Origin: an uncultured Oscillospiraceae bacterium
GTDB taxonomy: Bacteria; Bacillota; Clostridia; Christensenellales; Aristaeellaceae
Reading direction: 5' to 3'
NCBI GenBank assembly: GCA_964453505.1
Contig: CAYVPJ010000014.1
Span: forward strand, 240 to 64,239
DNA: 64,000 bases
Shown here: positions 1 to 64,000 of the stretch, one piece after another
Layout: every line of letters begins with the position of its first letter
How positions within the stretch are numbered: the stretch's first letter is position 1
Notes under the pieces: generated by a model
Told to the model about the DNA's origin: nothing
What the model saw: only the letters and a program-made list of their open reading frames with translations
The model's database searches: none
Made by a program: the position numbers and the translations under genes

Positions 1-1
1 C

Positions 2-2218
2 GTAAAGCGCGCGTACACATTATTGCTCATATCGTATCTCGCGCTGCTTATACTGCCCGCGGGGTTCACCGTTTTTCTCGTCAGGGAAGTTTATCAGACG
101 AGCGAGAAGAGATGCGTCGAGCGCGCGCTAGTAGAGCTTGCCCGCGCGGGCGCGACGCTTCAGAAACAGCTTGAAAACATGGACGCGGCGGTCATGCCGC
201 TGTCATACGATTCAGACATGGCTCAGATGATGAGCCTCGCCCGTCCGAGCGGCGGCGAGACGAGCGTCTATCAGATATTGCGCTTCAGCCGTATGCTCGA
301 CGATAAATTCAAGAGCATGGACTCCGAAAACACAGGCTACAGGGTGTTTTTGGAGAACAACGAGTTCGTGTTTTACAACGGCTACGTGAGCTACGGTTTC
401 GACTTCTACTGCCAGTACGCGCTAAAATACGACAATATGGACACCGACGAATGGCGGAAGCGCGTGTTCGCGGCGGACGAGCGCGAGCTTATACCCATGG
501 ATTCAATAACGTTCGTGTCGAATCTCAATCTGGACGCAATCACATATAACTACCCGCTCAAGCGGCGCGCCGCCAACGGAGAGATCAGGCGCGCCGCCGT
601 GCAGTTTTTCATATCCAGAAACACGCTTGAAGACCTGTTTTCATTCATAGGCGACGACGGTCAGGCGTGCATATACGCGCGGAACGGCGAGAAAACCGCG
701 AGCGTCGGCCGCGCGCGCGGCTACGAGCCCGACCTGAGCGCAATGACGGGCGGTTCGGGCTTTTTCTACGCCGACGACGATAACGACATACTGACATACT
801 ACCGACCATCAGAAGATATGCTGCTGCTCACGGCTCAGGACACGCGCGTCGCCATATCCGACGCGATCGCCGTGCGCCGGCTTTCGATGATCGCGCTTTC
901 AGTATACGCCGTGGTCGAGGCATTGCTGTGCGTGTATCTCGCGCGCAGAAACGCTATGCCTATCAGAAAATTTGTGACCAGCGTGCGCGATTATCTGCCC
1001 GACAACGACGAGAATATTAGCGATTACGCGTATCTCGATAAGTCAATAAGCCACTTCGAGCGCAGTCAGCGCCGCATTGACGCCGCGCTTATGGAAAAAC
1101 GGACGCTCGAGGAGACGATCCGCTTGGAAAGGCTCGCCGACCTGATACTCGAAGGCGGGAATTCTAACATCGAAAGCGCGATTGCGCTGTCTGATAAGAT
1201 CGGCGTGAGCATTCAGGCCGACATGTATTGCGTGGCGACGCTCTCGCATTGCGGCAATGCCGACGAAATCGTCAATCTGGCGCGGGCGCTCAAGCGCGAC
1301 GGCTTCCGCGTGATATTCAACCGCTATCGCGACGGCTGCGTCGCATTCATATTCTTCTTCGACACAAAGAACGCGCGCGAGAACCGAGATTCGGCGGTCG
1401 GCTATCTGCGCGGGCTGATAGACGGCATTGAGAACGCGCCCCACGGCGGCTTGGGCAAACTGTACGACGACATATCCGACGTGCCGACCTCCTGCCAGCA
1501 GTCGCTTTACTGCGCGAAGCTGGGCGACACGAAAAACGACATCGACCTGTTCGACAATGTAAGCCGAGCCTTCAATGCGCCGCACTTCTCCCTCAAACAG
1601 CAGCAGCGGCTGCAAAACGCGGTGCGCCACCACGACGAGGATGCCGTGCGGCAGATATTCGCGCGCATATCCGTCGAGAACACGCAGGACAGGCATTTGT
1701 CGTCAACGCTTCAGAGCGTGCTGATATCGACCATCGAAGCCGCGCTTTTGATGGCGGCGGAGGAGGTCGCCGCGGTCGAAAACCTGTCCGATTTGTTGCA
1801 CTTAGTGAGGCGTTCAGACGATTTCGGTTCGCGCCTGAGTGCGCTCGAGGACGCGTTCATATCTGTCTGCCGAGCGCGGGCTGAGCGCGCAGGCGGGCAT
1901 AAAGAAGAAATGCGCGACGAATTGCTGAAATATATAGACGATAACTACGCGGACGAAAGCGTGTGCGTGGCGGGCGCGGCAGCGTGCTTCAATTTGAGCG
2001 AAAGTTATTTCTCGACGCTTTTCAAGGAGCTGACCGGCGAAGCGTTCAGCCAGCGCCTGGAAAGCGTGCGCCTGCAAAGGGCGACCGAAATGCTGACCGA
2101 CACCGATCTGAGCGTTGAAGAGATAGCCAGACGCGTCGGCTATTCGAGCGACTCGAGCTTCCGCCGCGCGTATAAACGAGTTCTGGGCGTGACCCCCGCT
2201 CAGGCGCGCGAAGGTTGA
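2..2218 (+). CDS. Membrane-anchored AraC/XylS-family transcriptional regulator, 5' end probably outside window
   Basis: Reading frame is open back to base 2 with no stop. N-terminal hydrophobic helix LISYLALLILPAGFTVFLV. C-terminal AraC double HTH (YFSTLFKELTGEAFSQRLESVRLQRATEMLTDTDLSVEEIARRVGYSSDSSFRRAYKRVLGVTP). Same architecture as 7494..9713. Confidence 0.8.
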   Translation, partial: VKRAYTLLLISYLALLILPAGFTVFLVREVYQTSEKRCVERALVELARAGATLQKQLENMDAAVMPLSYDSDMAQMMSLARPSGGETSVYQILRFSRMLDDKFKSMDSENTGYRVFLENNEFVFYNGYVSYGFDFYCQYALKYDNMDTDEWRKRVFAADERELIPMDSITFVSNLNLDAITYNYPLKRRAANGEIRRAAVQFFISRNTLEDLFSFIGDDGQACIYARNGEKTASVGRARGYEPDLSAMTGGSGFFYADDDNDILTYYRPSEDMLLLTAQDTRVAISDAIAVRRLSMIALSVYAVVEALLCVYLARRNAMPIRKFVTSVRDYLPDNDENISDYAYLDKSISHFERSQRRIDAALMEKRTLEETIRLERLADLILEGGNSNIESAIALSDKIGVSIQADMYCVATLSHCGNADEIVNLARALKRDGFRVIFNRYRDGCVAFIFFFDTKNARENRDSAVGYLRGLIDGIENAPHGGLGKLYDDISDVPTSCQQSLYCAKLGDTKNDIDLFDNVSRAFNAPHFSLKQQQRLQNAVRHHDEDAVRQIFARISVENTQDRHLSSTLQSVLISTIEAALLMAAEEVAAVENLSDLLHLVRRSDDFGSRLSALEDAFISVCRARAERAGGHKEEMRDELLKYIDDNYADESVCVAGAAACFNLSESYFSTLFKELTGEAFSQRLESVRLQRATEMLTDTDLSVEEIARRVGYSSDSSFRRAYKRVLGVTPAQAREG

Positions 2219-2284
2219 ATAGGGGTTCATTTCACACTGCCACCGTACAATCTTTTCGATTAAAATGAAATGTACGCCCGAAAA

Positions 2285-2307
2285 AGGCATTGCGCCTTGT
2301 TTTTTCG
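2285..2307 (+). terminator. Weak rho-independent terminator candidate
   Basis: AAGGC-ATTGC-GCCTT 5-bp stem followed by GTTTTTT, about 65 nt after the regulator stop codon. Confidence 0.35.
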
Positions 2308-2392
2308 CGTTCCTATATCTTAATATTGTGGCAGTTAGTGCCGAACGGGGAACGCGTCGGCGCTCAATTATAACCGAAAGGGGAACTTATTT

Positions 2393-4048
2393 ATGAAGAA
2401 ACTCATCACGCTCGCGCTATGCCTGATGCTTGTGTGTTCCGTCGGAATCGCGGAACCCAAGTACAACCCGCCCGGAGAATTTCCGATAGCGGACGAAGTT
2501 ATCACGCTGCGCATATTCGCCCCGCAGGACGGCGAGAACAGCCGCGCCGACAACCTGCAAACGAAGGAACTGGAAGAAAAACTCGGCATCAAAATAGAAT
2601 GGATAACCGCCCCCACCGGCAGCCTGCGCGAGAAGCTCAATCTGATGCTCGCGGGCAGCGACGAGGGCAAGGCCGACATCATAATGACCGGCGTGGGTCA
2701 GGCCGACCGCCTCGACATGGTCACAGAAGCGCAGTTGGGCGCTCAGGGCTTGGTTATGCCTCTCAACGAGCTGATAGACACGGTTTCCGTGGGCTACAAA
2801 GACGCGTTCGATAAGCTGCCGGGCATGAGGGATTACATCACCACGCCCGACGGAAACATATACTCGATGCCCAACGTTGACGGCTCGCTGCACGTTCAGT
2901 ACAACATGAAAATGTGGATAAACACGCAGTGGCTCGAAAACCTGAACCTTGAAATGCCCACGACCACCGACGAGTTCTACGAAGTGCTCAAGGCGTTCAA
3001 AGAGCTGGACGCGAACGGCAACGGCGACCCGAACGACGAGATTCCGCTGTCCGGCGTGAAATCGGGCGCGGGCACTCAGATCGACGGCTTCCTGATGGCG
3101 CCCTTCCAGCTCACCCCTGAAACCACGAAACTGTACGTTGACGACGGAGTCGTGACGTTCGCGGGCGTGCAGGACGGCTACCGCGAGGGCTTGCGCTATC
3201 TGTACAAGCTCTACTCGGAAGGCCTGCTCAACCCGGAGAGCTTCACTCAGGATAAGAACAATCAGGTCAACCTGAACGAAAACGGCGACGTGTGCGTGAT
3301 AGGCTGCTTCATGGCTCAGAGACCCGGCTACGCATGCGACCTTTCCACAATTCCCAACAGCAAAAAGTGGGAGCAGTATCAGTCCCTCGCGCCGCTCGAA
3401 GGTCCCGACGGCAACCGCGTCGCGGCGTGGAATCCCTACATAATGTATCAGACGGGCATGACTTTCCTGTCGAGCACTTGCAAATACCCCGAGGCGGCGT
3501 TCAGGCTCATAGACTACTTGGCGACCGAGGAAGGCTCTATACGCTCCGCGTTCGGCGTCGAGGGCAAGCACTGGGTGCGCGCCGAGGAAGGCGAATACGG
3601 TCTTGACGGCACGCAGGCGACCATAACCGCGCTTCCGAACGACGACACCAACGTCATGTGGACGCAGCTCGCGGGCTTGGTGCGCGACACGCGGTTCACC
3701 GTTATGCTCACGACCAACCCCGACCCGTATGCCGAGGGCGTGAAGCCGCTCGACGGCCGTCAGATAGTCATGTACAAAGGCTCTCTCGAACACGAGAAAG
3801 TGCGCCAGCCGCTCGAAAGCGTGCTGCCGAGCCTGTACTTCACAGAGGACATAGCCGAAGACATAGCCCTCATTAAGACCACCGTTATGGACTATCAGAA
3901 TCAGGCGCTGGTGCGCTTCGTGACGGGCGATCTTGACATAGAGGCCGATTGGGACAGCTATGTTAGCGAACTAAACAGCATAGGGCTTGAAGAATACCTC
4001 GAAATGTATCAGGCCGCATACGACGCAAGCTCGTTCGCCGCGTCCTGA
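2393..4048 (+). CDS. Extracellular solute-binding protein, LplA-like large CUT1 sugar SBP
   Basis: RBS GAAAGGGGA. Signal peptide MKKLITLALCLMLVCSVGIA. About 550 aa, the size typical of LplA-type SBPs. Followed by two CUT1 permeases. Confidence 0.9.
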   Translation: MKKLITLALCLMLVCSVGIAEPKYNPPGEFPIADEVITLRIFAPQDGENSRADNLQTKELEEKLGIKIEWITAPTGSLREKLNLMLAGSDEGKADIIMTGVGQADRLDMVTEAQLGAQGLVMPLNELIDTVSVGYKDAFDKLPGMRDYITTPDGNIYSMPNVDGSLHVQYNMKMWINTQWLENLNLEMPTTTDEFYEVLKAFKELDANGNGDPNDEIPLSGVKSGAGTQIDGFLMAPFQLTPETTKLYVDDGVVTFAGVQDGYREGLRYLYKLYSEGLLNPESFTQDKNNQVNLNENGDVCVIGCFMAQRPGYACDLSTIPNSKKWEQYQSLAPLEGPDGNRVAAWNPYIMYQTGMTFLSSTCKYPEAAFRLIDYLATEEGSIRSAFGVEGKHWVRAEEGEYGLDGTQATITALPNDDTNVMWTQLAGLVRDTRFTVMLTTNPDPYAEGVKPLDGRQIVMYKGSLEHEKVRQPLESVLPSLYFTEDIAEDIALIKTTVMDYQNQALVRFVTGDLDIEADWDSYVSELNSIGLEEYLEMYQAAYDASSFAAS

Positions 4049-4082
4049 AACGCGCACGCAAAAACCTGACGGCAAACATAAG

Positions 4083-4110
4083 CGTAAGCCCCGTCGCGCG
4101 GGGCTTACGC
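4083..4110 (+). other. Intercistronic 12-bp perfect stem-loop after the SBP gene, no U-tract
   Basis: GCGTAAGCCCCG-tcgc-CGGGGCTTACGC lies between the SBP stop (4048) and the permease start (4142). Confidence 0.5.
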
Positions 4111-4141
4111 GCAAATTCTTCGATACGGAGGCTCGGAGCGT

Positions 4142-5092
4142 ATGAGCGTCACGGCGCGGGCATATTCCGAAATCAACAGGCGAAAGCTGACGCGGTTCAG
4201 GCGCGGCGTAATGCGCCATTGGCAGTTGTATCTGCTGGTGCTGCCGCCCATCATATACGTTATATTGTTCAGATATGTGCCCATATGGGGCTCTCAGATT
4301 GCGTTCAAAAACTATAAGCTCGGAGACAGCATATCGGACAGCGAATGGGTCTCTATAGAGCATTTCATAAAATTCTTCAAGGCGAATCAGTTCGGGACGC
4401 TGCTCATAAACACAGTGTCTCTATCCGTATACAATATCGCCGTGGGGCTGTTCCCGCCAATATTGCTTGCGTTCGGGCTCAACTATGCCGTAAACAAGCG
4501 CTTCGGAAAGACCGTTCAGATGGTGACTTACATGCCGTATTTCATATCCACGGTGCTTGTGGTGGGCATAGTCACCCGAATGCTTTCGCTCACAGGACCA
4601 GTGAATACGTTAATTGAAAATATGGGCGGCGAGAAAATACTGTTCGTGAGCAAGCCCGAGCTGTTCAGAAGCATATACGTGTTTTCGGGCGTATGGCAAT
4701 CGACGGGTTACAACGCCGTGGTGTATTTAGCGGCGCTCGCGGCGATAAACCCCGAGCTGCACGAGGCGGCGATCGTCGACGGCGCGAATATATGGCGCAG
4801 GATATGGCACGTCGATCTGCCGGGCATACTGCCCACAGCCATAATACTTTTGATACTGTCGTGCGGCAAAGTACTCACCGTGGGCTATGAAAAGGTGCTG
4901 CTTTTGCAGAACCTACAAAACATGCGCACGTCGGACATCATATCGACCTATGTGTACAGAATTGGCATCGCCGAGGGAATGCAGTTCAGCTATTCCACGG
5001 CAATAGGGCTGTTCCAGTCGCTGGTGTCTCTATGCCTGCTTACCATAGTGAACTACGCGTCCAAGCGCGTAAGCGAAACGAGCTTGTGGTGA
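4142..5092 (+). CDS. Sugar ABC transporter permease, LplB/MalF-like
   Basis: Multiple TM helices. EAA loop LHEAAIVDGANIWRRIWHVDLPGI. Conserved C-terminal YSTAIGLFQSLVSL. Confidence 0.9.
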   Translation: MSVTARAYSEINRRKLTRFRRGVMRHWQLYLLVLPPIIYVILFRYVPIWGSQIAFKNYKLGDSISDSEWVSIEHFIKFFKANQFGTLLINTVSLSVYNIAVGLFPPILLAFGLNYAVNKRFGKTVQMVTYMPYFISTVLVVGIVTRMLSLTGPVNTLIENMGGEKILFVSKPELFRSIYVFSGVWQSTGYNAVVYLAALAAINPELHEAAIVDGANIWRRIWHVDLPGILPTAIILLILSCGKVLTVGYEKVLLLQNLQNMRTSDIISTYVYRIGIAEGMQFSYSTAIGLFQSLVSLCLLTIVNYASKRVSETSLW

Positions 5093-5105
5093 GGAGGACG
5101 AAAAA

Positions 5106-6002
5106 ATGCAATTACCGCATCTGAAAAAGACGTTCGGCGACAACGCGTTTTCGGTTTTGAACACTCTGTTTTTGCTGATGGCGCTGATGCTCGTGGCGCT
5201 TCCAATTATAAACGTTATTGCGCAGTCGTTTTCAAGCCCAAGCGAGGTGATAGCGGGGCGCGTGTCGCTGTGGCCCAAAAAGCCCACGCTGCTTGCATAC
5301 CGCGAGATATTCCGCTCAAACCTGCTCATATCGGGTTATAAAAACTCGCTCATATACACCGTTTTGGGAACACTGATAAACGTCGTCATGACCGTTATGT
5401 GCGCGTATCCGCTCTCGCGCAAGGATTTCGTGGGCAGGAAGCAGATAATGTGGCTGTTCGTGTTCACGATGATATTCTCCGCGCCGCTCATACCGACGTA
5501 TCTGAATATTCGCAACCTCAAAATGATAGACACCGTGTGGGTGATGATTATCCCCGGCGCAATATCCACATACAACATGGTGATAGCGCGCACGTTTTTC
5601 CTAAACAGCATACCCGACGAAATGCTTGAGGCGGCGGAATTGGACGGCGCGAGCGACATGCAGGTGCTCACAAGGCTGGTGCTGCCGCTTTCAAAAGCCA
5701 TAATCGCGGTGCTGGTGCTGTTTTACGCGGTCGGGCACTGGAACTCGTATTTCGACGCGTTCATCTATTTGAACAAAGAAGAAATGCTGCCGCTGCAGGT
5801 GGTGCTCAGGAACATAATGGCGAACGCCAAAATGATTGAGGAAATGGCGAGCGCGACGTTCGAGCAGAGCCAGCGCTTGGCGGTCGTCGAGGTGTTGAAA
5901 TACGCCGTGATCGTGTTCGGAAGCCTGCCCGTATTGATGCTGTACCCTGTCGTGCAAAAGTATTTCGTAAAGGGCGTAATGATTGGCTCTGTGAAAGGAT
6001 GA
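5106..6002 (+). CDS. Carbohydrate ABC transporter permease, LplC/MalG-like
   Basis: RBS GGAGGA. EAA loop MLEAAELDGASDMQVLTRLVLPLS. C-terminal KGVMIGSVKG typical of this subfamily. Confidence 0.9.
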   Translation: MQLPHLKKTFGDNAFSVLNTLFLLMALMLVALPIINVIAQSFSSPSEVIAGRVSLWPKKPTLLAYREIFRSNLLISGYKNSLIYTVLGTLINVVMTVMCAYPLSRKDFVGRKQIMWLFVFTMIFSAPLIPTYLNIRNLKMIDTVWVMIIPGAISTYNMVIARTFFLNSIPDEMLEAAELDGASDMQVLTRLVLPLSKAIIAVLVLFYAVGHWNSYFDAFIYLNKEEMLPLQVVLRNIMANAKMIEEMASATFEQSQRLAVVEVLKYAVIVFGSLPVLMLYPVVQKYFVKGVMIGSVKG

Positions 6003-6006
6003 TTAT

Positions 6007-7338
6007 ATGAAGCTGTCTGTCTCTGAAAACAAGCGCTATTTCACACTCGACGGAAAGCCGTTCTTCTGGCTGGGCGACACCGCGTGGTTTATGTTCTCGA
6101 AGCTCGGCGAGGAGGAAGCAAAGACATACCTGATAAATCGCCGCGCGAAGGGATTCACAGTCATACAGGCTACGCTCGTCCACACATACGGCTACGCGAC
6201 GCCGGAGGGCGCGAAGGCTTTCGCGGACGACGATTTTGCAAGGCCGATTGCCGACGCGGGCGAAAACGGCTACTGGCGGCGCGTCAGAAGGCTTGTGGAT
6301 TTCGCGAAGGAGCAGGGCTTGTTCATGGGACTTCTGCCGTCGTGGGGCAAGTTCGTGAAGGACGGTCGGCTAAACGCGCAAAACGCCGCCGGGTATGTCA
6401 GATTCTTAGCGGATACGTTCGGCGAGTGTGAAAACGTCGTCTGGATAGTCGGCGGCGACATACGCGGCGACGTGAACCCCGAAGTTTTCAACATAATAGG
6501 AAGCGAGTTAAAGCAGCTCTGTCCTGACAGGCTGATAGGCTATCACCCGTTCGGGCGCTGCTCGTCGTCTTTCTGGTTTCACAATGAGCGCTGGCTCGAT
6601 TTCAACATGTTCCAGTCGGGACACCGCGATTACGGTCAGAAAATGCTCAACGCGTGGGACGATAACGACGTGTTCTACGGCGAGGACAACTACCGCTATG
6701 TCGAGTGCGACCGCGCGCTTTCGCCCGTCAAGCCGACGCTCGACGGCGAACCGAGCTATGAATTGATACCGCACGGGCTGCACGACCCGTCGCAGCCGTA
6801 CTGGCAGGCGGCGGACGTGCGCAGATACGCGTATTGGTCGCTGCTCTCAGGCGCCGCGGGGCACACATACGGCGACAACGCCGTCATGCAATTCTGGAAC
6901 GGCGAGGGCAAAGGCGATTACAGCGCGCTCGAGGGCTGGAAAAGAGCCGTTCACGACGCGGGAAGCGGGCAAATGAAACACGCGCGCAAGCTCATGGAAG
7001 CGATAGGTTTTCAGAGCGGCCGCCCCGCGCCCGAGTTTTTGCGCGGTCCTGTCGGCGAAAAGCACGCGTACCGCCCCGCGCTTTTGACTTCGTCGGCGTT
7101 TTGCGTGTATGAATACGAGGGAAACCCGATACGCGTAGACACCGAAGCCCTCCCGTTCGCGCATTCGCGCGGTCTGTGGTACGACACAGTATCCGGTTCG
7201 GCGAGCGTTTTCGGCGACGCGCCCCGTTCGTCCGACGCGGTTTTCACGCCGCCCGACAGGCGCGCGGGTCAAAACGATTGGGCGCTCATAATATACGACG
7301 CTTCAAACGAAGCCGCAATACTCAATAATCTCGCGTGA
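6007..7338 (+). CDS. DUF4038 / GH140-like glycoside hydrolase
   Basis: N-terminal motif YFTLDGKPFFWLGDTAWFMFSKL followed by KGFTVIQATLV, as I recall for DUF4038 TIM-barrel proteins. No signal peptide. Last gene of the operon. Confidence 0.65.
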   Translation: MKLSVSENKRYFTLDGKPFFWLGDTAWFMFSKLGEEEAKTYLINRRAKGFTVIQATLVHTYGYATPEGAKAFADDDFARPIADAGENGYWRRVRRLVDFAKEQGLFMGLLPSWGKFVKDGRLNAQNAAGYVRFLADTFGECENVVWIVGGDIRGDVNPEVFNIIGSELKQLCPDRLIGYHPFGRCSSSFWFHNERWLDFNMFQSGHRDYGQKMLNAWDDNDVFYGEDNYRYVECDRALSPVKPTLDGEPSYELIPHGLHDPSQPYWQAADVRRYAYWSLLSGAAGHTYGDNAVMQFWNGEGKGDYSALEGWKRAVHDAGSGQMKHARKLMEAIGFQSGRPAPEFLRGPVGEKHAYRPALLTSSAFCVYEYEGNPIRVDTEALPFAHSRGLWYDTVSGSASVFGDAPRSSDAVFTPPDRRAGQNDWALIIYDASNEAAILNNLA

Positions 7339-7363
7339 GCGAAGCCCGCCAACAAAACACAAT

Positions 7364-7428
7364 CGCCCGCGAAAGCCCTAAGCGCTTCGGCGCGGCAGGC
7401 GTTTCGCGGGCGGTTTCGATGTTTTGTT
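7364..7428 (+). terminator. Rho-independent terminator
   Basis: CGCCCGCGAAA ... TTTCGCGGGCG is an 11-bp stem enclosing an inner GCGC-TTCG-GCGC hairpin. Followed by GTTTCGATGTTTTGTT. Confidence 0.6.
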
Positions 7429-7493
7429 CATTCGGAGATTGCCAATGGCGGCATAAAATGATATAGTATATTGTGTTATCATATTAACGCGCA

Positions 7494-9713
7494 TTGCGGG
7501 GGAATCAAACGGTGAGAGACCATTCGCGTTTTCTGCCGCGCAGAATCTATATCGTGTACAATCTGCTGTTGGTGCTCATACCGATAGTTATACTCATATT
7601 GCTGTTCCTGTTCTCGATGCAGAAACAGCTCATGGGCGAAATCGTCAAAATGCGCACAGTTGACTTGGAACGCACGCGTGATGCTGTCGACGAGCGGCTT
7701 GAAAGTTTCGGCTCTATGATGGTATACGCGTCTTTGGACAATGATTTGCGCCCGTTCCAGCTCAGACAGAACTCATACGACACCGTGACGGCGCTTAACC
7801 ACTTAAAGCAGCACGCGTCAACATTGGGCGACACTCAGATTTTCTTTTACATACTCGCAGACGAGTGCTTCTATTCGCCCAACGGCAAGATGTCGCTTTC
7901 GACATTCAAAAAGGAGTATCTGTTCGAAGGCGGCTGGAGCGCCGACGACTTTCTCGATATGCTCAACGCGCCCGCGCCCTATGGCGCGAGTCCCGCGGGC
8001 TGCACGCTCATGGGCGCGCACCCCGGCGGCAGGCGGTATGTGACGGTGGTTTACCCGTGGGCGACAAAGGGCGTAATATACGGCGCGGGCGTGGGACTGT
8101 TTCCGACGGAGTGGTTCAAAACGCGCCTGCTCGCGGACGAGGACGCGCCTTCAATGATACTGGACGCGGACGGAAACATACTGTTCGCTGCGTCGGGCAG
8201 CGCGGGCGACGAGTTTCAGACGGCCGCTTTGAGCGTCGGAGAAGGCGACGCGTCTGTCGGGGGCGACTCGTGGCGGCTGATCAGCGTCAAATCGCGCCTT
8301 AACGGTTGGGAATATCTGAGCGCGGTTTCATACGCGTCCATGCGCGACATGATGCTGGGCGGTCATGCGTGGCTGTTCGCGTCAATATTGGCGGCTACGC
8401 TCGCCTGCGTCGCGGTGGGCGTGATGGTGGCGATCAGATATTACTGGCCAGTGCGCAGTCTGGGCGCGTTGCTCGGCAGCGACAAGGCGCAGGAGCATCT
8501 GGTGCACGACCACGTCACGTCCATACTCGAAGACAACCGCGCAATGCAGCTTGCGAACGAGGGAATGCGGCGCGCGCTTGACGAAAAGCGCGACACTTTG
8601 TGCCGCGAAACTCTCGCGCGCATACTGTTGGGCGACGCGGGCGAAGACACACTGCGCAAATGGCTCGAACGCGGCCGTCTGTCTCTCAAGGGCGAGTATC
8701 ACGCCGTTATGGCCGTGGGGTTCGGCGGGCAAATATCGTCCAAAGCAATAGACGGCGCGATTATGAGCCTGTACGACGAAGGAATATACGCAACCGAAGG
8801 CTACCGCGCGGGCGTGATAGCCGCGCTCTACGACGGAGACGGCGGCGAAGGTTTCGCCGACAGACAGGCAGAAAAAATACTCGCGCTGCTTCAAAGACCC
8901 GAATACCCGCCCGTCAGAATAGGCGTGGGTCAAACGTGCTCACAGTTGGGCGATTTAAGGCGCAGCCTCATAGAAGCCGCGGCGGCTCTGCGCAGCAACG
9001 CCGAAGAGAGCATAGTATACTTCGAAAACATGCCCGAAATGAAGCTCGAATACTACGACAAAACCGTCGTAGGGCAGCGCATAATGCTTGCCGAGACGAT
9101 ACGTCAGGCCGACCCCGCCGCCACTGACGACGCGTGTTCGGCGCTTTCAGATCAACTCGAGGCGCTGTACAGGCGGACGGACGAAGTCGCGTACAGGTTT
9201 ATCGTAAACGGAATATTGAACGACCTGCTTCCCGTGTTCGAGGAAGCGGGAACGACCGATATATCATGGAAAATAAACCTGGCGGTGCACTCTCTGAAAC
9301 CGCAGGATTTCATGCAGCACCTGCGCCCGCTGTGCGTGCAGAGCGCCCAAAACATATCGCAGAAGCGCAGCACATGGCGCAACAGGCGCATGGACGACGT
9401 GCTAGGATATATTGACCGTCATTTCACAGACCACGAGCTTTCGCAAACGCTCATAGCCGAAAAATTCGACCTGACGCCGGTATCGCTGAGCCGAATGTTC
9501 AGCGAATCAGTGGGCGTTCTGTTTATGGACTACGTGTCGCAAAAGCGGCTCGCCCGCGCCGCCGAGCTGCTCGTGCGCACGGACGAATGCGTTCGCGAGA
9601 TAGTGAATCAAATCGGCTATATAGACGTTTCGAGCTTCACGCGCAAGTTCACGCGCTTTTACGGTCTGAGCCCCGCGGCATACCGCAAACAGAAGCGGGA
9701 GCAGGCTGAATAA
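7494..9713 (+). CDS. Membrane-anchored AraC/XylS-family transcriptional regulator
   Basis: TM helix IYIVYNLLLVLIPIVILILLFLF, a second TM at AWLFASILAATLACVAVGVMVAI, and a C-terminal AraC HTH (IVNQIGYIDVSSFTRKFTRFYGLSPAAYRK). Start uncertain: TTG 7494 or GTG 7512. Confidence 0.85.
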   Translation: MRGNQTVRDHSRFLPRRIYIVYNLLLVLIPIVILILLFLFSMQKQLMGEIVKMRTVDLERTRDAVDERLESFGSMMVYASLDNDLRPFQLRQNSYDTVTALNHLKQHASTLGDTQIFFYILADECFYSPNGKMSLSTFKKEYLFEGGWSADDFLDMLNAPAPYGASPAGCTLMGAHPGGRRYVTVVYPWATKGVIYGAGVGLFPTEWFKTRLLADEDAPSMILDADGNILFAASGSAGDEFQTAALSVGEGDASVGGDSWRLISVKSRLNGWEYLSAVSYASMRDMMLGGHAWLFASILAATLACVAVGVMVAIRYYWPVRSLGALLGSDKAQEHLVHDHVTSILEDNRAMQLANEGMRRALDEKRDTLCRETLARILLGDAGEDTLRKWLERGRLSLKGEYHAVMAVGFGGQISSKAIDGAIMSLYDEGIYATEGYRAGVIAALYDGDGGEGFADRQAEKILALLQRPEYPPVRIGVGQTCSQLGDLRRSLIEAAAALRSNAEESIVYFENMPEMKLEYYDKTVVGQRIMLAETIRQADPAATDDACSALSDQLEALYRRTDEVAYRFIVNGILNDLLPVFEEAGTTDISWKINLAVHSLKPQDFMQHLRPLCVQSAQNISQKRSTWRNRRMDDVLGYIDRHFTDHELSQTLIAEKFDLTPVSLSRMFSESVGVLFMDYVSQKRLARAAELLVRTDECVREIVNQIGYIDVSSFTRKFTRFYGLSPAAYRKQKREQAE

Positions 9714-9724
9714 GGCACAAAATC

Positions 9725-9748
9725 GGCAGGCGAAAGCCTGCTTTTTTT
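9725..9748 (+). terminator. Rho-independent terminator
   Basis: GGCAGGC-GAAA-GCCTGC followed by TTTTTTT, 12 nt after the stop codon. Confidence 0.85.
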
Positions 9749-9923
9749 GTGCGAGAATTTCACACAGTGCGCGCCGCGTGTTAAAAACGCGCCGCGCGCG
9801 CGTTCTGTATTGGGCAATATTGCCATATACGGCATGGTTATAATTTCGCACACCGTCGAATGATTGACTTAATATTGCCTCCGCCCTTATAATCCGGGCA
9901 TACAAAACAGGGAGGCCGTAGCA

Positions 9924-10487
9924 ATGACACGTCAGCCGGGCGCATCGGGAACAAAACTGAAGAACGCGGCCTACGCGGTGGGGCGGCTCAAAAAGAGCTG
10001 GCAGCTTTACGTGCTGCTCGCGCCCACAATGATATATCTGATATTGTTCAACTACGCGCCCATGTACGGGCTGCAAATCGCGTTCCGCGATTTCGGCGCG
10101 AAACTCGGCGTGACGGGCAGCCCGTGGATGGGGCTAAAGCACTTCATATACTTTCTAACGTCGCCCCAGTTTTCCGAATTGATACCCAACACAATTAAAA
10201 TCAGCCTGCTCTCGCTTGTGTGGTCGTTCCCGCTGCCCATACTGCTGGCGCTGATGATAAACGAAATCAAAAACCGCCGCTTCCTGACGAAAGGCGCAGC
10301 CGGCACCAAGAGCTTGAGTTTCATCATTCGCGATTTGGCGGTCATGTCCACGCGCACGCAATTCTCCCGCGCGAACACTGTGGGCGTTGTTCAGATCATT
10401 GTGGGAATGATGTTGATTTTTGTGGTGAACCTTATATTCAGAATCGATGTTTACAACATTCGCGCCAAGAGGAGGGGAAAACCGTGA
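9924..10487 (+). pseudogene. LplB-type sugar ABC permease with in-frame internal deletion (about 187 aa versus about 316 aa in the paralogs)
   Basis: The N-terminus aligns with the 4142 and 14848 paralogs (WQLYVLLAPTMIYLILFNYAPMYGLQIAFRDF ... LALMINEIKNRRF). It then jumps to the C-terminal element TQFSRANTVGVVQIIVGMMLIFVVN (compare MQFSYSTAIGLFQSLVSLCLLTIVN). The EAA loop and central TM helices are missing. Confidence 0.6.
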
Positions 10488-11320
10488 GCGGCGTGCGTTT
10501 GTACAGTCGGGGACAGATCGTGTTCAGCTATGCCGTGACGGCGTTTGTGCTTGCCTTTTCGCTCTTTCCCATAAGCTGGGTGCTCCTATCGTCGCTAAAG
10601 GCCGACCCAATGGCGCTTCCGGGTTTCATGCTGCCGGATCGCCTGTGTTTCGACGGATACGTCACGCTTTTTCGGGACATGGGAATCATGCGTTACTTCG
10701 GAAACAGTCTGACGGTTGCGACGCTGTCGGTGCTGGCGAGCATTTCGATGATCACGATGTCCGCTTATGTAGTGGCGCGAATACCGTTCGGGGCAAAGGG
10801 ACTGATCACCGTGCTTATGACGTCAACTCTTTTTATTCCCGCGACGGCGATGACTTATCCTGTGTACAAGGTTGTGCGCGACCTAGGTTTATACAATGAG
10901 CACGCCGGGCTGATACTGATTTATGCGTGCGGCGGCATCGCCGTCAGCTTTTTCGTGATCAGAAGTTATTTCACTACGATACCCGTCGAACTGGAAAACG
11001 CCGCGATGATCGACGGCTGCGGAATGGCTCGCACATTCTGGCATATAATGCTGCCCATCGCCATGCCGGGCATACTGACGGCGGCCGTGCTCGCTTTCCT
11101 CGGCAATTGGAATGAATACTATTGGTCGTCACTTATACTTATCGATCCCGATAAACTGACAGTACCCGCGCTACTTTCTAACTTCACGACCAGTTTCGAA
11201 ACCAACTATAACGGCCTGTTCTCAGCGATCATAATCACTATTCTCCCGCCGATTCTGCTCTATTGCTGCTGTTCACGTTTCTTCATAAAGGCGCTGTCGG
11301 GAGGAGCGATAAAAGGCTGA
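10484..11320 (+). CDS. Carbohydrate ABC transporter permease, MalG-like
   Basis: GTG start overlaps the upstream stop (GTGA) and sits 6 nt after GGAGGGG. EAA loop LENAAMIDGCGMARTFWHIMLPIA. The ORF-track extension back to 10220 is Arg/His-rich and rejected. Confidence 0.85.
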   Translation: MSGVRLYSRGQIVFSYAVTAFVLAFSLFPISWVLLSSLKADPMALPGFMLPDRLCFDGYVTLFRDMGIMRYFGNSLTVATLSVLASISMITMSAYVVARIPFGAKGLITVLMTSTLFIPATAMTYPVYKVVRDLGLYNEHAGLILIYACGGIAVSFFVIRSYFTTIPVELENAAMIDGCGMARTFWHIMLPIAMPGILTAAVLAFLGNWNEYYWSSLILIDPDKLTVPALLSNFTTSFETNYNGLFSAIIITILPPILLYCCCSRFFIKALSGGAIKG

Positions 11321-11497
11321 ACAGCGAGCGGAACGCCCGCGGCGTTGCCTGTTTGAGAAATGAAAAACTCAGCGACTGACCCGCGATGGCGAGAGGCAAT
11401 TCGATTTCAATCTTCGGCTGCTCTAAGAACACATAAGCAACGTTTTCGCTGCTTTCATTGTTGCCTGCAAATATTACTATTGGATTTTCTGCTCATA

Positions 11498-11566
11498 ACG
11501 AAAAATTCGCGCTGACTTGCGGCTGGTATCCAGTTATTACCAACCCATACGCAAGTCAAGCGCGAA
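11498..11566 (-). terminator. Terminator of the minus-strand ABC operon (long stem, large loop)
   Basis: On the minus strand: TTCGCGCTTGACTTGCG, 28-nt loop, CGCAAGTCAGCGCGAA, then TTTTTCGTT. It starts 30 nt after the stop at 11596. Confidence 0.65.
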
Positions 11567-11595
11567 CATATTCGGTTATGAATGACCGTCAGGCG

Positions 11596-12963
11596 TTACT
11601 TAACGAAAGCAGTGCCCCATACGGCGGATTCTACGGTATACGTGTCCGTGAGCGCGGCGTTCGCCTCGGCGACATATATGAGCGAAAGCGCGTATGTGGA
11701 CGGGTCGAGAGTCGCGTTTATAACGTTGCCGTTGGACTGAGTGAGCGAGAGCGCGTAATTCGCGAAGCCCCATGTGCCCTTTTCGGTCAGACCATAGGAT
11801 TCGAACTTAAATTCGTATGTAAAATCGTCGTAAAACGCGATCGTCGTGAATCCGCCCGCCACTTCCAGCAGCATTTCGGGCGCGGGCGCTTCCGCCTGCC
11901 CGATTTGCAGAGACACATTGATCGCGCCTATCTGCGTTTTGTCACACGCGTAGTCAAGCAAGAGCGCCATCTTCTCGGGGTCGACACGCGCGGTCAAATC
12001 TCCGGCGTTATCGAAGTCGAACGACACGGAGTAATCGGCGTTCATAACGTACTCGCCCGCGTCGAGCGCCGCGCTGTTGCCGAACAGCTCCGCGAGCAGC
12101 TCGCACGAACCGTCGTCGTACATGTTTAGCGCAGCCTGCGCGTCGATGCCGTATGCGTCTATATGGAACTCTCCCAAGCCCACATATGCCAAGTTAGGAC
12201 CGAGCGCTTCGGTGTTCGTCATCTGCCAAACGTCGCCCTCATCGGACGTGTACACCGCCGTCAGCCTGTCGGCGGAAACGCCGAGCACCGCGCCCACGTC
12301 GCCCTCAAGGTCGGGCGAAAGCGTATAATCGTAGCCGCCGTCGTCGCGCGCCGCCATGGACCACTTGCCCTCCACGATGAAGCTCATCAAATCGACGTAT
12401 GTCATGTTGTGCGAAAGCTGCACTGTGCAAGTATCGTCGTCGTCGGCGACGAACGACAGGTAGTTCACGCCAAGCTCGCCGTCATAGGCGCTTTGCAGCT
12501 TGCGGTCAGCGTCGAGCGAGTATATGACGGGACCTGACGACGTGCCCTTCACAACGTCCATGTCGTTGTACATATACGTTCCGTCAAACGCGCACTCGTC
12601 CAGAACGTTGCCCGCGAAATCGTAGAACGTGATTGTGTAGGGCGCGACCCCCGTCAGCTTCTCGGCGCTCGCCTCGATCGCCTTGCGGTTCTCGAACACT
12701 GTATAAGCGCATTCCTTTTCCTCCACCGTATACGTGCCCGCGAAACAGGTTTGGTTGTTTACGAACCCCGCGTAGAACACGCTGCCCAGCACAGGCGCTT
12801 CGGGGTAGAAATGGAAGTAGTGATTGAAGTCGCCGTAGCCCTCGGCGGTGAACGAGTAGCTTATGTACTTATCCGCGAGAGACATACCTTCCGCGCAAAC
12901 GGCGCAGCCCGCCAGCAGCGTGAATGTGAGTACGAATGCGATGAGCTTCTTCATGATGTTCAT
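11596..12963 (-). CDS. Lipoprotein of unknown function, last gene of the ABC operon
   Basis: Signal peptide with canonical lipobox MKKLIAFVLTFTLLAGC. Asp/Gly/Tyr-rich beta-type sequence. No motif I can assign to a family. Confidence 0.75.
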   Translation of the reverse strand: MNIMKKLIAFVLTFTLLAGCAVCAEGMSLADKYISYSFTAEGYGDFNHYFHFYPEAPVLGSVFYAGFVNNQTCFAGTYTVEEKECAYTVFENRKAIEASAEKLTGVAPYTITFYDFAGNVLDECAFDGTYMYNDMDVVKGTSSGPVIYSLDADRKLQSAYDGELGVNYLSFVADDDDTCTVQLSHNMTYVDLMSFIVEGKWSMAARDDGGYDYTLSPDLEGDVGAVLGVSADRLTAVYTSDEGDVWQMTNTEALGPNLAYVGLGEFHIDAYGIDAQAALNMYDDGSCELLAELFGNSAALDAGEYVMNADYSVSFDFDNAGDLTARVDPEKMALLLDYACDKTQIGAINVSLQIGQAEAPAPEMLLEVAGGFTTIAFYDDFTYEFKFESYGLTEKGTWGFANYALSLTQSNGNVINATLDPSTYALSLIYVAEANAALTDTYTVESAVWGTAFVK

Positions 12964-12988
12964 TCCTTTCTATATATCCTATCGGGCG

Positions 12989-13885
12989 CTATTCTTTGAC
13001 CGCGCCCAATAAAGTACCCTGTTGCAGCTTCCGCTGAAAGAATGGCATAGCGATGAGTATAGGTATGGTAGCGCCTATTATCACTGCGTACTGAATGAGG
13101 TATCGGTCATAATCGGGATTGGTGTAATTCAGAAATTCCTCGTTTCCGGCCATAAGCTGCTTCACGAAAAGCTGGAGCGGCCACAGTTCGCGCTTGCCGG
13201 TCACATATATTGACGCCTCGAACCACGAGTTCCATGAGAGTATCGCGGTATTTATGATGGCGACCATTCCGAATGTCATAGCCTGCGGCAGCATTATTCG
13301 GAACATAAGCCTAAAATGACCCGCGCCGTCTATGCAGGCCGCCTCGACAGTGGATTCAGGAACCATTGCGAACGCGTTCATCATAAGCACAACGAACATC
13401 GCGTTCGTGCAGCCCGGCAGTATGAGCGACCAAACAGTGTTTGTCATGCCAAGCGAGCGTATCACCATATATGTGGGCACTACGCCGCCCGAAAACATCA
13501 TCGTGAGCAGTAAAAACAGCGTGAGAGGCCGTTTTAGCTTAGTGGGACGGCTAAGCACATACCCGCCCAGCACGTTTATCACAAGCCCGAAGCACACGTT
13601 GCCCGCGACGTATATAAACGTGTTTGCGTACCCGCGCAGTATGCTTGCATCGGCGAACAGGTATCTATAACCGCCGATGTTGAAGTCGCCCAACCATTTC
13701 CACACAATGCCCTCGTGCGCCATAAGCAACATGCCGTCGGAGAACGCGCTCATAAGCGTGTGCCACACGGGCATGATGCATATGAACATGCAGGCGAACG
13801 TGAACAGATATATAAGCAGGTCGGCCGCGCGGCCGGAGAGCGTGGGCTTGTCTACCATGCGCCCGCCGTATTTTTGTTTTATCAT
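12989..13885 (-). CDS. Carbohydrate ABC transporter permease, LplC-like
   Basis: EAA loop TVEAACIDGAGHFRLMFRIMLPQA. C-terminal LLGAVKE. Confidence 0.9.
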   Translation of the reverse strand: MIKQKYGGRMVDKPTLSGRAADLLIYLFTFACMFICIMPVWHTLMSAFSDGMLLMAHEGIVWKWLGDFNIGGYRYLFADASILRGYANTFIYVAGNVCFGLVINVLGGYVLSRPTKLKRPLTLFLLLTMMFSGGVVPTYMVIRSLGMTNTVWSLILPGCTNAMFVVLMMNAFAMVPESTVEAACIDGAGHFRLMFRIMLPQAMTFGMVAIINTAILSWNSWFEASIYVTGKRELWPLQLFVKQLMAGNEEFLNYTNPDYDRYLIQYAVIIGATIPILIAMPFFQRKLQQGTLLGAVKE

Positions 13886-13897
13886 ATGGCGCTCCCC

Positions 13898-14848
13898 CTA
13901 AAACAACGCGTTCGCGCTCGCCCGCCTGTTGAGCGAGTTGGACGTAATGAGCAGTATCGTCGCGATAACCGACTGGAACAGCCCGCTTGCCGTCGCCAGC
14001 CCGTAGTTGGTTGTGTTTCCGAATGCGGCGCGGTAGGTGTATGTGTGCAGGCAGTCCGCAACGTCGTATGTCGAGGGCATGTATAATAGTAGAACCATGT
14101 CATAGCCCGTCCGAAACGCCATGCCCACGGCTATCGTGAACATCATTACAACAATCGGCATTATGCACGGAAACGTTATCTTCCACAGCCTTTGCCAGCG
14201 GTTAGCGCCGTCTATGACGGCCGCCTCGTACAGATCGCCGCTTATAGAGGCAATGGCGGCTATGTATATAATCGCGCCCTGCCCCGCGCCGCGCCATATG
14301 TCGATAGAGCACCAAATAACCCAAAACACGGGCGGGCGCGCGTTGGCGAGCCAGTTTTGCTTATCGCAGCCCAGAACCGTGAGCAGCTTCGTTATGCCGC
14401 CGGACGTGCCCAGAAACTCCTGCGCCAGAGAGCACACGACCACGGTAGATACAAAATACGGCATGTACGTTATCGTCTGCACGGCTCGCGAATAGCGGCG
14501 CGAACGAAGCTGCGACACTATCATCGCCAATATTACAGGCGCGGCGAACGAGAACGTTATTTTGAACGCGCACATGATGAACGTGTTGCGCAGCGCCAAC
14601 GTGAACGTATCGCCTGTGAAAAGCTCGGCGAAGTTTCCGAAGCCCAGCCATTCGCTTGCCAAAAACCCCTTCGCGAACGAATAGCGCTGAAACGACATGA
14701 CAATGCCGAACATGGGCACATAATGGAATATTATGAAGAACGCCGCAACAGGCAGGAAGATCAGATACAGCGCGCCGTTTTTGCGCATGTCTTCACGCCA
14801 CGAAATCTTCCGTTCGCGCGCTCCGAGTGCCTTTGCGTTTGCGAGCAT
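13898..14848 (-). CDS. Sugar ABC transporter permease, LplB-like
   Basis: EAA loop LYEAAVIDGANRWQRLWKITFPCI. C-terminal YGLATASGLFQSVIATILLITSN. Confidence 0.9.
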   Translation of the reverse strand: MLANAKALGARERKISWREDMRKNGALYLIFLPVAAFFIIFHYVPMFGIVMSFQRYSFAKGFLASEWLGFGNFAELFTGDTFTLALRNTFIMCAFKITFSFAAPVILAMIVSQLRSRRYSRAVQTITYMPYFVSTVVVCSLAQEFLGTSGGITKLLTVLGCDKQNWLANARPPVFWVIWCSIDIWRGAGQGAIIYIAAIASISGDLYEAAVIDGANRWQRLWKITFPCIMPIVVMMFTIAVGMAFRTGYDMVLLLYMPSTYDVADCLHTYTYRAAFGNTTNYGLATASGLFQSVIATILLITSNSLNRRASANALF

Positions 14849-14864
14849 ATCGTTACCGCCTCCG

Positions 14865-16715
14865 TCAGTCGCCGTAAACCAGCGATATAATGCGGGCGTA
14901 TATTTCGGTCACGTTATCGGGACGATACTTGTTCACGGACTTACAGAACTTCTCCCAGTCGCCGTCGTCCGTCACGTCAAGCTGTCCCTTCACGAACTTG
15001 GGTATGTTCACGCTTAGAAACGTGGTGAGGTAGTTGTATGTTTTGTTGTACACCGCCGACTCCTCGGCGGTCATCTGCGAAACCGCCACGGTCATTATGA
15101 AGCCCGTGTTTTCATAAGCCGACCACTCGCTTATGGCGTGCTTGAGCACTTTGGATTCGCCTCTGTCAAGCACGAAACCGTAACCGTAGCCGAACCAGCG
15201 GTTGTTGATGCACGCGTTTCTAAGGTATATATCTTCCTTGAGCTGCGGGCAGTACACGAGCATGTGCGAACCGTCCGATTCTATGACCGACTCAAACGCG
15301 TTACTTATGCCGAAGCGCTCATACAGGGACGGGTCGGGAATCTGCCCAAGCTGCTCGGCGTTCAGTCCGCTGCCGACGAGCGAACCTTCGAGCGTGTACA
15401 TCCAATCGAGCATCTCAAGCAGCGTGGGCAGGTCGTCCGAATCGGTCGAAGAGGTGATTATATGAGACGAATTGATTCGCGAAAACGCGTACAGCGAATC
15501 AGGCGCTTTCATTTTCTGCTCCTCGCCGCCGTACAGATCGTTTATCGGCAGGCGCGCGGGGAACGCCATTATACCCTTAGTATACTCCGTGCCCGAATCC
15601 ATGCCTCCGGCGGCCTCGGCCTGCCGTCCCTGCCACATGCCAACCTTGCCCATGTGCGTGACGGAAGTGTTCACGGCGTAGAACATATCTGTGGCGTGCT
15701 GGTCGAAGCCGGTGTCGAGCCAACCGCGGTCGTACCACTCGGACATGCACTCGATATAGGCGCGCATGTTGTCGCCGGTAGCGCCGAAGCCGGCATTGCC
15801 CTCGCGCGAGCGGTACCACTCGGCTGTGCCGCCGCCGAACGACGATATGAGATCGCCTGTTCCCACATAGCCTAAACCGCACAGCGCGAACGCGTAGCCG
15901 TCGTCAATGCCCAAATCGTACAGAGCGTCGGCGAATATACTGAGCATCCACTCCCAGTCGCTTATATACACGGGGTCTGTGCCGCCCGACGGGAAAATAA
16001 CGTTGTCGGTATACGTGTTATCGGGATCGTCGCCGTAATCGGCCGCGAACGCCTCGCAGTCGTGCGCTTTCCAGCCCGTCCAATCGTCCTGCGCATACGC
16101 CTGAGCATACGAAGGATACAGCGGGCGGCCTGTTGTTTTAACCTGTTCGCTGTCCGCGTCCCACACATATTCGGGGCATTCGCCGTATTCAACTATCCAG
16201 TCGCGGCGGTACAGGAAGCCCTCGAACGGGTCGGAGGGGTTGTCCGCCATCGAGCACAGTTTCAGATATTTCCATTCGCCGTCAACATATGTTTGCGCCT
16301 GATGCTTATACTCGGGGTGAGCGTCGAGCCACGCCAGATAGTTGGGCATGTACTCCTCGACATACTCAGTGAGGTCGAGCGCTATGCTCTCTTTATACAG
16401 TTCCTCGACTGACGAGTCGCAGTAGGCTATGTTCATCATGTCGCAATACTCGCCCGTGGACAGGTACGTGTTGAAGTTGTTCTTTTCCTCGCCTGATATA
16501 GGCACGAAAAACTCAAAATCTACTTTACGGCCCGTGCTCCACTCGATAGACTCCAGATATTGCATGACGGGGTTTTGGTCGTAACTTGCGTAGTATACGG
16601 AATCCTCGCCCTTGGGAATCCACACGGAAAACCCGACCGTGTCGGAATCGGCCAGCGCGCCGTATCCGCCTACGAGCATCGAAAGCGCAAGTATACACGC
16701 GATCAATCTTTTCAT
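14865..16715 (-). CDS. Extracellular solute-binding protein, large CUT1 type (about 616 aa)
   Basis: ATG at 16715 lies 10 nt after GGGAGG. Signal peptide MKRLIACILALSMLVGGYGALA. First gene of the SBP-permease-permease operon. Confidence 0.9.
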   Translation of the reverse strand: MKRLIACILALSMLVGGYGALADSDTVGFSVWIPKGEDSVYYASYDQNPVMQYLESIEWSTGRKVDFEFFVPISGEEKNNFNTYLSTGEYCDMMNIAYCDSSVEELYKESIALDLTEYVEEYMPNYLAWLDAHPEYKHQAQTYVDGEWKYLKLCSMADNPSDPFEGFLYRRDWIVEYGECPEYVWDADSEQVKTTGRPLYPSYAQAYAQDDWTGWKAHDCEAFAADYGDDPDNTYTDNVIFPSGGTDPVYISDWEWMLSIFADALYDLGIDDGYAFALCGLGYVGTGDLISSFGGGTAEWYRSREGNAGFGATGDNMRAYIECMSEWYDRGWLDTGFDQHATDMFYAVNTSVTHMGKVGMWQGRQAEAAGGMDSGTEYTKGIMAFPARLPINDLYGGEEQKMKAPDSLYAFSRINSSHIITSSTDSDDLPTLLEMLDWMYTLEGSLVGSGLNAEQLGQIPDPSLYERFGISNAFESVIESDGSHMLVYCPQLKEDIYLRNACINNRWFGYGYGFVLDRGESKVLKHAISEWSAYENTGFIMTVAVSQMTAEESAVYNKTYNYLTTFLSVNIPKFVKGQLDVTDDGDWEKFCKSVNKYRPDNVTEIYARIISLVYGD

Positions 16716-16876
16716 ATAGGATTCGCCTCCCAATTTATATTGACTGAATTTATGACCTATGTTCAGTATACAGCAAATCTCTTATCCGAAAATATGAAAA
16801 CGCCGATATTAGTTGCATAAAAACGTATGTTTTGGTATAATCATATACACAAAACGCTTGCAATGAGGTGCGATAT

Positions 16877-17662
16877 ATGAAAAAATACGATATAATCCGC
16901 GAAGCGCGCAACCGCGACGGCTCGTACAAGATAGTTAGGCTACGCACGAACGACTCCGGTCCGGACGACATGCACGCCGCGATAGAGCTGTACCACCTGT
17001 TCATGAATCAGTACATGGACATAGTGCGCGCAGGCGACGAAACGGCGCTTATGCGGCTGTTCAGTGAAAACAGCTTCATATTGATAGACTATATGGGCGA
17101 TATGGCGCAGGACAGGCATATAGACGCTTTGTTCTCGATAGCGTGGGGAATGCAGGCGGCGATGGAGGGCGGATTGGACCCGATAACCGCGTACAAAATG
17201 CGCAACGAACAGTTGTCGCGGTTGGGAGAGCTCACGGGTTATCACGAAATAATGACGTATGTGGGCGAGATAATGCTGTCGTACTGCCGCGCCAGCGCGC
17301 GGGCGAAGAACGGCGACGCGCCGGAGGGCTTGGTGCGCCGCGTGGCGAGGGTGATTTCGCGCAACGCGTATGTAAAGATAACGCCAACCATCGTCGCCAA
17401 CGCGCTGGGCATGAACGCGGAGTACGTGTCGCGCAGGTATAAGGCGCTCACGGGCAGGACGATAAAGCAGGCGAGCCTCGAGTATAAAATACTGATAGCC
17501 CGCCGCGAATTGCGAGACACTCGCAAGACGATAGACGATATAGCCACCCTTCTCGCGTTCTCGTCAGCGAGCCACTTCCACAGGGAGTTTACGAAGCGGA
17601 CGGGCGCGACGCCGGGCGAGTTCCGAAAAAGGCTATTGCAAAATAAAATCGATAAGGAGTGA
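16877..17662 (+). CDS. Soluble AraC-family transcriptional regulator
   Basis: ATG at 16877 lies 6 nt after GAGGTG. C-terminal HTH IDDIATLLAFSSASHFHREFTKRTGATPGEFRK. Divergent from the SBP operon. Confidence 0.85.
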   Translation: MKKYDIIREARNRDGSYKIVRLRTNDSGPDDMHAAIELYHLFMNQYMDIVRAGDETALMRLFSENSFILIDYMGDMAQDRHIDALFSIAWGMQAAMEGGLDPITAYKMRNEQLSRLGELTGYHEIMTYVGEIMLSYCRASARAKNGDAPEGLVRRVARVISRNAYVKITPTIVANALGMNAEYVSRRYKALTGRTIKQASLEYKILIARRELRDTRKTIDDIATLLAFSSASHFHREFTKRTGATPGEFRKRLLQNKIDKE

Positions 17663-17667
17663 CCGAG

Positions 17668-19251
17668 ATGAACCGCGCGATCGACACGCAAGAATTTGGC
17701 AGGCTGGAGCTTAAAACGCTGCCGCTGCCCTGCGAGGCGAAGGGGCTGTTCGCCACGTACCTGTGCAACGGGCAGGTAATGATAATGTACAAGCTGGAGG
17801 GCGACCCCGAAACGCGCGACTTCACGCGCATTGCAACGCTCGAGGACGACGGAAGCAATTTCCGCGAGATATTCGCGGGCGAGATAAAGGTCGTCAAGTC
17901 CTCGAACGGCATGAGGCTTATGCCGCTGCGCGACAATAAGCGCGTTCTCATGGGCGATTACATGCTTGAATGCGAGCCTGACATACGCGAATGCGCGAGC
18001 GTGAAGATCGTGCCGATTGTATACCCATGGGGAATTGTGAACAGAGATGACATATGGTGTCACTGGTCCGAAATAATCGCGTCGCCGGACGGCGCGCATA
18101 TATGCTGGACAATGCTGTATAAAAGAATGTCGTGCGACGTTATCGTGGGGCGGCTCAAGCGCGGCGAGAACGAATACATAATCGAAAAAACGCAGGTCAT
18201 TTCGTCTATGCAAAATTTCGTGCCCGACCCCGCCAACGAAGGCTGTGTGCGCCCCGTGCCTATGCGCGGCGGCGAGGTGAAACAGTTTGTGTACGGCGGA
18301 ACGGCAATATCGCAGGTGGGCGCGGGCGAAATGTCGGCGCTGCCCGAATCGACCGTGCAAAAACTGGATTCGGACGAGTGCGTGCAGATAACCCGCCAGC
18401 CCGGATATGAGGAGACGACAATGTTCTCGCCCGATGAGAAGCTGGGTTTGGTTATGAGTACGCGCGCGTCCAAGCGCACGAATCTGGCGATACTCGGCCT
18501 GCTGCCGCGCCCGTTCGCGAGCCATGTGCTCAGCATGATATACAACAACATATACATGTACTGCATCGCCGGCTCGCGCTTTTTCCGCAAGGGAAACGTG
18601 GGACCGGTGCTGATAGACATCGAGAAATCGATGAAGCAAGACGGATACATGGGCGCGACGCTGAACGACCCCGACGAAGAATGGGTGTACCATTCGCCGA
18701 TGAGCTGGCATCCGCACGGCAACAGGGCAATGTGGATGGAGCGCAAGCGCACAGGCGGCGAGCCGAGGGCGCGCATAGTGATATTGAAAGACCGTCCGCC
18801 GCAGCCCGACGTGCCCGCGAAGGACACGCCCGACGACATTCCCTACGCTGTGGAATCGCCGGAGCTGCTCGCAAACAACGGGCTGCGCGGCGGGCGCATA
18901 ATAGGCAGGCATTCGGGCGAGTGCGAAATAAAGTCGGAGTGGCGCTCGGAGGGCGGTCTGTCGGGTGAATCGCGCATAGAATTCAGCGATTTCTCAGACG
19001 ACGGCAGCGGCTGTTACACGGGCTTCGAGAGCGTGTCGCAGAGCGCGAACGGTGAGGTGCGGTATGTGGCGAACCTAGTTCTCGCGGGCGAGAGGGCGGG
19101 CAAGATGGATATGAAGCTGGTGTTCCGCTCGGGAAGCTACGCGCGCCCGCCGCGCATATGCTTCGATCCCGACGAGACTGGCGCGCCCGCCTCGCGCGGG
19201 TACGCTGAATATAACGGACAGCGTATAGACATGAGCGAATATTCCGAATAA
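17668..19251 (+). CDS. Hypothetical cytoplasmic protein, possibly a TolB/PD40-like beta-propeller
   Basis: ATG lies 8 nt after AAGGAG, which overlaps the regulator stop. Contains SPDG-type motifs (IIASPDGAHICW, MFSPDEKLGLVM). No signal peptide. Function not assignable. Confidence 0.65.
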   Translation: MNRAIDTQEFGRLELKTLPLPCEAKGLFATYLCNGQVMIMYKLEGDPETRDFTRIATLEDDGSNFREIFAGEIKVVKSSNGMRLMPLRDNKRVLMGDYMLECEPDIRECASVKIVPIVYPWGIVNRDDIWCHWSEIIASPDGAHICWTMLYKRMSCDVIVGRLKRGENEYIIEKTQVISSMQNFVPDPANEGCVRPVPMRGGEVKQFVYGGTAISQVGAGEMSALPESTVQKLDSDECVQITRQPGYEETTMFSPDEKLGLVMSTRASKRTNLAILGLLPRPFASHVLSMIYNNIYMYCIAGSRFFRKGNVGPVLIDIEKSMKQDGYMGATLNDPDEEWVYHSPMSWHPHGNRAMWMERKRTGGEPRARIVILKDRPPQPDVPAKDTPDDIPYAVESPELLANNGLRGGRIIGRHSGECEIKSEWRSEGGLSGESRIEFSDFSDDGSGCYTGFESVSQSANGEVRYVANLVLAGERAGKMDMKLVFRSGSYARPPRICFDPDETGAPASRGYAEYNGQRIDMSEYSE

Positions 19252-19257
19252 ACCAAA

Positions 19258-19296
19258 GCGGGAGCTTGCGAAACACCACGTTCCGCAAGCTCCCGC
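19258..19296. terminator. 13-bp perfect hairpin between convergent genes
   Basis: GCGGGAGCTTGCG, 13-nt loop, CGCAAGCTCCCGC, starting 7 nt after the stop at 19251. No clean U-tract on the plus strand; TTTGGTT follows on the minus strand. Confidence 0.6.
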
Positions 19297-19569
19297 AATA
19301 TGATGCCTGTCAAACCCAATCCTGCCATGTGAGGGTGAACCGATTCCTGAGCGGGTCGATTCACACAAGCGATTACAGGTTTTATAGCGTTTCTCCCGCG
19401 TCCTGTCAAGGCGGGCGTTGAGAGAAGTTCTCGACCAATCATGCGCCGCGAAACCTGACGGAATACATGATCGCCTGTTCCGCGCAGACAGCGACCAGTT
19501 GCGTTTCGCAGCTTTCAGTTTCTTCGTAAGCTCACGCATCGCAAGCTGATATATCGGGAAGCAACAGCG

Positions 19570-20295
19570 TTATTCGAAAACGACCGACTCTACATTGAAC
19601 GTACCCGATTCGTTTGTCCAGATATTGCATGTCAAGCCGCGCGCAGTCTCCCCGCCTTCAAAGGATCGGGCATAGACGAAATGAATCGCCGTCATGCCTG
19701 CGCCGTTCATTGCGGTTTCGAAGGTTGCGGCATAAACGCCGCCTGCGCCGACCGCGCCATCTTCCGCTTCAAACGCGATATAATCATCGGATACGAAGTT
19801 TAGGCATTTATCCGTATCCATGGCATATGTCCACGCGTAACCCGTCGTGGCATTGGCTTCAAGATAGAAGGTGATCTCGCTCTGCTCCGTTATTTTGTAT
19901 GCATCGGCTACGTCCAAGAATATCGAGCCATTTTCGGCGCGGACGCTGAAGAAAAGCTGTCCGCAAACAACGTCTTCTGCTCCTGTTTCGGTGAAGATAA
20001 TCTTGGTTTCCCCTGTTGCTTCGGGAACAGCGCGGAAGGAAGCGGCATACTGGGCGGTTTCTCCGATAAAATCGGGCTCATCGCCGTTAAACTCGCTTGT
20101 TATCAGCTCGACAACATTATCGTCTTCAACAACGAAATCCCAAGTCGTTTCCGCGGGCATGGCGACATTAACGCGAATCGTAACGGATTCGCTGCCCGTT
20201 AATTCAACCTCATAAGGCTTGATATGTATTTCTTCTGCATAGGCAACGGAAACAAGCATTGTCAGCGCGACCAGAACAACCAGAAAACGTTTCAT
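19570..20295 (-). CDS. Secreted tandem chagasin-like (MEROPS I42) cysteine-peptidase inhibitor
   Basis: RBS GGAGG. Signal peptide MKRFLVVLVALTMLVSVAYA. Second domain carries LEANATTGYAWTY (the NPTTGY-W motif), AVGAGGVY (GxGG) and YARSFEGGE. First domain is a degenerate copy (AMPAETTWDF). Confidence 0.7.
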   Translation of the reverse strand: MKRFLVVLVALTMLVSVAYAEEIHIKPYEVELTGSESVTIRVNVAMPAETTWDFVVEDDNVVELITSEFNGDEPDFIGETAQYAASFRAVPEATGETKIIFTETGAEDVVCGQLFFSVRAENGSIFLDVADAYKITEQSEITFYLEANATTGYAWTYAMDTDKCLNFVSDDYIAFEAEDGAVGAGGVYAATFETAMNGAGMTAIHFVYARSFEGGETARGLTCNIWTNESGTFNVESVVFE

Positions 20296-20482
20296 GAATG
20301 ATTCCTCCTACTTCTGTATGAAGTCTGCCCCCGACTCCGCGGAATCCGATGAGAGGCGAGACAACACAAATGCGGCATGATGTAAACTCAGCCGCATTCA
20401 GTATAGTCCGGTCTCCAAACTTCGTCAACAAAAATATTTATCGCGAATAAAATTTTATTATAGCCCGTTACCCCGATACCGC

Positions 20483-21886
20483 TTAAACGCCCGACACTTT
20501 CGCGCAGCCCACGCGGTACGAACCTGAATCGAGCAGTTCGCGCTTCATGCCCAGTTCTATGGGCTTATCGCCTTCAAACAGGCCGAACGACACATCGTAT
20601 TCGCCTTCAGGGACGTCGCGCAGGTTTAGCATTACGCGCATAAGTTTTTTATCGCCCGCCGCGATGCTCCTGTTGTCGATGTCGACGGGCAGCGTGACTT
20701 TCCTGTCGGCGTTTGCAAGCGTGAAGCGCGCGTCGTATTTCGTGTAGCACGGCGCGAATCCCCTGTTTTCGAGCGCTATCGCAATATAGTTCTTGGCTCC
20801 CGAAACCATCTCAGGAATCTGTACCCCGTCAATGAAGTACCAATAGCCCAAACGGTTGGCGCAATACTCCGTTATGTCAGGGAACATTTCAAGCCATGGG
20901 CGCGGATAACCGTGGAAGCCCGCGTATGTGGCGTGCGTGCGCCGCATAGCCTCGACGAAAGGCAGTCCGCCGCGCATATATTTGCCGCCGTCTCTGAGTA
21001 TTTCGTGATAGTGCTGCAACTCTAAATCTATCGGCGCGTATTTATAGAACTCGTCGAACATATACGGCGTGCGCAGCGTGTCGTAGCCGTATCGCTCGGC
21101 GTACCAATCCACCGAAACCGAATCGTCGCGCAGCCCGAAGCCGAGCTGTTTGCAGTATTCGAGCAGCTTCGCGCTCTCAACCTGACCCGCTCTGGGAGCG
21201 CGGTGGTTTATATGGTCGTCGTTCAGCAGTATCTGCGTATCGGGGAAATATAGCGCGTGTAAGTCCATATGCCTCTTCATAACGTCGTACGGCCATGTCT
21301 TTTCCGAACCGAAGCTCGAATGACCTTCGCCCCACGTGCCGAACGTGCCCACGTCTATGGTTTCGAGCAGCTTATGCCCGTTGAACTCGCGCCCGAGCGC
21401 GCGCATGAACGCGTCCAGCTTTTTTAGGTAGATCGGGTCTCCGTAGTCGGGCTCGCGCTTTCCTCCGGGCAGAACCGTATACTTCGCGCCCGCTTCATAC
21501 ACGAATTTGGGCGTTGCGTTCGCGCGCTCGCCTTCGGTTGCCGATTCGAACGTACACGCGCGCATCGAGAACCGAAATCCCCGCGCCCCCCACTTTTCGA
21601 TTATCTCGTAGAGCCTGTCGAACCTGAACGCGCCCTCCGTCGGCTCTATGTCGCCCCAGTCGAACCGCAAATACAGATGGTTCAGCCCAGGGAAATCCGC
21701 GAGCGCGTCGTCTGGGTCGTGCTCCGCGCGGTATTTATCACTCCCGAAGCCGTTGTCGATATAGTGCCAATACCAGCCCTTGTGCGGGTTCTTCAGCACC
21801 GCGTTATCGTCCTGCCAGTCGCGCAGGTCGATAAAATCGGGCAAATGCCATTCGTCGTTGTGATATGAACGCTCCATTTTTGCCAT
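20483..21886 (-). CDS. Clan GH-A-type TIM-barrel glycoside hydrolase, DUF4874/DUF4832-like
   Basis: Motifs NPHKGWYWHY, LRFDWGDIEPTEGAFRFDRL and VGTFGTWGEGHSS (candidate acid/base Glu). No signal peptide. Confidence 0.7.
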   Translation of the reverse strand: MAKMERSYHNDEWHLPDFIDLRDWQDDNAVLKNPHKGWYWHYIDNGFGSDKYRAEHDPDDALADFPGLNHLYLRFDWGDIEPTEGAFRFDRLYEIIEKWGARGFRFSMRACTFESATEGERANATPKFVYEAGAKYTVLPGGKREPDYGDPIYLKKLDAFMRALGREFNGHKLLETIDVGTFGTWGEGHSSFGSEKTWPYDVMKRHMDLHALYFPDTQILLNDDHINHRAPRAGQVESAKLLEYCKQLGFGLRDDSVSVDWYAERYGYDTLRTPYMFDEFYKYAPIDLELQHYHEILRDGGKYMRGGLPFVEAMRRTHATYAGFHGYPRPWLEMFPDITEYCANRLGYWYFIDGVQIPEMVSGAKNYIAIALENRGFAPCYTKYDARFTLANADRKVTLPVDIDNRSIAAGDKKLMRVMLNLRDVPEGEYDVSFGLFEGDKPIELGMKRELLDSGSYRVGCAKVSGV

Positions 21887-22125
21887 CGTATGCCGTCCTC
21901 CGTATTTTCTATTTGTGTCTGTTCGTCATTCTCACGCTGTCACGCGCTTTACGCGCGACACGCTTCCGATGAACACGCAGTGGGGATTAAGTAAGTATAA
22001 AGTGTCAGTAAGCTTGTTTAGCCAGATGCCATCGCCCGCGTTTTATATGCGCCTGTAAACCTCGCGCCGCCTTGCGAAGCCCTCGTTGCCGGCGCTGTCG
22101 CGCATGAATCCGAGTGGCATATGCG

Positions 22126-23205
22126 TCAACCCGCTCTCATTACGCTTTCGGAATACTCGCGAACCCTGTCGCCCAGTCGCAGCGCCGAGTCCTTATCGCT
22201 TCCGAATATTTCGAGCATCAGCCCGCATACGCCGCGCGTAGAGTCTATCACGCGCTTATAAAAGCTGAACGCGTCCTCGTTATTCGGAATCCAGAATACG
22301 CGCAGAAATTTTCCGCGAGCGTGCGGCAATATTTCACCGTCCGAATGATGCGCGAACTGCGGGTCAAAGCCCATAAGCCCCTCGACGCGCGACATTGGTT
22401 CTATGCACTGGCGGTATCTCATGCAGCAGTGCAATGTCAAACCCCCGAACGCCCGCGACAGCCTTTCCGCGTAAGGCGCGGCAAACTCTTCGTATATGCG
22501 CGGCGACAAGAACGCCGCGTCGTCATCGCTTAAATGAATGCCGCGCGTAATCGGGTAGTCGTGACCGAAACCGAGCCAGTTCTGCACTGTGCCTGCCTGA
22601 AAGCGGTTGATTTCCTCTATCGACTCCGTAAGCATGTCCAGCAGCGCATGAATGGGTTCGGGTTCTTCATACATGGCGCACATGGCTTCCTGCGTGTCCA
22701 TAATTTCCGTCAATACGTCCATGGGCGATTGCGTGTCGGATGATACGAACAGAACATCACCCAAACGCTCCTCGATAATATGCATACGGCGCGTGATTTC
22801 GGGATAAAACCCGCATTCGCATATGTTTTCGGGCTTCCTGAACGCGCTTATCTGTTCGATCGAATGAATTATAGGCTTCGCGTTTATAACGTTTCCGATG
22901 AATATCGGTTTGCAGCCGTATGCTATCGCCATCAAATACGCAACGCGGCAGAAATCGACGCGCATGAACGGTATGTTGTCGAAGCCGCGGTCGCAAGATT
23001 CGCTCAGCATGTTGTAATATGACAGATACAGCTTGTATTCCTGCTCAAAATCGTTATAACACGCGGGCTGATCGAACATGTCGAATCTGCCGCCCGTCCA
23101 CTCGACCTTGACCAGTATGTCGTCCGAACCGCCGAGCAGGCGGTCGAGCCTGCGCTTGTTTCTATCAATCTTGCGGCGGTCAAGGTTGTATAGCTCGCTC
23201 AGCAT
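22126..23205 (-). CDS. Divergent URO-D (uroporphyrinogen decarboxylase)-fold family protein
   Basis: ATG at 23205 follows GGAGGG and overlaps the upstream stop (ATGCTGA). Segments SPMDVLTEIMDTQEAMCAMYEEPEPIHALLDMLTESI and IHLSDDDAAFLSPRIYEEFAAPYAERL resemble the URO-D fold. The ORF-track extension to 23337 is rejected. Confidence 0.55.
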   Translation of the reverse strand: MLSELYNLDRRKIDRNKRRLDRLLGGSDDILVKVEWTGGRFDMFDQPACYNDFEQEYKLYLSYYNMLSESCDRGFDNIPFMRVDFCRVAYLMAIAYGCKPIFIGNVINAKPIIHSIEQISAFRKPENICECGFYPEITRRMHIIEERLGDVLFVSSDTQSPMDVLTEIMDTQEAMCAMYEEPEPIHALLDMLTESIEEINRFQAGTVQNWLGFGHDYPITRGIHLSDDDAAFLSPRIYEEFAAPYAERLSRAFGGLTLHCCMRYRQCIEPMSRVEGLMGFDPQFAHHSDGEILPHARGKFLRVFWIPNNEDAFSFYKRVIDSTRGVCGLMLEIFGSDKDSALRLGDRVREYSESVMRAG

Positions 23206-24890
23206 GACGCGCCCTCCTTGAGCTTCAGCCTGTGCGCGAGCATCAAAAACACGCTCGACGACCATGTGTACGCCCTGTCGCGCAAACCCGCGCCCGTCAG
23301 CGCGTCGTAGTTTTCGGAAAAACCGCCCGCCTCGCACATGTCTATGAACGCTTCGGCGATTTGGTCGGCGAGTTTCGTTTCAGAACACGCGTCGAGCGCC
23401 TGTATCATAAGCCACGTCGACGGCGCCCAGATAGGCCCGCGCCAATAGCCGTCGGGCACGTAGTACTTGCTTGAGACGCTCTCCGTCGCAAACCCGTGCT
23501 TCGTCAGAAAGCGCCCGCTTTGTTTAAGCGCCGCCAGCATGTTTTCGCGTATATGCGCGGGAAGCCGTTCGCCCATTATGAGCGGCATGAAGTTCAGAAG
23601 CGTGTCTCCGTCCGCTACATCATGCGAGCCGTTGACCATGGAATACAGCCTCCCGTCCCTCACGAAATGCTTTATTAGTCTGAGCGTCAATTCGCGCGCC
23701 TGTTCGGCGCGAACAGAGGACTCCTCTCGCCAGCCGAGCAGCGCCGCCGCTTCGGACAGGCATTCGAGCTGCAAAACCAGAAACGCCGCGAGATCGCAGC
23801 CTTCGACCGTCGGTGAAGACAGAAACGCAGTCGAGTTGTCCCAGCCGCTGTCGTTTCCGTGGTTGTACTGAGGTATGCCGTCGGAATCGTAATCGCGATA
23901 TGTAAACCACCAGTCCGTCCAGCGCGCGAGCGGTTCGTATATCTTTTCAAGCCTTTCGCGCGTCGCGCAGGCGGGGGATTTTATAAGGCGCTTGAGCGTA
24001 AGCCCGTGAATGGGGGGCTTCACGAAGTTTCTGATTATGTCGGAATCGCATATGCAGTCGGGCAGAGAGCCGGTTTCGTCCTGCTCGTCAAAAGGCAGAA
24101 CGAACTGCGCCCACGCGAGGTCGGGATCGGCTTCCGCGAGCGCGAGCGCGTTGAAGCAGTGATCCCAGCTCCAAACGTTGTTCATCCAGTTCTTGCTCAT
24201 GAGCATTGCGTCGCGCCTGAAATAACCCTCAGGGGCGACGACCGCCGACCAGTTCGTCAGAGCCGCTTTCTCGCGCAAGCCTTCGTAACGCTCGGGCACG
24301 CTAAGCTGACGCGCGAGAAACTTTTGAAAGTCCGCTTCGAGCGTCTCGGCGCACTCGTCGAAAGGCTTATCAAAATCCGCGCCCGTGAACACGTTTCTGT
24401 ATTCGCTTATGGCGATTTCGCCCTCAAAAGTAGCCAGAATGCTTTCGCAGCGCATGTCGCGCCACGGGGCTTGCACGTCGAGACTCCCGCGCAGGGGCGC
24501 GAACAGAAATTTGTGGCTCGCCGCGTTTATTTCATACCGTCCGTCGCCTACGGCATACGCGAGGTGATACTGCCCGCAGTCGTTCATAGCCAGCCGAACC
24601 GCACAATCGCGCGCGCGCATCCTGAGCGTGCGCGCGTCCGAGAACGTCGCTTCGAAAAGTATCGAATCCGAATCATCGTATACGCGCATCAAGCCCGCCT
24701 TAAGACGCGCCGCAAACGGTATTTCGCGCCCGTCTTTTACGACCGTCACCCTGAAAAGCGGGCGGAAGCGCTCCGAGCCGTGAACGCTGCGCAGATAGAG
24801 CGTGTCTCCGAATTTGCCGCCGGAAGCGTAACCGATAGCGAAATATGAACCGTATACGCTGAAAGGCATGTCGCGAACGCTGTATTCCAT
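23199..24890 (-). CDS. (alpha/alpha)6-barrel glycoside hydrolase, GH63 / MGH1-like
   Basis: Motifs WSWDHCF, YNHGNDSGWDNS, DGYWRGPIWAPSTW and GGFSENYDALTG. No signal peptide. Confidence 0.75.
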   Translation of the reverse strand: MEYSVRDMPFSVYGSYFAIGYASGGKFGDTLYLRSVHGSERFRPLFRVTVVKDGREIPFAARLKAGLMRVYDDSDSILFEATFSDARTLRMRARDCAVRLAMNDCGQYHLAYAVGDGRYEINAASHKFLFAPLRGSLDVQAPWRDMRCESILATFEGEIAISEYRNVFTGADFDKPFDECAETLEADFQKFLARQLSVPERYEGLREKAALTNWSAVVAPEGYFRRDAMLMSKNWMNNVWSWDHCFNALALAEADPDLAWAQFVLPFDEQDETGSLPDCICDSDIIRNFVKPPIHGLTLKRLIKSPACATRERLEKIYEPLARWTDWWFTYRDYDSDGIPQYNHGNDSGWDNSTAFLSSPTVEGCDLAAFLVLQLECLSEAAALLGWREESSVRAEQARELTLRLIKHFVRDGRLYSMVNGSHDVADGDTLLNFMPLIMGERLPAHIRENMLAALKQSGRFLTKHGFATESVSSKYYVPDGYWRGPIWAPSTWLMIQALDACSETKLADQIAEAFIDMCEAGGFSENYDALTGAGLRDRAYTWSSSVFLMLAHRLKLKEGASC

Positions 24891-24904
24891 AGTTTTCCTC
24901 CCGT

Positions 24905-25972
24905 TTATTCGAAACTGCCGACTTCTTTGGCTACCTCGATTATGTGCCTGAAATCCTTTAGGCTCACATCGGGCGGCACGGAATGGTCGGATGCGAATAT
25001 ATAGCCGCCGCCGCGCTTCATTTCGGGCACGACCCTGCGTACCTCCGCTTCCATGGCGGCGGTATTAGACCAGTTGACAGCGTTTATGCCGCCGTAGAAA
25101 GCGAGCTCGCTCCCGTACAGCCGTTTGAGCGCCGTCGGGTTCATGCCGGCCTTGACTTCGAGCGGGTTCAGACAGTCAAGCCCTATGTCTATGAAATCGG
25201 GTATCAGCGAATCGACCTTGCCGCACGAGTGCATTAAGGCGGGTATGCCGTGCGCGTGCGCCCAGTCTATCGCCTTTTTGTGGGCGGGCTTCAAAAGCCG
25301 CCTGTACATATCGGGCGAGAAGAACAGCGTGCCTTTATAACCCAAATCGTCAGGCCAACGCAGCGCGTCAAAATCGTAGCCCGCCGCCCACATGCGGTCG
25401 TACAGCTTTAACTGAGTGTCCAGAAAATGATGAAACATCTCGACGCACCAGTCCGGCTCTTCTATCAGCGCCGTCAGTATGCACTCGGTGCCGCACACCC
25501 ACGAGTGCAGCCAGTCGAAACCGAAGAACAGATCGCACATTATAAACGCCCCGCGTTCGCGCGCGTTCTTATAGTTGGTCGAAAGCCACTGCCATGGTAT
25601 GCGGTCGTCGGTGGGCGCGATTCGCTCCTTCGCATTACGCCATATATCGGGGCTTGTTATGGTGTGTTCTATGAACTGCGGCGTCGAATCGAGCTTTTTG
25701 AACGATTTCTGAGTGACGCCCCATTTCGTCGTGTATATAACGAATCTGTCGGTTTCCTCGACAACGCGTTCCTCATAGCGCGGGCTGTTGTCCGCGCTTA
25801 TGAGCAATATGTCGTCAAGCCCGAAAAACTCTTTGTAATCAGCGCCTTCGGGCATACCTTCCTCGCGCCAGCGCGCCAGTGTGCCCTGCCACGGGTCGTC
25901 TATAACCGGCACGCGATCGGCTTCTCTGTGAGCGATCGCCCGCGAAACGCGTTCCCGCGTCGTCATTTTCAT
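24905..25972 (-). CDS. URO-D family protein (HemE/MtaA-like fold), non-haem context
   Basis: N-terminal MTTRERVSRAIAHREADRVPV and C-terminal GGYIFASDHSVPPDVSLKDF are typical of the Firmicutes URO-D family proteins I recall. RBS GGAGG. Confidence 0.8.
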   Translation of the reverse strand: MKMTTRERVSRAIAHREADRVPVIDDPWQGTLARWREEGMPEGADYKEFFGLDDILLISADNSPRYEERVVEETDRFVIYTTKWGVTQKSFKKLDSTPQFIEHTITSPDIWRNAKERIAPTDDRIPWQWLSTNYKNARERGAFIMCDLFFGFDWLHSWVCGTECILTALIEEPDWCVEMFHHFLDTQLKLYDRMWAAGYDFDALRWPDDLGYKGTLFFSPDMYRRLLKPAHKKAIDWAHAHGIPALMHSCGKVDSLIPDFIDIGLDCLNPLEVKAGMNPTALKRLYGSELAFYGGINAVNWSNTAAMEAEVRRVVPEMKRGGGYIFASDHSVPPDVSLKDFRHIIEVAKEVGSFE

Positions 25973-26031
25973 GCGAATTACCTCCGTTTTATGAAGAGCG
26001 GTTTTCTCCGCTTAGCTGATGTCCGAGCCGT

Positions 26032-26817
26032 TCAGTCCATAGGCGGCGGATTTTGCCGGAGCGTGTCGAACGAACCCGCGTATGCGTTTATTGCCTGCCA
26101 GTCATTCGTCACCCGCTTGAAGCGGCCTATAGCGAAATCGCCGTTGGCGCTCCAATCGGCGAGCCAGCCCGTGCTCGCGTCCTTCCAATAGTCGCCGCCC
26201 GCGCTCGCGATATAATCGGCCAAAAAGCGGTCGTCGAACTTGCCTTCGTCCGCCAGTACCAGACGCACCTGAAATGTCGTGAACAGCGCGGATATATCGT
26301 CGGTATCGATATTGGCTCGCGACCCTGACGGCCAAAAGTGGAAGTTGAAGCCGCCGCCCGCCACGACCGATATGCCGCCGCCCCGTAAAGACTCGTTTCG
26401 TATGTCAGCCCGCGAGTTTTCGTTATTCGCAAAATCCTCTACGAACGCCGCGCCAGATATATCGTCGGAAGATTGCAGCGTTATCCATTCACCGGTCGTT
26501 TTGCTCAGATAATACGCCTTCATGCCCCTTATCTGCACGCGCGTGTTAAGCGCGTGATTGCCCTGCTCGCTTTCGTAAATCTGTCCCCACGCCGTAAACG
26601 CCGTGAATTTGCCCGACGCGGGATCGACGCCTATGCCAATGCGCGGCGCGTATGCCCAGTTCACACTCTTCGGAACGCCGTGCGGCGCGCGCTCGTGCGC
26701 GAGCGTCATGTCGTCAATTATAGTCTGAACGCTGTTTATATGTATCTCCTCCGCACATGCCGCAAACGGCGTCAATATCAATACCGCCACAAGTGAGAGC
26801 GCGACTCCGATTTTCAT
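26032..26817 (-). CDS. Secreted protein of unknown function
   Basis: Signal peptide MKIGVALSLVAVLILTPFAACA. No recognisable catalytic motif. Embedded in the glycan operon. Confidence 0.7.
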   Translation of the reverse strand: MKIGVALSLVAVLILTPFAACAEEIHINSVQTIIDDMTLAHERAPHGVPKSVNWAYAPRIGIGVDPASGKFTAFTAWGQIYESEQGNHALNTRVQIRGMKAYYLSKTTGEWITLQSSDDISGAAFVEDFANNENSRADIRNESLRGGGISVVAGGGFNFHFWPSGSRANIDTDDISALFTTFQVRLVLADEGKFDDRFLADYIASAGGDYWKDASTGWLADWSANGDFAIGRFKRVTNDWQAINAYAGSFDTLRQNPPPMD

Positions 26818-26835
26818 ATCAATTCTCCGAATAAT

Positions 26836-27525
26836 TTATTCCGCAAGCTGCGGCACGGCTCTTTTAAGAGCGTCCGCCATTAGTTGATAGGCGCTCCCGT
26901 TCGGGTGTATGCCGTCAAGCGAATACCCGCGGTTCAATGTAACGCCGTCTTCGAGGATAATTTCTGCGCTCAGATCCACATATACGGCGTCAAAGTCGCC
27001 CAGATTGGCTTTCAGGCGCGAGTTTATGTCGCATATCAGCAGATTGCGCTTTTCGTTGTTCAAACCGCCCGGTATCCAAGGCGGTATGTTGGTCGGCAGC
27101 AGTCCGCAGACCGCGCACTTTATACCCGCTTCCTTCGCGCGCTCCGCCAGAGCCAGCACGCCGTTCGATATATAGTCGAGCAGGCTATCGTAGCTGCGCT
27201 CGCCGTCCTCTGCCGCGTCGTCGAGCACCCAGATGTCGTTTATGCCTGCGAGCACAACGACCCAATCGGGTTTTAGCTGCGCGACGTCCGCGTCGAACCG
27301 CTTCAGCATATACTTAGGAACGTCGCCGCCTATGCCGCGGTTTATAAACGCGCCGTTCGCGCCGCTGAAGAACGCTCCCGGCTCGAAATTCTGAGTTATC
27401 GAGTCTCCGAGAAACACGCACTTGACAGAAGCGCCCGAAAGCGCGAGCGTCTCATTCTGCACATCGAACTCGTCCCTTCGGTTGTCGGCGTATACCACCT
27501 GCGAGAATTTTCCGGGCTTTATCAT
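26836..27525 (-). CDS. SGNH/GDSL-family hydrolase, likely carbohydrate esterase
   Basis: Block I VFLGDSIT, block III LAGINDI, block V DGIHPN. RBS GGAGG. Confidence 0.85.
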   Translation of the reverse strand: MIKPGKFSQVVYADNRRDEFDVQNETLALSGASVKCVFLGDSITQNFEPGAFFSGANGAFINRGIGGDVPKYMLKRFDADVAQLKPDWVVVLAGINDIWVLDDAAEDGERSYDSLLDYISNGVLALAERAKEAGIKCAVCGLLPTNIPPWIPGGLNNEKRNLLICDINSRLKANLGDFDAVYVDLSAEIILEDGVTLNRGYSLDGIHPNGSAYQLMADALKRAVPQLAE

Positions 27526-27541
27526 ATCGCGCCTCCTGTTG

Positions 27542-28813
27542 TTATTCGGCGATCAGCAGTTTCGACTCGTGCGGCCGCAGCTTGCACGCAATGCGGTCGC
27601 CCAGCTGCTCTCTTTCGCCCGTCCACGGGTCGAGCGCGCCTGAGCGCTTCTGCATAAAAACGTCGTTTACGTTTACGGACACCAAAGCGTCGACGTCCGA
27701 CAGGTTGAACAGCGCCGCCGCTTCTTTGTCTCCGAGCGACGCGCGCCAGACCGCGTCCGTATCCGTCGTGCGGACGGCGGCGTTTCCGGTTGAATGTTGA
27801 TTTATACAGAGCACTCTTTCGTTTGTCAAAAGCTCCAGCTCTTCTTTCGTAAGGTCGGGCATGTTCGCGCCCAGCATAAGCGGAGAGCGCGCCATCGCCC
27901 ACAGCGTCATGAGCGTTCTCTGCTCGATTGGCGAAAAACGCGTGCGCCGCGCGCTGCCCATAGGGCCGCGCAGGCAGATTCTGCCGAGCGGCAGCATGTC
28001 CGCGTCAGGCCAGCAGCCTTCGCTCCGATATGCCGACCAGTCGTCCAAGCGCTTGAACTGTGCCTTTAGCGCCCGCCACTCGTCCCAGAAATCGCCCGAC
28101 ACGCGCCACATATTCGCGTGTTCCCGAATGTGAGAGCCCCTGCTCAGCGGCGTTTCACCGGGCGAAGTGCTCACAACCATATCCCTGCCGCAGTTCGCGG
28201 CGGCTTGCGAGTAACCCTCTATTTCGCGCGCGTAATACGGATAGCTCAGATCGTCTATTTTGATGTAATCGACGCCCCAGTCAGTGTACAGCGCAAACAG
28301 CGAATCGATGTATTCCTGCGCGCCGTCCGCGCTCATATTCAGGCCGTACATATGGTTGAGCCATGGGCATACGCTGTTTGTGTCGGCTATATCCGCCGCG
28401 CGGGCGTTCGAATCGCATATGCGCGCGTTTACGGAAACCGCCTGACGCGGTATACCGCGCATTATGTGAATGCCGAATTTAAGCCCCATCGAATGCACCC
28501 TGTCCGATAAAGGCCGAAAGCCCAAGCCGCCGCGCGAAGACGGAAACCTGTCCTCGGCGGGAAGCAGCCGCCCAAATTCGTCCATGTTCAGGCGCGGTTC
28601 AAAATCAGAGGTCTGATGCGGGTTCGGGTCGTCCGACGCGCCGGGCATCGCCCATATGAAATCGACGACCACTGTGTTCCAGCCGAACGGCAGCAGATTC
28701 TTAGCCATATACTCGGCATTTTCAAGCACTTCGCGCTCGTTTACCGACCAGCCGAAGCAATCGAAGCTGTTCCAGCCCATGGGCGGCGTTTTTGCGATTG
28801 ACGTATTCCTCAT
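27542..28813 (-). CDS. GH27 alpha-galactosidase-like glycoside hydrolase
   Basis: Motifs TPPMGWNSFDCF, YIKIDD (nucleophile region) and WPDADMLPLG (acid/base region). No signal peptide. Confidence 0.85.
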   Translation of the reverse strand: MRNTSIAKTPPMGWNSFDCFGWSVNEREVLENAEYMAKNLLPFGWNTVVVDFIWAMPGASDDPNPHQTSDFEPRLNMDEFGRLLPAEDRFPSSRGGLGFRPLSDRVHSMGLKFGIHIMRGIPRQAVSVNARICDSNARAADIADTNSVCPWLNHMYGLNMSADGAQEYIDSLFALYTDWGVDYIKIDDLSYPYYAREIEGYSQAAANCGRDMVVSTSPGETPLSRGSHIREHANMWRVSGDFWDEWRALKAQFKRLDDWSAYRSEGCWPDADMLPLGRICLRGPMGSARRTRFSPIEQRTLMTLWAMARSPLMLGANMPDLTKEELELLTNERVLCINQHSTGNAAVRTTDTDAVWRASLGDKEAAALFNLSDVDALVSVNVNDVFMQKRSGALDPWTGEREQLGDRIACKLRPHESKLLIAE

Positions 28814-28834
28814 AAACCAGTTCCTCCGTTTATA

Positions 28835-30598
28835 TCATAACTCCCGCGCGTTATCCTCGCCCGATATAGGCATGTACGGCTGCCTTATCCGAACCGTAAG
28901 CCCGCGTTGATTGCGTGAAACGACCTGCACCCCGAAGTCAGACCCGAACTGCGCTGTAAGCCTGCGGTTGACGTTGTACACGCCGTATCCGCCGCCCTTT
29001 TCGGTGTTCATCATTGAAATCGTTTCCTCGGTCGCGCCGCGCCCGTCGTCAGATACCTCGAACACGAGCGCGCCGCCCTCTACGAACGCCGATATTCTCA
29101 CATGCACGCTCGCGCCGTCCTCTATCGCGTGTTCGTACACGTTTTCGATGAACGGCTGCAGCACGACTTTGAGCGTCTTGCAGTTGAGCGCTTCGTCGGT
29201 AGCGCCAGTTTCGAAAGTCACCCTGTCGCCGAACTGCATTTTGCGAATGTCTATATAGTGCTCGGCGTGTTTAAGCTCGCGCTCCGTCGGTATGAACATA
29301 TTTCCCTTGCTCAGCGCTATGCGGTAGTAATCCGACAGCGACGACATCATGGAGTTCATCTCTTTATATCGACCGAGCTGAGCGAGCGTGCTTATGGACG
29401 ACAGCGTGTTGTACAGGAAATGCGGGTTGATTTGCGCCTGCAATATTTCAAGCTCGGCGCGCGTTCTGAGCGCGTTCGCCGTGTCGCGCTCGCTTATGAG
29501 CCTCGCGACCGTCAGCGACATTTCGCGCAGAGCTTCCTCCGCCGCCGCGAACTCGTCGGGTCTGCCTTGGCGGTTTATCTCTATCGGATCGCCCGCCCTG
29601 TAATCGGTTATTAGCTTCTGAAACACAGATATGCGCCTGTTTACGCGCCGGATAAAGAGCGCGCTCACGGCTATGCAGGCGGCTATCGCGACAGAACCGA
29701 GTATCGCCATAACCGTTTTGACGCGGTCGTTTATGGCGTTGAAAGCGTCCGAGTCGGTTATGACCACCAAATGCATGTCTGTGTTTTCGATAGGGTATGT
29801 GTATTTGAAGAATGGCTGTTCCGCGTCCATCTCCGCAAGTGAGCCGCCCGTGAGCGACATAAGCTCCCGCCCCGAGGCAGAAACGAGAAACACGCCCGTG
29901 TGATCGTAGGCTTTCTCGTCGTCCGCCAAAAGCCCTTCGTTTATGATGTCGTCAAGGGATACGGTTATTCGCATAAAGCCGAGCTGCGCGCCCGAACGTC
30001 CGCTCGACAACAGCATTTCATAATTCCACAGCGGCTCAAGCCACGATATGCAGCCGTATTCGCCGTCTCTGTGTATCTGCCGCCACTGTCCCGCGCCCGT
30101 TATTGTGGCGTTCCAGTCGTCTCCGTAACTCTGCCTGACCGAACCGTAGCTGTAAAACATGACCGTAGACGTAGAACCGTCCAACGCCTGCGAATAGTCG
30201 TATGTGTCGGCGTAGTACGCGGGCAGCTCGTCGTAGTCCAGCCAGAACTCTACGCGGCACACTGACGGCGCAAGGCGCAGCCAGTTTCTCACCTGTTCTG
30301 TCACGATTCTCATGTTGCTGATCGTCCATGTCTGCTTAGCCATGTTGCCCTGAGCGCTCGAATCCTGACTTGCGTGCTCCGCGATTCGGTTGTATATATC
30401 GAAGCGCGAGTCTATGGCGACGCAGAGCTGTTTTACCATGCCCGATTTGTTTTCGTATTCGGAGTCGTACACCGCTTTGCGCGTCGAGTCGGATATGAAC
30501 GCGCCCAGCGCGAACAGCACTAACAGATATATCGTGATGAGCACCACGACCGGCATCACGTAAGAGCGATACTTCGACACACGGCGTTTACGCGTCAT
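28835..30598 (-). CDS. YesM-type sensor histidine kinase
   Basis: Two TM helices flank an extracellular domain. His_kinase motif INPHFLYNTLSSI and HATPase region FEVSDDGRG ... GGGYGVYNVNRRL. Start overlaps the regulator stop (ATGA). Confidence 0.9.
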   Translation of the reverse strand: MTRKRRVSKYRSYVMPVVVLITIYLLVLFALGAFISDSTRKAVYDSEYENKSGMVKQLCVAIDSRFDIYNRIAEHASQDSSAQGNMAKQTWTISNMRIVTEQVRNWLRLAPSVCRVEFWLDYDELPAYYADTYDYSQALDGSTSTVMFYSYGSVRQSYGDDWNATITGAGQWRQIHRDGEYGCISWLEPLWNYEMLLSSGRSGAQLGFMRITVSLDDIINEGLLADDEKAYDHTGVFLVSASGRELMSLTGGSLAEMDAEQPFFKYTYPIENTDMHLVVITDSDAFNAINDRVKTVMAILGSVAIAACIAVSALFIRRVNRRISVFQKLITDYRAGDPIEINRQGRPDEFAAAEEALREMSLTVARLISERDTANALRTRAELEILQAQINPHFLYNTLSSISTLAQLGRYKEMNSMMSSLSDYYRIALSKGNMFIPTERELKHAEHYIDIRKMQFGDRVTFETGATDEALNCKTLKVVLQPFIENVYEHAIEDGASVHVRISAFVEGGALVFEVSDDGRGATEETISMMNTEKGGGYGVYNVNRRLTAQFGSDFGVQVVSRNQRGLTVRIRQPYMPISGEDNAREL

Positions 30599-31329
30599 TC
30601 GCCTTTACGCCCCTCTCCGCGTTTATACATACCGGGGGTCACGCCGTATATCTCCTTGAATTTGGCGTGGAACAGCGTCATGTTCCTAAAGCCCATGCGG
30701 TCGGCTATGTCGCTCACGCGCAGAGACGGGTCGTCAAGCAGCAGCTTCACGTGCTCCATTCGCATGTTCGTGTAAACGTCTGAAAAGCTCGAGCCCATAA
30801 CTCCTTTGAACAGACGGCTCAGGTTGCTCGCAGACATGGCTATAGCGTCGGCGGTTTCGTTGAGGCTCACGCCGCGTTCTATGTTCGCGCGCATATATTT
30901 GAGGGCGCCTTTGAGCGCCGCGTGATCGACGCTGTCTTCGATTCGGTTTTCTTCGGGCGCGAGCTTTTTAACGTGCTCCGCGAGCGTGACTGCGAATTTC
31001 TGATAATCAATCGGCTTCAGTATATAGTCCTTCACGCCGAGCTTAAGCCCCTCCTGCGCGTACCCGAAGTCAGCGTAGCCGGTCAGAAATATGACGTACA
31101 TGTCGTGTCTGACCCTGAGCGCCTCGCGCGCCAGTTCGACGCCCGACATGCCGGGCATGGATATGTCGGTTATGAGCATATCCGGCGGCTGCGCCGATAT
31201 GCGCTTCAATGCCGACGTGCCGCTGTCGGCGACGCCCGCGACGAAAAGGCCGAGATTTTGCCAATCGACGAGCGTTTGCAGCCCCTCGAGAGTCAGCCTG
31301 TCGTCGTCCGCAATGAGCACGTTTTTCAT
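30595..31329 (-). CDS. YesN-type response regulator (REC + AraC HTH)
   Basis: Receiver motifs VLIADDD and MLITDISMPGMSG. C-terminal HTH VSDIADRMGFRNMTLFHAKFKEIYGVTPGMYKR. Confidence 0.9.
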   Translation of the reverse strand: MKNVLIADDDRLTLEGLQTLVDWQNLGLFVAGVADSGTSALKRISAQPPDMLITDISMPGMSGVELAREALRVRHDMYVIFLTGYADFGYAQEGLKLGVKDYILKPIDYQKFAVTLAEHVKKLAPEENRIEDSVDHAALKGALKYMRANIERGVSLNETADAIAMSASNLSRLFKGVMGSSFSDVYTNMRMEHVKLLLDDPSLRVSDIADRMGFRNMTLFHAKFKEIYGVTPGMYKRGEGRKGE

Positions 31330-31356
31330 TGACGCGCCTCCGCTTATGTAGTCCGC

Positions 31357-32955
31357 TTAGTCGGCATATCCGAGCCGGGCGCGCCGCGCGAGCCATTTTC
31401 GCGTGATGCCATCGAACAATTCCTCAGCGCCCAGTTCGTTCACGCGATCGTTCATGTCGTCAAGAATTTTTCGGCATTCCGTCTCGGTTGGAGAGAGTAT
31501 TGCTTCGAGAGTGAGATCGTATATGCAGTTTCGAATCGCGATAAAATCGTCGTAGCCCTCCACGCCGTAAGACGGCTCGATTTCGGCGTACTGGTCGGTC
31601 TGTATCGCCGTGGAGCGCGTGATTTTCGCGTATGACTGATTGTCCCACGCGCCTTCCGCGATGGGTTTCAGCGAATCGCGGTATATACTCTCGATATAAC
31701 TCCACGCGCCGTTGGGAACATAGTTGCAGTTTACGCTGCTTGTGTCGTGAAGCCACTGCGCGGTGTCTCTGTTCAAATACGCGTCGGTGTTCGTGTCAGG
31801 AATCTGCGCGCCCATAAAATCTATAAGCTCGTTCCAGTACAGGCTGGGAGGTCCGCACGTCGTGACGGCGCAGCCCGTGTCGCCCGCGAGCCAGTCGAGA
31901 TATGCGTATGCGAGTTTGGGCTGCGCCGCCATCGTCGTTATGACGGTCACAGTCTGCCCGCCCGCGTATTCGTATGCGGCGGGCGTGGGGCGCGTAACGC
32001 CTTTGGCGACGGGCGGATATATGACTTCATAACCGCCGTTCGGGTCGAGCAGTCTGTAAGCCGCGTCGTGCTTCATTATGCCGTTCAGCGCGTCGGAAGT
32101 CGCCGTGACGGCGATCTGTCCGTTCGACAGCTTTTCGTTCAGCTGCTGATATGAAAGGTAGTATTCGTCCGTCGCCAACAGCCCCTCCGAATTGAGCCTG
32201 TTCAGAAACAGCGCCATATCCCGCCACGCGGGGTCTTCGCACAATGGACGAATGCCGCGCCCGTCGCACCACATGCCGCTCAAAGCGAGCGTGTAGGCGC
32301 GCTCGTCGCCGAAAGACGTATACATTACCGCCATCGTCACGCCCGGCGAGTACGGCTTCATTTCGGGGTAAATCGCCTTCACATTCCTTAAATATACAAG
32401 CAGATCGTCCGTTGTTTCTATAGGCGGCCTGCCGAGTTCGTTGTATATTTTGCGGTTCACTATCCAGCCCGCGTTGCCGAGCGCGTGTTCGTCGTCAGTG
32501 TACCAGCTTGGAAACGCGTACCATTTGCCGTCCACCGTCGAGCACAGCGCCTTTAAGGCCGAAACGTCCATCCACTTGCGGAAGTTCGGGTATTGCCAGT
32601 AATAACTGTCCAACGGCACTACCCAGCCCTGCGCTATCAGGTGGTCGAGCTGCGGACCGCGCGCCATCGTTATAACATCCGGCATGTCGCCCGTCGCAAG
32701 CATTTTGGCGAGCGTCTTTTCGGCCTGATTGCCGCTCGAAACATATGTGACCTTCACGCCCAGAATGTCCCGAATCCAGTCCGACGTGGGATTGCCCTGC
32801 GCGTAGCCGGGATCGTTGTAGCCGTCGAAGTGCACATACCATTTAAGCTCCAGACCGTACAGTTCGGCGGGCAGCTCGGGTTCTTGCGCCATGGCGCGGG
32901 GGCAGGCGAGCGCACACGCCGCGAGTAAACAAAACAACAATGCCGCTTTCCTCAT
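31357..32955 (-). CDS. Extracellular solute-binding lipoprotein with no cognate permeases, probable sensor partner of YesM/YesN
   Basis: ATG at 32955 follows GGAGGAGGG. Lipobox LLAAC. Large LplA-type SBP immediately upstream of the regulator and kinase. Confidence 0.8.
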   Translation of the reverse strand: MRKAALLFCLLAACALACPRAMAQEPELPAELYGLELKWYVHFDGYNDPGYAQGNPTSDWIRDILGVKVTYVSSGNQAEKTLAKMLATGDMPDVITMARGPQLDHLIAQGWVVPLDSYYWQYPNFRKWMDVSALKALCSTVDGKWYAFPSWYTDDEHALGNAGWIVNRKIYNELGRPPIETTDDLLVYLRNVKAIYPEMKPYSPGVTMAVMYTSFGDERAYTLALSGMWCDGRGIRPLCEDPAWRDMALFLNRLNSEGLLATDEYYLSYQQLNEKLSNGQIAVTATSDALNGIMKHDAAYRLLDPNGGYEVIYPPVAKGVTRPTPAAYEYAGGQTVTVITTMAAQPKLAYAYLDWLAGDTGCAVTTCGPPSLYWNELIDFMGAQIPDTNTDAYLNRDTAQWLHDTSSVNCNYVPNGAWSYIESIYRDSLKPIAEGAWDNQSYAKITRSTAIQTDQYAEIEPSYGVEGYDDFIAIRNCIYDLTLEAILSPTETECRKILDDMNDRVNELGAEELFDGITRKWLARRARLGYAD

Positions 32956-32992
32956 AAAGTCCCTCCTCCGCGCCAACGCGCATAAACGCCCG

Positions 32993-35308
32993 TCAGTCGA
33001 AATTCAGTTTGCATTCGGCGCGGCTTCCGTCCGCGCCCGCGACTATATAGCTAACGTTCTTGCCGCTTGCCCAGTTTGAATCAAACCATTCGTTTTCCGC
33101 CGTCGCGATATGCGTATATTCCGACTGACCTTCATACATCGCCAGTATTTCGCATACGCCCTCGGCGCTGAACGAAAGCCTGAGCGAATCGCCGTCTATG
33201 AACGCGAACGCCGACGCGCGGTCGTTTTCGAAAAGCCCGTCGGGCGACTCTATGCGCCACATGCCGTAACAGCTCGTGCCCACTATAGCCTCACGCGTCA
33301 CGGGGTTTACGCGCACCCAAGACGCTTCGCGCGGACCTTCAAGCCCTTCGCGCACTCGCGAGTCCTTACGCCCGCGAGTCAGCACGTGGAACGAGCGCCC
33401 GCCGTTTACCGAACGCGCTACGCCGATGTCGGACATATATACGTTCGCGTTGTACGTCGCGTACACTACGTCGTTGTTCACAGGGTCTACAGCGACGCTC
33501 TTTATAGGCCGAGCGCCGTACTGGTCGGCGGGGAACAGCGGCGTTATGTCGGCTATGCCCGCTTCCGAATCGTACCTGAGCACGCGGTTATCGCCGGTGA
33601 CTATGTAATAGCGGTCGCGCGACGAGTCATACGCAATGTCTGCTATCGTGGACGGCACTGTCGTAAGCTGCGTCCAGTTCGCTCCGTGGTCGCATGAAAC
33701 GACGACTTGGTTTTTGTACGCGCCTATCAGCGTTCCGTCGGGCTTTTGCGTGAGCACGCCCTCGCAGCCCTCCATTTTTGTCCACGTCTGCGCCTGATCC
33801 GTCGAACGGTAATCAGACGCGAACAGTATGTTCTGATATGTCGGGTCGCCGAACGACACGGCTTTGCCGCGCAATATGATGCCCGTGTCCCTAAACGACG
33901 CGCCGCCGTCGCGGCTTAAATACAGATACAAATCCGAGTTCCAGCCCTGTTTGCGGCCGCCCGTGAACATAACGTCGGGCGACGCGGCGTAGCCTCCGTA
34001 GCAATAGCCGCCCCAGCCGTAATTCTGAACGTCGAAGTATGTAAAACTCTGCCCGCCGTTCAGTGTCGCGCTGGCGGCGTAATCCTGCGACGACAAAAGC
34101 ATCACGTCGGGGTTGTACGGATTGAACTGATAGCTCGCCCCGAGCATCACGGACGCGTTGCCCGTGTTCGAATACATAAATGAACGCCCCGCGTCGTCGC
34201 TTCTGATTATAGCGTCGCCGCGCAGGTTCAGAAGCGTGTTTTCGTCGGTCGGGTGCCACGCGAACACCGACTGTCTGCCGTTTATGGGCATATAGAAATA
34301 CGTTGCGTCCAGCTTCGACTTCGCCCAGTTGCGGCCGCCGTCTTCGCTATAATAACACGCCCAGTCGTATTCCGCAAGTTTCGAAGTCATAACCATATTG
34401 TTCGGGTTCGCCGGGCTGACCGCGAGCTGCCACCAGCCCTGCATCGAGTCGTTCGAGCCGTCCGACGGAAGCGCGGGCGGCGCAGTCTCGATTTGAATTT
34501 GTGAAAACGTTTCGCCGCTGTCGGCGCTTACGTATATAGCCCCGTTCACCATGACCAACACTCTGTCGGGCTGTTTGTCTACGACGCACACGCTCGTCAC
34601 GCGCACATCGGGAATCGCCTTATTAAATGTCGCGCCGCCGTCGCGGCTTACGTAAAACCCGTCCTTCGCGCCCGCGTACACATAGCCCTTCGTCGGGTGC
34701 ACGCCGAGTATGCAATCGCCCATTCCATCGTTTGCGACGACCCAAGTCGCGCCGCCGTCGTCCGAGCGGAACAGATTTCCGTCCTCCGCTTTGCTCTTTT
34801 GGCTCGACCAGTATATTGTTTCGCAATACCCCTTTTCGGGCGAATATGACGACTTATCGTATTTGACCTGTTTCCTGAAATCCCTGTAGCCGAGATTTGA
34901 TTTCGCCAGCGCGCTGTGCCACGTTTCGCCGCCGTCGAAGCTCTGATAGAGTCCGTGCATCGTGTTTTCCAAAGAATTTCCTGCGACCATCAAAACGCGT
35001 TCGGGGTTCGTCGGGTCGAACGCGAAATCGCAGCAGCCGCGCGTGTTAAGCCCCGTATTCGCGGGTTTCCATGTGTGACCGCCGTCTGTAGAGCGGAATA
35101 TGCCGCCCACGTCCGTGCCCGCCAAAGCGTAGCGGCCGTCGGTCTCGTCAAACGTTACCGCCTGAAGCCATTGGCAGCCCTCGCCGCCCGTATATCCCGC
35201 CATCAGTTGTTTTTCAGACACGAGCGGCAGTTGCCGCCATTGCTCAGCCATACACACGCCTCCCAGTAGATATATTGCCGCGAGCACAGTTATCGCCAGA
35301 CGCTTCAT
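32993..35308 (-). CDS. Secreted BNR/Asp-box double beta-propeller protein, GH74-like
   Basis: Signal peptide MKRLAITVLAAIYLLGGVCMA. About 12 S-x-D-G-G-x-T-W type repeats (STDGGHTW, SFDGGETW, SDDGGATW, SRDGGATF, SEDGGRNW, SRDGGASF and others). Confidence 0.7.
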   Translation of the reverse strand: MKRLAITVLAAIYLLGGVCMAEQWRQLPLVSEKQLMAGYTGGEGCQWLQAVTFDETDGRYALAGTDVGGIFRSTDGGHTWKPANTGLNTRGCCDFAFDPTNPERVLMVAGNSLENTMHGLYQSFDGGETWHSALAKSNLGYRDFRKQVKYDKSSYSPEKGYCETIYWSSQKSKAEDGNLFRSDDGGATWVVANDGMGDCILGVHPTKGYVYAGAKDGFYVSRDGGATFNKAIPDVRVTSVCVVDKQPDRVLVMVNGAIYVSADSGETFSQIQIETAPPALPSDGSNDSMQGWWQLAVSPANPNNMVMTSKLAEYDWACYYSEDGGRNWAKSKLDATYFYMPINGRQSVFAWHPTDENTLLNLRGDAIIRSDDAGRSFMYSNTGNASVMLGASYQFNPYNPDVMLLSSQDYAASATLNGGQSFTYFDVQNYGWGGYCYGGYAASPDVMFTGGRKQGWNSDLYLYLSRDGGASFRDTGIILRGKAVSFGDPTYQNILFASDYRSTDQAQTWTKMEGCEGVLTQKPDGTLIGAYKNQVVVSCDHGANWTQLTTVPSTIADIAYDSSRDRYYIVTGDNRVLRYDSEAGIADITPLFPADQYGARPIKSVAVDPVNNDVVYATYNANVYMSDIGVARSVNGGRSFHVLTRGRKDSRVREGLEGPREASWVRVNPVTREAIVGTSCYGMWRIESPDGLFENDRASAFAFIDGDSLRLSFSAEGVCEILAMYEGQSEYTHIATAENEWFDSNWASGKNVSYIVAGADGSRAECKLNFD

Positions 35309-35325
35309 AACTTCTCCTCCGAAGC

Positions 35326-35350
35326 GGCGGGGGAGACAAGCTCCCCCGCC
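35326..35350 (-). other. Intercistronic 10-bp perfect stem-loop after the SBP gene
   Basis: GGCGGGGGAG, 5-nt loop, CTCCCCCGCC, lying between the SBP stop (35373) and the GH74-like start (35308). Confidence 0.5.
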
Positions 35351-35372
35351 GGAAAGGTATGCGTTTTTTGAG

Positions 35373-37079
35373 TTAGTTCGCTTCCACGATTGAAACGTTG
35401 TCGATTATGAAATCGAAGTTGTCGCCCGCGTAGATGAAGAACGTCGGCTCGGAAACATTCTGGAAGCCTATCGTCGCGCTCATCGTGCCGCTGTCGCCTG
35501 CGAGCGCCTTATCGAGAGTAACCCAGCCCTGCGTGTCAACGTCTTCGAATATCGTGGCATAGGGACGGGCGCGCACTATGAGGCCGTAGTCGCCCTGCAT
35601 GTCGTCGAGTATTTTATAATCGAACGTCATCGTGTAGTTGTGATAATCCGGGGTGGGAGCCATGTCGTAGTCGGCGTATATAAGCACGCCCCACGCGCTG
35701 TTTTCCTGAGTCACTTTGAGAGATTTGCCGTCGATAGCCTCGTCGCCCTCGACGATCTCGAATGTCGCTGCGTTCGTCTTGAGCCAGCCGGTAGTGCCAT
35801 CCTCAAAGTCGACTGCGGGCAGCGGCTCGAAGGCTTCGATCGTGGGCAGTTCGAACTTCTGCATGGCTATGTCGACCTGAGCCTGCCACGCGGGCGTGAA
35901 GCGCTCTACGACGCTAGCCGCGTCCTCGCCGCCCCATTTGAAAGCTCCCCAGAGATCCCACTGTATGTTCCACAAATCGGCTATGCCGCCAAAGCGCGCC
36001 GCGCGACAGTTGAGGCGGGCTTCTTCATTGATTTTGGATTGCTCCTCGTCGAAGTATTCGACCCAATCTTCAGCGTAGTGAAGCTGCGAGTATTCGGACA
36101 TCGCGTACAGGTATTTCGCGGCGGCTTCGGGGTTCTTGGCGCCCACGGGAATACCGTAACCTGTCGACAGGCCGGGGCCTTTGCCGTCGGTGTTTGACGG
36201 ACCAAGCGGGAACGGCACCCAAGCGTATTCGAATTTCGCGCCGTCGGTCGCGAGGTTCTTCAAATAGCTGTAGCGCTCGCCCGCCATCGCGAGGCGGCCG
36301 GACAGGAACATGTCGTACCAGAGGTTGTTGAAATCGACCGTCGCGAACTTATCGACGTTGTAAGTATCGCTCAGCATCTGCATACCTTCGAGGACGGCGG
36401 GGCTGTTCCACGCAAGCGTTATAACGCCGTCTTTCGAGTATTCGACGATGTTGCCGCCGTTGGCGACGATGAACAGCTCGCTCATCCAGCTTTCGTAGCC
36501 GTACTGGTCGTAAGCGCCGTCGTTATCGGTGTCCTGCGTAAGCTCAACGCCGAGCTCGCGGAAAGTGTCGAAATTCCACTCGCCGTTTTCGTAGTATTCG
36601 GTGGGCGTAGTCAGACCGTTGTTTTCGAACATGGTCACGTTGTACAGTATGCCGACCGGCTGAACGCCGCCTTCGGAGCTGTTGACCGCGTAGTGCTTGC
36701 CCATCCACTCGTAGTCGTTGTTGACGACGGGAGAGAACACGCTCGCGTTCACGTCAAGGTAGTCGTCGAGGGGCTGCATAAGACCTTTGGTGATGTTCTT
36801 CGGAAACTCCTCGAACGTCATTATGTGTATGTCTTTGGAAGTGCCGCCCGCAACGTCCGTGAGCAGCTTCAGGTTGCGCTCTTCCCAGCCCACGATTTCG
36901 TACTCCATTTTGATGTTGTACTTGTCGAGTATCCACTGGTCCATTTTTTGCGTGCTTGCGTCCACCTCGCCGTACCAATAGCTCGTGATGGTTACGGTTT
37001 CCGCGTAGGGTTCGACCGCGAACGCGACCGCGGACATGAGCAGCGCGAGGGAAAGGATAAGCGATGCAAGTTTCCTCAT
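35373..37079 (-). CDS. CUT1 solute-binding protein with a C-terminal CBM-like beta-sandwich extension
   Basis: RBS AAGGAGG. Signal peptide MRKLASLILSLALLMSAVAFA. SBP body of about 420 aa, then about 140 aa (DFEDGTTGWLKTNAATFEIVEGDEAIDGKSLKV ... FDFIIDNVSIVEAN) with a galactose-binding-domain-like pattern. Confidence 0.8.
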   Translation of the reverse strand: MRKLASLILSLALLMSAVAFAVEPYAETVTITSYWYGEVDASTQKMDQWILDKYNIKMEYEIVGWEERNLKLLTDVAGGTSKDIHIMTFEEFPKNITKGLMQPLDDYLDVNASVFSPVVNNDYEWMGKHYAVNSSEGGVQPVGILYNVTMFENNGLTTPTEYYENGEWNFDTFRELGVELTQDTDNDGAYDQYGYESWMSELFIVANGGNIVEYSKDGVITLAWNSPAVLEGMQMLSDTYNVDKFATVDFNNLWYDMFLSGRLAMAGERYSYLKNLATDGAKFEYAWVPFPLGPSNTDGKGPGLSTGYGIPVGAKNPEAAAKYLYAMSEYSQLHYAEDWVEYFDEEQSKINEEARLNCRAARFGGIADLWNIQWDLWGAFKWGGEDAASVVERFTPAWQAQVDIAMQKFELPTIEAFEPLPAVDFEDGTTGWLKTNAATFEIVEGDEAIDGKSLKVTQENSAWGVLIYADYDMAPTPDYHNYTMTFDYKILDDMQGDYGLIVRARPYATIFEDVDTQGWVTLDKALAGDSGTMSATIGFQNVSEPTFFIYAGDNFDFIIDNVSIVEAN

Positions 37080-37155
37080 GATTGTGCCTCCTTGTTTTTG
37101 TTTATGTGCTTCCGCGTTAAACGCGGCAACATCATCTGTGGAAGGTCGGTAATCG

Positions 37156-38124
37156 TCAGCCGACGATGCCCGTGCGCTCTATGCTTTCGGTGAAGTATCT
37201 CTGGAACACAATGTACATGACGAGCATTGGCAAAATCGAAAGCAGAGCGCCCGCCTGCAATTTGGTCGCGTACTGATACGGGTCGTTTATGTTCACGCCC
37301 AACAGCGGGTTTTGCCTCAAAGACGCGAGCGCCGTAGACACCACGCGCCAGCCGCCCATATACATCTGCGGGTAGAAGTATTCGTTCCAGTACCACACCA
37401 TCGAAAACAGGAAAACCGTCAGTATGGCGGGCACGGCGTTGGGCGCCATAACGCGCGTGAACGTCGAAAACGCGTTGCAGCCGTCTATGCGCGCGGCGTC
37501 CGACAATTCGCGCGGCAGGCCTCTGAAGAACTGGCGGTATATGAATATGAACAGCCCGCTCCTGAGACCCATGCCGAGCGCCGACGGCAGCAGATACGCC
37601 CACGGCGTGCCTATCAGGTTAGGCGTCAGATCCACGCCTATAAGCCCGCCCAACAGGCCGAACAGCCCGAAGAAGTCGATGTTCTGAAAGTTCAGATACA
37701 TCGGTATCGCGAGCGTTATCTGAGGCATAATGATCGTGAATATTACAAGCGCGAACAGCGGACCGCGCCCAATGAATCTGAACTGCGCGAAGCCGTAGCC
37801 TACGAACATGCAGACTATAATCTGCAATACTGACGACGTCACGCACACAAGCAGCGTGTTGAGCACCGTATGCGTTATGTCCATAGCCCGAAAAGCGTCC
37901 GATATGTTTTCAAACGTCGGGCGGCGCGCTATCCACGCGACAGACGGGTCGGTGAGCTCGCGCGACGGTTTTATGGCCGTCGACAACATGAACAATATCG
38001 GATAAAGCAGCACGAAGCATACGCATGTCAGTATGACGGCGCGGGCGAGTATCCACGCCCACTTCGCAAGAGCGTTCTTCGCGATATACGCAATCGTCGG
38101 GCTGTTTGCGCTTCTCATATACAT
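37156..38124 (-). CDS. Carbohydrate ABC transporter permease, MalG-like
   Basis: EAA loop LSDAARIDGCNAFSTFTRVMAPNA. Start is ATG 38124 or 38118, after AGGGGTG. Confidence 0.9.
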   Translation of the reverse strand: MYMRSANSPTIAYIAKNALAKWAWILARAVILTCVCFVLLYPILFMLSTAIKPSRELTDPSVAWIARRPTFENISDAFRAMDITHTVLNTLLVCVTSSVLQIIVCMFVGYGFAQFRFIGRGPLFALVIFTIIMPQITLAIPMYLNFQNIDFFGLFGLLGGLIGVDLTPNLIGTPWAYLLPSALGMGLRSGLFIFIYRQFFRGLPRELSDAARIDGCNAFSTFTRVMAPNAVPAILTVFLFSMVWYWNEYFYPQMYMGGWRVVSTALASLRQNPLLGVNINDPYQYATKLQAGALLSILPMLVMYIVFQRYFTESIERTGIVG

Positions 38125-38131
38125 CACACCC

Positions 38132-39055
38132 CTATTCGGTTTGATAGAACACGAATTTCGACATCAGCGCCGCCGCCAATCCGACCACGCCGAACACGCA
38201 CAGCGAGTATATCCACGAAATCGCCGTGCCGTAGTCATAACGCATCTGCACGATGCCAATGTTGTATATCATCTGCATCATGCCGTTCGCGTAATCGGTG
38301 AACGAGTCTATGACGGTGAAAACGACGCACACGAGCAGTATGGGCGATATGATGGGCACGGTTATGCGCCAGAATTTTTCCCACGCCGTAGCGCCCTCGA
38401 CATCCGCCGCCTCGTACAAACTGCGGTTTATCGATTGCAGCCCCGCCAGCAACAGCAATATCTGCACGCCGCATTTCCACAGCAGGTCGAACACCTGACT
38501 AACAATATTCGTGTAGTAATCTATGACGGACGCGGGCAAGTTCGCGCGCTCGAGCACCTGCGTGAGCCCCTGCGCCCTGAACACATGCAACGCTTCGGAG
38601 CCCGTCTGCATACTCTGGGCGAACACGTCCTCGCGGATTATGTTCATGATGACGCCCGAAGCCACGATTACGGGCAGGAAGAATATAGCCCGAACTATGG
38701 TGCGCCCCCTGAAATTCTGATTTATGAGCAGCGAGAGCATCAGGCTCGATATAACTATAACGGGCATCGAGAACAGCATTGAGCCCATCGTGGACATTAA
38801 CTCCGGCAGGAAGCTCGTGTCGGTTCGGAACGCGTATATGTAGTTTTCAAAACCCACTCCGCGGGTCACATATCCGCCCTCCGGCGGTATGGCGACCTTG
38901 CAGAACGAAAAGTACAGCGACTGACCGAGCGGATACGCGAAGAACAGCGAAAAACCTATTATCCATGGCATCACGAACAGTATGCCGTTCAGGCTTTGCC
39001 TGCCCCTGTAACTCAGGCCGCGCGGCTTTTTGCGGCGCGATTTTGTAAGAATCAT
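38132..39055 (-). CDS. Sugar ABC transporter permease, MalF-like
   Basis: EAA loop LYEAADVEGATAWEKFWRITVPII. ATG overlaps the upstream stop (ATGA) after GGAGGTG. Confidence 0.9.
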   Translation of the reverse strand: MILTKSRRKKPRGLSYRGRQSLNGILFVMPWIIGFSLFFAYPLGQSLYFSFCKVAIPPEGGYVTRGVGFENYIYAFRTDTSFLPELMSTMGSMLFSMPVIVISSLMLSLLINQNFRGRTIVRAIFFLPVIVASGVIMNIIREDVFAQSMQTGSEALHVFRAQGLTQVLERANLPASVIDYYTNIVSQVFDLLWKCGVQILLLLAGLQSINRSLYEAADVEGATAWEKFWRITVPIISPILLVCVVFTVIDSFTDYANGMMQMIYNIGIVQMRYDYGTAISWIYSLCVFGVVGLAAALMSKFVFYQTE

Positions 39056-41220
39056 CGTTTCACCTCCGATATGCCGAAAGAGCGGGCTTTCACGGTAACG
39101 CCGTCGGAAACAATATCCCCGTTAGAATAGTTGACGAGCACCGCGACGCCGTTATCGTACAGGACGCGCACAAGCCCGTCCTCAGACTTCTGATAATCGA
39201 CGATGCGCGCGCCCGCACACGCCGCCAGCGCGTCTTTGGCGCGCAAATACATATCGGCGAAGCCTTCGAGCCTGCCCATAGCGTAGTCGGAGTACATGGC
39301 GGCGTAAGGCGTGAACTTAACCTGCGACGGATTTTCATATATAAGCGAAAACTGCAAATCGCTTCCGCATTCAACCGCGCGCAGAAGCGCGGTCTCAACG
39401 TCGTCCAAGCGGTTTAGGGGCGTGGAGGCGTAATTGATAGAGCCGTGCAGCACCATTTGCATAAACGGTATCTCGGAATCGAACAGCTTGTGGCGGCTTG
39501 AATACAGGGGAATGTCCGTCACCGACTCCGCGTAGCCATACGCGTATGCGTTCGGGTTCGAGAGCATAAGCGGCTTGTCTTCGCTAAGTTTTTCAAGCGA
39601 CGACTCGATTTGCTTGCACACTGTCTCGAAGAACACGAAGCGTCCGTCCTTCCAGTCGTAGAACACGCTGTTTCCGAGCGACCCGGCGGCGTTGTATGCG
39701 TATTCGATGCCCTTCGCGCTTTCGGCGTAGTCGCTCGCCAAGCCCGACAGGCGGTCGGCCGAAACGACGTATTTCGGCGGCTGATCTTCGTTCGGGAACA
39801 GCGTCGAAAGCCTGTATTCATATTGATACGCGACAGACTTGTTGATGCCCTTGGCGAAATCCCACATGCTGAAGCCGTTTCCTGTTTGAGCGATGTTAAC
39901 GAAATCGGCGTTCAGATAGATAGGAATGCCCTCGCCCCGCGCGTATTCGAGCAACACGTTCAGATCGCCGAGCTTGCTCTCGGGTTCGGCTTCCGCGGGC
40001 GCTTCGCCGCCCAAGCCGCCGTCTATCCAGCCGTCGTATATGAGCGATATGTCGCAAACGCCCAGCGCTTTCAATTCGGAAAGCATTTCTTTTGCCCGTT
40101 CGAATTGCGTAAGGCTCACGACTGTGTTCACCGGCACTCCCATAACGGCCTTTTTGACAGTTACCGCGCCTGTGAGCGTCACATACATTCTCGATATGCC
40201 CGTATCCGCCCGCGCGCTGTCGAACGCGCCGCGCTTTTCAAGCACGCTTCTGTATTTATCGGCTATGGAGGCGACGTTCGCCTCGCGAACAGGGTAATAC
40301 CTTACGACAGGGTTTTGCTCAGGCAGCGCGTCGCCTATAGTGAGCGTAACGTTGCGCAGCGTGCCGCCCGCGCCAGGCAGCGACGCTGAATCGAAAAACC
40401 GCGCGTCGGGCGTGAAATATGCCGTCGTGTAGCTCGTAAGCCGCATAGACTGAGTTGCGGTTATAGTGCCCGTGCCTTCGGACATCTCGACCAGCATGGC
40501 GTTACCGTTGTTGACGATTCCGAACGCGGGCATTCTGACGGTTTCGTCAAGCTCTCCCAGAAATTGCTTCGACATCGTGAGCGACGCGCCGTACACACGC
40601 TTTGTCCAATCGCCGAAAACTGAGCGGCCGTTGTTGTAGGACAGAACCGAGCCGCAGCCGTCCGGCAGCACCAGATAGCCCTCGTCGTCCAAGCCGCCCG
40701 CGCCGAAATACGGCAGAACCGCCATCGAGTACAGATATATCTCGTCGCGCTCCGCAAGCATGTCAAGGCGCGGCTCGACTTTCATGCAGCCGTCCTCCAG
40801 CGTCACATCGACTTTGAACACGAGGTTTTCTGACGGGCGCGGAAAATCGAAAGTAAGCCGCGCGCCTGAGTCGATAGCCTCATACGAAAAGCCGTCCTTG
40901 TTGACCGAGCCGACCAGCGTTGACGCGACGAACGTCAGCCCTTCCGAATCGTACATGTTCAATACGAACATAGACTGCATGTTCGTCTTGGGTATGCCCT
41001 TGCTGTTCTTGTCTTTCGAGCCTTCGGGCGGGTTCGAATACCATATCGCGCCCGTTTGCCTGTCCTCGAGCGCCAGAGTGCCGTTTTCGGGGTTTATATA
41101 CAGCCTCAGCCCGCTGTTTTCGGCGACGGGCGCGAAGCCCTCGGCGGGTGATTCGCCTGAGGCGAAGCACAGAAGCGCCGCCAGCGCCAGTATCACCGCG
41201 AGACAGTAGAGCGGTTTCAT
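39052..41220 (-). CDS. Secreted large protein, DUF5696-like (family name from memory), possible TIM-barrel glycanase
   Basis: Signal peptide MKPLYCLAVILALAALLCFA. Central region ISLIYDGWIDGGLGG ... IPIYLNADFVNI ... IPFMQMVLHGSINY suggests a glycosidase-like barrel. RBS GGAGG. Confidence 0.55.
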   Translation of the reverse strand: MKPLYCLAVILALAALLCFASGESPAEGFAPVAENSGLRLYINPENGTLALEDRQTGAIWYSNPPEGSKDKNSKGIPKTNMQSMFVLNMYDSEGLTFVASTLVGSVNKDGFSYEAIDSGARLTFDFPRPSENLVFKVDVTLEDGCMKVEPRLDMLAERDEIYLYSMAVLPYFGAGGLDDEGYLVLPDGCGSVLSYNNGRSVFGDWTKRVYGASLTMSKQFLGELDETVRMPAFGIVNNGNAMLVEMSEGTGTITATQSMRLTSYTTAYFTPDARFFDSASLPGAGGTLRNVTLTIGDALPEQNPVVRYYPVREANVASIADKYRSVLEKRGAFDSARADTGISRMYVTLTGAVTVKKAVMGVPVNTVVSLTQFERAKEMLSELKALGVCDISLIYDGWIDGGLGGEAPAEAEPESKLGDLNVLLEYARGEGIPIYLNADFVNIAQTGNGFSMWDFAKGINKSVAYQYEYRLSTLFPNEDQPPKYVVSADRLSGLASDYAESAKGIEYAYNAAGSLGNSVFYDWKDGRFVFFETVCKQIESSLEKLSEDKPLMLSNPNAYAYGYAESVTDIPLYSSRHKLFDSEIPFMQMVLHGSINYASTPLNRLDDVETALLRAVECGSDLQFSLIYENPSQVKFTPYAAMYSDYAMGRLEGFADMYLRAKDALAACAGARIVDYQKSEDGLVRVLYDNGVAVLVNYSNGDIVSDGVTVKARSFGISEVKR

Positions 41221-41236
41221 GTGTTCAAGCCTCCTA

Positions 41237-43306
41237 TCAGCTGTACCTGTAGAGCAGTTCGCGATAAATCGTGTTTCCGAACACGTATATTTCCTGAATG
41301 AGCGAGTATACGAGCACTATCACGAACACGACTATTGCCAGACCTATCACTGTTATCAGAAGCGCGATTATCGTCCTGAAGCCTGAGTATTGGTGGACTA
41401 TGCGCACGCCCTGATATATCATTACCGCCGTCCACAGCGTAAACGCCGTACTGAGCATCATCACGAACACGTATTCTTCAATGACGACAGCGTATGAAAG
41501 CGCGACTGAAATCAAGTTCATAAACACGAGCGGCAGAAGCGAGTATGAAGTGATAATCCATATCTCCTTCATTTTGCCCTCGCCGTTCATAAGCGTGCAC
41601 ATCGCCCAGTTGACAACCACGAAGAAACACGCGGGCGCGAACGTCGAAAGCGCCGTGATAAGCACGTTATATGTCTCCGCTCGGATTACGTTGTACGTAA
41701 ACGCCGTATACTGGTCGCTTATGACGGAAGTCGCGAAGTATGCGAGCAATATAGCGAACCCCAATTTTGCGCTGCCAGCGTTTTCGAATTTTACGTCCTC
41801 AAAGCCCTTCACCGGGTGAAGCATTGAGTACAGAGCGAACCTCAGTTTGCCGCGTTTCACGATCTCATACTCTGGCTTCGCATGTCTCTTTTTCCAGACC
41901 GAGCGCGCCGCGAGCGCCGCCGCCAACGCCAACAGTCCTATGAATATAAAGGCGAAATTGTCGCGTATGAAATTCTTGCGCCATTCGCGGAACGCGTCGG
42001 AATAGTAAACGCGCGAGTCGCCGAGCCTGAAATATTGAAGCGCCGAATCGTAATCGCCGAGCTTCAGCGCGGAACGCCCGAGGCTTATGTAAGCAAGCTC
42101 GTTGTTCGCGTTCATCGCGAGCACCTGCCGCCATATCTGCGCCGCCTCTGCATAGCAGCCGTCGTTGTACAGAAGCGTGCCCTCTATCGCGAGCCTGCCG
42201 TAATCCGTCGCCTCATACAGCGTTATCGCGCCGGTTCGCGAATCGAGCAGTATAACCCGCCCGTCGGGCAGCACCTCGACCGCAGTAGGCAAAAGCGTGT
42301 TGCCTGAGTTGGAGCCGCTGCCGCCGAGCGCGCCTATCATGTAGCCCTCAATGTCGTATACGAACACGCGGTTGCGTTCAATATCGAGCGCGTACACGAT
42401 TTTATCGTGAGTGGCGACGTCAGAAAACTTGCTGTCGTACAGAACGCCGCCCACCCACTGTATTTCAAGGTCTCCGAAGTCGCTTTCGACGTATATGTTC
42501 GTGCCCTTAGGGTTCAGCGCGCGTATCTCGTTTATGGATGTTTTCTCAAAATCGCGGCCTATGGTCGCGTATATGAAGCCCTTTTCGTCAAGGAATATGC
42601 TCGAATACGCGGTGGGTATGGTGCGCACGCTCGCGCTGCGCTGTTCGTCCGACATGATGCGCTTCCAGAGGCGCTTCAAAACCATCGAAGGCGTCGGGTT
42701 TATGGTGTTCGCGCCGAAAAAGCCGAGGAACTCGCCCTTCTGGTCAAACGTGAGCATACCCTGATAACAGCCCTGCGAGAGTATGTACACAATGTCGGAA
42801 TTGTCGACTATGACCTTCTCCGGCTGATAGTTGAAGCTTGCGGACAGCAGCGCCGATTTGAAGTTTGCGAACGATGTTTTGAAATTAAGGTCTTTATCCA
42901 GCGACACGACCCTCGCGTTGCCCGTGTCCGCTATGTATATGTCCCCGTTTTCGCGCACGAATACGCCGCACGGGTTTTTAAGCACGCTCTCAGAGCCGTC
43001 TATCGTAACCGACGTTATTTCGCGCGCGAACCGCATATCCGCGCCAAGCTCTACAACGCGGTTGTTGCCGGAGTCGGCAACGAATACGCGCCCGTCGGGC
43101 GAGACGAAAATATCCTGCGGGTTTTTGAACGCGGTCGTGCCCAGCTCTGTGGCGATATATGTATTCGTAGGCAGAAACGCGTTCGGCGTTGCTACCGATT
43201 CCCCGTACACGTTGTAGTTGTACCCGCGATAACCCGATTCCCACGCGAAAGCGCACTGCGGAATAACGAGCGCGATCAAAAGAATAATCAGAATGCGTTT
43301 CAACAT
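41237..43306 (-). CDS. NHL-repeat beta-propeller + TPR + Yip1-domain polytopic membrane protein
   Basis: Signal peptide, then six NHL-like blades (FKNPQDIFVSPDGRVFVADSGNNRVVEL, LKNPCGVFVRENGDIYIADTGNARVVSL, LLPTAVEVLPDGRVILLDSRTGAITLYE and others). TPR-like segment YAEAAQIWRQVLAMNANNELAYISLGRSALKLGDYDSALQYF. One TM helix, then a 5-TM Yip1-like C-terminus. ATG at 43306 lies 8 nt after AAGGAG. Confidence 0.8.
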   Translation of the reverse strand: MLKRILIILLIALVIPQCAFAWESGYRGYNYNVYGESVATPNAFLPTNTYIATELGTTAFKNPQDIFVSPDGRVFVADSGNNRVVELGADMRFAREITSVTIDGSESVLKNPCGVFVRENGDIYIADTGNARVVSLDKDLNFKTSFANFKSALLSASFNYQPEKVIVDNSDIVYILSQGCYQGMLTFDQKGEFLGFFGANTINPTPSMVLKRLWKRIMSDEQRSASVRTIPTAYSSIFLDEKGFIYATIGRDFEKTSINEIRALNPKGTNIYVESDFGDLEIQWVGGVLYDSKFSDVATHDKIVYALDIERNRVFVYDIEGYMIGALGGSGSNSGNTLLPTAVEVLPDGRVILLDSRTGAITLYEATDYGRLAIEGTLLYNDGCYAEAAQIWRQVLAMNANNELAYISLGRSALKLGDYDSALQYFRLGDSRVYYSDAFREWRKNFIRDNFAFIFIGLLALAAALAARSVWKKRHAKPEYEIVKRGKLRFALYSMLHPVKGFEDVKFENAGSAKLGFAILLAYFATSVISDQYTAFTYNVIRAETYNVLITALSTFAPACFFVVVNWAMCTLMNGEGKMKEIWIITSYSLLPLVFMNLISVALSYAVVIEEYVFVMMLSTAFTLWTAVMIYQGVRIVHQYSGFRTIIALLITVIGLAIVVFVIVLVYSLIQEIYVFGNTIYRELLYRYS

Positions 43307-43311
43307 GCTGC

Positions 43312-44169
43312 TCACTCCTTAATGCCCGCGTGGGCCATCGTTTCCATAACGCGCGACTGCGCGAGGCAGAACGCGAGTATCGGCGGTATCATCAATATGA
43401 CTGACGAAGCCATGCCCGCGCCGAAGCGCGCTATACCCGCCGTGGCTATCTGCGAAAACGCCGTGGGCAGCGTTTTAAGCTGTTCGCTGTATACAAGCGA
43501 CCCGCCGGAGTTGTTCCACATGCCCTGAAACGTGAATATGACTAGCGTGAGCCACGCGGGCTTGACCTGCGCCATTATTATCGAGAAAAACACGCGCCAT
43601 TCGCTCGCGCCGTCTATGCGGGCGGATTCAATGACCGAAATCGGAATCTGCTCCATGAACTGCTTCATAAGGAACACGCCGAACGAACCGCCGAGCGCGG
43701 GCAGTATGAGCGCCCAGTACGTGTCTATCATGCCGAAACCGCTCAGTATGACGAACTGCGGCACGTACGTCACGCGCGATGTGAACAGGAGCGCGGTTAC
43801 GACTATGTAAAAGAGTATGCCTTTACCGGGGAAACGGTGTTTCGCCAGCGGGTACGCCGCCAAAGACGCTATGAGCACATACGCGCCCGTGCCGACGACG
43901 CTTATGAACACGCTGTTGAATATATAGCGTGAAAACGGAACCCAACTGTTCGAAGCCACGAAAAACAGGTCGGAATAGTTGTCCCACACGGGGCGCTTCA
44001 CGAAAAACTTAGGCGGATATATGAATATCTCCTCAAACGGTTTGAACGACGAAAGCACCGTATAGAGAAGCGGCACAGCCATGAACGCCGCGATTATGAC
44101 TAGCATTAAAACTACGAGCGCGTTACCGAATCGCGATCGCGATAATCTGACCCTTTTGTAGCGTTTCAT
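43312..44169 (-). CDS. Carbohydrate ABC transporter permease, MalG-like
   Basis: EAA loop VIESARIDGASEWRVFFSIIMAQV. RBS GGAGGGG. Confidence 0.9.
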   Translation of the reverse strand: MKRYKRVRLSRSRFGNALVVLMLVIIAAFMAVPLLYTVLSSFKPFEEIFIYPPKFFVKRPVWDNYSDLFFVASNSWVPFSRYIFNSVFISVVGTGAYVLIASLAAYPLAKHRFPGKGILFYIVVTALLFTSRVTYVPQFVILSGFGMIDTYWALILPALGGSFGVFLMKQFMEQIPISVIESARIDGASEWRVFFSIIMAQVKPAWLTLVIFTFQGMWNNSGGSLVYSEQLKTLPTAFSQIATAGIARFGAGMASSVILMIPPILAFCLAQSRVMETMAHAGIKE

Positions 44170-44179
44170 GCGGCCCCTC

Positions 44180-45103
44180 CTAGTGTGATACCTTGCCGAG
44201 AATAGAGCGTATAACCTGATTTATCACTATCATCGCTACGAACAGCACCACAGCCACGCTCGACGCGTAACCCATCTCGAAGCGTACCGTGCCGTAGTCA
44301 ATAATGTATGTGACTATCGTATCAGCGGCGTAATTCGTAGTGGGGAAACCCGCGAGCGACATGCATATGTCGGCGACCGAGAACGAAGCCGTTATCTGCA
44401 TTACCGCGCCGAATAAAAGCTGCGGGTACATGCTGGGCACCGTTATATACCACAACTCCTGAAAACGGTTGCGCACGCCGTCGATGGCGCCCGCCTCGTA
44501 GAGGCTTCGGTCTATCGACTGCATACCGGCTATGAAAGTCAGAAATCCCGTGCCGAGGCTGAGCCACAGCTGCACAATAATTATCACGGGAAGCACATAT
44601 TTCGTGTCGTACAGCCAGAATATGGGTTCGCGTATGACGCCGAGGCTTATCAGAAAGCCGTTCAGCAGGCCGTATATGTCGGAAGAAAATATGTATGACC
44701 AGATGAAGTAAACGCTGCCCGCGATGCTCGGCGCGTAAAATATGACGGTGAGCAGAGTGCGCGACCGGCGCGGAAGCTCGTTTATGAACCACGCGAACAC
44801 GAAGCACATTACATAGCTCACAGGGCCTGTTATCAGCGCGAACACGAGCGTGTTGCGCACGCACTTTATGAACACGTCGTCTTCGAGGAACAGTCTTATA
44901 AAGTTGTCGAAGCCCGTAAACGAGGGAAGCTGCACGAGATTGAAGTTTGTGAAGCTCAGATATATCGAAATCGCGACGGGCGCGATAGTGAACACGCTGA
45001 AGAACAGTAAAAACGGTGCCATCATGGCATAGCTTACAGCGGACAGCCGTATGCGCTTGAAAAGGCCGTCGCCCTTTGTCAGTCTTAAGGCTTTAGCTTC
45101 CAT
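44180..45103 (-). CDS. Sugar ABC transporter permease, MalF-like
   Basis: EAA loop LYEAGAIDGVRNRFQELWYITVPSM. ATG overlaps the upstream TAA by 1 nt (TAATG) after GGAGGA. Confidence 0.9.
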   Translation of the reverse strand: MEAKALRLTKGDGLFKRIRLSAVSYAMMAPFLLFFSVFTIAPVAISIYLSFTNFNLVQLPSFTGFDNFIRLFLEDDVFIKCVRNTLVFALITGPVSYVMCFVFAWFINELPRRSRTLLTVIFYAPSIAGSVYFIWSYIFSSDIYGLLNGFLISLGVIREPIFWLYDTKYVLPVIIIVQLWLSLGTGFLTFIAGMQSIDRSLYEAGAIDGVRNRFQELWYITVPSMYPQLLFGAVMQITASFSVADICMSLAGFPTTNYAADTIVTYIIDYGTVRFEMGYASSVAVVLFVAMIVINQVIRSILGKVSH

Positions 45104-47970
45104 TACTGTTCCTCCTTCGCGCCGTCAAGCCCAAATTCGACGCGCTTGCGCTGTATTTCCGCGTCCACCTGCATCATGTGCCGATAAAGCGTCTCGCGCG
45201 GATTCGTCTTGCGCGTCTCAACCTCGCGGAACGCGTTGTCAAGGCTGCGCGACATATAGTAGCCGCCGGGTATTTCGGGCAGCTCCTCTATGAACGCCCA
45301 TTGCTCGAGTATCAGTTCTTCCTCGGCGCGAGTCCAGCCCAGCTCGCGGAACGCCGCCTGATTTGCCGTGTTATACCTCGCCGCCGCGCCCATCACCGTT
45401 TCAAGCTCCCTGCCGTAGCGCGACTGTATCTCGGCGCTCGTCCACCATTTCATGAACTCCCAAGCCTCGTTCGGGTGCTCGGTGCCACCTATCATTATGC
45501 AGGCGCTGCCCGAAGCGGCTTCAGTTCTGTCTATTTCGCCGTCACCGTTCAGCGTGCCGGGGATCGGCAGCATCTTCCACAGATTGCGAATTTCAGGGGC
45601 GGCGACCGTCAGAAAGTTGTACGTCGTGTATGACGCTATGCCCATGGGCATCTCGCCCGAACGAAACCGCGTGCCGAAGTCGTAGAACACGTCGAGCTTG
45701 TAATTCGTATAAAACTCAGTCCATTCCTGAAACGCGGTTATGGCAGTGGTCGTGTCGAGCGCCGTTTTTGTCATGTCGTCGGAATAGAATTGCCCGCCCG
45801 CCTGTAAAAGCAGCGCGGGAAATATACTCTGACTGCCCATGCCGGTGTATACTAAGTCATAGGCTGTGAGCGTGCGATAGGGCAAGCCCACGCTCATGTT
45901 GTTGCGCTGTATTGTGGGCAGTATTTTATAGAAGTCCTCCCACGTGTCGGGCGGCTCTATGCCAAGCTCGCCGAATATGTCAGTGCGGTAGAACAGCATG
46001 TGAAAATCCTGCGTTTCGGGCAGCGCGTAGTGTTTGTCTAGGAACGCGTAGGGAGTCATCGCCGTTTCCGAAAAGTCAGCCGTCGCGCTTTCGTAGCCGA
46101 TAAAATCGTCCAGAGAGCGCAGCGCCCCGCGCATAGCCAAGTTGACGGGCTCTCCGCGACCCACGCCCAGCGCCACATCAGGCCCGATGCCCGTGAGTAT
46201 AGCCTGCACAAGCGTGCCCTGAACCAGCGATATATTCACCTGAATGCCCGTGCGCGGCGTAAACAGGTCGTCGACCAGCTTTTTGAGTATTTGCGCCTGA
46301 TCGCGGCCAGAACCTATCCACACTTTCAGCGTGACGGTTTCGCCCGAGTCGGAGTACACATTGCCGACCGAGTTATAGTCGTTTGTGAAAGACGATATGA
46401 ACGAAAGCGCCTCGTGCTTGAGCGAATCGCCGAAGCTCGCGTCGCCGTCGGGCAGAGCCGCGCCGGGCGCGTAAACGGCGATGTAGTCAAGCTGCAAGGG
46501 CTGATAGCGCACCTCGTACAGCCACGCCGCCAGCGACGATATGTTGTCGCGGAAGTTTTTGAGGCTGTCGGGTATGGCGTAGGGCTTTTCGGCAAACGAA
46601 TCGATTTGATCTGTCAGGCGCGTTATTATTGCGGCAGTGCCGTCGCTTTCGCCGAGCAGGTCGGTAAGGTCCGCAAGCAGTTTATCAAGCTGCGCATTTG
46701 CTTGCTTCAAGCTCGGTATCAGGTTCGGTATCTGGCTTTCGAGCACGTAGTCGACATATGGGTCGGGCGACGCACCGGTTATCATCACGATCTTTCTGTA
46801 TATCGAGTTAAGCGCGTATACCGCCTCGTCGACTCCAGAAAACAATTCCGCCATGTCGCCCGGCGTGACCTCCATAGTGAGCGTGTGTTCGCCCGCCGCA
46901 AGGTATATCTCGAACGGCTCGTCTCCGCCGAGCGTTTTAATCTGAAAGCTTCCGTCGTAATCGAATTTCACGCCGCGCATTTCTGCGAACGGACACTTGC
47001 CGTCTATGTATATGTTTCTGCTTGAAAAGAAACCGCGCACATAGCGCTGCAAATAGCGCATCGAAATCGAATACCGCCCGTTTTCGGGTATAGTGAACTT
47101 CCAAGTCACAGTCTGCCCGACATACTGCCAGCTTTCGCCGCCCAGCACATTTATACGGATTTCCGACGGGTGATAAGGCTGCGTCGCGGGGCTGGAACGG
47201 TCGGTTTGCGGGGCTATGGACGAGTCGCTTTTGTACGCCGCCGCCTCCGCCTGTATTATCTGAACATATCCCTCGGGCGCGCGCGTATCGGGCGCTGATT
47301 TTATGTATTCAGCGTATGGAATTTCAGGCGATTCGGCGAATATGCGTATCTGATCGAGCACGAACCTTTCTCCGAAGCTTATAAGCTCGACGCTGTGCTC
47401 GCCCTTAGTCAAATAAAGTTTCAAAGAGCCTTTGTTCATGCCGTCGCCGTCCGCGAACGCGCGCGTGTTCCACATCGGTTTCTCTGTCTGCGACGGGCTT
47501 ATCTGATTGCCGCGGTTGTCCGACTGTATTTCGCCCGCGTCCTCCCACATGCGCGGAAACACGAACGAGCGGGCTTCGTTATACGGATACGCCCCGTCGA
47601 GCGTCAGCGCGACCTCGACCGAACCGTTCACGCCCTGCACGGGGAAGTACGTCATTTCATACGCGTACAGCCCTTCGCTTTCGACGTTGAACGTGAACCT
47701 CGCCGTTCCCGTACCCGACAAAAAGTCGACCGCGCCGTCGCTGCCCGCGTAGCCCGTGAGCGGAGTCACGTCGCCGGAAACGGGCTGAGCCTGCGCGCCG
47801 TCGAGAATTATTTCGCCTGCGCCGTCGACGGCCTTTGCGCCTAAGCGCCTTATATACATAGCGTATGTGTTTCCGCGATCGTATTCGGCTTCGGCGGCGC
47901 TTTCCGCTCCGCATACCGCCGCCGTCGTCGCGAGGGCGAGAGATAACAGACATGCCAATAGTCGTTTCAT
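45103..47970 (-). CDS. Giant (about 955 aa) solute-binding protein: two CBM6/35-like modules + helical linker + CUT1 SBP domain
   Basis: ATG at 47970 follows GAGGGA. Signal peptide MKRLLACLLSLALATTAAVCGA. Two beta-sandwich modules (FTFNVESEGLYAYEMTYFP...; WKFTIPENGRYSISMRYLQ...). C-terminal half has SBP_bac_1-like sequence (VTLKVWIGSGRDQAQILKKLVDD...). The ORF-track extension to 48096 is rejected. Confidence 0.85.
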   Translation of the reverse strand: MKRLLACLLSLALATTAAVCGAESAAEAEYDRGNTYAMYIRRLGAKAVDGAGEIILDGAQAQPVSGDVTPLTGYAGSDGAVDFLSGTGTARFTFNVESEGLYAYEMTYFPVQGVNGSVEVALTLDGAYPYNEARSFVFPRMWEDAGEIQSDNRGNQISPSQTEKPMWNTRAFADGDGMNKGSLKLYLTKGEHSVELISFGERFVLDQIRIFAESPEIPYAEYIKSAPDTRAPEGYVQIIQAEAAAYKSDSSIAPQTDRSSPATQPYHPSEIRINVLGGESWQYVGQTVTWKFTIPENGRYSISMRYLQRYVRGFFSSRNIYIDGKCPFAEMRGVKFDYDGSFQIKTLGGDEPFEIYLAAGEHTLTMEVTPGDMAELFSGVDEAVYALNSIYRKIVMITGASPDPYVDYVLESQIPNLIPSLKQANAQLDKLLADLTDLLGESDGTAAIITRLTDQIDSFAEKPYAIPDSLKNFRDNISSLAAWLYEVRYQPLQLDYIAVYAPGAALPDGDASFGDSLKHEALSFISSFTNDYNSVGNVYSDSGETVTLKVWIGSGRDQAQILKKLVDDLFTPRTGIQVNISLVQGTLVQAILTGIGPDVALGVGRGEPVNLAMRGALRSLDDFIGYESATADFSETAMTPYAFLDKHYALPETQDFHMLFYRTDIFGELGIEPPDTWEDFYKILPTIQRNNMSVGLPYRTLTAYDLVYTGMGSQSIFPALLLQAGGQFYSDDMTKTALDTTTAITAFQEWTEFYTNYKLDVFYDFGTRFRSGEMPMGIASYTTYNFLTVAAPEIRNLWKMLPIPGTLNGDGEIDRTEAASGSACIMIGGTEHPNEAWEFMKWWTSAEIQSRYGRELETVMGAAARYNTANQAAFRELGWTRAEEELILEQWAFIEELPEIPGGYYMSRSLDNAFREVETRKTNPRETLYRHMMQVDAEIQRKRVEFGLDGAKEEQ

Positions 47971-48246
47971 ATAAAAAATTCCCTCAAATCGTCTGTCGTA
48001 TGCCATATATCCGTCTCTAATGTTAATGATACAACCAACTTCGCAAAAACGATATACACGGAATCTATCAATTTGTACCATTCTCATGCCGCACATAACA
48101 TTCGCGGCCGCACGAACGCCGCGCAGCCTTGCGTTTCAAACGGCGCATTTATATTGCAATTATGCTTCCTGTCTGTGCGCATAAGCGCCGGCCTGTTTTC
48201 GGACAAACCCCGCGCCCCGCCTTGAAACGCGTGAAATTGTAGCTTT

Positions 48247-48273
48247 ACAAAAACGCCACCCTGTCGGGCGGCG
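48247..48273 (-). terminator. Rho-independent terminator closing the AT-rich island genes
   Basis: Minus strand: CGCCGCCC-GACA-GGGTGGCG (one G-U pair) followed by TTTTTGT, about 50 nt after the stop at 48325. Confidence 0.6.
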
Positions 48274-48324
48274 CGGAAAGATAAAACCGTAATCAGGCGA
48301 ATTGATCAAAGCACATTATTTGTT

Positions 48325-48951
48325 TCACTCCGGGCGCTCAGGCATTCTTCCGTACAAGTCGTTCAATTCATCACCGTCGCAGTAACCAAGTAACGCGGAT
48401 ACATTCTGAAACAGTTCAGGAACGAGTCCGTAAGCGGTCATTCTTCCGTGCCCTTCGAGAACAATATAGCGTTCCTCAGCTTTGTCCGTCAAGAATATCA
48501 ACGGCGGAAAAGTGTAGCCATCTCGGATTTTTTGCGCGCCGCTCAGTGCCCTATCATTTGGAACGCCGTATATGGTCTTTCCCGATAATATGGTCTTAGC
48601 CGCCTCAAGCGGCGACCCAGTGTAATTCGATAGCTCGTTCCAATAACTATATTCTATATAGAAAATCTTACTGATATCTTCGGCATCAAACGCAGCCCAT
48701 ATCCAGTCGATTTTCTGCGGGAATCTTTCAAATATCTCAGAATCAGGATAACCTCTGAAGCGCCCAAGCACAATCTTTCTCAACGCGTTCTCATTGCTTG
48801 ACTGTTTATCGCCGTTTTCGATAAGCTTCCTATCAAGGTTCAGTTCCAGTAATACAGAGAGTATCTTTTCGGAATACCGATCAGAATCTATCTCCATTTT
48901 CAGAAACTCCAAAACCATTTCATCTTCATTTGATTGTTTGATTTTCCTCAT
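48325..48951 (-). CDS. Hypothetical protein in the AT-rich island
   Basis: RBS GAGGGA. 208 aa. AT-rich codon usage unlike the flanking genes. The segment YIVLEGHGRMTAY is faintly ParB/Srx-like, but I cannot assign a family. Confidence 0.6.
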   Translation of the reverse strand: MRKIKQSNEDEMVLEFLKMEIDSDRYSEKILSVLLELNLDRKLIENGDKQSSNENALRKIVLGRFRGYPDSEIFERFPQKIDWIWAAFDAEDISKIFYIEYSYWNELSNYTGSPLEAAKTILSGKTIYGVPNDRALSGAQKIRDGYTFPPLIFLTDKAEERYIVLEGHGRMTAYGLVPELFQNVSALLGYCDGDELNDLYGRMPERPE

Positions 48952-48958
48952 GTATCCC

Positions 48959-49237
48959 TCATAGCGCAGTGTTCAGTTTGCATTTTGGATAGCAAAACGC
49001 CATCGGATAATATGATCCAAATATCCCGACAAACACTGCGCATATCTCTTGTTGTGATGTGTGAAATCTATATTTTGCCTGTGCAATATCCGTATCTCCA
49101 ATCGTGTTCATCTGCATATTCCGATTTCCCGCGTCGCTCGTCCAATGTACAAATATAAAGTTATAAAGATAAATGATATTCTCATCAGGCGGGATTATCG
49201 TTTCTTTGCCGATAGTCTTACATTCATCAGTTCCCAT
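48959..49237 (-). CDS. Small hypothetical protein, start uncertain
   Basis: Stop is 8 nt upstream of the next gene's start. No convincing RBS at ATG 49237. Overlaps the upstream gene's 3' end by 11 nt. Could be a remnant. Confidence 0.3.
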   Translation of the reverse strand: MGTDECKTIGKETIIPPDENIIYLYNFIFVHWTSDAGNRNMQMNTIGDTDIAQAKYRFHTSQQEICAVFVGIFGSYYPMAFCYPKCKLNTAL

Positions 49238-49955
49238 ACTGATGTGGAACATACGGCAGAATTGCCCATGTAACATCATCTGCGGATATGTTTTTCGCCT
49301 CAAGGCTGCGATAACCGACCGTTGCTTCTTCGCAGGGATACTCCCGACAATCAAAGCAGGTTTTTTTGTTTTTTCTTTTTAGGCAGTTGATTGGCGGACA
49401 TGTTTCGCTTCCGTCTTGATAGCACTGACAACCCGGCGTGTCACACCCGGTACAGCGCATATCCCAGTTTGTGCTTCCATACACTGCCGTCAGATGTGGT
49501 ATCAGCATCGTTCTGAAATCATCCGCGATGCCTGTGAAATGCACGCACTGATCACAGCGGTGTCCGCACTTGCCGTATAGCGCCTTCTCTTTTGATGAAG
49601 GTTTACGGTTAGGCTTCTTTTTGAGCACTATCAGCTTTTTGACATTTTCCAGCGTGGGTAAATCATCTACGCGTATCAAAAGCCACTTACCGTCATGAAG
49701 CGTCCTCTCATTGTCGTATAAGTCCTGTATCTCTTTCGAAAACTCATTTCGCTGTTCTTCAAATTTCTGTCGTTCAGCCATGCCAAAGACTATAAGGAAG
49801 TCTAAATAATCAGGGTGAAGAAGCACCGTAACAATCGTTTTACTTCCCTGGCGAAATCGCACACACCGATTGCCGGAGTGCACGCCTGCCACCTCGTCCA
49901 AACGATATTGCCCACGCAAAAACTTAATAGTCTCCCGAACAACTTTTTCGTACAT
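49227..49955 (-). CDS. DUF3788-like + DUF3795-like Cys-rich fusion protein
   Basis: ATG at 49955. N-terminal half matches my recollection of the DUF3788 pattern (FLIVFGMAERQKF ... DGKWLLIRVDD ... LIVLKKKP). C-terminal half is Cys-rich: CGHRCDQCVH ... CTGCDTPGCQC ... CPPINCLKRKNKKTCFDCREYPC. Confidence 0.6.
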   Translation of the reverse strand: MYEKVVRETIKFLRGQYRLDEVAGVHSGNRCVRFRQGSKTIVTVLLHPDYLDFLIVFGMAERQKFEEQRNEFSKEIQDLYDNERTLHDGKWLLIRVDDLPTLENVKKLIVLKKKPNRKPSSKEKALYGKCGHRCDQCVHFTGIADDFRTMLIPHLTAVYGSTNWDMRCTGCDTPGCQCYQDGSETCPPINCLKRKNKKTCFDCREYPCEEATVGYRSLEAKNISADDVTWAILPYVPHQYGN

Positions 49956-50261
49956 GCTAATACGCCCCCATTTGTATATTGTCTTTCGGTTGCGTTGGCA
50001 CACGCATAATCAACTTGGTCTGCATATTTTGTGTCTCCATGCCCGTCTGTGCCATAGTATCATTGTTGCGATTACTACAGTGCCTTGTATCCGTTCACCT
50101 TTTTCATAACTTTCTATCCATTCCGGCCTTCATTAAATCAAATAAACGGTTTGGGGTTTTGCTCCCAAACTTTATGATTGGATATAGCGCTTGCACCCGA
50201 ATAATCAGGACTTCCGTAATGACTTGTACCTGCAGTAGATTTTGTGATATTTCTAAGCAAA

Positions 50262-50819
50262 CTAATATTCCAGAAATCCTTCTAATATTATGTCAGAGTT
50301 GTTCTTTCTTAAGTTCATACTTAGCATTTCCTGATGGATTATTTCCTTAACGCCTTCAGTTTTTATTGAGATCGTACCGTTTGTTTTCTTAATCAAATTT
50401 TCATATGGTTTACCTTTGGCTAGTTGCTCTGCCATATTAAACATTTCTTTACCTTTCCTCTCTATATACAAAAAGTCGTAAAATTGCAAAAACGGTACGA
50501 AGTCTATAGCAATCCATAATGCAATGATCCAAATAACAATATAGTTATCGTTATAGTGCGACATAGCATATTCAACTACATCACCAAACAGCTCGTCAAA
50601 ATCAAACACAATACTGTCGTATCCTTTTGCCATTTGATGAGGATTATGCATGTAGAACGATTGCTCTTCAATATACCAGTATAATTCTGATATAACTAAC
50701 AGATCAAATTCAAAGTTACCACACATTATCGGCCCATTTCGTAATACATCGATCGACTCGTTCCATAATCCTGCATTTTGCAGTTCAGCTATTTTGTCTT
50801 TATACTGAACAATATCCAT
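50262..50819 (-). CDS. Hypothetical protein in the AT-rich island
   Basis: Strong RBS GGAGGAG 6 nt upstream of the ATG. 185 aa, acidic and aromatic-rich. No family recognised. Confidence 0.6.
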   Translation of the reverse strand: MDIVQYKDKIAELQNAGLWNESIDVLRNGPIMCGNFEFDLLVISELYWYIEEQSFYMHNPHQMAKGYDSIVFDFDELFGDVVEYAMSHYNDNYIVIWIIALWIAIDFVPFLQFYDFLYIERKGKEMFNMAEQLAKGKPYENLIKKTNGTISIKTEGVKEIIHQEMLSMNLRKNNSDIILEGFLEY

Positions 50820-51332
50820 GTCTGCTCCTCCTATCGCTTGGGATACACGTCAGACAACCAATACACTTTCATCATATTCTTCGATTGAGAATCTCTTTCT
50901 ATAGTACCGCCTTTATCAATATATCAAATAAGATTACTATGATAAAAGGCGAGAGAATTTCTGCCAGTCAATAATCTGTCAGAATTAGTGCTCCTACAGA
51001 TTGCGCAGTTGTAACACCTGCTCCGCAGATAATGCGACCCAGTCTCCTCGTCCCTGTATACCGGCAACATCTGAACAGATTCGGCGCTGCCAACGTCTCG
51101 TATTCAGTTTTCAAAATACAGCAGCCTGTGGACTCATCTGTATATTTGTTTAGAAAAGTATACACCAATTCTTCACATTAATCAATACAAATATGCGGAA
51201 ACAGTATAACAGACTTTTTATCGGAATGAGGAGCACAAAAAGTAACCCGACGGCAATGCAAGCCGTTATCGCTCACTTTGAAAAAGGCGAATCCGCAGGC
51301 TGTCCGGCGCATAACAGTCTATAACGCCCGCC

Positions 51333-51361
51333 TTGACAGAACGACGGAGAAACGCTATATT
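51333..51361 (+). promoter_or_regulatory. Consensus-like sigma-A promoter (TTGACA, 17 nt, TATATT) pointing into the 3' end of the ldt gene
   Basis: Exact -35 hexamer at 51333-51338, a 17-nt spacer, and TATATT at 51356-51361. No plus-strand gene lies downstream. Confidence 0.3.
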
Positions 51362-51453
51362 GCTATCGCCTGCGGAGACGGGGATTCAGGAATCTCTTAC
51401 TTCGCCGCGGAAGCCGCATATACATATATTTTGAATGCTTCCCAATGCGGTGT

Positions 51454-52146
51454 TTACTCGGCGTATATAACTATAACCGCCTCGTCTCCGAGTTTTTGCA
51501 TTAGTCTGATCATGTCGTCGCGGTCGACGGCTATGCATCCGCTCGTGTAAGTCTTTTTGCCTTTACAATGGAGAAAGATCGCAGAGCCGGCGTTTTCAAC
51601 GCCCTCTTTGTTGTATTCGATAAACAGGGCATACGCATATTCATTCGGGTAATCGATAAGATGCTCGTCGTTCGAAGTCGGTTCGTAGTCGGCGCGCACG
51701 CTTAAGTCGATCAGTCGATTGTAATCCAATGTGCCCGAAGCGCCCGACCAGTAATGCCGATCTGTCACTTGCACATATCCCGCCATGCGCGCGCCCGGAT
51801 CTTCAAGTATGCCAAACGGTGTGCTGAGGCAAAACACGCCTTCGGGCGTCTTTTTGTCGCCCTCCTTCGTCTTGCCCAGACCGTTTGCGCCTATGAACGC
51901 GTTCGCGTTAAGGCTCGCCGACCACGTTCCGTCTTCCTGTTTCTCGTAAAGCGTCAGCAGCGCCGATGCGCCTTCCGTCCAAGCTACGCCCACAATCTGC
52001 GTCGCATTCAAAGACGCTTCAAGCGTCGCTTCCGGCAAACAGGATCGATCCGCTTGCGCAAAACACGGCTGCACGGTCAATAACAGCGCCAGCAGCAGAG
52101 TTATCATAAAATCAGCTATCGCCAAAACTCTTTGGGATGAACGCAT
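51454..52146 (-). CDS. L,D-transpeptidase (YkuD/ErfK family)
   Basis: Signal/anchor FMITLLLALLLTVQPCFA. Catalytic motif GSAIFLHCKGKKTYTSGCIAV (His ... Gly-Cys). Confidence 0.85.
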   Translation of the reverse strand: MRSSQRVLAIADFMITLLLALLLTVQPCFAQADRSCLPEATLEASLNATQIVGVAWTEGASALLTLYEKQEDGTWSASLNANAFIGANGLGKTKEGDKKTPEGVFCLSTPFGILEDPGARMAGYVQVTDRHYWSGASGTLDYNRLIDLSVRADYEPTSNDEHLIDYPNEYAYALFIEYNKEGVENAGSAIFLHCKGKKTYTSGCIAVDRDDMIRLMQKLGDEAVIVIYAE

Positions 52147-52429
52147 ATCAATTTTTGCCTCTCTCCACAGTATTACATCGCCGCGGTCTCGCGGCGGCGC
52201 GTTTTGTCTTTTATTTTACTCTGCAGTGTCCGCAAAATGTCAACAAAACCGCGGGCGGTATCATAATGCGCGAAAAATTTACATTATACAGTCGCGCGGT
52301 TTGTCGAAACGACATGAAATGCGGCGGTTTGTGCGATGGCAGCTTGAACGTATCACACAAATGCTGTATACTGTATCGGACGGTAAACATTTTAATCTAT
52401 GCCCTACAAAATAGAATGGAGACGAACCG

Positions 52430-53731
52430 ATGGGCTTTCTGGCGAACGCCACGATAGATCTGACGGCAATCGTCGTCGTTTTCTTGCTTTATGTGAGCGG
52501 AAAGCGCGACCGGCAGACGGATTTCCGCCAGTCGATTTTCGATAAAATGATCCTGTGCCTGATATGTTTTCTGTCAGTCGATCTCTGCGCCTGGTATGTG
52601 GACGGAAAAGACTTCGTTTTCGCGAATGCCGTTCAAATGACGCTCAATTCTTTGGTGTGGCTGACTCAAGCAGCGTTATCATTCCTCTGGCTTATATACG
52701 TTGAATACTGGGTCGATTCATCAGAACGCCAAATCGCGAAGCGGATAAAGATATACGCGATACCGCTCATATTGGAAATCGGCTTGTTGACGGCGAACGC
52801 TTTCACCAAATGGCTGTTCTATATAAACGATCAACACGCGTATACGCACGGTGCGCTATATCCGCACATATTGATTGTCTTTTATGTGTATGGCATATAT
52901 GCGTGCATCATAACGATGAAGGCGTTTTTTTCGGCGAAGGACGCGGAACAAAAAAAGAATTGTCTTTGGATGTCAGGCTTTATGGCGTTGCCGTGCGCGT
53001 TTTCCGTGGTTCGAGTGTTCACGTATGGCATTTCTTTGATTTCGCCGATTTATGCGCTTTCATTGCTTATGGTCTACTTAAACGTTCACCAGCAGCGCAT
53101 GATTCAGGAGAGAAATAAAGTGGCGCAGCGGGACGCCGATTTGCAGCGGGCAAAAATATCGATCATGTTGAGCCAAATTCAGCCCCACTTTCTTTATAAC
53201 GCGCTCTGCGTAATTCAAGATTTGTGTCACGACGCAGCGCCGGAGGCGGAGAAGGCTACAATCGCGTTTTCGCGCTTTCTGCGCGGCAATTTAGACTCGC
53301 TCAAAGCGGACAAACCTATCCCGTTTTTACAGGAACTCGATCACACAAAATATTATCTGACGCTCGAGGGTATGCGCTTCGGGCAGCGCCTAAAGGTGGA
53401 ATACGACATACAGGCGGATTGTTTTCAAGTGCCGGCTATGTCGCTTCAGCCAATCGTCGAAAACGCGGTGCGCTACGGTGTGATGAAGCGCGAAACGGGG
53501 GGCACTGTCAAAATATGCGCGGCCGAACTTGAGAAGAATTTTGTGATAACCGTCGAAGACGACGGCATTGGCTTCGACCCGGGTCAGAAACACGACGACG
53601 GGCGCACGCATATCGGCATAGACAACGTGCGCCAGCGCCTGCGTGAAATGTGTTCGGGCGATCTGAAGATTGCAAGTATGCCTAGCGCGGGCACAATCGC
53701 GACGATCCTTATACCAAAGGAGGGCTGTTGA
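52430..53731 (+). CDS. LytS/YehU-type sensor histidine kinase with a polytopic N-terminal sensor domain
   Basis: Six or seven TM helices. His_kinase motif IQPHFLYNALCVI. HATPase region PIVENAVRYG, VEDDGIGF, HIGIDNVRQRL. RBS GGAGA. Confidence 0.85.
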   Translation: MGFLANATIDLTAIVVVFLLYVSGKRDRQTDFRQSIFDKMILCLICFLSVDLCAWYVDGKDFVFANAVQMTLNSLVWLTQAALSFLWLIYVEYWVDSSERQIAKRIKIYAIPLILEIGLLTANAFTKWLFYINDQHAYTHGALYPHILIVFYVYGIYACIITMKAFFSAKDAEQKKNCLWMSGFMALPCAFSVVRVFTYGISLISPIYALSLLMVYLNVHQQRMIQERNKVAQRDADLQRAKISIMLSQIQPHFLYNALCVIQDLCHDAAPEAEKATIAFSRFLRGNLDSLKADKPIPFLQELDHTKYYLTLEGMRFGQRLKVEYDIQADCFQVPAMSLQPIVENAVRYGVMKRETGGTVKICAAELEKNFVITVEDDGIGFDPGQKHDDGRTHIGIDNVRQRLREMCSGDLKIASMPSAGTIATILIPKEGC

Positions 53732-53732
53732 A

Positions 53733-54542
53733 ATGCTGATATACGCGGTTGACGACGAAAGAACGGCGCTGAATATACTGACGCGCGCTATCAAAGACGC
53801 GGTGCCCGACGCGGAGCTTCATACGTTTCAAACCGTTTCCGACATGATCGCGCGATTAAACAGCGAGCATGAAACGCCCGACGTGGCGTTTCTTGATATA
53901 GAAATGCCCGGCATGACGGGAATCGAATTGGCGCGGCTCATAAAGGTGAGCGCGCCTAAGGTGAACATAATCTTCGTGACGGGTTTTTCCAAGTATGCGT
54001 TGGACGCGATGGCGGTGCGACCGAGCGGATATATTATGAAGCCCGTCGATAAAGATCAGATTCTCGGCGAGCTTCGGAATCTGCGCAATCCTCCGTCGCG
54101 AACAATCCCGGACAAGCGCATTCGCATACAATGCTTCGGCGATTTCGAGATTTTTGCGGATGGGCGCGCGGTCGCGTTTACCAGAAGCAAAGCGAAGGAA
54201 ATGCTCGCGTATCTGGTTGATCGACGCGGGGCGAACTGCGCAAGCGCGAAGATCGCCGACGCGCTGTGGGAAGACGGCGTATACGACCGCGCCCGACAAA
54301 AGTTGTTCTCAACGATATATGCGGACATGATCAAATCTCTAAAACGGGTGGACGCCTCGCACATCGTGAAAAAGACTAACAACATGATTGCCATTGACCC
54401 AAATGCGTTCGATTGCGACTACTATTCGGCGCTGCTCGGCGATGCGGTCAGCGTCAACAGCTTCATGGGCGAGTATATGGCGGCGTATTCGTGGGCGGAG
54501 TTCACAACGGCGGCGTTATCCGTAAATCTGTCGCCGGAGTAA
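53733..54542 (+). CDS. Response regulator: REC + SARP/OmpR-type winged-helix DNA-binding domain
   Basis: ATG lies 8 nt after AAGGAGGG. Receiver motifs MLIYAVDDE and FLDIEMPGMTG. C-terminal IRIQCFGDFEIFADGRAVAFTRSKAKEMLAYLVDRRG ... IADALWED is SARP-like. Confidence 0.8.
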   Translation: MLIYAVDDERTALNILTRAIKDAVPDAELHTFQTVSDMIARLNSEHETPDVAFLDIEMPGMTGIELARLIKVSAPKVNIIFVTGFSKYALDAMAVRPSGYIMKPVDKDQILGELRNLRNPPSRTIPDKRIRIQCFGDFEIFADGRAVAFTRSKAKEMLAYLVDRRGANCASAKIADALWEDGVYDRARQKLFSTIYADMIKSLKRVDASHIVKKTNNMIAIDPNAFDCDYYSALLGDAVSVNSFMGEYMAAYSWAEFTTAALSVNLSPE

Positions 54543-54577
54543 CGCGAACAAACATAACAGAAAATTCTTGATTGACT

Positions 54578-54606
54578 CTCGGATTTCTTGATCCGAGGGT
54601 TTTTTG
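54578..54606 (+). terminator. Rho-independent terminator
   Basis: CTCGGAT-TTCTTG-ATCCGAG followed by GGTTTTTTG. Confidence 0.8.
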
Positions 54607-54625
54607 TGGACATTTTGTGGACATT
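54604..54625 (+). promoter_or_regulatory. Exact tandem 11-nt direct repeat TTGTGGACATT x2, candidate response-regulator operator
   Basis: Two identical 11-nt units head to tail, giving one helical turn of periodicity. They lie 6-10 nt upstream of -10-like TATTCT/CTTAAT and about 115 nt upstream of the 54742 ATG. Confidence 0.5.
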
Positions 54626-54741
54626 CGCAGTTATTCTTAATGCGCGACGATGCGGAGACGTCTATCGGGTATACGAATGAGCGATTGAAGATATGACAGT
54701 AATCCCACGTTCGAAGCACTACAAAAACGAGGAGGGCACTT

Positions 54742-55347
54742 ATGAAGACGGACTTGCTTCCGATTACACAAACCCCTGAAAAAATCGCGGACGCGCTCGA
54801 TAAGATCGAATTGATAGCGTTATACACGGGAATGCCGCGCAGGGACGCTACCAGTATGCGCCTTTTGGCGGAGGAACTGTTAAGCGCGACAAAAGACATT
54901 CTGGCGGCGTATGAGGGACGGCTCTGGATGGAGACGAGCGAAACGCAGTTTACGCTTCACATGAGCGTAGCAAGACCCGCGAACAAAGCGGATCGGGAAA
55001 CGCTGATCGCGCTTTCGAAGAACGGCGAGATAACGCCTCCAAAGGGCTTGTTCTCGCGCCTCGGGTCGGCAATGAGCAAGTTTCTGACGCTGGACGACGA
55101 CGAACTGTATTCAGACACATTCGCGGATTATGCCATGTTCGCCGGAGTCATACACGGAGAACAGACAATACCAATGTATACATATCATTATATACCGCGC
55201 GCCGAACCGAAGTCTAACGAGCCAAACAAGCCGATAGACGAACTGAGCGGCATCGAAAAGAGCATTATAGACGCGATTGTGGACGATATTCAAGTGACGG
55301 TCAAGAGCGGCAATATAGAGATAATCGCAATAAAGAACTTAAAGTGA
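54742..55347 (+). CDS. Hypothetical protein with a degenerate RsbW/SpoIIAB-like (HATPase-fold) pattern
   Basis: RBS GAGGAGGG. SMRLLAEELLSATKDIL resembles the anti-sigma kinase helix, but the N-box Asn is absent. C-terminal GIEKSIIDAIVDDIQVTVKSGNIEIIAIKNL resembles the terminal G2/beta region. No DxGxG motif. Confidence 0.4.
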   Translation: MKTDLLPITQTPEKIADALDKIELIALYTGMPRRDATSMRLLAEELLSATKDILAAYEGRLWMETSETQFTLHMSVARPANKADRETLIALSKNGEITPPKGLFSRLGSAMSKFLTLDDDELYSDTFADYAMFAGVIHGEQTIPMYTYHYIPRAEPKSNEPNKPIDELSGIEKSIIDAIVDDIQVTVKSGNIEIIAIKNLK

Positions 55348-55361
55348 AAGAGGCGCTGATC

Positions 55362-55658
55362 ATGAAGATTGACAAAACGCAGAACGGATGCGAACTCGTT
55401 ATAGCATTAACGGGACGGCTTGACACGACCACCGCTCCCGATTTGGAGAAAGAAGCGAACGCTTCGCTTTCCGGAATCACGAATCTGACGATCGACTTTT
55501 CGAAACTCGACTATATATCAAGCGCGGGGCTGCGAGTGCTTCTCGCCATGCAAAAAACCATGAACAAACAAGGCAAAATGAACGTGAAGAACGCAAATGA
55601 AAATGTGCGCGAGGTGTTTGAGATTACGGGGTTCAGCGATATTCTGACGATAGAGTAA
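55362..55658 (+). CDS. STAS-domain protein (anti-sigma-factor-antagonist family)
   Basis: ATG lies 8 nt after AAAGAGG. Motifs LTGRLDTTTAPDLEKE and IDFSKLDYISSAGLRVLLAMQK (conserved Ser position). Ends FEITGFSDILTIE. Confidence 0.85.
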   Translation: MKIDKTQNGCELVIALTGRLDTTTAPDLEKEANASLSGITNLTIDFSKLDYISSAGLRVLLAMQKTMNKQGKMNVKNANENVREVFEITGFSDILTIE

Positions 55659-55689
55659 TTTGCGCGAGCGTTTGGCAGGGGAGGCGCGA

Positions 55690-55989
55690 ATGATTACGAT
55701 AAATACACGCGCGGACGGAACTGCACTGACGATATATGTTTCCGGACGGGTAGACAGCATTACCGCCCCCGAGCTGGATAAAAGAATCAGCGAAGCGCTT
55801 CCGGGCTGCGAACGACTGATACTTGATTTCGCGGGCCTTGAGTACATCTCAAGCGCCGGCTTACGAATACTGATGTCGCTTGCGAAGACGATGAACAGAT
55901 TGGGCGGCATGAAGTTTCGAAACGTCGCGGAAAGCGTGAGCGAGATATTCGAGCTTACGGGATTGCTCGCCGTGTTTGACGTTGAATAG
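55690..55989 (+). CDS. STAS-domain protein, second copy
   Basis: ATG follows GGGGAGG. Motifs VSGRVDSITAPELDKR and LDFAGLEYISSAGLRILMSLAK. Ends FELTGLLAVFDVE. Confidence 0.85.
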   Translation: MITINTRADGTALTIYVSGRVDSITAPELDKRISEALPGCERLILDFAGLEYISSAGLRILMSLAKTMNRLGGMKFRNVAESVSEIFELTGLLAVFDVE

Positions 55990-56017
55990 CATCAACCAAT
56001 ATTCGGAGGAGGCTGTT

Positions 56018-58285
56018 ATGCGCATAAGACTTTGGCTGTTCGCGCTGATATTGATTCCGATTGTGTTCGGGTATTCGGCATTGTCTGAAACGTCTTCGCT
56101 CGACGCGTTCGACAGTGCCGCGATCACAATCGGCGTTCCGACAGGATCGGCGGCGATGAACGCTACAGAAGCTCGTTTTCCCAACGCCCAGATACAATAT
56201 CTGACAGTGGACAACGACGGCTATCTTTCCGTCATATCAGGGAAAATCGACGCTTACGCGCACGATACAACCGTGCTCAGGTATGCGTGCGAGGAAAATC
56301 CCAAATTGCGTATGCTAAATGAAACATATGGCGAGACGGAGATCGCCGTAGGCATATCCCCCAAACGCAAGGATTTGAAGGAATCGGTGAACGCTTTCGT
56401 TCGGGAACTGATCGATTCGGGCGCGCGCGACGATATGCTCAAGCGCTGGCTGACAGACACGGAAAACGCCATGCCGAAACTCGACGAGCCGCAGAAAACT
56501 GATATGACCATTCGCGTCGGCACGTCGGGCATCGTCGTGCCGATGACCTATTACGGCGCTAATCAGGAACTCACGGGCTTCGACATCGAATTTCTCAAAC
56601 GCCTCGGTTTGAATATGAACGCAAAAATCGATGTATCCGTAATGAATTACGACGCGCTTATCGCGGGATTGGAATCCGGCAAGCTCGATCTTGTGATAGC
56701 GAATCTGAACATTACGCCCGAGCGCGCCGAACGCATCATATACTCTATCCCCTATATGACCGCCGCCACGGGTCTTGTGGTAAAAAACGACGCAAGCCTG
56801 CCTGACTTTTCGAAAATCGAAGATTACAGCGAATACTTCAGTTCGGGCAAGCGTCTTGGCATTACGGTCGGCACGACATTCGACGGCATCGCGCAACGCC
56901 TGTTCCCGGACGCGCAACGCTTATACTACAACACGGGCGCGGAGTTGGTCGCCGCTTTGATCGACGGGAAAATCGACGGATACCTAGTCGACAAACCGCA
57001 GGGATACGCGCAGTGCCTTTTGAACGACAAGCTGTGGATGCCTGACACGTTAATCGCGGACGATAACTACGGAATCGCTCTGGCTTTGGGAAACGAAGAA
57101 CTGTGCGCACAGATGAATGAAATCATTTTGAGATACGCTTCGGACGGCACATTTGACGCGATGGAGCAAAAGTGGTTTTTGATCGACGAAACGCAGAAGC
57201 CCATGGCTGATATTGCGCTGTCCGGCGAAAATGGCGTTTTGCGATTGAGCACGACGGGAGATTCCTATCCGTTCTCATATATCCGCGATGGCGAACCCGT
57301 TGGCTACTCGATTGAGGCGTTCAAAATGATATGCGGCGAATTGGGATACGACGCGGAGATCAGAATATCTGATTTTGCCGGCCTGATCGCGTCCATATCA
57401 TCGGGGAAAACCGACGCGGCTTCAGACTGTATATCGATCACCGACGAGCGCAAAGAGCAGATGCTGTTCACTGAGCCGACATATAAAGGCGGCGTAATGA
57501 TGATGCTGCCGGCGGCGCTGAACCCTGCCAATTACGCAGACGGCGAAGGGGCAAATATCGGGTTCGCAGCGACTTGGGCGTCGATCGCATCGAGTTTTGA
57601 GCGCACATTCATACGTGAAAACCGCTGGAAGCTGATCGCGCAGGGGCTGCTTACGACGCTGCTCATATCCGTGTGCGCGGGGCTTCTCGGCACCGCATTC
57701 GGCTTTGGAGTGTGCATGGCGCGCAGGTCGCGCTTTGGCGCGCTGTCCGGCGCAAGCAGGATATTCATACAGCTGATGCAGGGCACGCCAATTATGGTAT
57801 TCCTGATGATACTCTACTACATCGTGTTCGGAGACGTGAAGCCCGTGCTTGTTGCCGTGGTCGGCTTTGCGCTCAACTTCGCGGCGTATGTGTCAGAAAT
57901 GATGCGCACGGGCATAGACGCGGTGGACAAGGGGCAAATCGAGGCGGCGAGCGCAATCGGCTTCACGAAAGCGCGCGCGTTTCTGCTGATCACTCTTCCG
58001 CAGGCCGCGCGGCACTTTCTGCCTGTGTTCCGCGGCGAGTTCATCAGCCTTGTCAAGATGACGTCCGTCGTGGGCTACATATCCATTATGGATCTGACCA
58101 AGATGAGCGACATTATTCGCAGCCGCACATATGAGGCGTTTTTCCCGCTCATCGCTACGGCGGTCATCTATTTCCTGCTCTCGTGGATATTGGCGCAAAG
58201 CCTTTCCGCCATAGAGATGCGAATCGACCCCAAACGAAAAAAGCGCAAGATCAGGGGCGTGCGAGAGGAGGCCGACGCGCAATGA
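56018..58285 (+). CDS. Fused polar-amino-acid-type ABC component: SBP_bac_3-like segments + HisM/GlnP-like permease
   Basis: ATG follows GGAGGAGG. Signal/anchor [21 protein letters not shown]. One complete SBP_bac_3-like domain ([33 protein letters not shown] ... QKWF) is flanked by partial ones. Permease has [15 protein letters not shown] (EAA-type loop). Confidence 0.85.
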
Positions 58286-59364
58286 TGATATCGATAAAGC
58301 ATCTGCAAAAAAAGTTCGGGGATTTGACCGTGTTAAGCGACGTGAACGCAGAGATCGACGAAGGCGAAGTCATTTCGATCATCGGGCCTTCCGGCACGGG
58401 CAAATCGACCCTGCTTCGGTGTATCAACCGTTTGGAGACGCCCACATCGGGCGAGATTTGGGTCGACGGCGTAAACGTGTGCGACCCGCGCGCAAACCTT
58501 ACAAAGGTTCGGCAGAAAATGGGCATGGTGTTTCAGAGCTTCAACCTGTTCGCCAATCGGCTGGTGATCGATAATGTAATGCTTGGACCAATGAAGCTAA
58601 AGAGAATGCGCGCGCAGGAAGCCTATGCGAAAGGCATGATACTGCTGGACATGGTGGGTCTCAAGTCAAAAGCGAAGGCATACCCGGAAGAGCTTTCAGG
58701 CGGGCAGAAACAGCGCGTGGCAATCGCGCGGACGCTGGCGATGGACCCGGACATCGTGCTGTTCGACGAGCCGACTTCGGCGCTAGACCCGACGATGGTT
58801 TCAGAAGTGCTGGCTGTTATGCGGACGCTGGCGGGACAGGGACTAACGATGCTGGTGGTCACGCACGAGATGAAGTTCGCGCGAGACGTATCGACGCGGG
58901 TTTTCTATATGGACGAAGGCGTGATATACGAAGAAGGCGCGCCGCTTCATCTTTTCGAGCATGCGCAGAGAGAAAAGACGCGCATGTTCGTAGAAAAGGT
59001 GCGCGCTTTCGAAAGGGAGCTCGACGGCGACGCGTTCGACATGTACGGCATGAACGGCGAAGTGGAGCTGTTCTGTCAGAGACAGGCGGTCAAAGAAAAG
59101 CGCATATCGAGACTTGAGCTGTTGATGGAGGAGCTGATAGTCAACGGCGTGTTTCCCCGCCTTCCGGCTTCGCGGAGAAAGGTTACGGCGCGAGTGATGT
59201 ATTCGGAAGTCAACGACAGCTTGCAGCTGGAGCTTCGATACGGCGGATACGATTTTAATCCTATGGATTCCGAAGAAATGTACGCCGTGATTGCCAAGCG
59301 CATAACAAGCGATGCTGTACACTACTGTGAAGACGGCAGGAACATACTGATAGCGACGCTGTGA
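58282..59364 (+). CDS. ABC transporter ATP-binding protein (GlnQ-like) with an RsbW-like C-terminal extension of about 115 aa
   Basis: ATG overlaps the permease stop (ATGA). Walker [10 protein letters not shown], signature [16 protein letters not shown], Walker [14 protein letters not shown]-loop VVTHEM. Tail: [17 protein letters not shown] ... [15 protein letters not shown] ... [23 protein letters not shown]. Confidence 0.9.
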
Positions 59365-59506
59365 TATGCAACGTTTTCCGAGCAGGCCTTAGGCGTACAT
59401 AAAGACACACGGAATGGGGGCGAATACGCAATAGAGCGGTTGGCAAAGCGGAAGAACACCGGCGTTTTATGAACCAGCGAGACAATGAGAAGAAAGGAAA
59501 CTGTAT

Positions 59507-61015
59507 ATGAAAAGAATGAGAAGTCTGATAGCCTGCACGGTTTTATTCGCAATCGTTTGTTGCGTTGCATGTAATCCGTTCGCGATTGCCGACGCGTCAA
59601 GCGGCGGCGGCGTAACGGCGCTCGACTATAACAAGCAAAGGGCTGACATTTCGGGCGCTAATGATTATATAACGTCTGTCGGGTTAAGCGACGCCGAGGC
59701 GCGTCTTGACGATATTCTTCAAGAGCTAAAGGAAGAGTATTCGAAATCAACAGGCGGGAATGCAGATTACTCCATTCCGGTTCTTTCTGATGAGACTATA
59801 TGGTTAAGCAAGCTGTACCAATTGTGCATAGACATTCCCAAGGGTTCGGACTTGCACGTTCATGCCTCGGCGCTTTTGCCTGTGAAAGAGCTTGCGGACT
59901 TCCTATCAAAGAGAAGCGATGTAGAAATATGCACATCCGGCGATCAAAAGTACGTTCTCTTCCTTAGCGCAAACGCGGAAAGACCCGATTCATGTAAAAC
60001 GATGGCTGAGGCGCTTTCCGACGGTTCTGTTTCATTTGATGAGTTGCTCTCGAAATGGACAATCCTCGGCGCGGCAGAACAGGAGGATATATGGGTGTTT
60101 TTCGAAACGCTGTTTGATAAAGACATGGTTTTGAGCAGTGGCGATGATTTGATGCAGGATTACTATGAGTACGCTTTCCGTTATTACTACAAAAACAACA
60201 TCAAGCATCTTGAAATTCGCGCGTTGTTTTTCGGGACGAATGAGGAAGCCGCTCAGAAAGCAATAACAATCAGGAACGCATACTATAAAGTGAGAGACGA
60301 GTATCCCGACATGATTGTCAGCATCGTCGGATGCGGGCTTAAGCGCACGAATATCGACGAAGTCGTGACAGATGTTCTTATGGACAACAACCTGTTCGTA
60401 TATGAGAATGTCAAAGATGAATATAACCCGAATCAACATTGCGATTTTATGGTGGGCATTGATCTGGTTAATGAAGAAGACGATAGCAGACCGCTTTCGT
60501 TTTATCGGGATATGATTGAAACGATAAAAGCAAAACACCCCGAATTGAGAGTGCTCCTTCATGCGGGTGAAAGCCTTCACGCAGACAGCGATAACCTGAT
60601 TGACGCATATTTGCTTGGTTCGAAGAGGGTGGGACACGGGCTGAATCTTTACCGTTACCCGTCTCTGCTGGACTTGTTCATTGAAGACGATATATGCTTA
60701 GAGGTATGCCCCATAAGCAACAATACGCTGAGATATGTTCATGACTTGAGATTACATCCAGGGCTGGAATATTTGAAGCGAGGCGTGCCGATGGTTCTGG
60801 CATCTGACGATCCGTCATATCAGGAGCACACTTCGCTGGTAGACGATTTCTTTGCGGCAATCGTAGCGTGGGATTTGGGCGTTGCGGAGATCAAGCAACT
60901 GTGCATGAATTCTATAACATATAGCGCGACGAGCGAAAGCAACAAAGAATACATGACGGAAACATGGATCAATGATTGGGACTTATTTGTGCATTCATAT
61001 GCGGATCAAGAGTAA
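59507..61015 (+). CDS. Secreted adenosine deaminase, ADGF/CECR1 (ADA2)-like subfamily
   Basis: Signal peptide MKRMRSLIACTVLFAIVCCVACNPFAIA. Metal/catalytic motifs KGSDLHVHASA, LLHAGES, RVGHGLN, LASDDPS. Long N-terminal extension before the first HxH motif. Confidence 0.8.
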   Translation: MKRMRSLIACTVLFAIVCCVACNPFAIADASSGGGVTALDYNKQRADISGANDYITSVGLSDAEARLDDILQELKEEYSKSTGGNADYSIPVLSDETIWLSKLYQLCIDIPKGSDLHVHASALLPVKELADFLSKRSDVEICTSGDQKYVLFLSANAERPDSCKTMAEALSDGSVSFDELLSKWTILGAAEQEDIWVFFETLFDKDMVLSSGDDLMQDYYEYAFRYYYKNNIKHLEIRALFFGTNEEAAQKAITIRNAYYKVRDEYPDMIVSIVGCGLKRTNIDEVVTDVLMDNNLFVYENVKDEYNPNQHCDFMVGIDLVNEEDDSRPLSFYRDMIETIKAKHPELRVLLHAGESLHADSDNLIDAYLLGSKRVGHGLNLYRYPSLLDLFIEDDICLEVCPISNNTLRYVHDLRLHPGLEYLKRGVPMVLASDDPSYQEHTSLVDDFFAAIVAWDLGVAEIKQLCMNSITYSATSESNKEYMTETWINDWDLFVHSYADQE

Positions 61016-61038
61016 AAGTTAGCTCAAAGCAGTTCTTA

Positions 61039-61091
61039 CAGCGAGTCGAGCGCGGGCAATGCAAGATGCATTGCCCGCGCTCGACTCGCTG
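61039..61091. terminator. 25-bp perfect inverted repeat between convergent genes
   Basis: CAGCGAGTCGAGCGCGGGCAATGCA-aga-TGCATTGCCCGCGCTCGACTCGCTG. No U-tract on either side. Confidence 0.55.
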
Positions 61092-61174
61092 TCACGGGTG
61101 CGCAGGCCGCGATAATCCTCGCAATACATCGCCGTATAAAGGCGCGAGGTATCTTCGCGAATGGTCTTACAAAC

Positions 61175-61744
61175 TCATGATAAGCGCCGGAGCACGCGCG
61201 TAATGCCGTCGCTGACAAGCGCGTCGCGCATCGAGGGGTCGATATCCAGTCCTTCAATATGATATTCCAGCGTAATAGGTATGCCGAGCATCTTCGCAAG
61301 ACTGTCTACGTAAGCGGCGCCCAGATGCGCGCCGTGTATGTATCCGCCGCATGTGGAGAGATAGATCAGCCGCCCCGCGCGGCAGTAGCCTTCCGACTTA
61401 CCTTCGCGCGTATAGCCGAACGTTACGCCGCTCACCGATACATGCTCCAAGTACACTTTAAGCATTGACGGAAACGACAGATCCCAGTACGGCGCGGCGA
61501 CGACGATTTCGTCGGCGTCTCTGAACTGCACGGCGTAGCGTAACATGCCGTCGTCCAAAGCGCCGGAATCGACAAGAGCCGTTCTTCGCATTACATCCGA
61601 CTCGCGAAGCGGCGCAAGCGACTCGCCGTATAGATTCAGAAACTCGATGGATTCTTCGGAATACATCGCGGATAAGTATCGCATGAAAAGCTTTCTTGTG
61701 GCTGATTCACCGCGCGGACAGCAGTCTACCGCAAGCACCTTCAT
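61175..61744 (-). CDS. Flavodoxin-like fold NAD(P)H-dependent oxidoreductase (AzoR/FMN-reductase type)
   Basis: Starts MKVLAVDCCPRGE. Contains ADEIVVAAPYWDLSFPSMLKVYLEHV. ATG overlaps the upstream stop (ATGA). Confidence 0.8.
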   Translation of the reverse strand: MKVLAVDCCPRGESATRKLFMRYLSAMYSEESIEFLNLYGESLAPLRESDVMRRTALVDSGALDDGMLRYAVQFRDADEIVVAAPYWDLSFPSMLKVYLEHVSVSGVTFGYTREGKSEGYCRAGRLIYLSTCGGYIHGAHLGAAYVDSLAKMLGIPITLEYHIEGLDIDPSMRDALVSDGITRVLRRLS

Positions 61745-62982
61745 CGTTTGCCCTCCATATCGCCCAAAATCGACTCGCACTGTATGGATTCACGATAGCC
61801 GTCCACTGCAACAAATCTCATGCGCATCTCCAACATATCTCGGTTTTTCGAAAAAATAAAGTGTTCAATGGGGTCTTCGTCTGTCAGCGTGTAAGCAATA
61901 TGTGTAGTCGTTTGCAGAAAATAGACTCCGACGAACAGCAGCGCAAACAGCACGGCAATTCCGCCGTGGAATTTATAGCTGAACGCGCCCAGCGCGCCAA
62001 GCGGACTTCCTGTTTTTGCCTTACGAGCCTTTTTGGTTGTTTTTAGGATTGCTTTATGGAATATCAAAATCAAAGCCGGCAACACCGTGAAAACACAAAG
62101 CAAACTGCAAAAAACGCCTTTCGCTAAAACGATACCCAAATCCGCCCCGATTGTGAAGCTCATGAATACAAGCATTATAAGGCCGACGATTGTGGTAACG
62201 GAGCTGCTGGTTATCGAACCGAACGCGGATTTCAGCGCGGAAGTCATAGCGTCGTTTTTGTCGTCGGTCTTTTGAAGCTCCTGACGGTAGCGGTTCATCA
62301 GTATAATAGAGTAATCCATGGATAAAACCAATTGCAAAATCGCCGAGATGCCCATTGTAATATCCGAAATTTCGCCAAGAAAGATGTTCGAACCGAGATT
62401 AACAACAATTGCAACGCCGATTGTGAGCAAAAACAACAGCGGTTCAATTTTGGATCCGCAGGCAATAAACAGTATCACCAACATAATGGCAAACGCCAAG
62501 GCGACAACCAATGGCGGAATATCCGGCGAGGAGGTGTCGTCGTTACGAATTGTGATGTTATACTCCGAAAAGCTCTCTGTCAAATAGGTTTCTATCGCGG
62601 CTTCTTCCTGAGTATCATAACCGTATTCCGTGCCGACGGAATACAGCGTGTAATCGCCTTTGTTGTAATTCACGTCATCGGCATTATAGGCGACGCCGCT
62701 CACATTCGGTATAGCTGCCAGTTTTTCTTTTACTTCAAGTTTCTGTTGTTCTGTAAGCCCTTCAAACATGACGCGGATTGAGTAAGTTTCGGCAATATCG
62801 GGAAACTCGCTCTCCATCAGGTTCATTCCGATCTTCATGGGCGAATCATTCGGCAGATATTTCGTCATATCGCTGTTGATTCCGACTTTAGGTATGAATA
62901 TACCGCACACGACGGTCAGCAGCGCCATCAGTATCAGTATTAATGCTTTCTTTCTTACGATAAAGGAGGAGGTTTTTTCCAT
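61741..62982 (-). CDS. MMPL/RND-superfamily transporter, N-terminal half only, probably truncated
   Basis: TM1, an extracytoplasmic loop of about 150 aa, TM2-6 (LQLVLSMDYSIILMNRYRQEL) and one further TM. It then ends shortly into what should be the second loop. Full-length MMPL proteins have 12 TM helices. Confidence 0.65.
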   Translation of the reverse strand: MEKTSSFIVRKKALILILMALLTVVCGIFIPKVGINSDMTKYLPNDSPMKIGMNLMESEFPDIAETYSIRVMFEGLTEQQKLEVKEKLAAIPNVSGVAYNADDVNYNKGDYTLYSVGTEYGYDTQEEAAIETYLTESFSEYNITIRNDDTSSPDIPPLVVALAFAIMLVILFIACGSKIEPLLFLLTIGVAIVVNLGSNIFLGEISDITMGISAILQLVLSMDYSIILMNRYRQELQKTDDKNDAMTSALKSAFGSITSSSVTTIVGLIMLVFMSFTIGADLGIVLAKGVFCSLLCVFTVLPALILIFHKAILKTTKKARKAKTGSPLGALGAFSYKFHGGIAVLFALLFVGVYFLQTTTHIAYTLTDEDPIEHFIFSKNRDMLEMRMRFVAVDGYRESIQCESILGDMEGKR

Positions 62983-63213
62983 GTTTTATTATCCTTCCTG
63001 CTACGGCAGCGCCGTTATGCCGCTATGATGGTCGAAAACTATAATGTTTCATTTTACATGTCTTGACAGAATCACGCTTGAGTATTATATTTATGTTTAG
63101 CGTTTAGATCAACCAACTGTTTATTTTAAACTGATTTGGTGTCTACAAATCAAACGGATTTCGGTTTGAACTCAACACATTCCGAAAATCAGTTGAGTTT
63201 ACAGGAGGGGCTG

Positions 63214-63750
63214 ATGGAGAATCAGAGAGTGCGGCTGAGTAAAATGATGCTGAAAAACGCGTTATTGAGGCTACTAAAAACGAAACATATAGACAAAATC
63301 TCGATATATGAATTATGCGATGAGGCTCAAATCAACCGTACAACATTTTACAAGTATTATGGAAATCAATACGACCTTCTGACAGATATTGAAAACGATT
63401 TGTTTTTGAAGCTAGAAGAAAAAATTTCAGCGGCAAATTCAGACAACGAGGCGGGTCTTGTAGCTGTATTGAAACTGTTGTTGCCTGAAAGCGAAACTCT
63501 TATAACGTTAATCAAAACCGTACCGGATGAAGTCTTTTCGGAGAAACTATTTTCGTTACCCATTATTCGTACATTGCTCACATCGGAAATTCCGCACGAT
63601 TTTGATGAACAGGAAAAAGAATATGTATATCTGTTCTTCTGTCAAGGCGGTTATGCGATTATCCGCAAGTGGCTTAACAGCGAAACCCGCGAAGCCCCGG
63701 AGATAATCGCAAAGCTGATATACAACCTTGTGCACAGAATACTGAAATAA
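63214..63750 (+). CDS. TetR/AcrR-family transcriptional regulator
   Basis: ATG follows GGAGGGG. HTH ISIYELCDEAQINRTTFYKYYGNQYDLL. Divergent from the MMPL gene. Confidence 0.85.
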   Translation: MENQRVRLSKMMLKNALLRLLKTKHIDKISIYELCDEAQINRTTFYKYYGNQYDLLTDIENDLFLKLEEKISAANSDNEAGLVAVLKLLLPESETLITLIKTVPDEVFSEKLFSLPIIRTLLTSEIPHDFDEQEKEYVYLFFCQGGYAIIRKWLNSETREAPEIIAKLIYNLVHRILK

Positions 63751-63791
63751 TTCATGCACAACCGCCTGTGTGCGATAATGTCATAATGCGA

Positions 63792-63830
63792 AAACCCCGT
63801 GTTACAAAGCGACGCGGGGGTTTGGTTTCT
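63792..63830 (+). terminator. Terminator candidate
   Basis: AAACCCCG, about 15-nt loop, CGGGGGTTT, then GGTTTCT, about 40 nt after the TetR stop. Confidence 0.45.
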
Positions 63831-64000
63831 AAAATTTCATGAAAACCAGCCGAATAAGCGAATGAGCTGTCAACCCATATTCGCAAAAGCCTACTCTCTA
63901 TCGGCAGAAACTGTTTGAGTTCACCCGAACATAGCCCTCGGCATTCACGGCTTAGTTATCGGAATGCCGCTCGCGCAGGTTGTTCGTTGTCCTTAACGAC

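Follow-up and report, generated by a model that had tools for sequence, protein, structure and literature searches.

An eight-gene cassette of two CUT1 transporters, an NHL-TPR-Yip1 membrane protein and a GH129-like DUF5696 protein in an uncultured Oscillospiraceae bacterium

In Caldicellulosiruptor, a cassette of two carbohydrate transporters and two further genes makes up the promoter-proximal end of the xylan degradation locus (XDL), an operon that is induced by xylan and controlled by XynR (PMC8579813, PMC12285236, PMC5658599). The C. bescii operon is written xloEFG-X-GH129-axoFGE-xynF..., and its promoter-proximal genes are upregulated 10-100-fold on xylan (PMC8579813). Upstream of Athe_0174 lies a XynR operator that FP/BLI confirmed, the DUF5696 gene has already been labelled GH129, and the transporters have been named XloEFG and AxoFGE (PMC8579813, PMC12285236, PMC5658599). 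The substrate names, XOS and AXOS, are gene-context predictions only, X and GH129 were given no role, and MsmK is the shared CUT1 ATPase of C. bescii (PMC8579813). The published literature on the cassette contains no biochemistry, and the Yip1 protein, X, is unstudied there. In B. subtilis, YknW, a protein of the Yip1 family, is reported to modulate how the ABC transporter YknXYZ is assembled (PMC4887032).

The window analysed here, 64,000 nucleotides from an uncultured Oscillospiraceae bacterium, was confirmed to contain one copy of this widespread eight-gene cassette (Table 1, genes A to H). An earlier note on the same DNA had drawn a module at 39052-47970, ending at the DUF5696 stop codon. 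The five genes that it flagged, A to E, are real, and direct reading of the sequence confirmed their positions and all of their junctions; however, the conserved unit is larger, extending to F, G and usually H. Genes A and B overlap at TAATG, B and C are separated by a 10-nt gap containing GGAGG, D and E by a 16-nt gap containing AGGAGG, and E and F overlap at ATGA (39052-39055). Genes C and D overlap at GTGA, or D starts at ATG 43306, 8 nt after AAGGAG. The second start is likelier and corresponds to what had been described as a stop/RBS overlap at 43312/43306. From A to G, every neighbouring pair thus overlaps or is separated by no more than 16 nt. The A reading frame can be extended to ATG 48006, an NCBI-style call, but a GAGGG ribosome binding site 9 nt upstream favours 47970, and the cassette's own leader lies between this start and the upstream hairpin. 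The hairpin 3' of H lacks a T-run and so is not a canonical terminator; it may mark where the unit ends or act as an attenuator.

Table 1. Features of the cassette and their positions in the window
Feature	Description	Residues	Position	Strand	Basis
Upstream hairpin	terminator-like hairpin and T-run, closes the upstream gene		48253..48274	-	sequence
A	giant secreted solute-binding protein (SBP)	955 aa	45103..47970	-	Pfam SBP_bac_1 2.5e-22
A, beta-sandwich 1	CBM35-like	53-211	47338..47814	-	DSSP of model; N-terminal profile A3
A, beta-sandwich 2	CBM35-like	236-369	46864..47265	-	profile A3
A, helical bundle	between CBM-like modules and SBP domain	371-488	46507..46860	-	DSSP
A, SBP domain	SBP domain proper	547-945	45136..46332	-	Pfam, Foldseek, AF2 model
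B	CUT1 permease, MalF/UgpA type, transporter 1		44180..45103	-	BPD_transp_1; NCBIfam GlcT, UgpA; EAA loop SLYEAGAIDG in translation
C	CUT1 permease, MalG/UgpE type, transporter 1		43312..44169	-	BPD_transp_1; NCBIfam UgpE, GlcU
D	NHL-TPR-Yip1 membrane protein		41237..43315	-	Pfam Yip1, NHL, TPR
E	secreted DUF5696 protein, GH129-like three-domain fold		39052..41220	-	Pfam DUF5696 1e-133; AF2; Foldseek
F	CUT1 permease, MalF type, transporter 2; part of conserved unit		38132..39055	-	BPD_transp_1
G	CUT1 permease, MalG type, transporter 2		37156..38127	-	BPD_transp_1 6.6e-12
H	second SBP, C-terminal CBM4/9-like tail	568 aa	35373..37079	-	AbnE 6rjy match
3' hairpin	intergenic stretch 3' of H, GC-rich hairpin (GGCGGGGGAG...CTCCCCCGCC)		35309..35372	-	read from sequence

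The extent of the unit was determined from 83 related loci, drawn from about 80 species-level genomes and from metagenome contigs; among at least 570 hits, the 80 with the best scores supplied the genome loci. Gene order hardly varies: the giant SBP and two permeases come first, then NHL-TPR-Yip1 in one or two genes, DUF5696 and a second permease pair. The A-B-C-D-E-F-G(±H) order is intact in essentially every locus that is not cut by a contig end, although DUF5696 identity is only 23-30%, and the same order surrounds the remotest DUF5696 matches looked up (23-27% identity). With the genome loci limited to the best 80 of at least 570, Yip1 adjoins DUF5696 in 83 of 83 loci (and does so in those remotest homologues as well), an F orthologue follows DUF5696 in 80, G is present in 76, and an H-type SBP occurs in 57, after G or before A. 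Co-occurrence of the SBP, permeases, Yip1 and DUF5696, mentioned for other Firmicutes in the earlier note, is far stricter than had been guessed. Outside the core there is no conserved flank, 18 of 81 loci being the upper limit for any flanking gene family. Since the order is nearly invariant and the flanks are not conserved, the module is 35373-47970 rather than 39052-47970. Some Oscillospiraceae copies carry extra TM-anchored beta-sandwich proteins between F and G.

The possibility was considered that the locus consists of two unrelated neighbouring CUT1 transporters and two rider genes, whose linkage reflects operon inheritance or horizontal transfer and no functional interdependence. These genomes abound in CUT1 loci, the window alone having at least four, and the published annotation lists XloEFG, X, GH129 and AxoFGE as separate items. 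However, the order persists in Clostridia, Bacilli, Spirochaetota and Dictyoglomota despite changing surroundings and identities of 23-45%. DUF5696 was seen outside the cassette in none of the loci examined (again the best 80 of at least 570 for the genomes), and D, a single gene in 30 of 78 loci and a pair in the other 48, is repeatedly split or fused and never lost. The synteny is more than chance, and mere neighbourhood is very unlikely to explain it. The two transporters are distinct importers, as indicated by the EAA loops in all four permeases and by cross-scores of only about 30-90 bits for B against F and C against G, compared with 200-420 bits for true orthologues.

The family assignments that had been made from the letters alone, SBP_bac_1 for A (aa 559-849), BPD_transp_1 (CUT1 permease), NHL, TPR and Yip1 for D, and DUF5696 for the full length of E, all hold in Pfam. 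The AF2 model of A (pLDDT 86.5) has two beta-sandwiches followed by a helical bundle and the SBP fold. CBM_35 in A is sub-threshold in Pfam (0.028), but the N-terminal profile A3 supports the two CBM6/35-like modules that had been proposed: the first sandwich matches CtCBM35 2w47 (E = 3e-3), and also 2vzp and 2y8k, and the second matches the CBM35 of CITase 5x7g (E = 6e-9), with weak Pfam matches to CBM_35 and Golvesin_C. The bundle, composed of helices 371-398, 417-439, 447-461 and 463-488, has no family match in Pfam. Foldseek matched the SBP domain to oligosaccharide-binding SBPs (~1e-19). The binding protein of transporter 2, H, has no Pfam match above threshold; its best PDB sequence match is the arabino-oligosaccharide SBP AbnE (7e-12), and its tail (aa ~424-568, nt 35376-35810) matches CBM_4_9 weakly (0.012).

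The two binding proteins differ in their anchoring. A lipobox is present in 8 of 73 A orthologues and 2 of 23 E orthologues, whereas 37 of 50 H orthologues are lipoproteins, although the H of the window has no lipobox. A and E consequently need another tether. D begins with a signal peptide, followed by an NHL beta-propeller (aa ~45-370; 1.8e-11), a TPR segment (376-450), one TM helix (455-473), a basic cytoplasmic loop of ~40 aa and, by hydropathy, a Yip1 multi-TM domain (497-692; Pfam 4.6e-17 at 497-666). Its propeller matches the PDB 'Pizza' and PknD NHL propellers (up to 3e-31). Given this topology, the missing lipoboxes and one distant precedent, YknW, D is most likely a scaffold or assembly factor in the membrane. 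Instead, A and E could be anchored by N-terminal signal peptides that stay uncleaved.

Alternatively, D may be a sensor or gate, in which the propeller binds glycan, as proposed for PknD, and Yip1 switches the permeases allosterically or signals a nearby regulator. The propeller does resemble the PknD extracellular sensor domain (1rwi, 8e-13), the ectodomain is conserved (mean column identity ~0.48), and a YesM/YesN-type two-component pair lies downstream in the window. However, no kinase, HAMP, GGDEF or DNA-binding output domain was found in D, whose cytoplasmic part is the short basic loop, and this argues against a sensor. Moreover, the regulators beside the cassette vary (LacI in 18 loci, AraC in 16, two-component systems, or none), so that D has no fixed signalling partner, and control in Caldicellulosiruptor is by cytoplasmic XynR and AraR. 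A sensor or gate is thus unlikely.

The AF2 model of E, which carries a signal peptide, has a pLDDT of 87.9 and a pTM of 0.89 and shows a TIM barrel (345-670) between an N-terminal (30-310) and a C-terminal (673-719) beta-sandwich. Foldseek matched it to ZgGH129 5opq (1.4e-31) and NagBb 5wzr (1.7e-24), and the DUF5696 family profile matched the NagBb sequence in the PDB (2.8e-10). DUF5696 is a distant relative of GH129. However, the column of the NagBb nucleophile D435 is acidic in none of 148 DUF5696 representatives, with Ser, Ala or Gly in all, and the E478 column is acidic in only 42% of them. E may be no enzyme, and the alignment argues against its use of the GH129 catalytic pair.

It was also considered whether E is a true extracellular glycosidase whose catalytic residues have been relocated. 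E would remove one alpha-linked decoration so that the products fit both binding proteins, and the whole would be an ordinary enzyme-plus-transporter locus with D incidental. The fold is of the GH129/GH101/GH36/GH31 type, E has a signal peptide, the GH129 label of the C. bescii orthologue comes from CAZy-derived annotation, and the family has a rich set of conserved polar residues: D70 (97% acidic), D187 (97%), D213 (91%), D522 (89%), D581 (92%), E617 (97%), R531 (93%) and N603 (99%). The positions aligned to the proven nucleophile and acid/base are nevertheless not conserved acids, and the most invariant motif, GYxxxPDGxG, is outside the barrel in the N-terminal beta-sandwich. In the copy of the window D213 is replaced by S and R531 by F, and the clustering of the polar residues in one pocket is putative. 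This account is quite possible, somewhat short of even odds.

The substrate of the cassette in this organism is uncertain, as the flanking CAZymes vary by locus (GH26 with CBM35 in 16 loci, GH32 in 12, DUF4838 in 9, and in the remainder GH78/GH2, GH28/GH95, GH20/GH130 or none) and no xylanase is next to the cassette in the window. The conservation of A along its whole length, CBM35-like modules included (58 invariant columns in 36 sequences, down to 36% identity), is the basis for proposing a common ligand. Together with the varying CAZymes and with loci that have only housekeeping neighbours (L005, L090), it would also suit a glycan that all the hosts share, for example an exopolysaccharide made by the cell itself or by its community, or a recycled cell-wall polymer, rather than dietary plant polysaccharide. 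Nevertheless, the hosts, found among Clostridia, Paenibacillus/Cohnella, Treponema and Dictyoglomaceae, are overwhelmingly plant-fibre degraders, and in the sole organisms with data, induction is specific to xylan or Avicel and control is by a xylan regulator. A glycan of this general kind is accordingly highly improbable as the ligand. The earlier note had known of no experimental function; this stands as far as biochemistry is concerned, but not for the xylan induction and XynR control of the Caldicellulosiruptor orthologues. Its proposal of surface polysaccharide capture and import is reasonable as regards oligosaccharide import. Surface capture is weakened by the diderm hosts Treponema and Dictyoglomaceae, in which an SBP would be periplasmic.

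Taken as one joint claim, the cassette is read as a twin CUT1 importer of hemicellulose-type oligosaccharides with a GH129-like extracellular subunit and the Yip1 protein as scaffold, to which we assign a probability of roughly 0.55. Transporter 1 consists of A, B and C, with A mostly secreted without a lipid anchor across hosts, and transporter 2 of F, G and the AbnE-like H. A shared ATPase of the MsmK/MsmX type, encoded elsewhere, would presumably power both; no CUT1 ATPase was found within the 64-kb window. E, which is extracytoplasmic, would most likely bind or trim the incoming glycan in a putative conserved polar pocket, while the D scaffold would hold the non-lipidated A and E beside the two permease dimers. 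D and E would then be two obligate partners between the transporters.

Compared with known systems, the locus is closest to the transporter part of the Caldicellulosiruptor/Anaerocellum XDL, which has eight orthologous genes in the same order (Csac_2419-2412 and Athe_0174-0181) and likewise no ATPase of its own. A is 45% identical to Caldicellulosiruptor ADQ03720/ABP67996 (Csac_2419), and identity to the C. owensensis orthologues is 45% for A, 37% for full-length D and 27% for E. In Caldicellulosiruptor the cassette, under XynR (LacI type) and AraR, precedes GH10, GH43 and GH39 xylanase genes, whereas in the window what comes next is a BNR/GH74-like gene, a third SBP, the YesM/YesN-type pair and GH27-like, GDSL, URO-D and GH63-like genes. 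CAZy GH129, represented by the alpha-N-acetylgalactosaminidase NagBb (5wzn) and the 3,6-anhydro-D-galactosidase ZgGH129 (5opq), shares the three-domain architecture of E (TM-scores 0.63-0.73) with homology detectable at the profile level (2.8e-10 and 4e-9); however, identity is only 12-14%, the D435 column is non-acidic in all of the DUF5696 representatives, and the invariant motif is in the N-terminal domain. The SBP domain of H is by sequence nearest AbnE of the Geobacillus stearothermophilus AbnEFJ arabino-oligosaccharide importer among solved structures, and H alone has the CBM4/9-like tail. YknW, like D, belongs by family to the bacterial multi-TM proteins of Yip1 type and is encoded alongside an ABC transporter; YknWXYZ is an exporter of the MacB type that has a membrane-fusion protein, and YknW lacks the NHL-TPR ectodomain. 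More generally, the cassette resembles Gram-positive polysaccharide utilisation loci, functional analogues of the Bacteroidota Sus-like systems, in its oligosaccharide SBPs, CUT1 permeases, CBM-bearing extracellular proteins and nearby CAZymes and regulators. Ordinary loci of this kind are substrate-specific mosaics with no fixed core, whereas the cassette has a fixed core of seven to eight genes, two importers and two non-transporter partners, conserved across phyla.

The minus strand carries every gene between 31 and 48 kb of the window, and eight of them, A to H, make up a cassette. There is good support for reading it as a pair of CUT1 oligosaccharide importers with two obligate partners that are not transporters, and for its orthology to the xylan-induced XloEFG-X-GH129-AxoFGE genes of Caldicellulosiruptor. 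The SBP_bac_1, permease, NHL/TPR/Yip1 and DUF5696 assignments proposed in the earlier note were recovered by Pfam.

Genes of the cassette, with window positions and Pfam matches
Gene	Product	Positions	Strand	Pfam match
A	giant solute-binding protein (SBP), 955 aa	45103-47970	minus	SBP_bac_1, E-value 2.5e-22, aa 559-849
B	permease, transporter 1	44180-45103	minus	BPD_transp_1 (B, C, F and G: E-value 6.6e-12 to 2.7e-06)
C	permease, transporter 1	43312-44169	minus	BPD_transp_1
D	NHL-TPR-Yip1 membrane protein	41237-43315	minus	NHL, E-value 1.8e-11, 43.9 bits; TPR, aa 379-430; Yip1, E-value 4.6e-17, aa 497-666
E	DUF5696 protein	39052-41220	minus	DUF5696 (PF18952), E-value 1e-133, end to end
F	permease, transporter 2	38132-39055	minus	BPD_transp_1
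G	permease, transporter 2	37156-38127	minus	BPD_transp_1
H	second SBP	35373-37079	minus	none

A and B overlap in TAATG, B and C are 10 nt apart with a GGAGG site present, and at the C/D junction (GTGA) the stop codon of C falls within the start region of D, for which ATG 43306 is a better-spaced start. D and E are separated by 16 nt, E and F overlap in ATGA, and F and G are 4 nt apart. When read in the sequence, the junctions from A to F proved to be as the earlier note had described them. Spacing loosens after G, to 76 nt at G/H and to 64 nt, including a GC-rich hairpin, at H/I, where I is the next gene after H. The G-H intergenic region (37080-37155) contains a short inverted repeat, CCGCGTTTAACGCGG, followed by a strong AAGGAGG site, and the SBP:permease ratio may be set here through processing or attenuation. 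A terminator-like hairpin (48274-48253) ends the gene upstream of A, so that A opens a transcription unit. Matches in a promoter scan were no commoner than in shuffled sequence and therefore no promoter is claimed. Upstream of this hairpin the G+C content drops to 43-45%, compared with 55-57% elsewhere in the window. This low-G+C stretch next to the cassette on its upstream side (48000-52200, about 4 kb long) holds small genes (DUF3788/DUF3795, YkuD-like and unannotated) and may have been inserted from a foreign source at the border of the locus.

CUT1 ABC importers are the main oligosaccharide uptake route of Gram-positive fibre degraders, and the usual picture of such an importer is a binding protein, two permeases and a shared ATPase. 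The cassette combines a cluster-B/MalE-like SBP with MalF-type and MalG-type permeases, as in CUT1 (TC 3.A.1.1); EAA loops are visible in the translations of B, C, F and G, and NCBIfam groups the permeases with UgpA/UgpE and GlcT/GlcU-type CUT1 components. The pairs B/C and F/G are old paralogues and did not arise by recent duplication: they score about 30-90 bits against each other and 200-420 bits against their true orthologues. The closest solved relative of H is the arabino-oligosaccharide-binding AbnE (6rjy, 7e-12), and the final ~145 residues of H match CBM_4_9 weakly. Neither the cassette nor the rest of the 64-kb window has an MsmK/MalK-type ATPase, and the sole ABC ATPase of the window is part of an amino-acid system at ~58 kb. 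This does not disqualify the cassette as CUT1, since such systems in Bacillota usually share one MsmK/MsmX ATPase (PMC8579813).

Additional genes were observed in some related loci. At 11 of them (L075, 1519-2478, and 10 others), the region upstream of A encodes an ABC ATPase whose C-terminal domain is MazE/AbrB-like (SpoVT-AbrB); it is not a CUT1 ATPase of the MsmK type. In several Oscillospiraceae copies (L006, 13314-15825; L015, L016, L019, L020, L025 and L069), one or two extra genes lie between the F and G orthologues. Their products are secreted, are built of beta-sandwiches and end in a Thr-rich linker and a TM anchor at the C-terminus; they have no Pfam match and look like surface glycan-binding proteins.

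The AlphaFold2 model of A (36 homologues, pLDDT 86.5, pTM 0.80) predicts a signal peptide, two beta-sandwiches (aa 53-211 and 236-369), four long helices (aa 371-488) and a classic SBP fold (aa 547-945), the last resembling cello-, sophoro-, malto- and cycloisomalto-oligosaccharide binders (Foldseek, ~1e-19 to 1e-16). SBP and MBP-fusion matches swamped the Foldseek search with the whole model, which was uninformative for the N-terminal half, and a profile of the N-terminal region was used instead. The profile matched the CBM35 of CITase (5x7g, 6e-9) in the second sandwich and CtCBM35 (2w47, 3e-3) in the first. The two CBM6/35-like modules that had been suggested for A are thus seen at the profile level; in a single-sequence Pfam search CBM_35 remained below threshold (0.028), and precomputed CBM_35 or Golvesin_C matches exist for two A orthologues. 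A is unusually conserved from end to end, with 58 invariant columns in 36 sequences whose identity goes down to 36%, and many of these columns, across both halves, are Trp, Arg, Asp or Glu. Although the flanking CAZymes vary, this strong conservation points to a common ligand.

ABC binding proteins of monoderms are normally lipoproteins. A lipobox was found in 37 of 50 H-type orthologues, in 8 of 73 A-type and in 2 of 23 E-type orthologues, and in most A and E orthologues the signal peptide ends at a site of the signal-peptidase-I type (e.g. VSA|E, VYA|D). The window copies of A and H both lack the features of a classical Gram-positive SBP lipoprotein: A has a non-canonical 'AAVC' at its signal peptide, and the signal peptide of H has no Cys. 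Since A and E mostly lack a lipobox, they need other means of membrane retention, and the obvious candidate for the tether is the always-present NHL-TPR ectodomain of D.

The Yip1 domain of D (PF04893) scored 62.9 bits against a cut-off of 28.6 and covered profile positions 3-172 of 173. The hydropathy plot of D shows a signal peptide, a ~430-residue ectodomain, a TM segment (455-473), a ~40-residue Lys/Arg-rich loop and the Yip1 multi-TM block, with four strong TM segments and one weaker beyond aa 515. The ectodomain matched consensus TPRs as well as NHL propellers, among them the sensor domain of PknD and the PknD-derived 'Pizza' designs (up to 3e-31); five to six stretches of D match the designed 'Pizza6/7' propellers in sequence. 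D is a single gene in 30 of 78 related loci and is split into two adjacent genes (NHL-TPR-TM and Yip1) in the other 48. A lactonase- or PAL-like enzyme was considered for D and rejected, the SGL match being too weak (0.005). The possibility was also considered that D is a sensor. No cytoplasmic output domain was found in D and the cassette has no constant regulatory partner; for these reasons we infer, with moderate confidence, that D serves as a scaffold for assembly rather than as a sensor.

The DUF5696 match of E scored 447.5 bits against a gathering threshold of 25.6 and covered profile positions 4-612 of 612. The AlphaFold2 model (20 homologues, pLDDT 87.9, pTM 0.89) predicts a (beta/alpha)8-type barrel (345-670) flanked by two beta-sandwiches, one N-terminal (30-310) and one C-terminal (673-719). 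The best Foldseek matches in the PDB were two GH129 enzymes, ZgGH129 (5opq, 1.4e-31) and NagBb (5wzr, 1.7e-24), followed by GH101, GH36 and GH31. A single-sequence search of the PDB with E gave no match, and GH129 surfaced only through the fold search and the family profile, which matched NagBb at 2.8e-10 and ZgGH129 at 4e-9. E thus shares homology and fold with GH129, and DUF5696 is a remote GH129 branch, in agreement with the GH129 label borne by the C. bescii orthologue of E (PMC8579813).

A literature search found no paper mentioning DUF5696 and no biochemistry for any orthologue. In NagBb, D435 is the catalytic nucleophile Asp and E478 the acid/base Glu. At moderate posterior confidence of the alignment, the D435 column holds A511 in the window protein and, among 148 family representatives, Ser (88), Ala (28) or Gly (13) and never D or E, and the E478 column holds S554 and is acidic (D/E) in 42% of the family; the 43-residue spacing between the two columns is identical in NagBb and E. 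By this alignment E lacks the GH129 catalytic pair, and the D435/E478 pair of NagBb does not appear to carry over to DUF5696. A different polar set is conserved in the family: D70 (97% acidic), D187 (97%, within an invariant GYxxxPDGxG motif of the N-terminal domain), D213 (91%), D522 (89%), R531 (93%), D581 (92%), N603 (99%) and E617 (97%). This set suggests a conserved functional site distinct from the canonical GH129 active site, and we infer, with moderate confidence, that E binds or processes glycan at such a non-canonical site. The window copy has Ser at D213 and Phe at R531, and it also departs at Y521 (family Ser, 83%) and T348 (family Glu/Asp, 80%); this copy may have changed in function or degenerated.

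A pattern and tblastn scan of one genome per GTDB species gave at least 570 DUF5696 loci, of which the 80 top-scoring were taken; the contigs of five database homologues were added, every ORF was scored against the window proteins, and 83 loci were compared. With the genome loci being the best 80 of at least 570, Yip1 adjoins DUF5696 in 83/83 loci, NHL-TPR is present in 81, F in 80, G in 76, C in 75, B in 73, A in ~70 and an H-type second SBP in 57, and the gene order is always A-B-C-D-E-F-G. Components were missing mostly from loci whose gene order starts or stops mid-cassette, many of them at a contig end. The earlier note had ended the module at E (39052-47970); the frequency of F, G and the H-type SBP does not support that limit, and the unit extends through F, G and usually H (35373-47970). 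The H-type SBP follows G in Clostridia and Treponema and precedes A in Paenibacillus and Cohnella. The same arrangement surrounds the three most distant DUF5696 matches looked up (23-27% identity). No conserved genes were found outside the core, the commonest flanking families (LacI and AraC regulators, GH26+CBM35, GH32, DUF4838) occurring in at most 18 of 81 loci of this top-scoring set (best 80 of at least 570); some loci (L005, L090) have housekeeping neighbours only. The hosts are Oscillospiraceae and other Clostridia, Lachnospiraceae, Paenibacillus, Cohnella, Caldicellulosiruptor, Dictyoglomaceae, and Treponema and other Spirochaetes. That diderms are among them speaks against cell-surface capture of polymer being obligatory. 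When 1.84 billion cluster representatives (50% identity clusters) were searched with the family profile, 4,122 DUF5696 clusters matched at E-value <= 1e-30. The seven- to eight-gene core of two importers and two partners is intact across Clostridia, Bacilli, Spirochaetota and Dictyoglomota, and this retention, together with the ~4,100 clusters, implies that they are probably interdependent.

Caldicellulosiruptor/Anaerocellum is a genetically tractable biofuel organism whose best-studied xylan locus is headed by the cassette, and the roles of 'X' and 'GH129', the orthologues of D and E, are therefore directly testable. A is 45% identical to ADQ03720 and ABP67996 of Caldicellulosiruptor, whose loci have the same eight genes. 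The AbrB/MazE regulator, GT2 and alpha-amylase genes upstream match Csac_2420, Csac_2426 and Csac_2428 (PMC5658599 supplement), and the cassette therefore corresponds to Csac_2419 to Csac_2412, abutting the xylanase genes Csac_2411-2404. The transporter genes are xylan-responsive (PMC5658599); operon expression rises on xylan and Avicel, 10-100-fold for promoter-proximal genes, the operon is assigned to the XynR and AraR regulons, and the shared CUT1 ATPase is named as MsmK (PMC8579813). XynR has been confirmed to bind the operator that lies upstream of Athe_0174 (PMC12285236). In these three papers (PMC5658599, PMC8579813, PMC12285236) the names XloEFG and AxoFGE rest on gene context only, 'X' and 'GH129' are given no role, and conservation of the eight-gene unit beyond the genus goes unmentioned.

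Xylan as a universal substrate was considered and set aside for the window, where no xylanase adjoins the cassette and the neighbours are BNR/GH74-like, GH27-like, GH63-like, GDSL and URO-D genes; flanks elsewhere include GH26, GH32, GH78, GH28/95 and GH20/130. Gene I (32993-35308) encodes a 771-aa secreted BNR/Sortilin-Vps10 repeat protein that matches the NCBIfam 'F510_1955 family glycosylhydrolase' (1.6e-37) below the model cut-off. After gene I come a third SBP, which is a lipoprotein, and a two-component pair of the YesN/YesM type. Also downstream of the cassette, two genes of the URO-D (uroporphyrinogen decarboxylase / MtaA-like) family (22126-23337 and 24905-25972) lie among GH63-like, GH27-like, GDSL and DUF4832/GH42-like genes, and their products may act on methylated sugars. 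Another CUT1 locus (23-7338), in which an SBP and two permeases are accompanied by a regulator of the AraC type and an apiosidase-like protein (PF13204, E-value 5e-94), hints that the same organism uses rhamnogalacturonan-II or an apiose-containing glycan.

The cassette could encode a fixed supramolecular uptake machine, a Gram-positive or periplasmic 'utilisome' whose core is reused across phyla, a tentative reading to which we would give about three chances in ten. In such a machine the Yip1-family protein D, via its NHL-TPR ectodomain, would dock the non-lipidated A onto two different ABC importers, and D would also dock E, as a GH129-derived pseudo-enzyme or an atypical enzyme, onto both. 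If true, this would be the first assigned role of a bacterial Yip1 protein in nutrient import. Resolving the roles of 'X' and 'GH129' would give a function for DUF5696 and a role for bacterial Yip1 in an importer, and it would allow thousands of genomes from gut, rumen and soil to be annotated better.

Glycan utilisation loci with a CUT1 importer are already known, and one genus-level instance of the cassette has been annotated and expression-profiled. What is new is the conservation of the cassette as a fixed unit in several phyla, the obligate coupling of both DUF5696 and NHL-TPR-Yip1 to a pair of importers, the apparent absence of the GH129 catalytic pair from DUF5696, and the difference in lipoboxes between H on one side and A and E on the other. 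A literature search for Yip1 with solute binding or polysaccharide found nothing relevant, and one for YIP1 family protein and ABC transporter turned up papers on YknW and on bacteriocins only. YknW, which belongs to the Yip1 family, reportedly modulates how the ABC transporter YknXYZ is assembled (PMC4887032), a precedent for the role proposed for D.

Follow-up and report, generated by a model that had tools for sequence, protein, structure and literature searches.

The seven genes of the locus are encoded on the + strand of the window, by which is meant the whole 64,000-nucleotide stretch of DNA that was analysed, and all of them were found in the order given in a preliminary description of this DNA. 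Genes for a LytS-type kinase and a response regulator are followed by a terminator-like hairpin and two copies of an 11-nt repeat, after which come the genes for a free 201-aa protein (X201), two STAS proteins (STAS1 and STAS2), a permease fused to substrate-binding domains (SBP) and an ABC ATPase with a C-terminal tail. Neighbouring genes within the operon overlap or are separated by 0-30 nt.

The first gene (52430..53731, + strand) encodes a membrane-bound sensor histidine kinase of the LytS/YehU type with a 7TM sensor, which matches the Pfam models His_kinase (PF06580, 2.8e-18), HATPase_c (PF02518, 1.8e-10) and HisKA_7TM (PF16927, 1.3e-9) and has its counterpart at the corresponding place in L100, the closest relative. 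The product of the second gene (53733..54542, + strand) had been described as a REC-SARP regulator. The receiver domain is evident (REC, PF00072, 6.6e-20), but the remainder consists of an OmpR/PhoB-like winged-helix region and a C-terminal extension of ~60 aa, and the C-terminal half searched alone against Pfam gave no matches, SARP and BTAD models included. In phmmer searches of the PDB, residues 5-189 of the regulator align with DrrB (1p2f) and residues 3-207 with DrrD (1kgs).

Downstream of the regulator gene is an intrinsic-terminator-like hairpin followed by a T-run (54574..54607, + strand), the hairpin itself having a 12-pair stem and spanning 54574-54601. Two related loci (L100 and L101) also have a hairpin there, with a different stem sequence. 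The exact tandem direct repeat (54603..54624, + strand; TTTGTGGACAT x2) is present as an identical 22-mer upstream of the X201 gene in both of these loci, and in an alignment of the three it lies within a 26-nt invariant block while the rest of the spacer has diverged. A -10-like hexamer, TATTCT, begins 7 nt past the repeat (54632..54637, + strand) and reads TATGCT at unchanged spacing in L100 and L101. Judging from the sequence and its conservation, the repeat is a putative operator for the neighbouring response regulator and the hexamer a putative promoter element.

The STAS proteins and X201

STAS1 (55362..55658, + strand; PF01740, 3.1e-16) and STAS2 (55690..55989, + strand; PF01740, 1.2e-13) are single-domain proteins which score 69.0 and 61.2 bits, respectively, on the anti-sigma-antagonist model TIGR00377 (cut-off 53.45 bits). 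Their sequences place them in the anti-sigma-antagonist family with the serine motif retained, each having YISSAG at the conserved position as noted before. STAS2 is a divergent paralogue of STAS1 (43% identity). STAS1 is 35-62% identical to STAS proteins whose genes adjoin those of X201 or tail-bearing ATPases at other loci, and all STAS proteins of the compared loci carry Y[ILV]SS[AS]G and belong to one STAS subfamily. Neither protein is MlaB, since against a cut-off of 90 for the MlaB model STAS1 scores 29.7 bits and STAS2 16.2.

X201 (54742..55347, + strand) is a cytoplasmic protein whose sequence has no matches in Pfam, NCBIfam or the PDB. Its AlphaFold2 (AF2) model is of moderate confidence (pLDDT 70, pTM 0.69), with a low-confidence insert of ~60 residues, and Foldseek matches it first to RsbW (6m37_C, target-normalised TM 0.72), UsfX and SpoIIAB. 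The model thus assigns X201 to the RsbW-like fold class in a degenerate form, as had been proposed, though with weaker confidence than holds for the ATPase tail. A profile of the X201 family did not reach significance against RsbW (hhalign probability 8.7%). The family is unannotated and comprises at least 1,127 clusters at 50% identity. A STAS gene adjoins the X201 gene in nine of 11 genome loci, and close homologues (51-56% identity) at L014-L016 are orphans. In Thermotogota the operon order is SpoIIE-X201-STAS-HATPase_c_2, and at another locus (L109) a HAMP-SpoIIE-HATPase_c_2 fusion precedes X201 and STAS; a sigma factor gene is not among the members of either operon.

The ATPase ends in an RsbW/SpoIIAB-type pseudokinase domain

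The permease gene (56018..58285, + strand) encodes a GlnP-like protein fused to tandem family-3 substrate-binding domains (SBP_bac_3, 2.6e-55 over two stretches; BPD_transp_1, 8.2e-21), which is also matched by TIGR01096 and by models for cystine, glutamine and ectoine permeases. The ATPase gene (58282-59364, 360 aa) begins with the nucleotide-binding domain of a GlnQ-like polar-amino-acid ABC ATPase (58282..58998, + strand; PF00005, 9e-35). The GlnQ model NF007027 covers residues 1-240 and gives 296 bits, which is under its 379-bit equivalog cut-off, and the remainder of the protein is a tail of ~120 aa. The tail as delimited here (58975..59361, + strand) includes a linker that overlaps the end of the nucleotide-binding domain, the folded domain starting near 58999.

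The tail of the window ATPase has no Pfam match of its own, whether to NIL, ACT or any other unrelated domain, and its RsbW-like character, suggested in the preliminary description, is well supported by structure and profile comparisons. The AF2 model is confident (pLDDT 93.2, pTM 0.86), its Foldseek match to SpoIIAB (1tid_A) has an E-value of 6.9e-6 and a TM of 0.71, and the top 22 PDB matches are without exception anti-sigma kinases (SpoIIAB, UsfX, RsbW, SiaB and Rv1364c). The tail family profile matches that of 14 free RsbW kinases (hhalign probability 98.1%, E 1.2e-13), and PF13581 matches 28 of 60 tail homologues. The E..N of the N-box is retained (consensus EELxxN). Where RsbW kinases have DxGxxFDP, however, the tail has YxGxxYNP, and a deletion of ~11 residues takes out the ATP lid and the GGLG of the G2 box. 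Because the adenine-binding Asp of G1 is replaced by Tyr and the lid and G2 box are lost, the domain is a pseudokinase. It is also a family trait, as it is present in all of the best 120 ATPase homologues (355-373 aa, 89-100% coverage), which include records from Kiritimatiellae and Smithellaceae.

G1 and G2 motifs are likewise missing from the sequence of X201, in keeping with the earlier remark that neither RsbW-like element has a clear DxGxG lid. That the two share the same RsbW-like pattern holds insofar as each resembles RsbW; a resemblance to one another is not detectable in their sequences (BLASTP E 0.14; hhalign probability 9%).

Related loci and the predicted control of the importer

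The permease and ATPase genes form a two-gene unit in every related locus for which upstream sequence is available. A STAS gene lies at most about 1.3 kb from the tail-ATPase gene, and usually within 50 nt, in 18 of 80 metagenome loci, and where 1.5 kb or more of sequence flanked the gene on either side (32 loci) STAS, RsbW and PP2C genes were found at 7, 7 and 8, respectively, an enrichment which for STAS is relative to a base rate assumed to be low. The closest relative, L100, has the seven genes of the window in unchanged order, beyond which come a GNAT-like and a SpoIIE gene. Other arrangements are ABC+tail, STAS, HATPase_c_2 (L018); a SpoIIE-HATPase_c_2 fusion, STAS, SBP-permease, ABC+tail (L102); ABC+tail, STAS, X201, STAS, a 539-aa PP2C-type protein, RsbW (L007); and a packed run of SBP-permease, ABC+tail, STAS, HATPase_c_2, NMT1 and dCache-HAMP-SpoIIE (L108). 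At L009 and L011 the same tail is carried by MATE transporters whose genes have STAS and X201 genes as neighbours. The gene association that had been proposed is thus conserved across phyla, and genes for an intact RsbW kinase and for a PP2C phosphatase are often part of it; at least some of these phosphatases have HAMP or dCache and HAMP sensor domains. No sigma factor gene is present in any of the Pfam-annotated neighbourhoods of the relatives.

About three quarters of the tail-ATPase loci have no adjacent STAS gene, and at two (L017 and L019) there is no STAS gene up to 8 kb away. This, together with the retained E..N of the N-box, which might allow some contact with a nucleotide or ligand, would fit a tail that serves only in dimerization, stability or ligand sensing (trans-inhibition), as in MalK, MetN and ModC, with the STAS and X201 genes being a module of their own that shares only the transcript. 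We regard this as the least probable of three alternatives considered here, given that STAS, RsbW and PP2C genes stand directly beside the tail-ATPase gene at roughly one-fifth to one-quarter of the loci, in several lineages and typically within 50 nt, that a MATE transporter encoded between STAS genes bears the same tail, and that the only known relatives of the tail are STAS-binding proteins.

On balance, and with modest confidence, we favour the view that a partner-switching module has as its output the GlnPQ-type polar-amino-acid ABC importer of this operon. By analogy with RsbV binding to RsbW, or SpoIIAA to SpoIIAB, unphosphorylated STAS protein would dock on the tail. The tails probably pair as an RsbW-like dimer beneath the two nucleotide-binding domains, and STAS binding would alter the capacity of these domains to close and hydrolyse ATP. 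The surface of SpoIIAB that holds SpoIIAA includes the ATP lid, and docking on the tail, which is without a lid, may therefore differ or fail. X201 may be a second pseudokinase partner of the same STAS subfamily and would then serve as decoy, buffer or parallel output. At loci with kinase and phosphatase, an extracytoplasmic ligand would set the phosphorylation state of the STAS protein through both enzymes.

Hidden Markov models (HMMs) built from 18 PP2C and 14 RsbW proteins of related loci found neither a PP2C nor a free RsbW among all ORFs of 60 aa or more in the window, which agrees with the earlier report that the phosphatase is absent; matches to the RsbW model were limited to the histidine kinase (1.2e-5) and the tail of the ATPase (5e-4). 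Compared with its relatives, which encode an active RsbW kinase and a PP2C with sensor domains, the window thus holds a reduced form of a full partner switch. The absence of kinase and phosphatase genes weakens the case for phospho-switching in the window itself, where any STAS phosphorylation would stem from genes elsewhere in the genome. Because both enzymes are missing, control in the window may be mainly by stoichiometry, with the upstream two-component system activating the whole operon via the 11-bp direct repeat.

A different pairing of the tail is improbable, if slightly less so than the role in dimerization, stability or ligand sensing discussed above. RsbW and SpoIIAB are obligate dimers, and the tail could pair through an RsbW-type dimer interface with X201 here, or with a live kinase elsewhere, and control the ATPase in this way, the STAS proteins having only an indirect role in titrating the free RsbW-like partner. 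The SpoIIAB dimer interface is formed by the N-terminal strand and helices, which are the best conserved and most confident parts of the tail and X201 models; moreover, the PDB fold matches of the tail are dimeric complexes, and tail, X201 and free kinases co-occur. The ATPase dimer already holds two tails together, however, which favours a homodimer, and no sequence similarity is detectable between the tail and X201.

The last alternative reverses the direction of signalling and is the best placed of the three, though still unlikely. The transporter would be a sensor: depending on the transport cycle, its RsbW-like tail would sequester an unlinked sigma factor, a STAS protein or X201, and the importer, rather than being the target, would signal substrate flux to a regulatory output whose genes are not at this locus. 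MalK, whose regulatory domain binds and holds MalT, provides a model for this. The fold of the tail is that of an anti-sigma factor, neither a kinase nor a phosphatase that could drive a switch is encoded in the window, and X201 could be a downstream signalling protein, since some partner-switch operons that include it have no transporter. On the other hand, no sigma factor gene accompanies these loci where neighbourhoods were annotated, and the operons with a dCache-HAMP-PP2C sensor already possess an input, which makes the transporter more natural as the output. The tail on a MATE exporter is likewise easier to reconcile with a receiver domain that can be moved between proteins than with a flux sensor.

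Relation to known systems

Among the closest parallels are the Bacillus RsbU/RsbV/RsbW-SigB and SpoIIE/SpoIIAA/SpoIIAB-SigF modules, which likewise combine STAS antagonists having a conserved Ser with partners of the RsbW/SpoIIAB fold; as in these modules, operons of the relatives include a SpoIIE-family PP2C and an intact HATPase_c_2 kinase. They differ from the present locus in that its annotated operons show no sigma factor gene, its RsbW-like unit has lost the G1 Asp, lid and G2 and forms part of an ABC ATPase, X201 is there as a second, free protein of RsbW fold with a large insert, and the kinase and phosphatase are missing from the window.

Partner-switch logic directed at a non-sigma protein is known from Pseudomonas aeruginosa SiaABCD, in which the kinase SiaB, the STAS-like SiaC and the PP2C SiaA control a diguanylate cyclase, SiaD, and the SiaB-SiaC structure (6kko) is among the fold matches of both the tail and X201. 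The same logic holds for Anabaena HenR/All4160, for which a preprint states that partner switching reaches as far as the direct control of an enzyme (bioRxiv 10.64898/2026.04.08.717354). The outputs of those systems are a cyclase or a glycosyltransferase, whereas here a membrane transporter would fill this role, acted on via its fused pseudokinase domain, a kind of receiver that those systems are not known to use. We found no published description of a partner-switching module with a transporter as its output, and the arrangement points to an as yet undescribed mode of post-synthesis transporter switching.

The precedent cited in the preliminary description for a STAS protein acting on an ABC ATPase, MlaB bound to MlaF, is documented, and its authors raised the wider existence of similar mechanisms as a possibility (PMC7367683). 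In MlaFB a single-domain STAS protein regulates or stabilizes an ABC nucleotide-binding domain, as putatively occurs here. MlaB contacts the nucleotide-binding domain itself, however, whereas the presumed docking site in the present ATPase is a whole RsbW-like domain; the C-terminal extension of MlaF is short and serves self-dimerization, and the Mla transporter carries lipids rather than polar amino acids.

As an importer, the system resembles Lactococcus lactis GlnPQ in having tandem SBP_bac_3 domains fused to a BPD_transp_1 permease and then a GlnQ-like ATPase, although the window ATPase falls short of the GlnQ cut-off and adds the RsbW-like tail, which to our knowledge L. lactis GlnQ lacks. 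Among the ATPases of binding-protein-dependent importers, C-terminal regulatory domains are present in MalK (which binds EIIAGlc and MalT), MetN (C2/NIL, trans-inhibition), ModC and OpuAA (CBS). Like these domains, the tail lies past the nucleotide-binding domain, at a site from which a signal in the cytoplasm could be passed on to the closing of the two nucleotide-binding domains. Its fold is GHKL/Bergerat (RsbW-like), in contrast to their TOBE/OB, ACT-like or CBS folds, and it presumably binds a phosphorylatable STAS protein rather than a small molecule or a PTS protein.

Operon layout and a putative operator

The preliminary description placed seven genes between positions 52430 and 59364 of the window, and all seven are present on the forward strand in the order it gave. 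The first two encode a 7TM LytS/YehU-type histidine kinase (52430-53731; PF06580 at 2.8e-18, with HATPase_c and HisKA_7TM) and a REC-domain regulator (53733-54542; PF00072 at 6.6e-20). These are followed on the same strand by a terminator-like hairpin of 12 pairs with a T-run (54574-54601) and by two exact tandem copies of TTTGTGGACAT (54603-54624) that directly abut the terminator region. The remaining five genes, also on the forward strand, form a packed operon in which intergenic gaps are 30 nt or less or the genes overlap. The first gene of this operon encodes X201, a protein of 201 aa (54742-55347), and is followed by genes for two single-domain STAS proteins, STAS1 (55362-55658) and STAS2 (55690-55989). 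The last two genes encode a permease that carries two or more fused family-3 substrate-binding domains (56018-58285; SBP_bac_3 at 2.6e-55) and a 360-aa ABC ATPase (58282-59364).

Judging from its domain matches, the importer is of the polar-amino-acid (PAAT/GlnPQ) type, with family-3 substrate-binding domains, a HEQRo-type permease (TIGR01726, 62.6 bits against a cut-off of 42.2) and a GlnQ/HisP-type nucleotide-binding domain. Residues 1-240 of the ATPase match the GlnQ, TcyN and EhuA models with scores of 279-296 bits, all under the equivalog cut-offs, so that they assign no substrate. Beyond residue 240 lies a C-terminal tail of about 120 residues. The GC content is 0.43-0.45 at 48001-52000, just upstream of the kinase gene, and at 62001-64000, versus 0.52-0.58 over most of the window, and these low-GC stretches may be the edges of acquired DNA.

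The regulator had been labelled REC-SARP, a label that is upheld only in part. Its C-terminal half aligns to OmpR/PhoB-type winged-helix DNA-binding domains (PDB entries 1p2f and 1kgs, and PhoP), but it has no DNA-binding match in Pfam, and neither Trans_reg_C nor BTAD is found even at E <= 10. Regulators of the OmpR/PhoB and SARP classes recognise direct repeats that have a period of 11 bp and lie beside the -10 element, and it is for this reason that we infer, by analogy, that the adjacent two-component system would activate the operon through the candidate operator TTTGTGGACATTTTGTGGACAT. An exact copy of the 22-nt repeat is located upstream of the X201 gene in L100, the closest relative, and in L101. 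The repeat lies inside a 26-nt invariant block, and the rest of the spacer has diverged, including a 66-nt indel. Chance or slippage as the origin of the 11-nt repeat was rejected since the repeat is exact in both relatives despite its diverged flanks. A -10-like hexamer, TAT[TG]CT, follows 7 nt past the repeat at fixed spacing, and the terminator hairpin is retained in the relatives with a different stem sequence. A lone copy of the repeat unit with one mismatch (TTTGTTGACAT) occurs upstream of the histidine-kinase gene on the reverse strand (52237-52247). This copy could be an autoregulation site or could be due to chance; at least three repeat-unit matches occurred in 3 of 100 shuffled sequences.

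The ATPase tail, the STAS proteins and X201

The AlphaFold2 model of the tail, built from the window's own sequence (pLDDT 93.2, pTM 0.86), and its Foldseek matches reveal in the tail the Bergerat/GHKL alpha-beta sandwich that is typical of small anti-sigma kinases. The best 22 matches in the PDB are all anti-sigma kinases (SpoIIAB, UsfX, RsbW, SiaB and the RsbW domain of Rv1364c), and the best of these is SpoIIAB 1tid_A (E 6.9e-6, TM 0.71). The RsbW-like reading of the tail in the preliminary description is thereby upheld, and the possibility of a NIL, ACT, TOBE or CBS domain was rejected since the fold search yields anti-sigma kinases only. The tail has no direct sequence match in Pfam, NCBIfam or the PDB: the window ATPase does not match PF13581 (HATPase_c_2) at E <= 1, and searches of PDB sequences with the tail and with the tail profile return only noise. 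A match to PF13581 is found in 28 of 60 ATPase homologues scanned (E <= 0.01, whole protein; best 2.7e-6). In addition, a profile of 40 tails picks up the free-standing RsbW-type kinases of related loci at E values from 2.5e-9 to 4e-5, and the tail profile aligns with 14 free RsbW kinases at a probability of 98.1% (E 1.2e-13, 105 columns). At the level of sequence, the match between the tail and PF13581 is a property of the family and not of the window sequence alone against Pfam. A word-indexed homology search with the tail alone finds no homologues; the ATPase homologues were gathered with the full-length ATPase as the query. Since the best 120 of 7,992 homologues (E <= 1e-60) all bear the tail, with lengths of 355-373 aa and 89-100% of the sequence aligned, the tail is a trait of the family. 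These 120 proteins span several phyla, and tail-ATPases from Kiritimatiellae and Smithellaceae are among the members named.

The tail retains the Glu-x3-Asn of the N-box, which reads EELIVN in the window; every sequence of the tail alignment has the second Glu (position E53), and most have the Asn. The adenine-binding Asp of G1 is replaced by a Tyr that is at least 90% conserved (YxGxxYNP versus DxGxxFDP), the ATP lid is gone through a deletion of about 11 residues, and the GGLG of G2 (GxxGxG) has become DDLS in the tail family and EEMY in the window. The earlier remark that the tail lacks a clear DxGxG ATP lid is consistent with all three changes. The tail is best called a pseudokinase, and since the ATP motifs are lost it is predicted to have no kinase activity.

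STAS1 and STAS2 exceed the cut-offs of the anti-sigma-antagonist model TIGR00377 (69.0 and 61.2 bits versus 53.45) and of PF01740 (59.5 and 51.1 bits versus 22.6), with STAS2 being the more divergent paralogue. Both contain YISSAGL, as had been reported from the sequence, with the predicted phosphorylatable Ser in a loop that precedes the Gly. We take the Ser of this motif to correspond to Ser58 of SpoIIAA, where the motif is DS*SGL, and to Ser56 of RsbV. Almost all STAS proteins of the related loci have the motif Y[ILV]SS[AS]G, at 35-62% identity to STAS1.

The assignment of X201 is of a different kind. Its AlphaFold2 model (pLDDT 70, pTM 0.69) has a confident core of a strand, two helices and two strands, then a helix and two strands, with residues 93-171 forming a poorly modelled, low-confidence insert. 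The first seven Foldseek matches in the PDB are RsbW and UsfX chains with target-normalised TM values of 0.63-0.73 (0.72 for RsbW 6m37_C), followed by SpoIIAB chains at about 0.6 and, lower down, SiaB. The Foldseek probability is about 1.0 for these matches, yet the best E value is only 2.9e-3. X201 has no direct sequence match in Pfam, NCBIfam or the PDB, where the sequence search returned noise, and hhalign of X201 against the RsbW set gives a probability of 8.7%, which is not a significant link. The description of X201 as RsbW-like is therefore borne out by the predicted fold, at moderate model confidence, and by genomic context, and not by a sequence-profile match. The residues invariant in the family (R40, L41, A43, E44, E45, W62, S92, G102, E172, K173 and D182) include neither DxGxG nor GxGxG, in agreement with the earlier observation that X201 has no clear ATP lid, and they do not conform to the N-box Asn, G1 or G2 of RsbW. 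The possibility that X201 is the missing kinase was rejected since it has no ATP motifs and relatives encode a separate intact kinase beside it. X201 and the tail are not claimed to be paralogues of each other because direct BLASTP (E 0.14) and profile-profile comparison with the tail family (probability 9%) detect no link.

An initial search found 30 homologues of X201 of about 200 aa. A full HMM scan expanded the family to 1,127 clusters at 50% identity (E <= 1e-3), or 750 at E <= 1e-10, most members again being about 200 aa in length; ten members that were scanned had no significant Pfam match. Tandem duplications of about 400-430 aa occur in the family (P0153-P0156, P0162, P0169, P0173 and P0183), and in one 739-aa protein (P0222) a Mbeg1-like (lipase-class) domain is fused to an X201 domain.

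Neighbourhoods of related loci

The related loci are from Clostridia, Ruminococcus or gut metagenome-assembled genomes. L100 has all seven genes, arranged as in the window, and its X201 and ATPase are 72% and 84% identical to those of the window. Downstream of its ATPase gene, L100 encodes a GNAT-like protein and then a 537-aa SpoIIE-family (PP2C) protein (L100:13611-15810). The equivalent place in the window (59507-61015, forward strand) is occupied by a gene for a 502-aa protein of the adenosine/AMP-deaminase family with an N-terminal hydrophobic segment, and the phosphatase seems to have been lost from, or moved out of, the window's locus. As the preliminary description stated, no PP2C phosphatase is found in the 64-kb window, and neither is a live RsbW kinase. 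Among the relatives, a kinase or PP2C is encoded with the STAS protein in L007, L018, L100 (PP2C only), L102 and L105-L109.

All tail-ATPase loci that have upstream sequence contain the SBP-fused permease. A STAS gene lies within about 1.3 kb of the tail-ATPase gene, usually less than 50 nt away, at 18 of 80 metagenome loci, a set that was found with a 15-sequence tail sub-alignment and is biased to one clade. In the subset of 32 loci flanked by at least 1.5 kb on either side, a STAS gene occurs in 7, a free RsbW kinase in 7 and a PP2C in 8. The order is SBP-permease, ABC ATPase with tail, STAS, HATPase_c_2, NMT1 and dCache-HAMP-SpoIIE in L108; ABC ATPase with tail, STAS and HATPase_c_2 in L018; and a SpoIIE-HATPase_c_2 fusion, STAS, SBP-permease and ABC ATPase with tail in L102. 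In L007 it is SBP-permease, ABC ATPase with tail, STAS, X201, STAS, a 539-aa PP2C-type membrane protein and RsbW. No sigma-factor gene is present in the annotated neighbourhoods of these four loci. The tail repeatedly shares its operon with STAS proteins and live kinases, and in at least one case with a phosphatase that has a dCache sensor. In a rival explanation, the tail would form a heterodimer with X201 or the kinase.

The tail may alternatively be a plain stability or ligand domain that is co-transcribed by chance with a separate STAS module. Counter-examples to the association occur: the surroundings of the tail-ATPase in L017 and L019 contain no STAS gene, which would agree with this reading, close X201 homologues are orphans in L014-L016, and X201 is encoded about 9 kb from a tail-ATPase in L012 and L013. 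Against this reading stands the recurrence of STAS, RsbW and PP2C genes beside the tail-ATPase in several lineages, the very association whose conservation had been in question, together with a fold search in which the known relatives of the domain are all STAS-binding proteins. At X201 loci a STAS gene is located directly 3' or flanking in 9 of 11 cases (Thermotogota, Synergistales and Clostridia). Most telling of all, the RsbW-like tail is not confined to ABC ATPases, since two MatE-family transporters, in L009 (2995-4821; PF01554 at 9e-26) and L011 (931-2694; 1e-30), carry a matching C-terminal domain of about 130 aa. Residues of about 475-607 of these proteins match the ATPase-tail HMM (E 3e-8 in L009 and 1e-7 in L011), and in both loci the tailed MATE gene sits between STAS and X201 genes.

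The Thermotogota operons (L105-L107) have the order SpoIIE(PP2C)-X201-STAS-HATPase_c_2. About 230 nt past them is a different ABC importer, consisting of SBP_bac_1/8, a 597-aa double permease and an ATPase whose regulatory domain is OB_MalK. These operons raise the possibility that X201 modules are connected to two or more families of ABC importer. L109 encodes a HAMP-SpoIIE-HATPase_c_2 fusion, an X201 (65% identity) and a STAS protein. Divergent from this operon (L109:1562-4875, reverse strand) are an aminotransferase gene and a transporter gene of the aspartate:alanine exchanger family (Asp-Al_Ex), an arrangement that may be another link to amino-acid transport or a coincidence.

Other arrangements of STAS domains occur at distances of up to 10 kb from X201 and a tail-ATPase. 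STAS is fused to an NRPS-like protein of 1,133 aa (AMP-binding, PP-binding and Condensation domains) in L012:12338-15739 on the reverse strand, and to an APH-type phosphotransferase of 397 aa in L012:17574-18767 on the forward strand and L009:12376-13566. L013 likewise has STAS domains fused to an NRPS-like protein and to an APH-type kinase. These predicted fusions suggest a larger STAS network in these Clostridia. In two related metagenome contigs, L060 (6974-6976) and, at the same position, L061, an in-frame TAG occurs just before the tail at the conserved Gln of EGTPxQIF; because of this codon the nucleotide-binding domain and the tail read as separate ORFs. The TAG may reflect a nonsense mutation, strain variation or readthrough.

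Proposed mechanism and relation to known systems

Taking as established the domain identities, the loss of the catalytic motifs and the conserved neighbourhoods, a mechanism can be proposed in which the tail would serve as a docking site for unphosphorylated STAS protein, by analogy with RsbW and RsbV. Below the nucleotide-binding domains, a pair of tails would probably dimerise in the manner of RsbW, and docking of STAS would alter closure of these domains and so change transport, with either sign. Where the module is complete, the phosphorylation state of the STAS protein would depend on a PP2C that senses a ligand and on a live kinase. X201 would be a second pseudokinase partner of the same STAS subfamily, in the role of a decoy, a buffer or a parallel output. 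The circuit in the window, with no PP2C or live RsbW kinase, might work by expression level or through enzymes encoded elsewhere. A main weak point of the docking model is that the lid absent from the tail is part of the SpoIIAB-SpoIIAA contact. Another rival explanation reverses the direction of signalling, in that the transporter would be a flux sensor that sequesters a signalling partner.

Partner switching is usually seen as a means of sigma-factor control, with a few enzyme outputs. We propose, with somewhat less than even confidence, that RsbW-like pseudokinase tails are portable receivers through which partner-switching modules (sensor PP2C, Ser kinase and STAS) directly switch unrelated membrane transporters, namely GlnPQ-type ABC importers and MATE exporters, and that X201 represents a large family, so far unrecognised, of free pseudo-RsbW proteins that serve these circuits as decoys or adaptors. 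If this is true, the kinase-dead RsbW domain, present on the motor of a polar-amino-acid importer and also on MATE proteins, would extend the outputs of partner switches to transporters. It would also constitute a widespread post-translational layer for nutrient uptake, coupling the sensing of extracellular ligands to transporter activity within seconds and without transcription, and would offer a biochemical handle consisting of a small protein that can be phosphorylated and the defined domain on which it docks. To our knowledge, post-translational control of ABC importers has been described in only a few cases (MalK/EIIAGlc, trans-inhibition of MetN and ModC, the CBS domains of OpuA, and MlaB/MlaF). 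The architecture is widespread, unannotated and directly testable; at present there is no annotation for the X201 family, whose clusters number over 1,000, and many of the hosts are bacteria of the gut and of anaerobic digesters.

All the parts come from known families: STAS antagonists, RsbW-fold domains and an importer of the GlnPQ type. In the literature covered, which is incomplete, no ABC or MATE transporter is described that ends in an RsbW-like (HATPase_c_2) domain, and no partner switch that acts on an amino-acid importer; ABC transporters go unmentioned in a review of STAS proteins (PMC8256260). The window differs from a complete partner switch in that no cognate Ser kinase or PP2C is encoded with the STAS proteins. 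There is a resemblance to partner switches whose output is not a sigma factor, among them SiaABCD, with the SiaB-SiaC complex that is one of the fold matches here, and HenR/All4160 of Anabaena (bioRxiv 10.64898/2026.04.08.717354). The pairing of a STAS protein with an ABC ATPase resembles MlaB-MlaF (PMC7367683), but STAS1 and STAS2 score only 29.7 and 16.2 bits with the MlaB model (NF033618; cut-off 90), and the presumed dock in the system described here is a whole fused pseudokinase domain.
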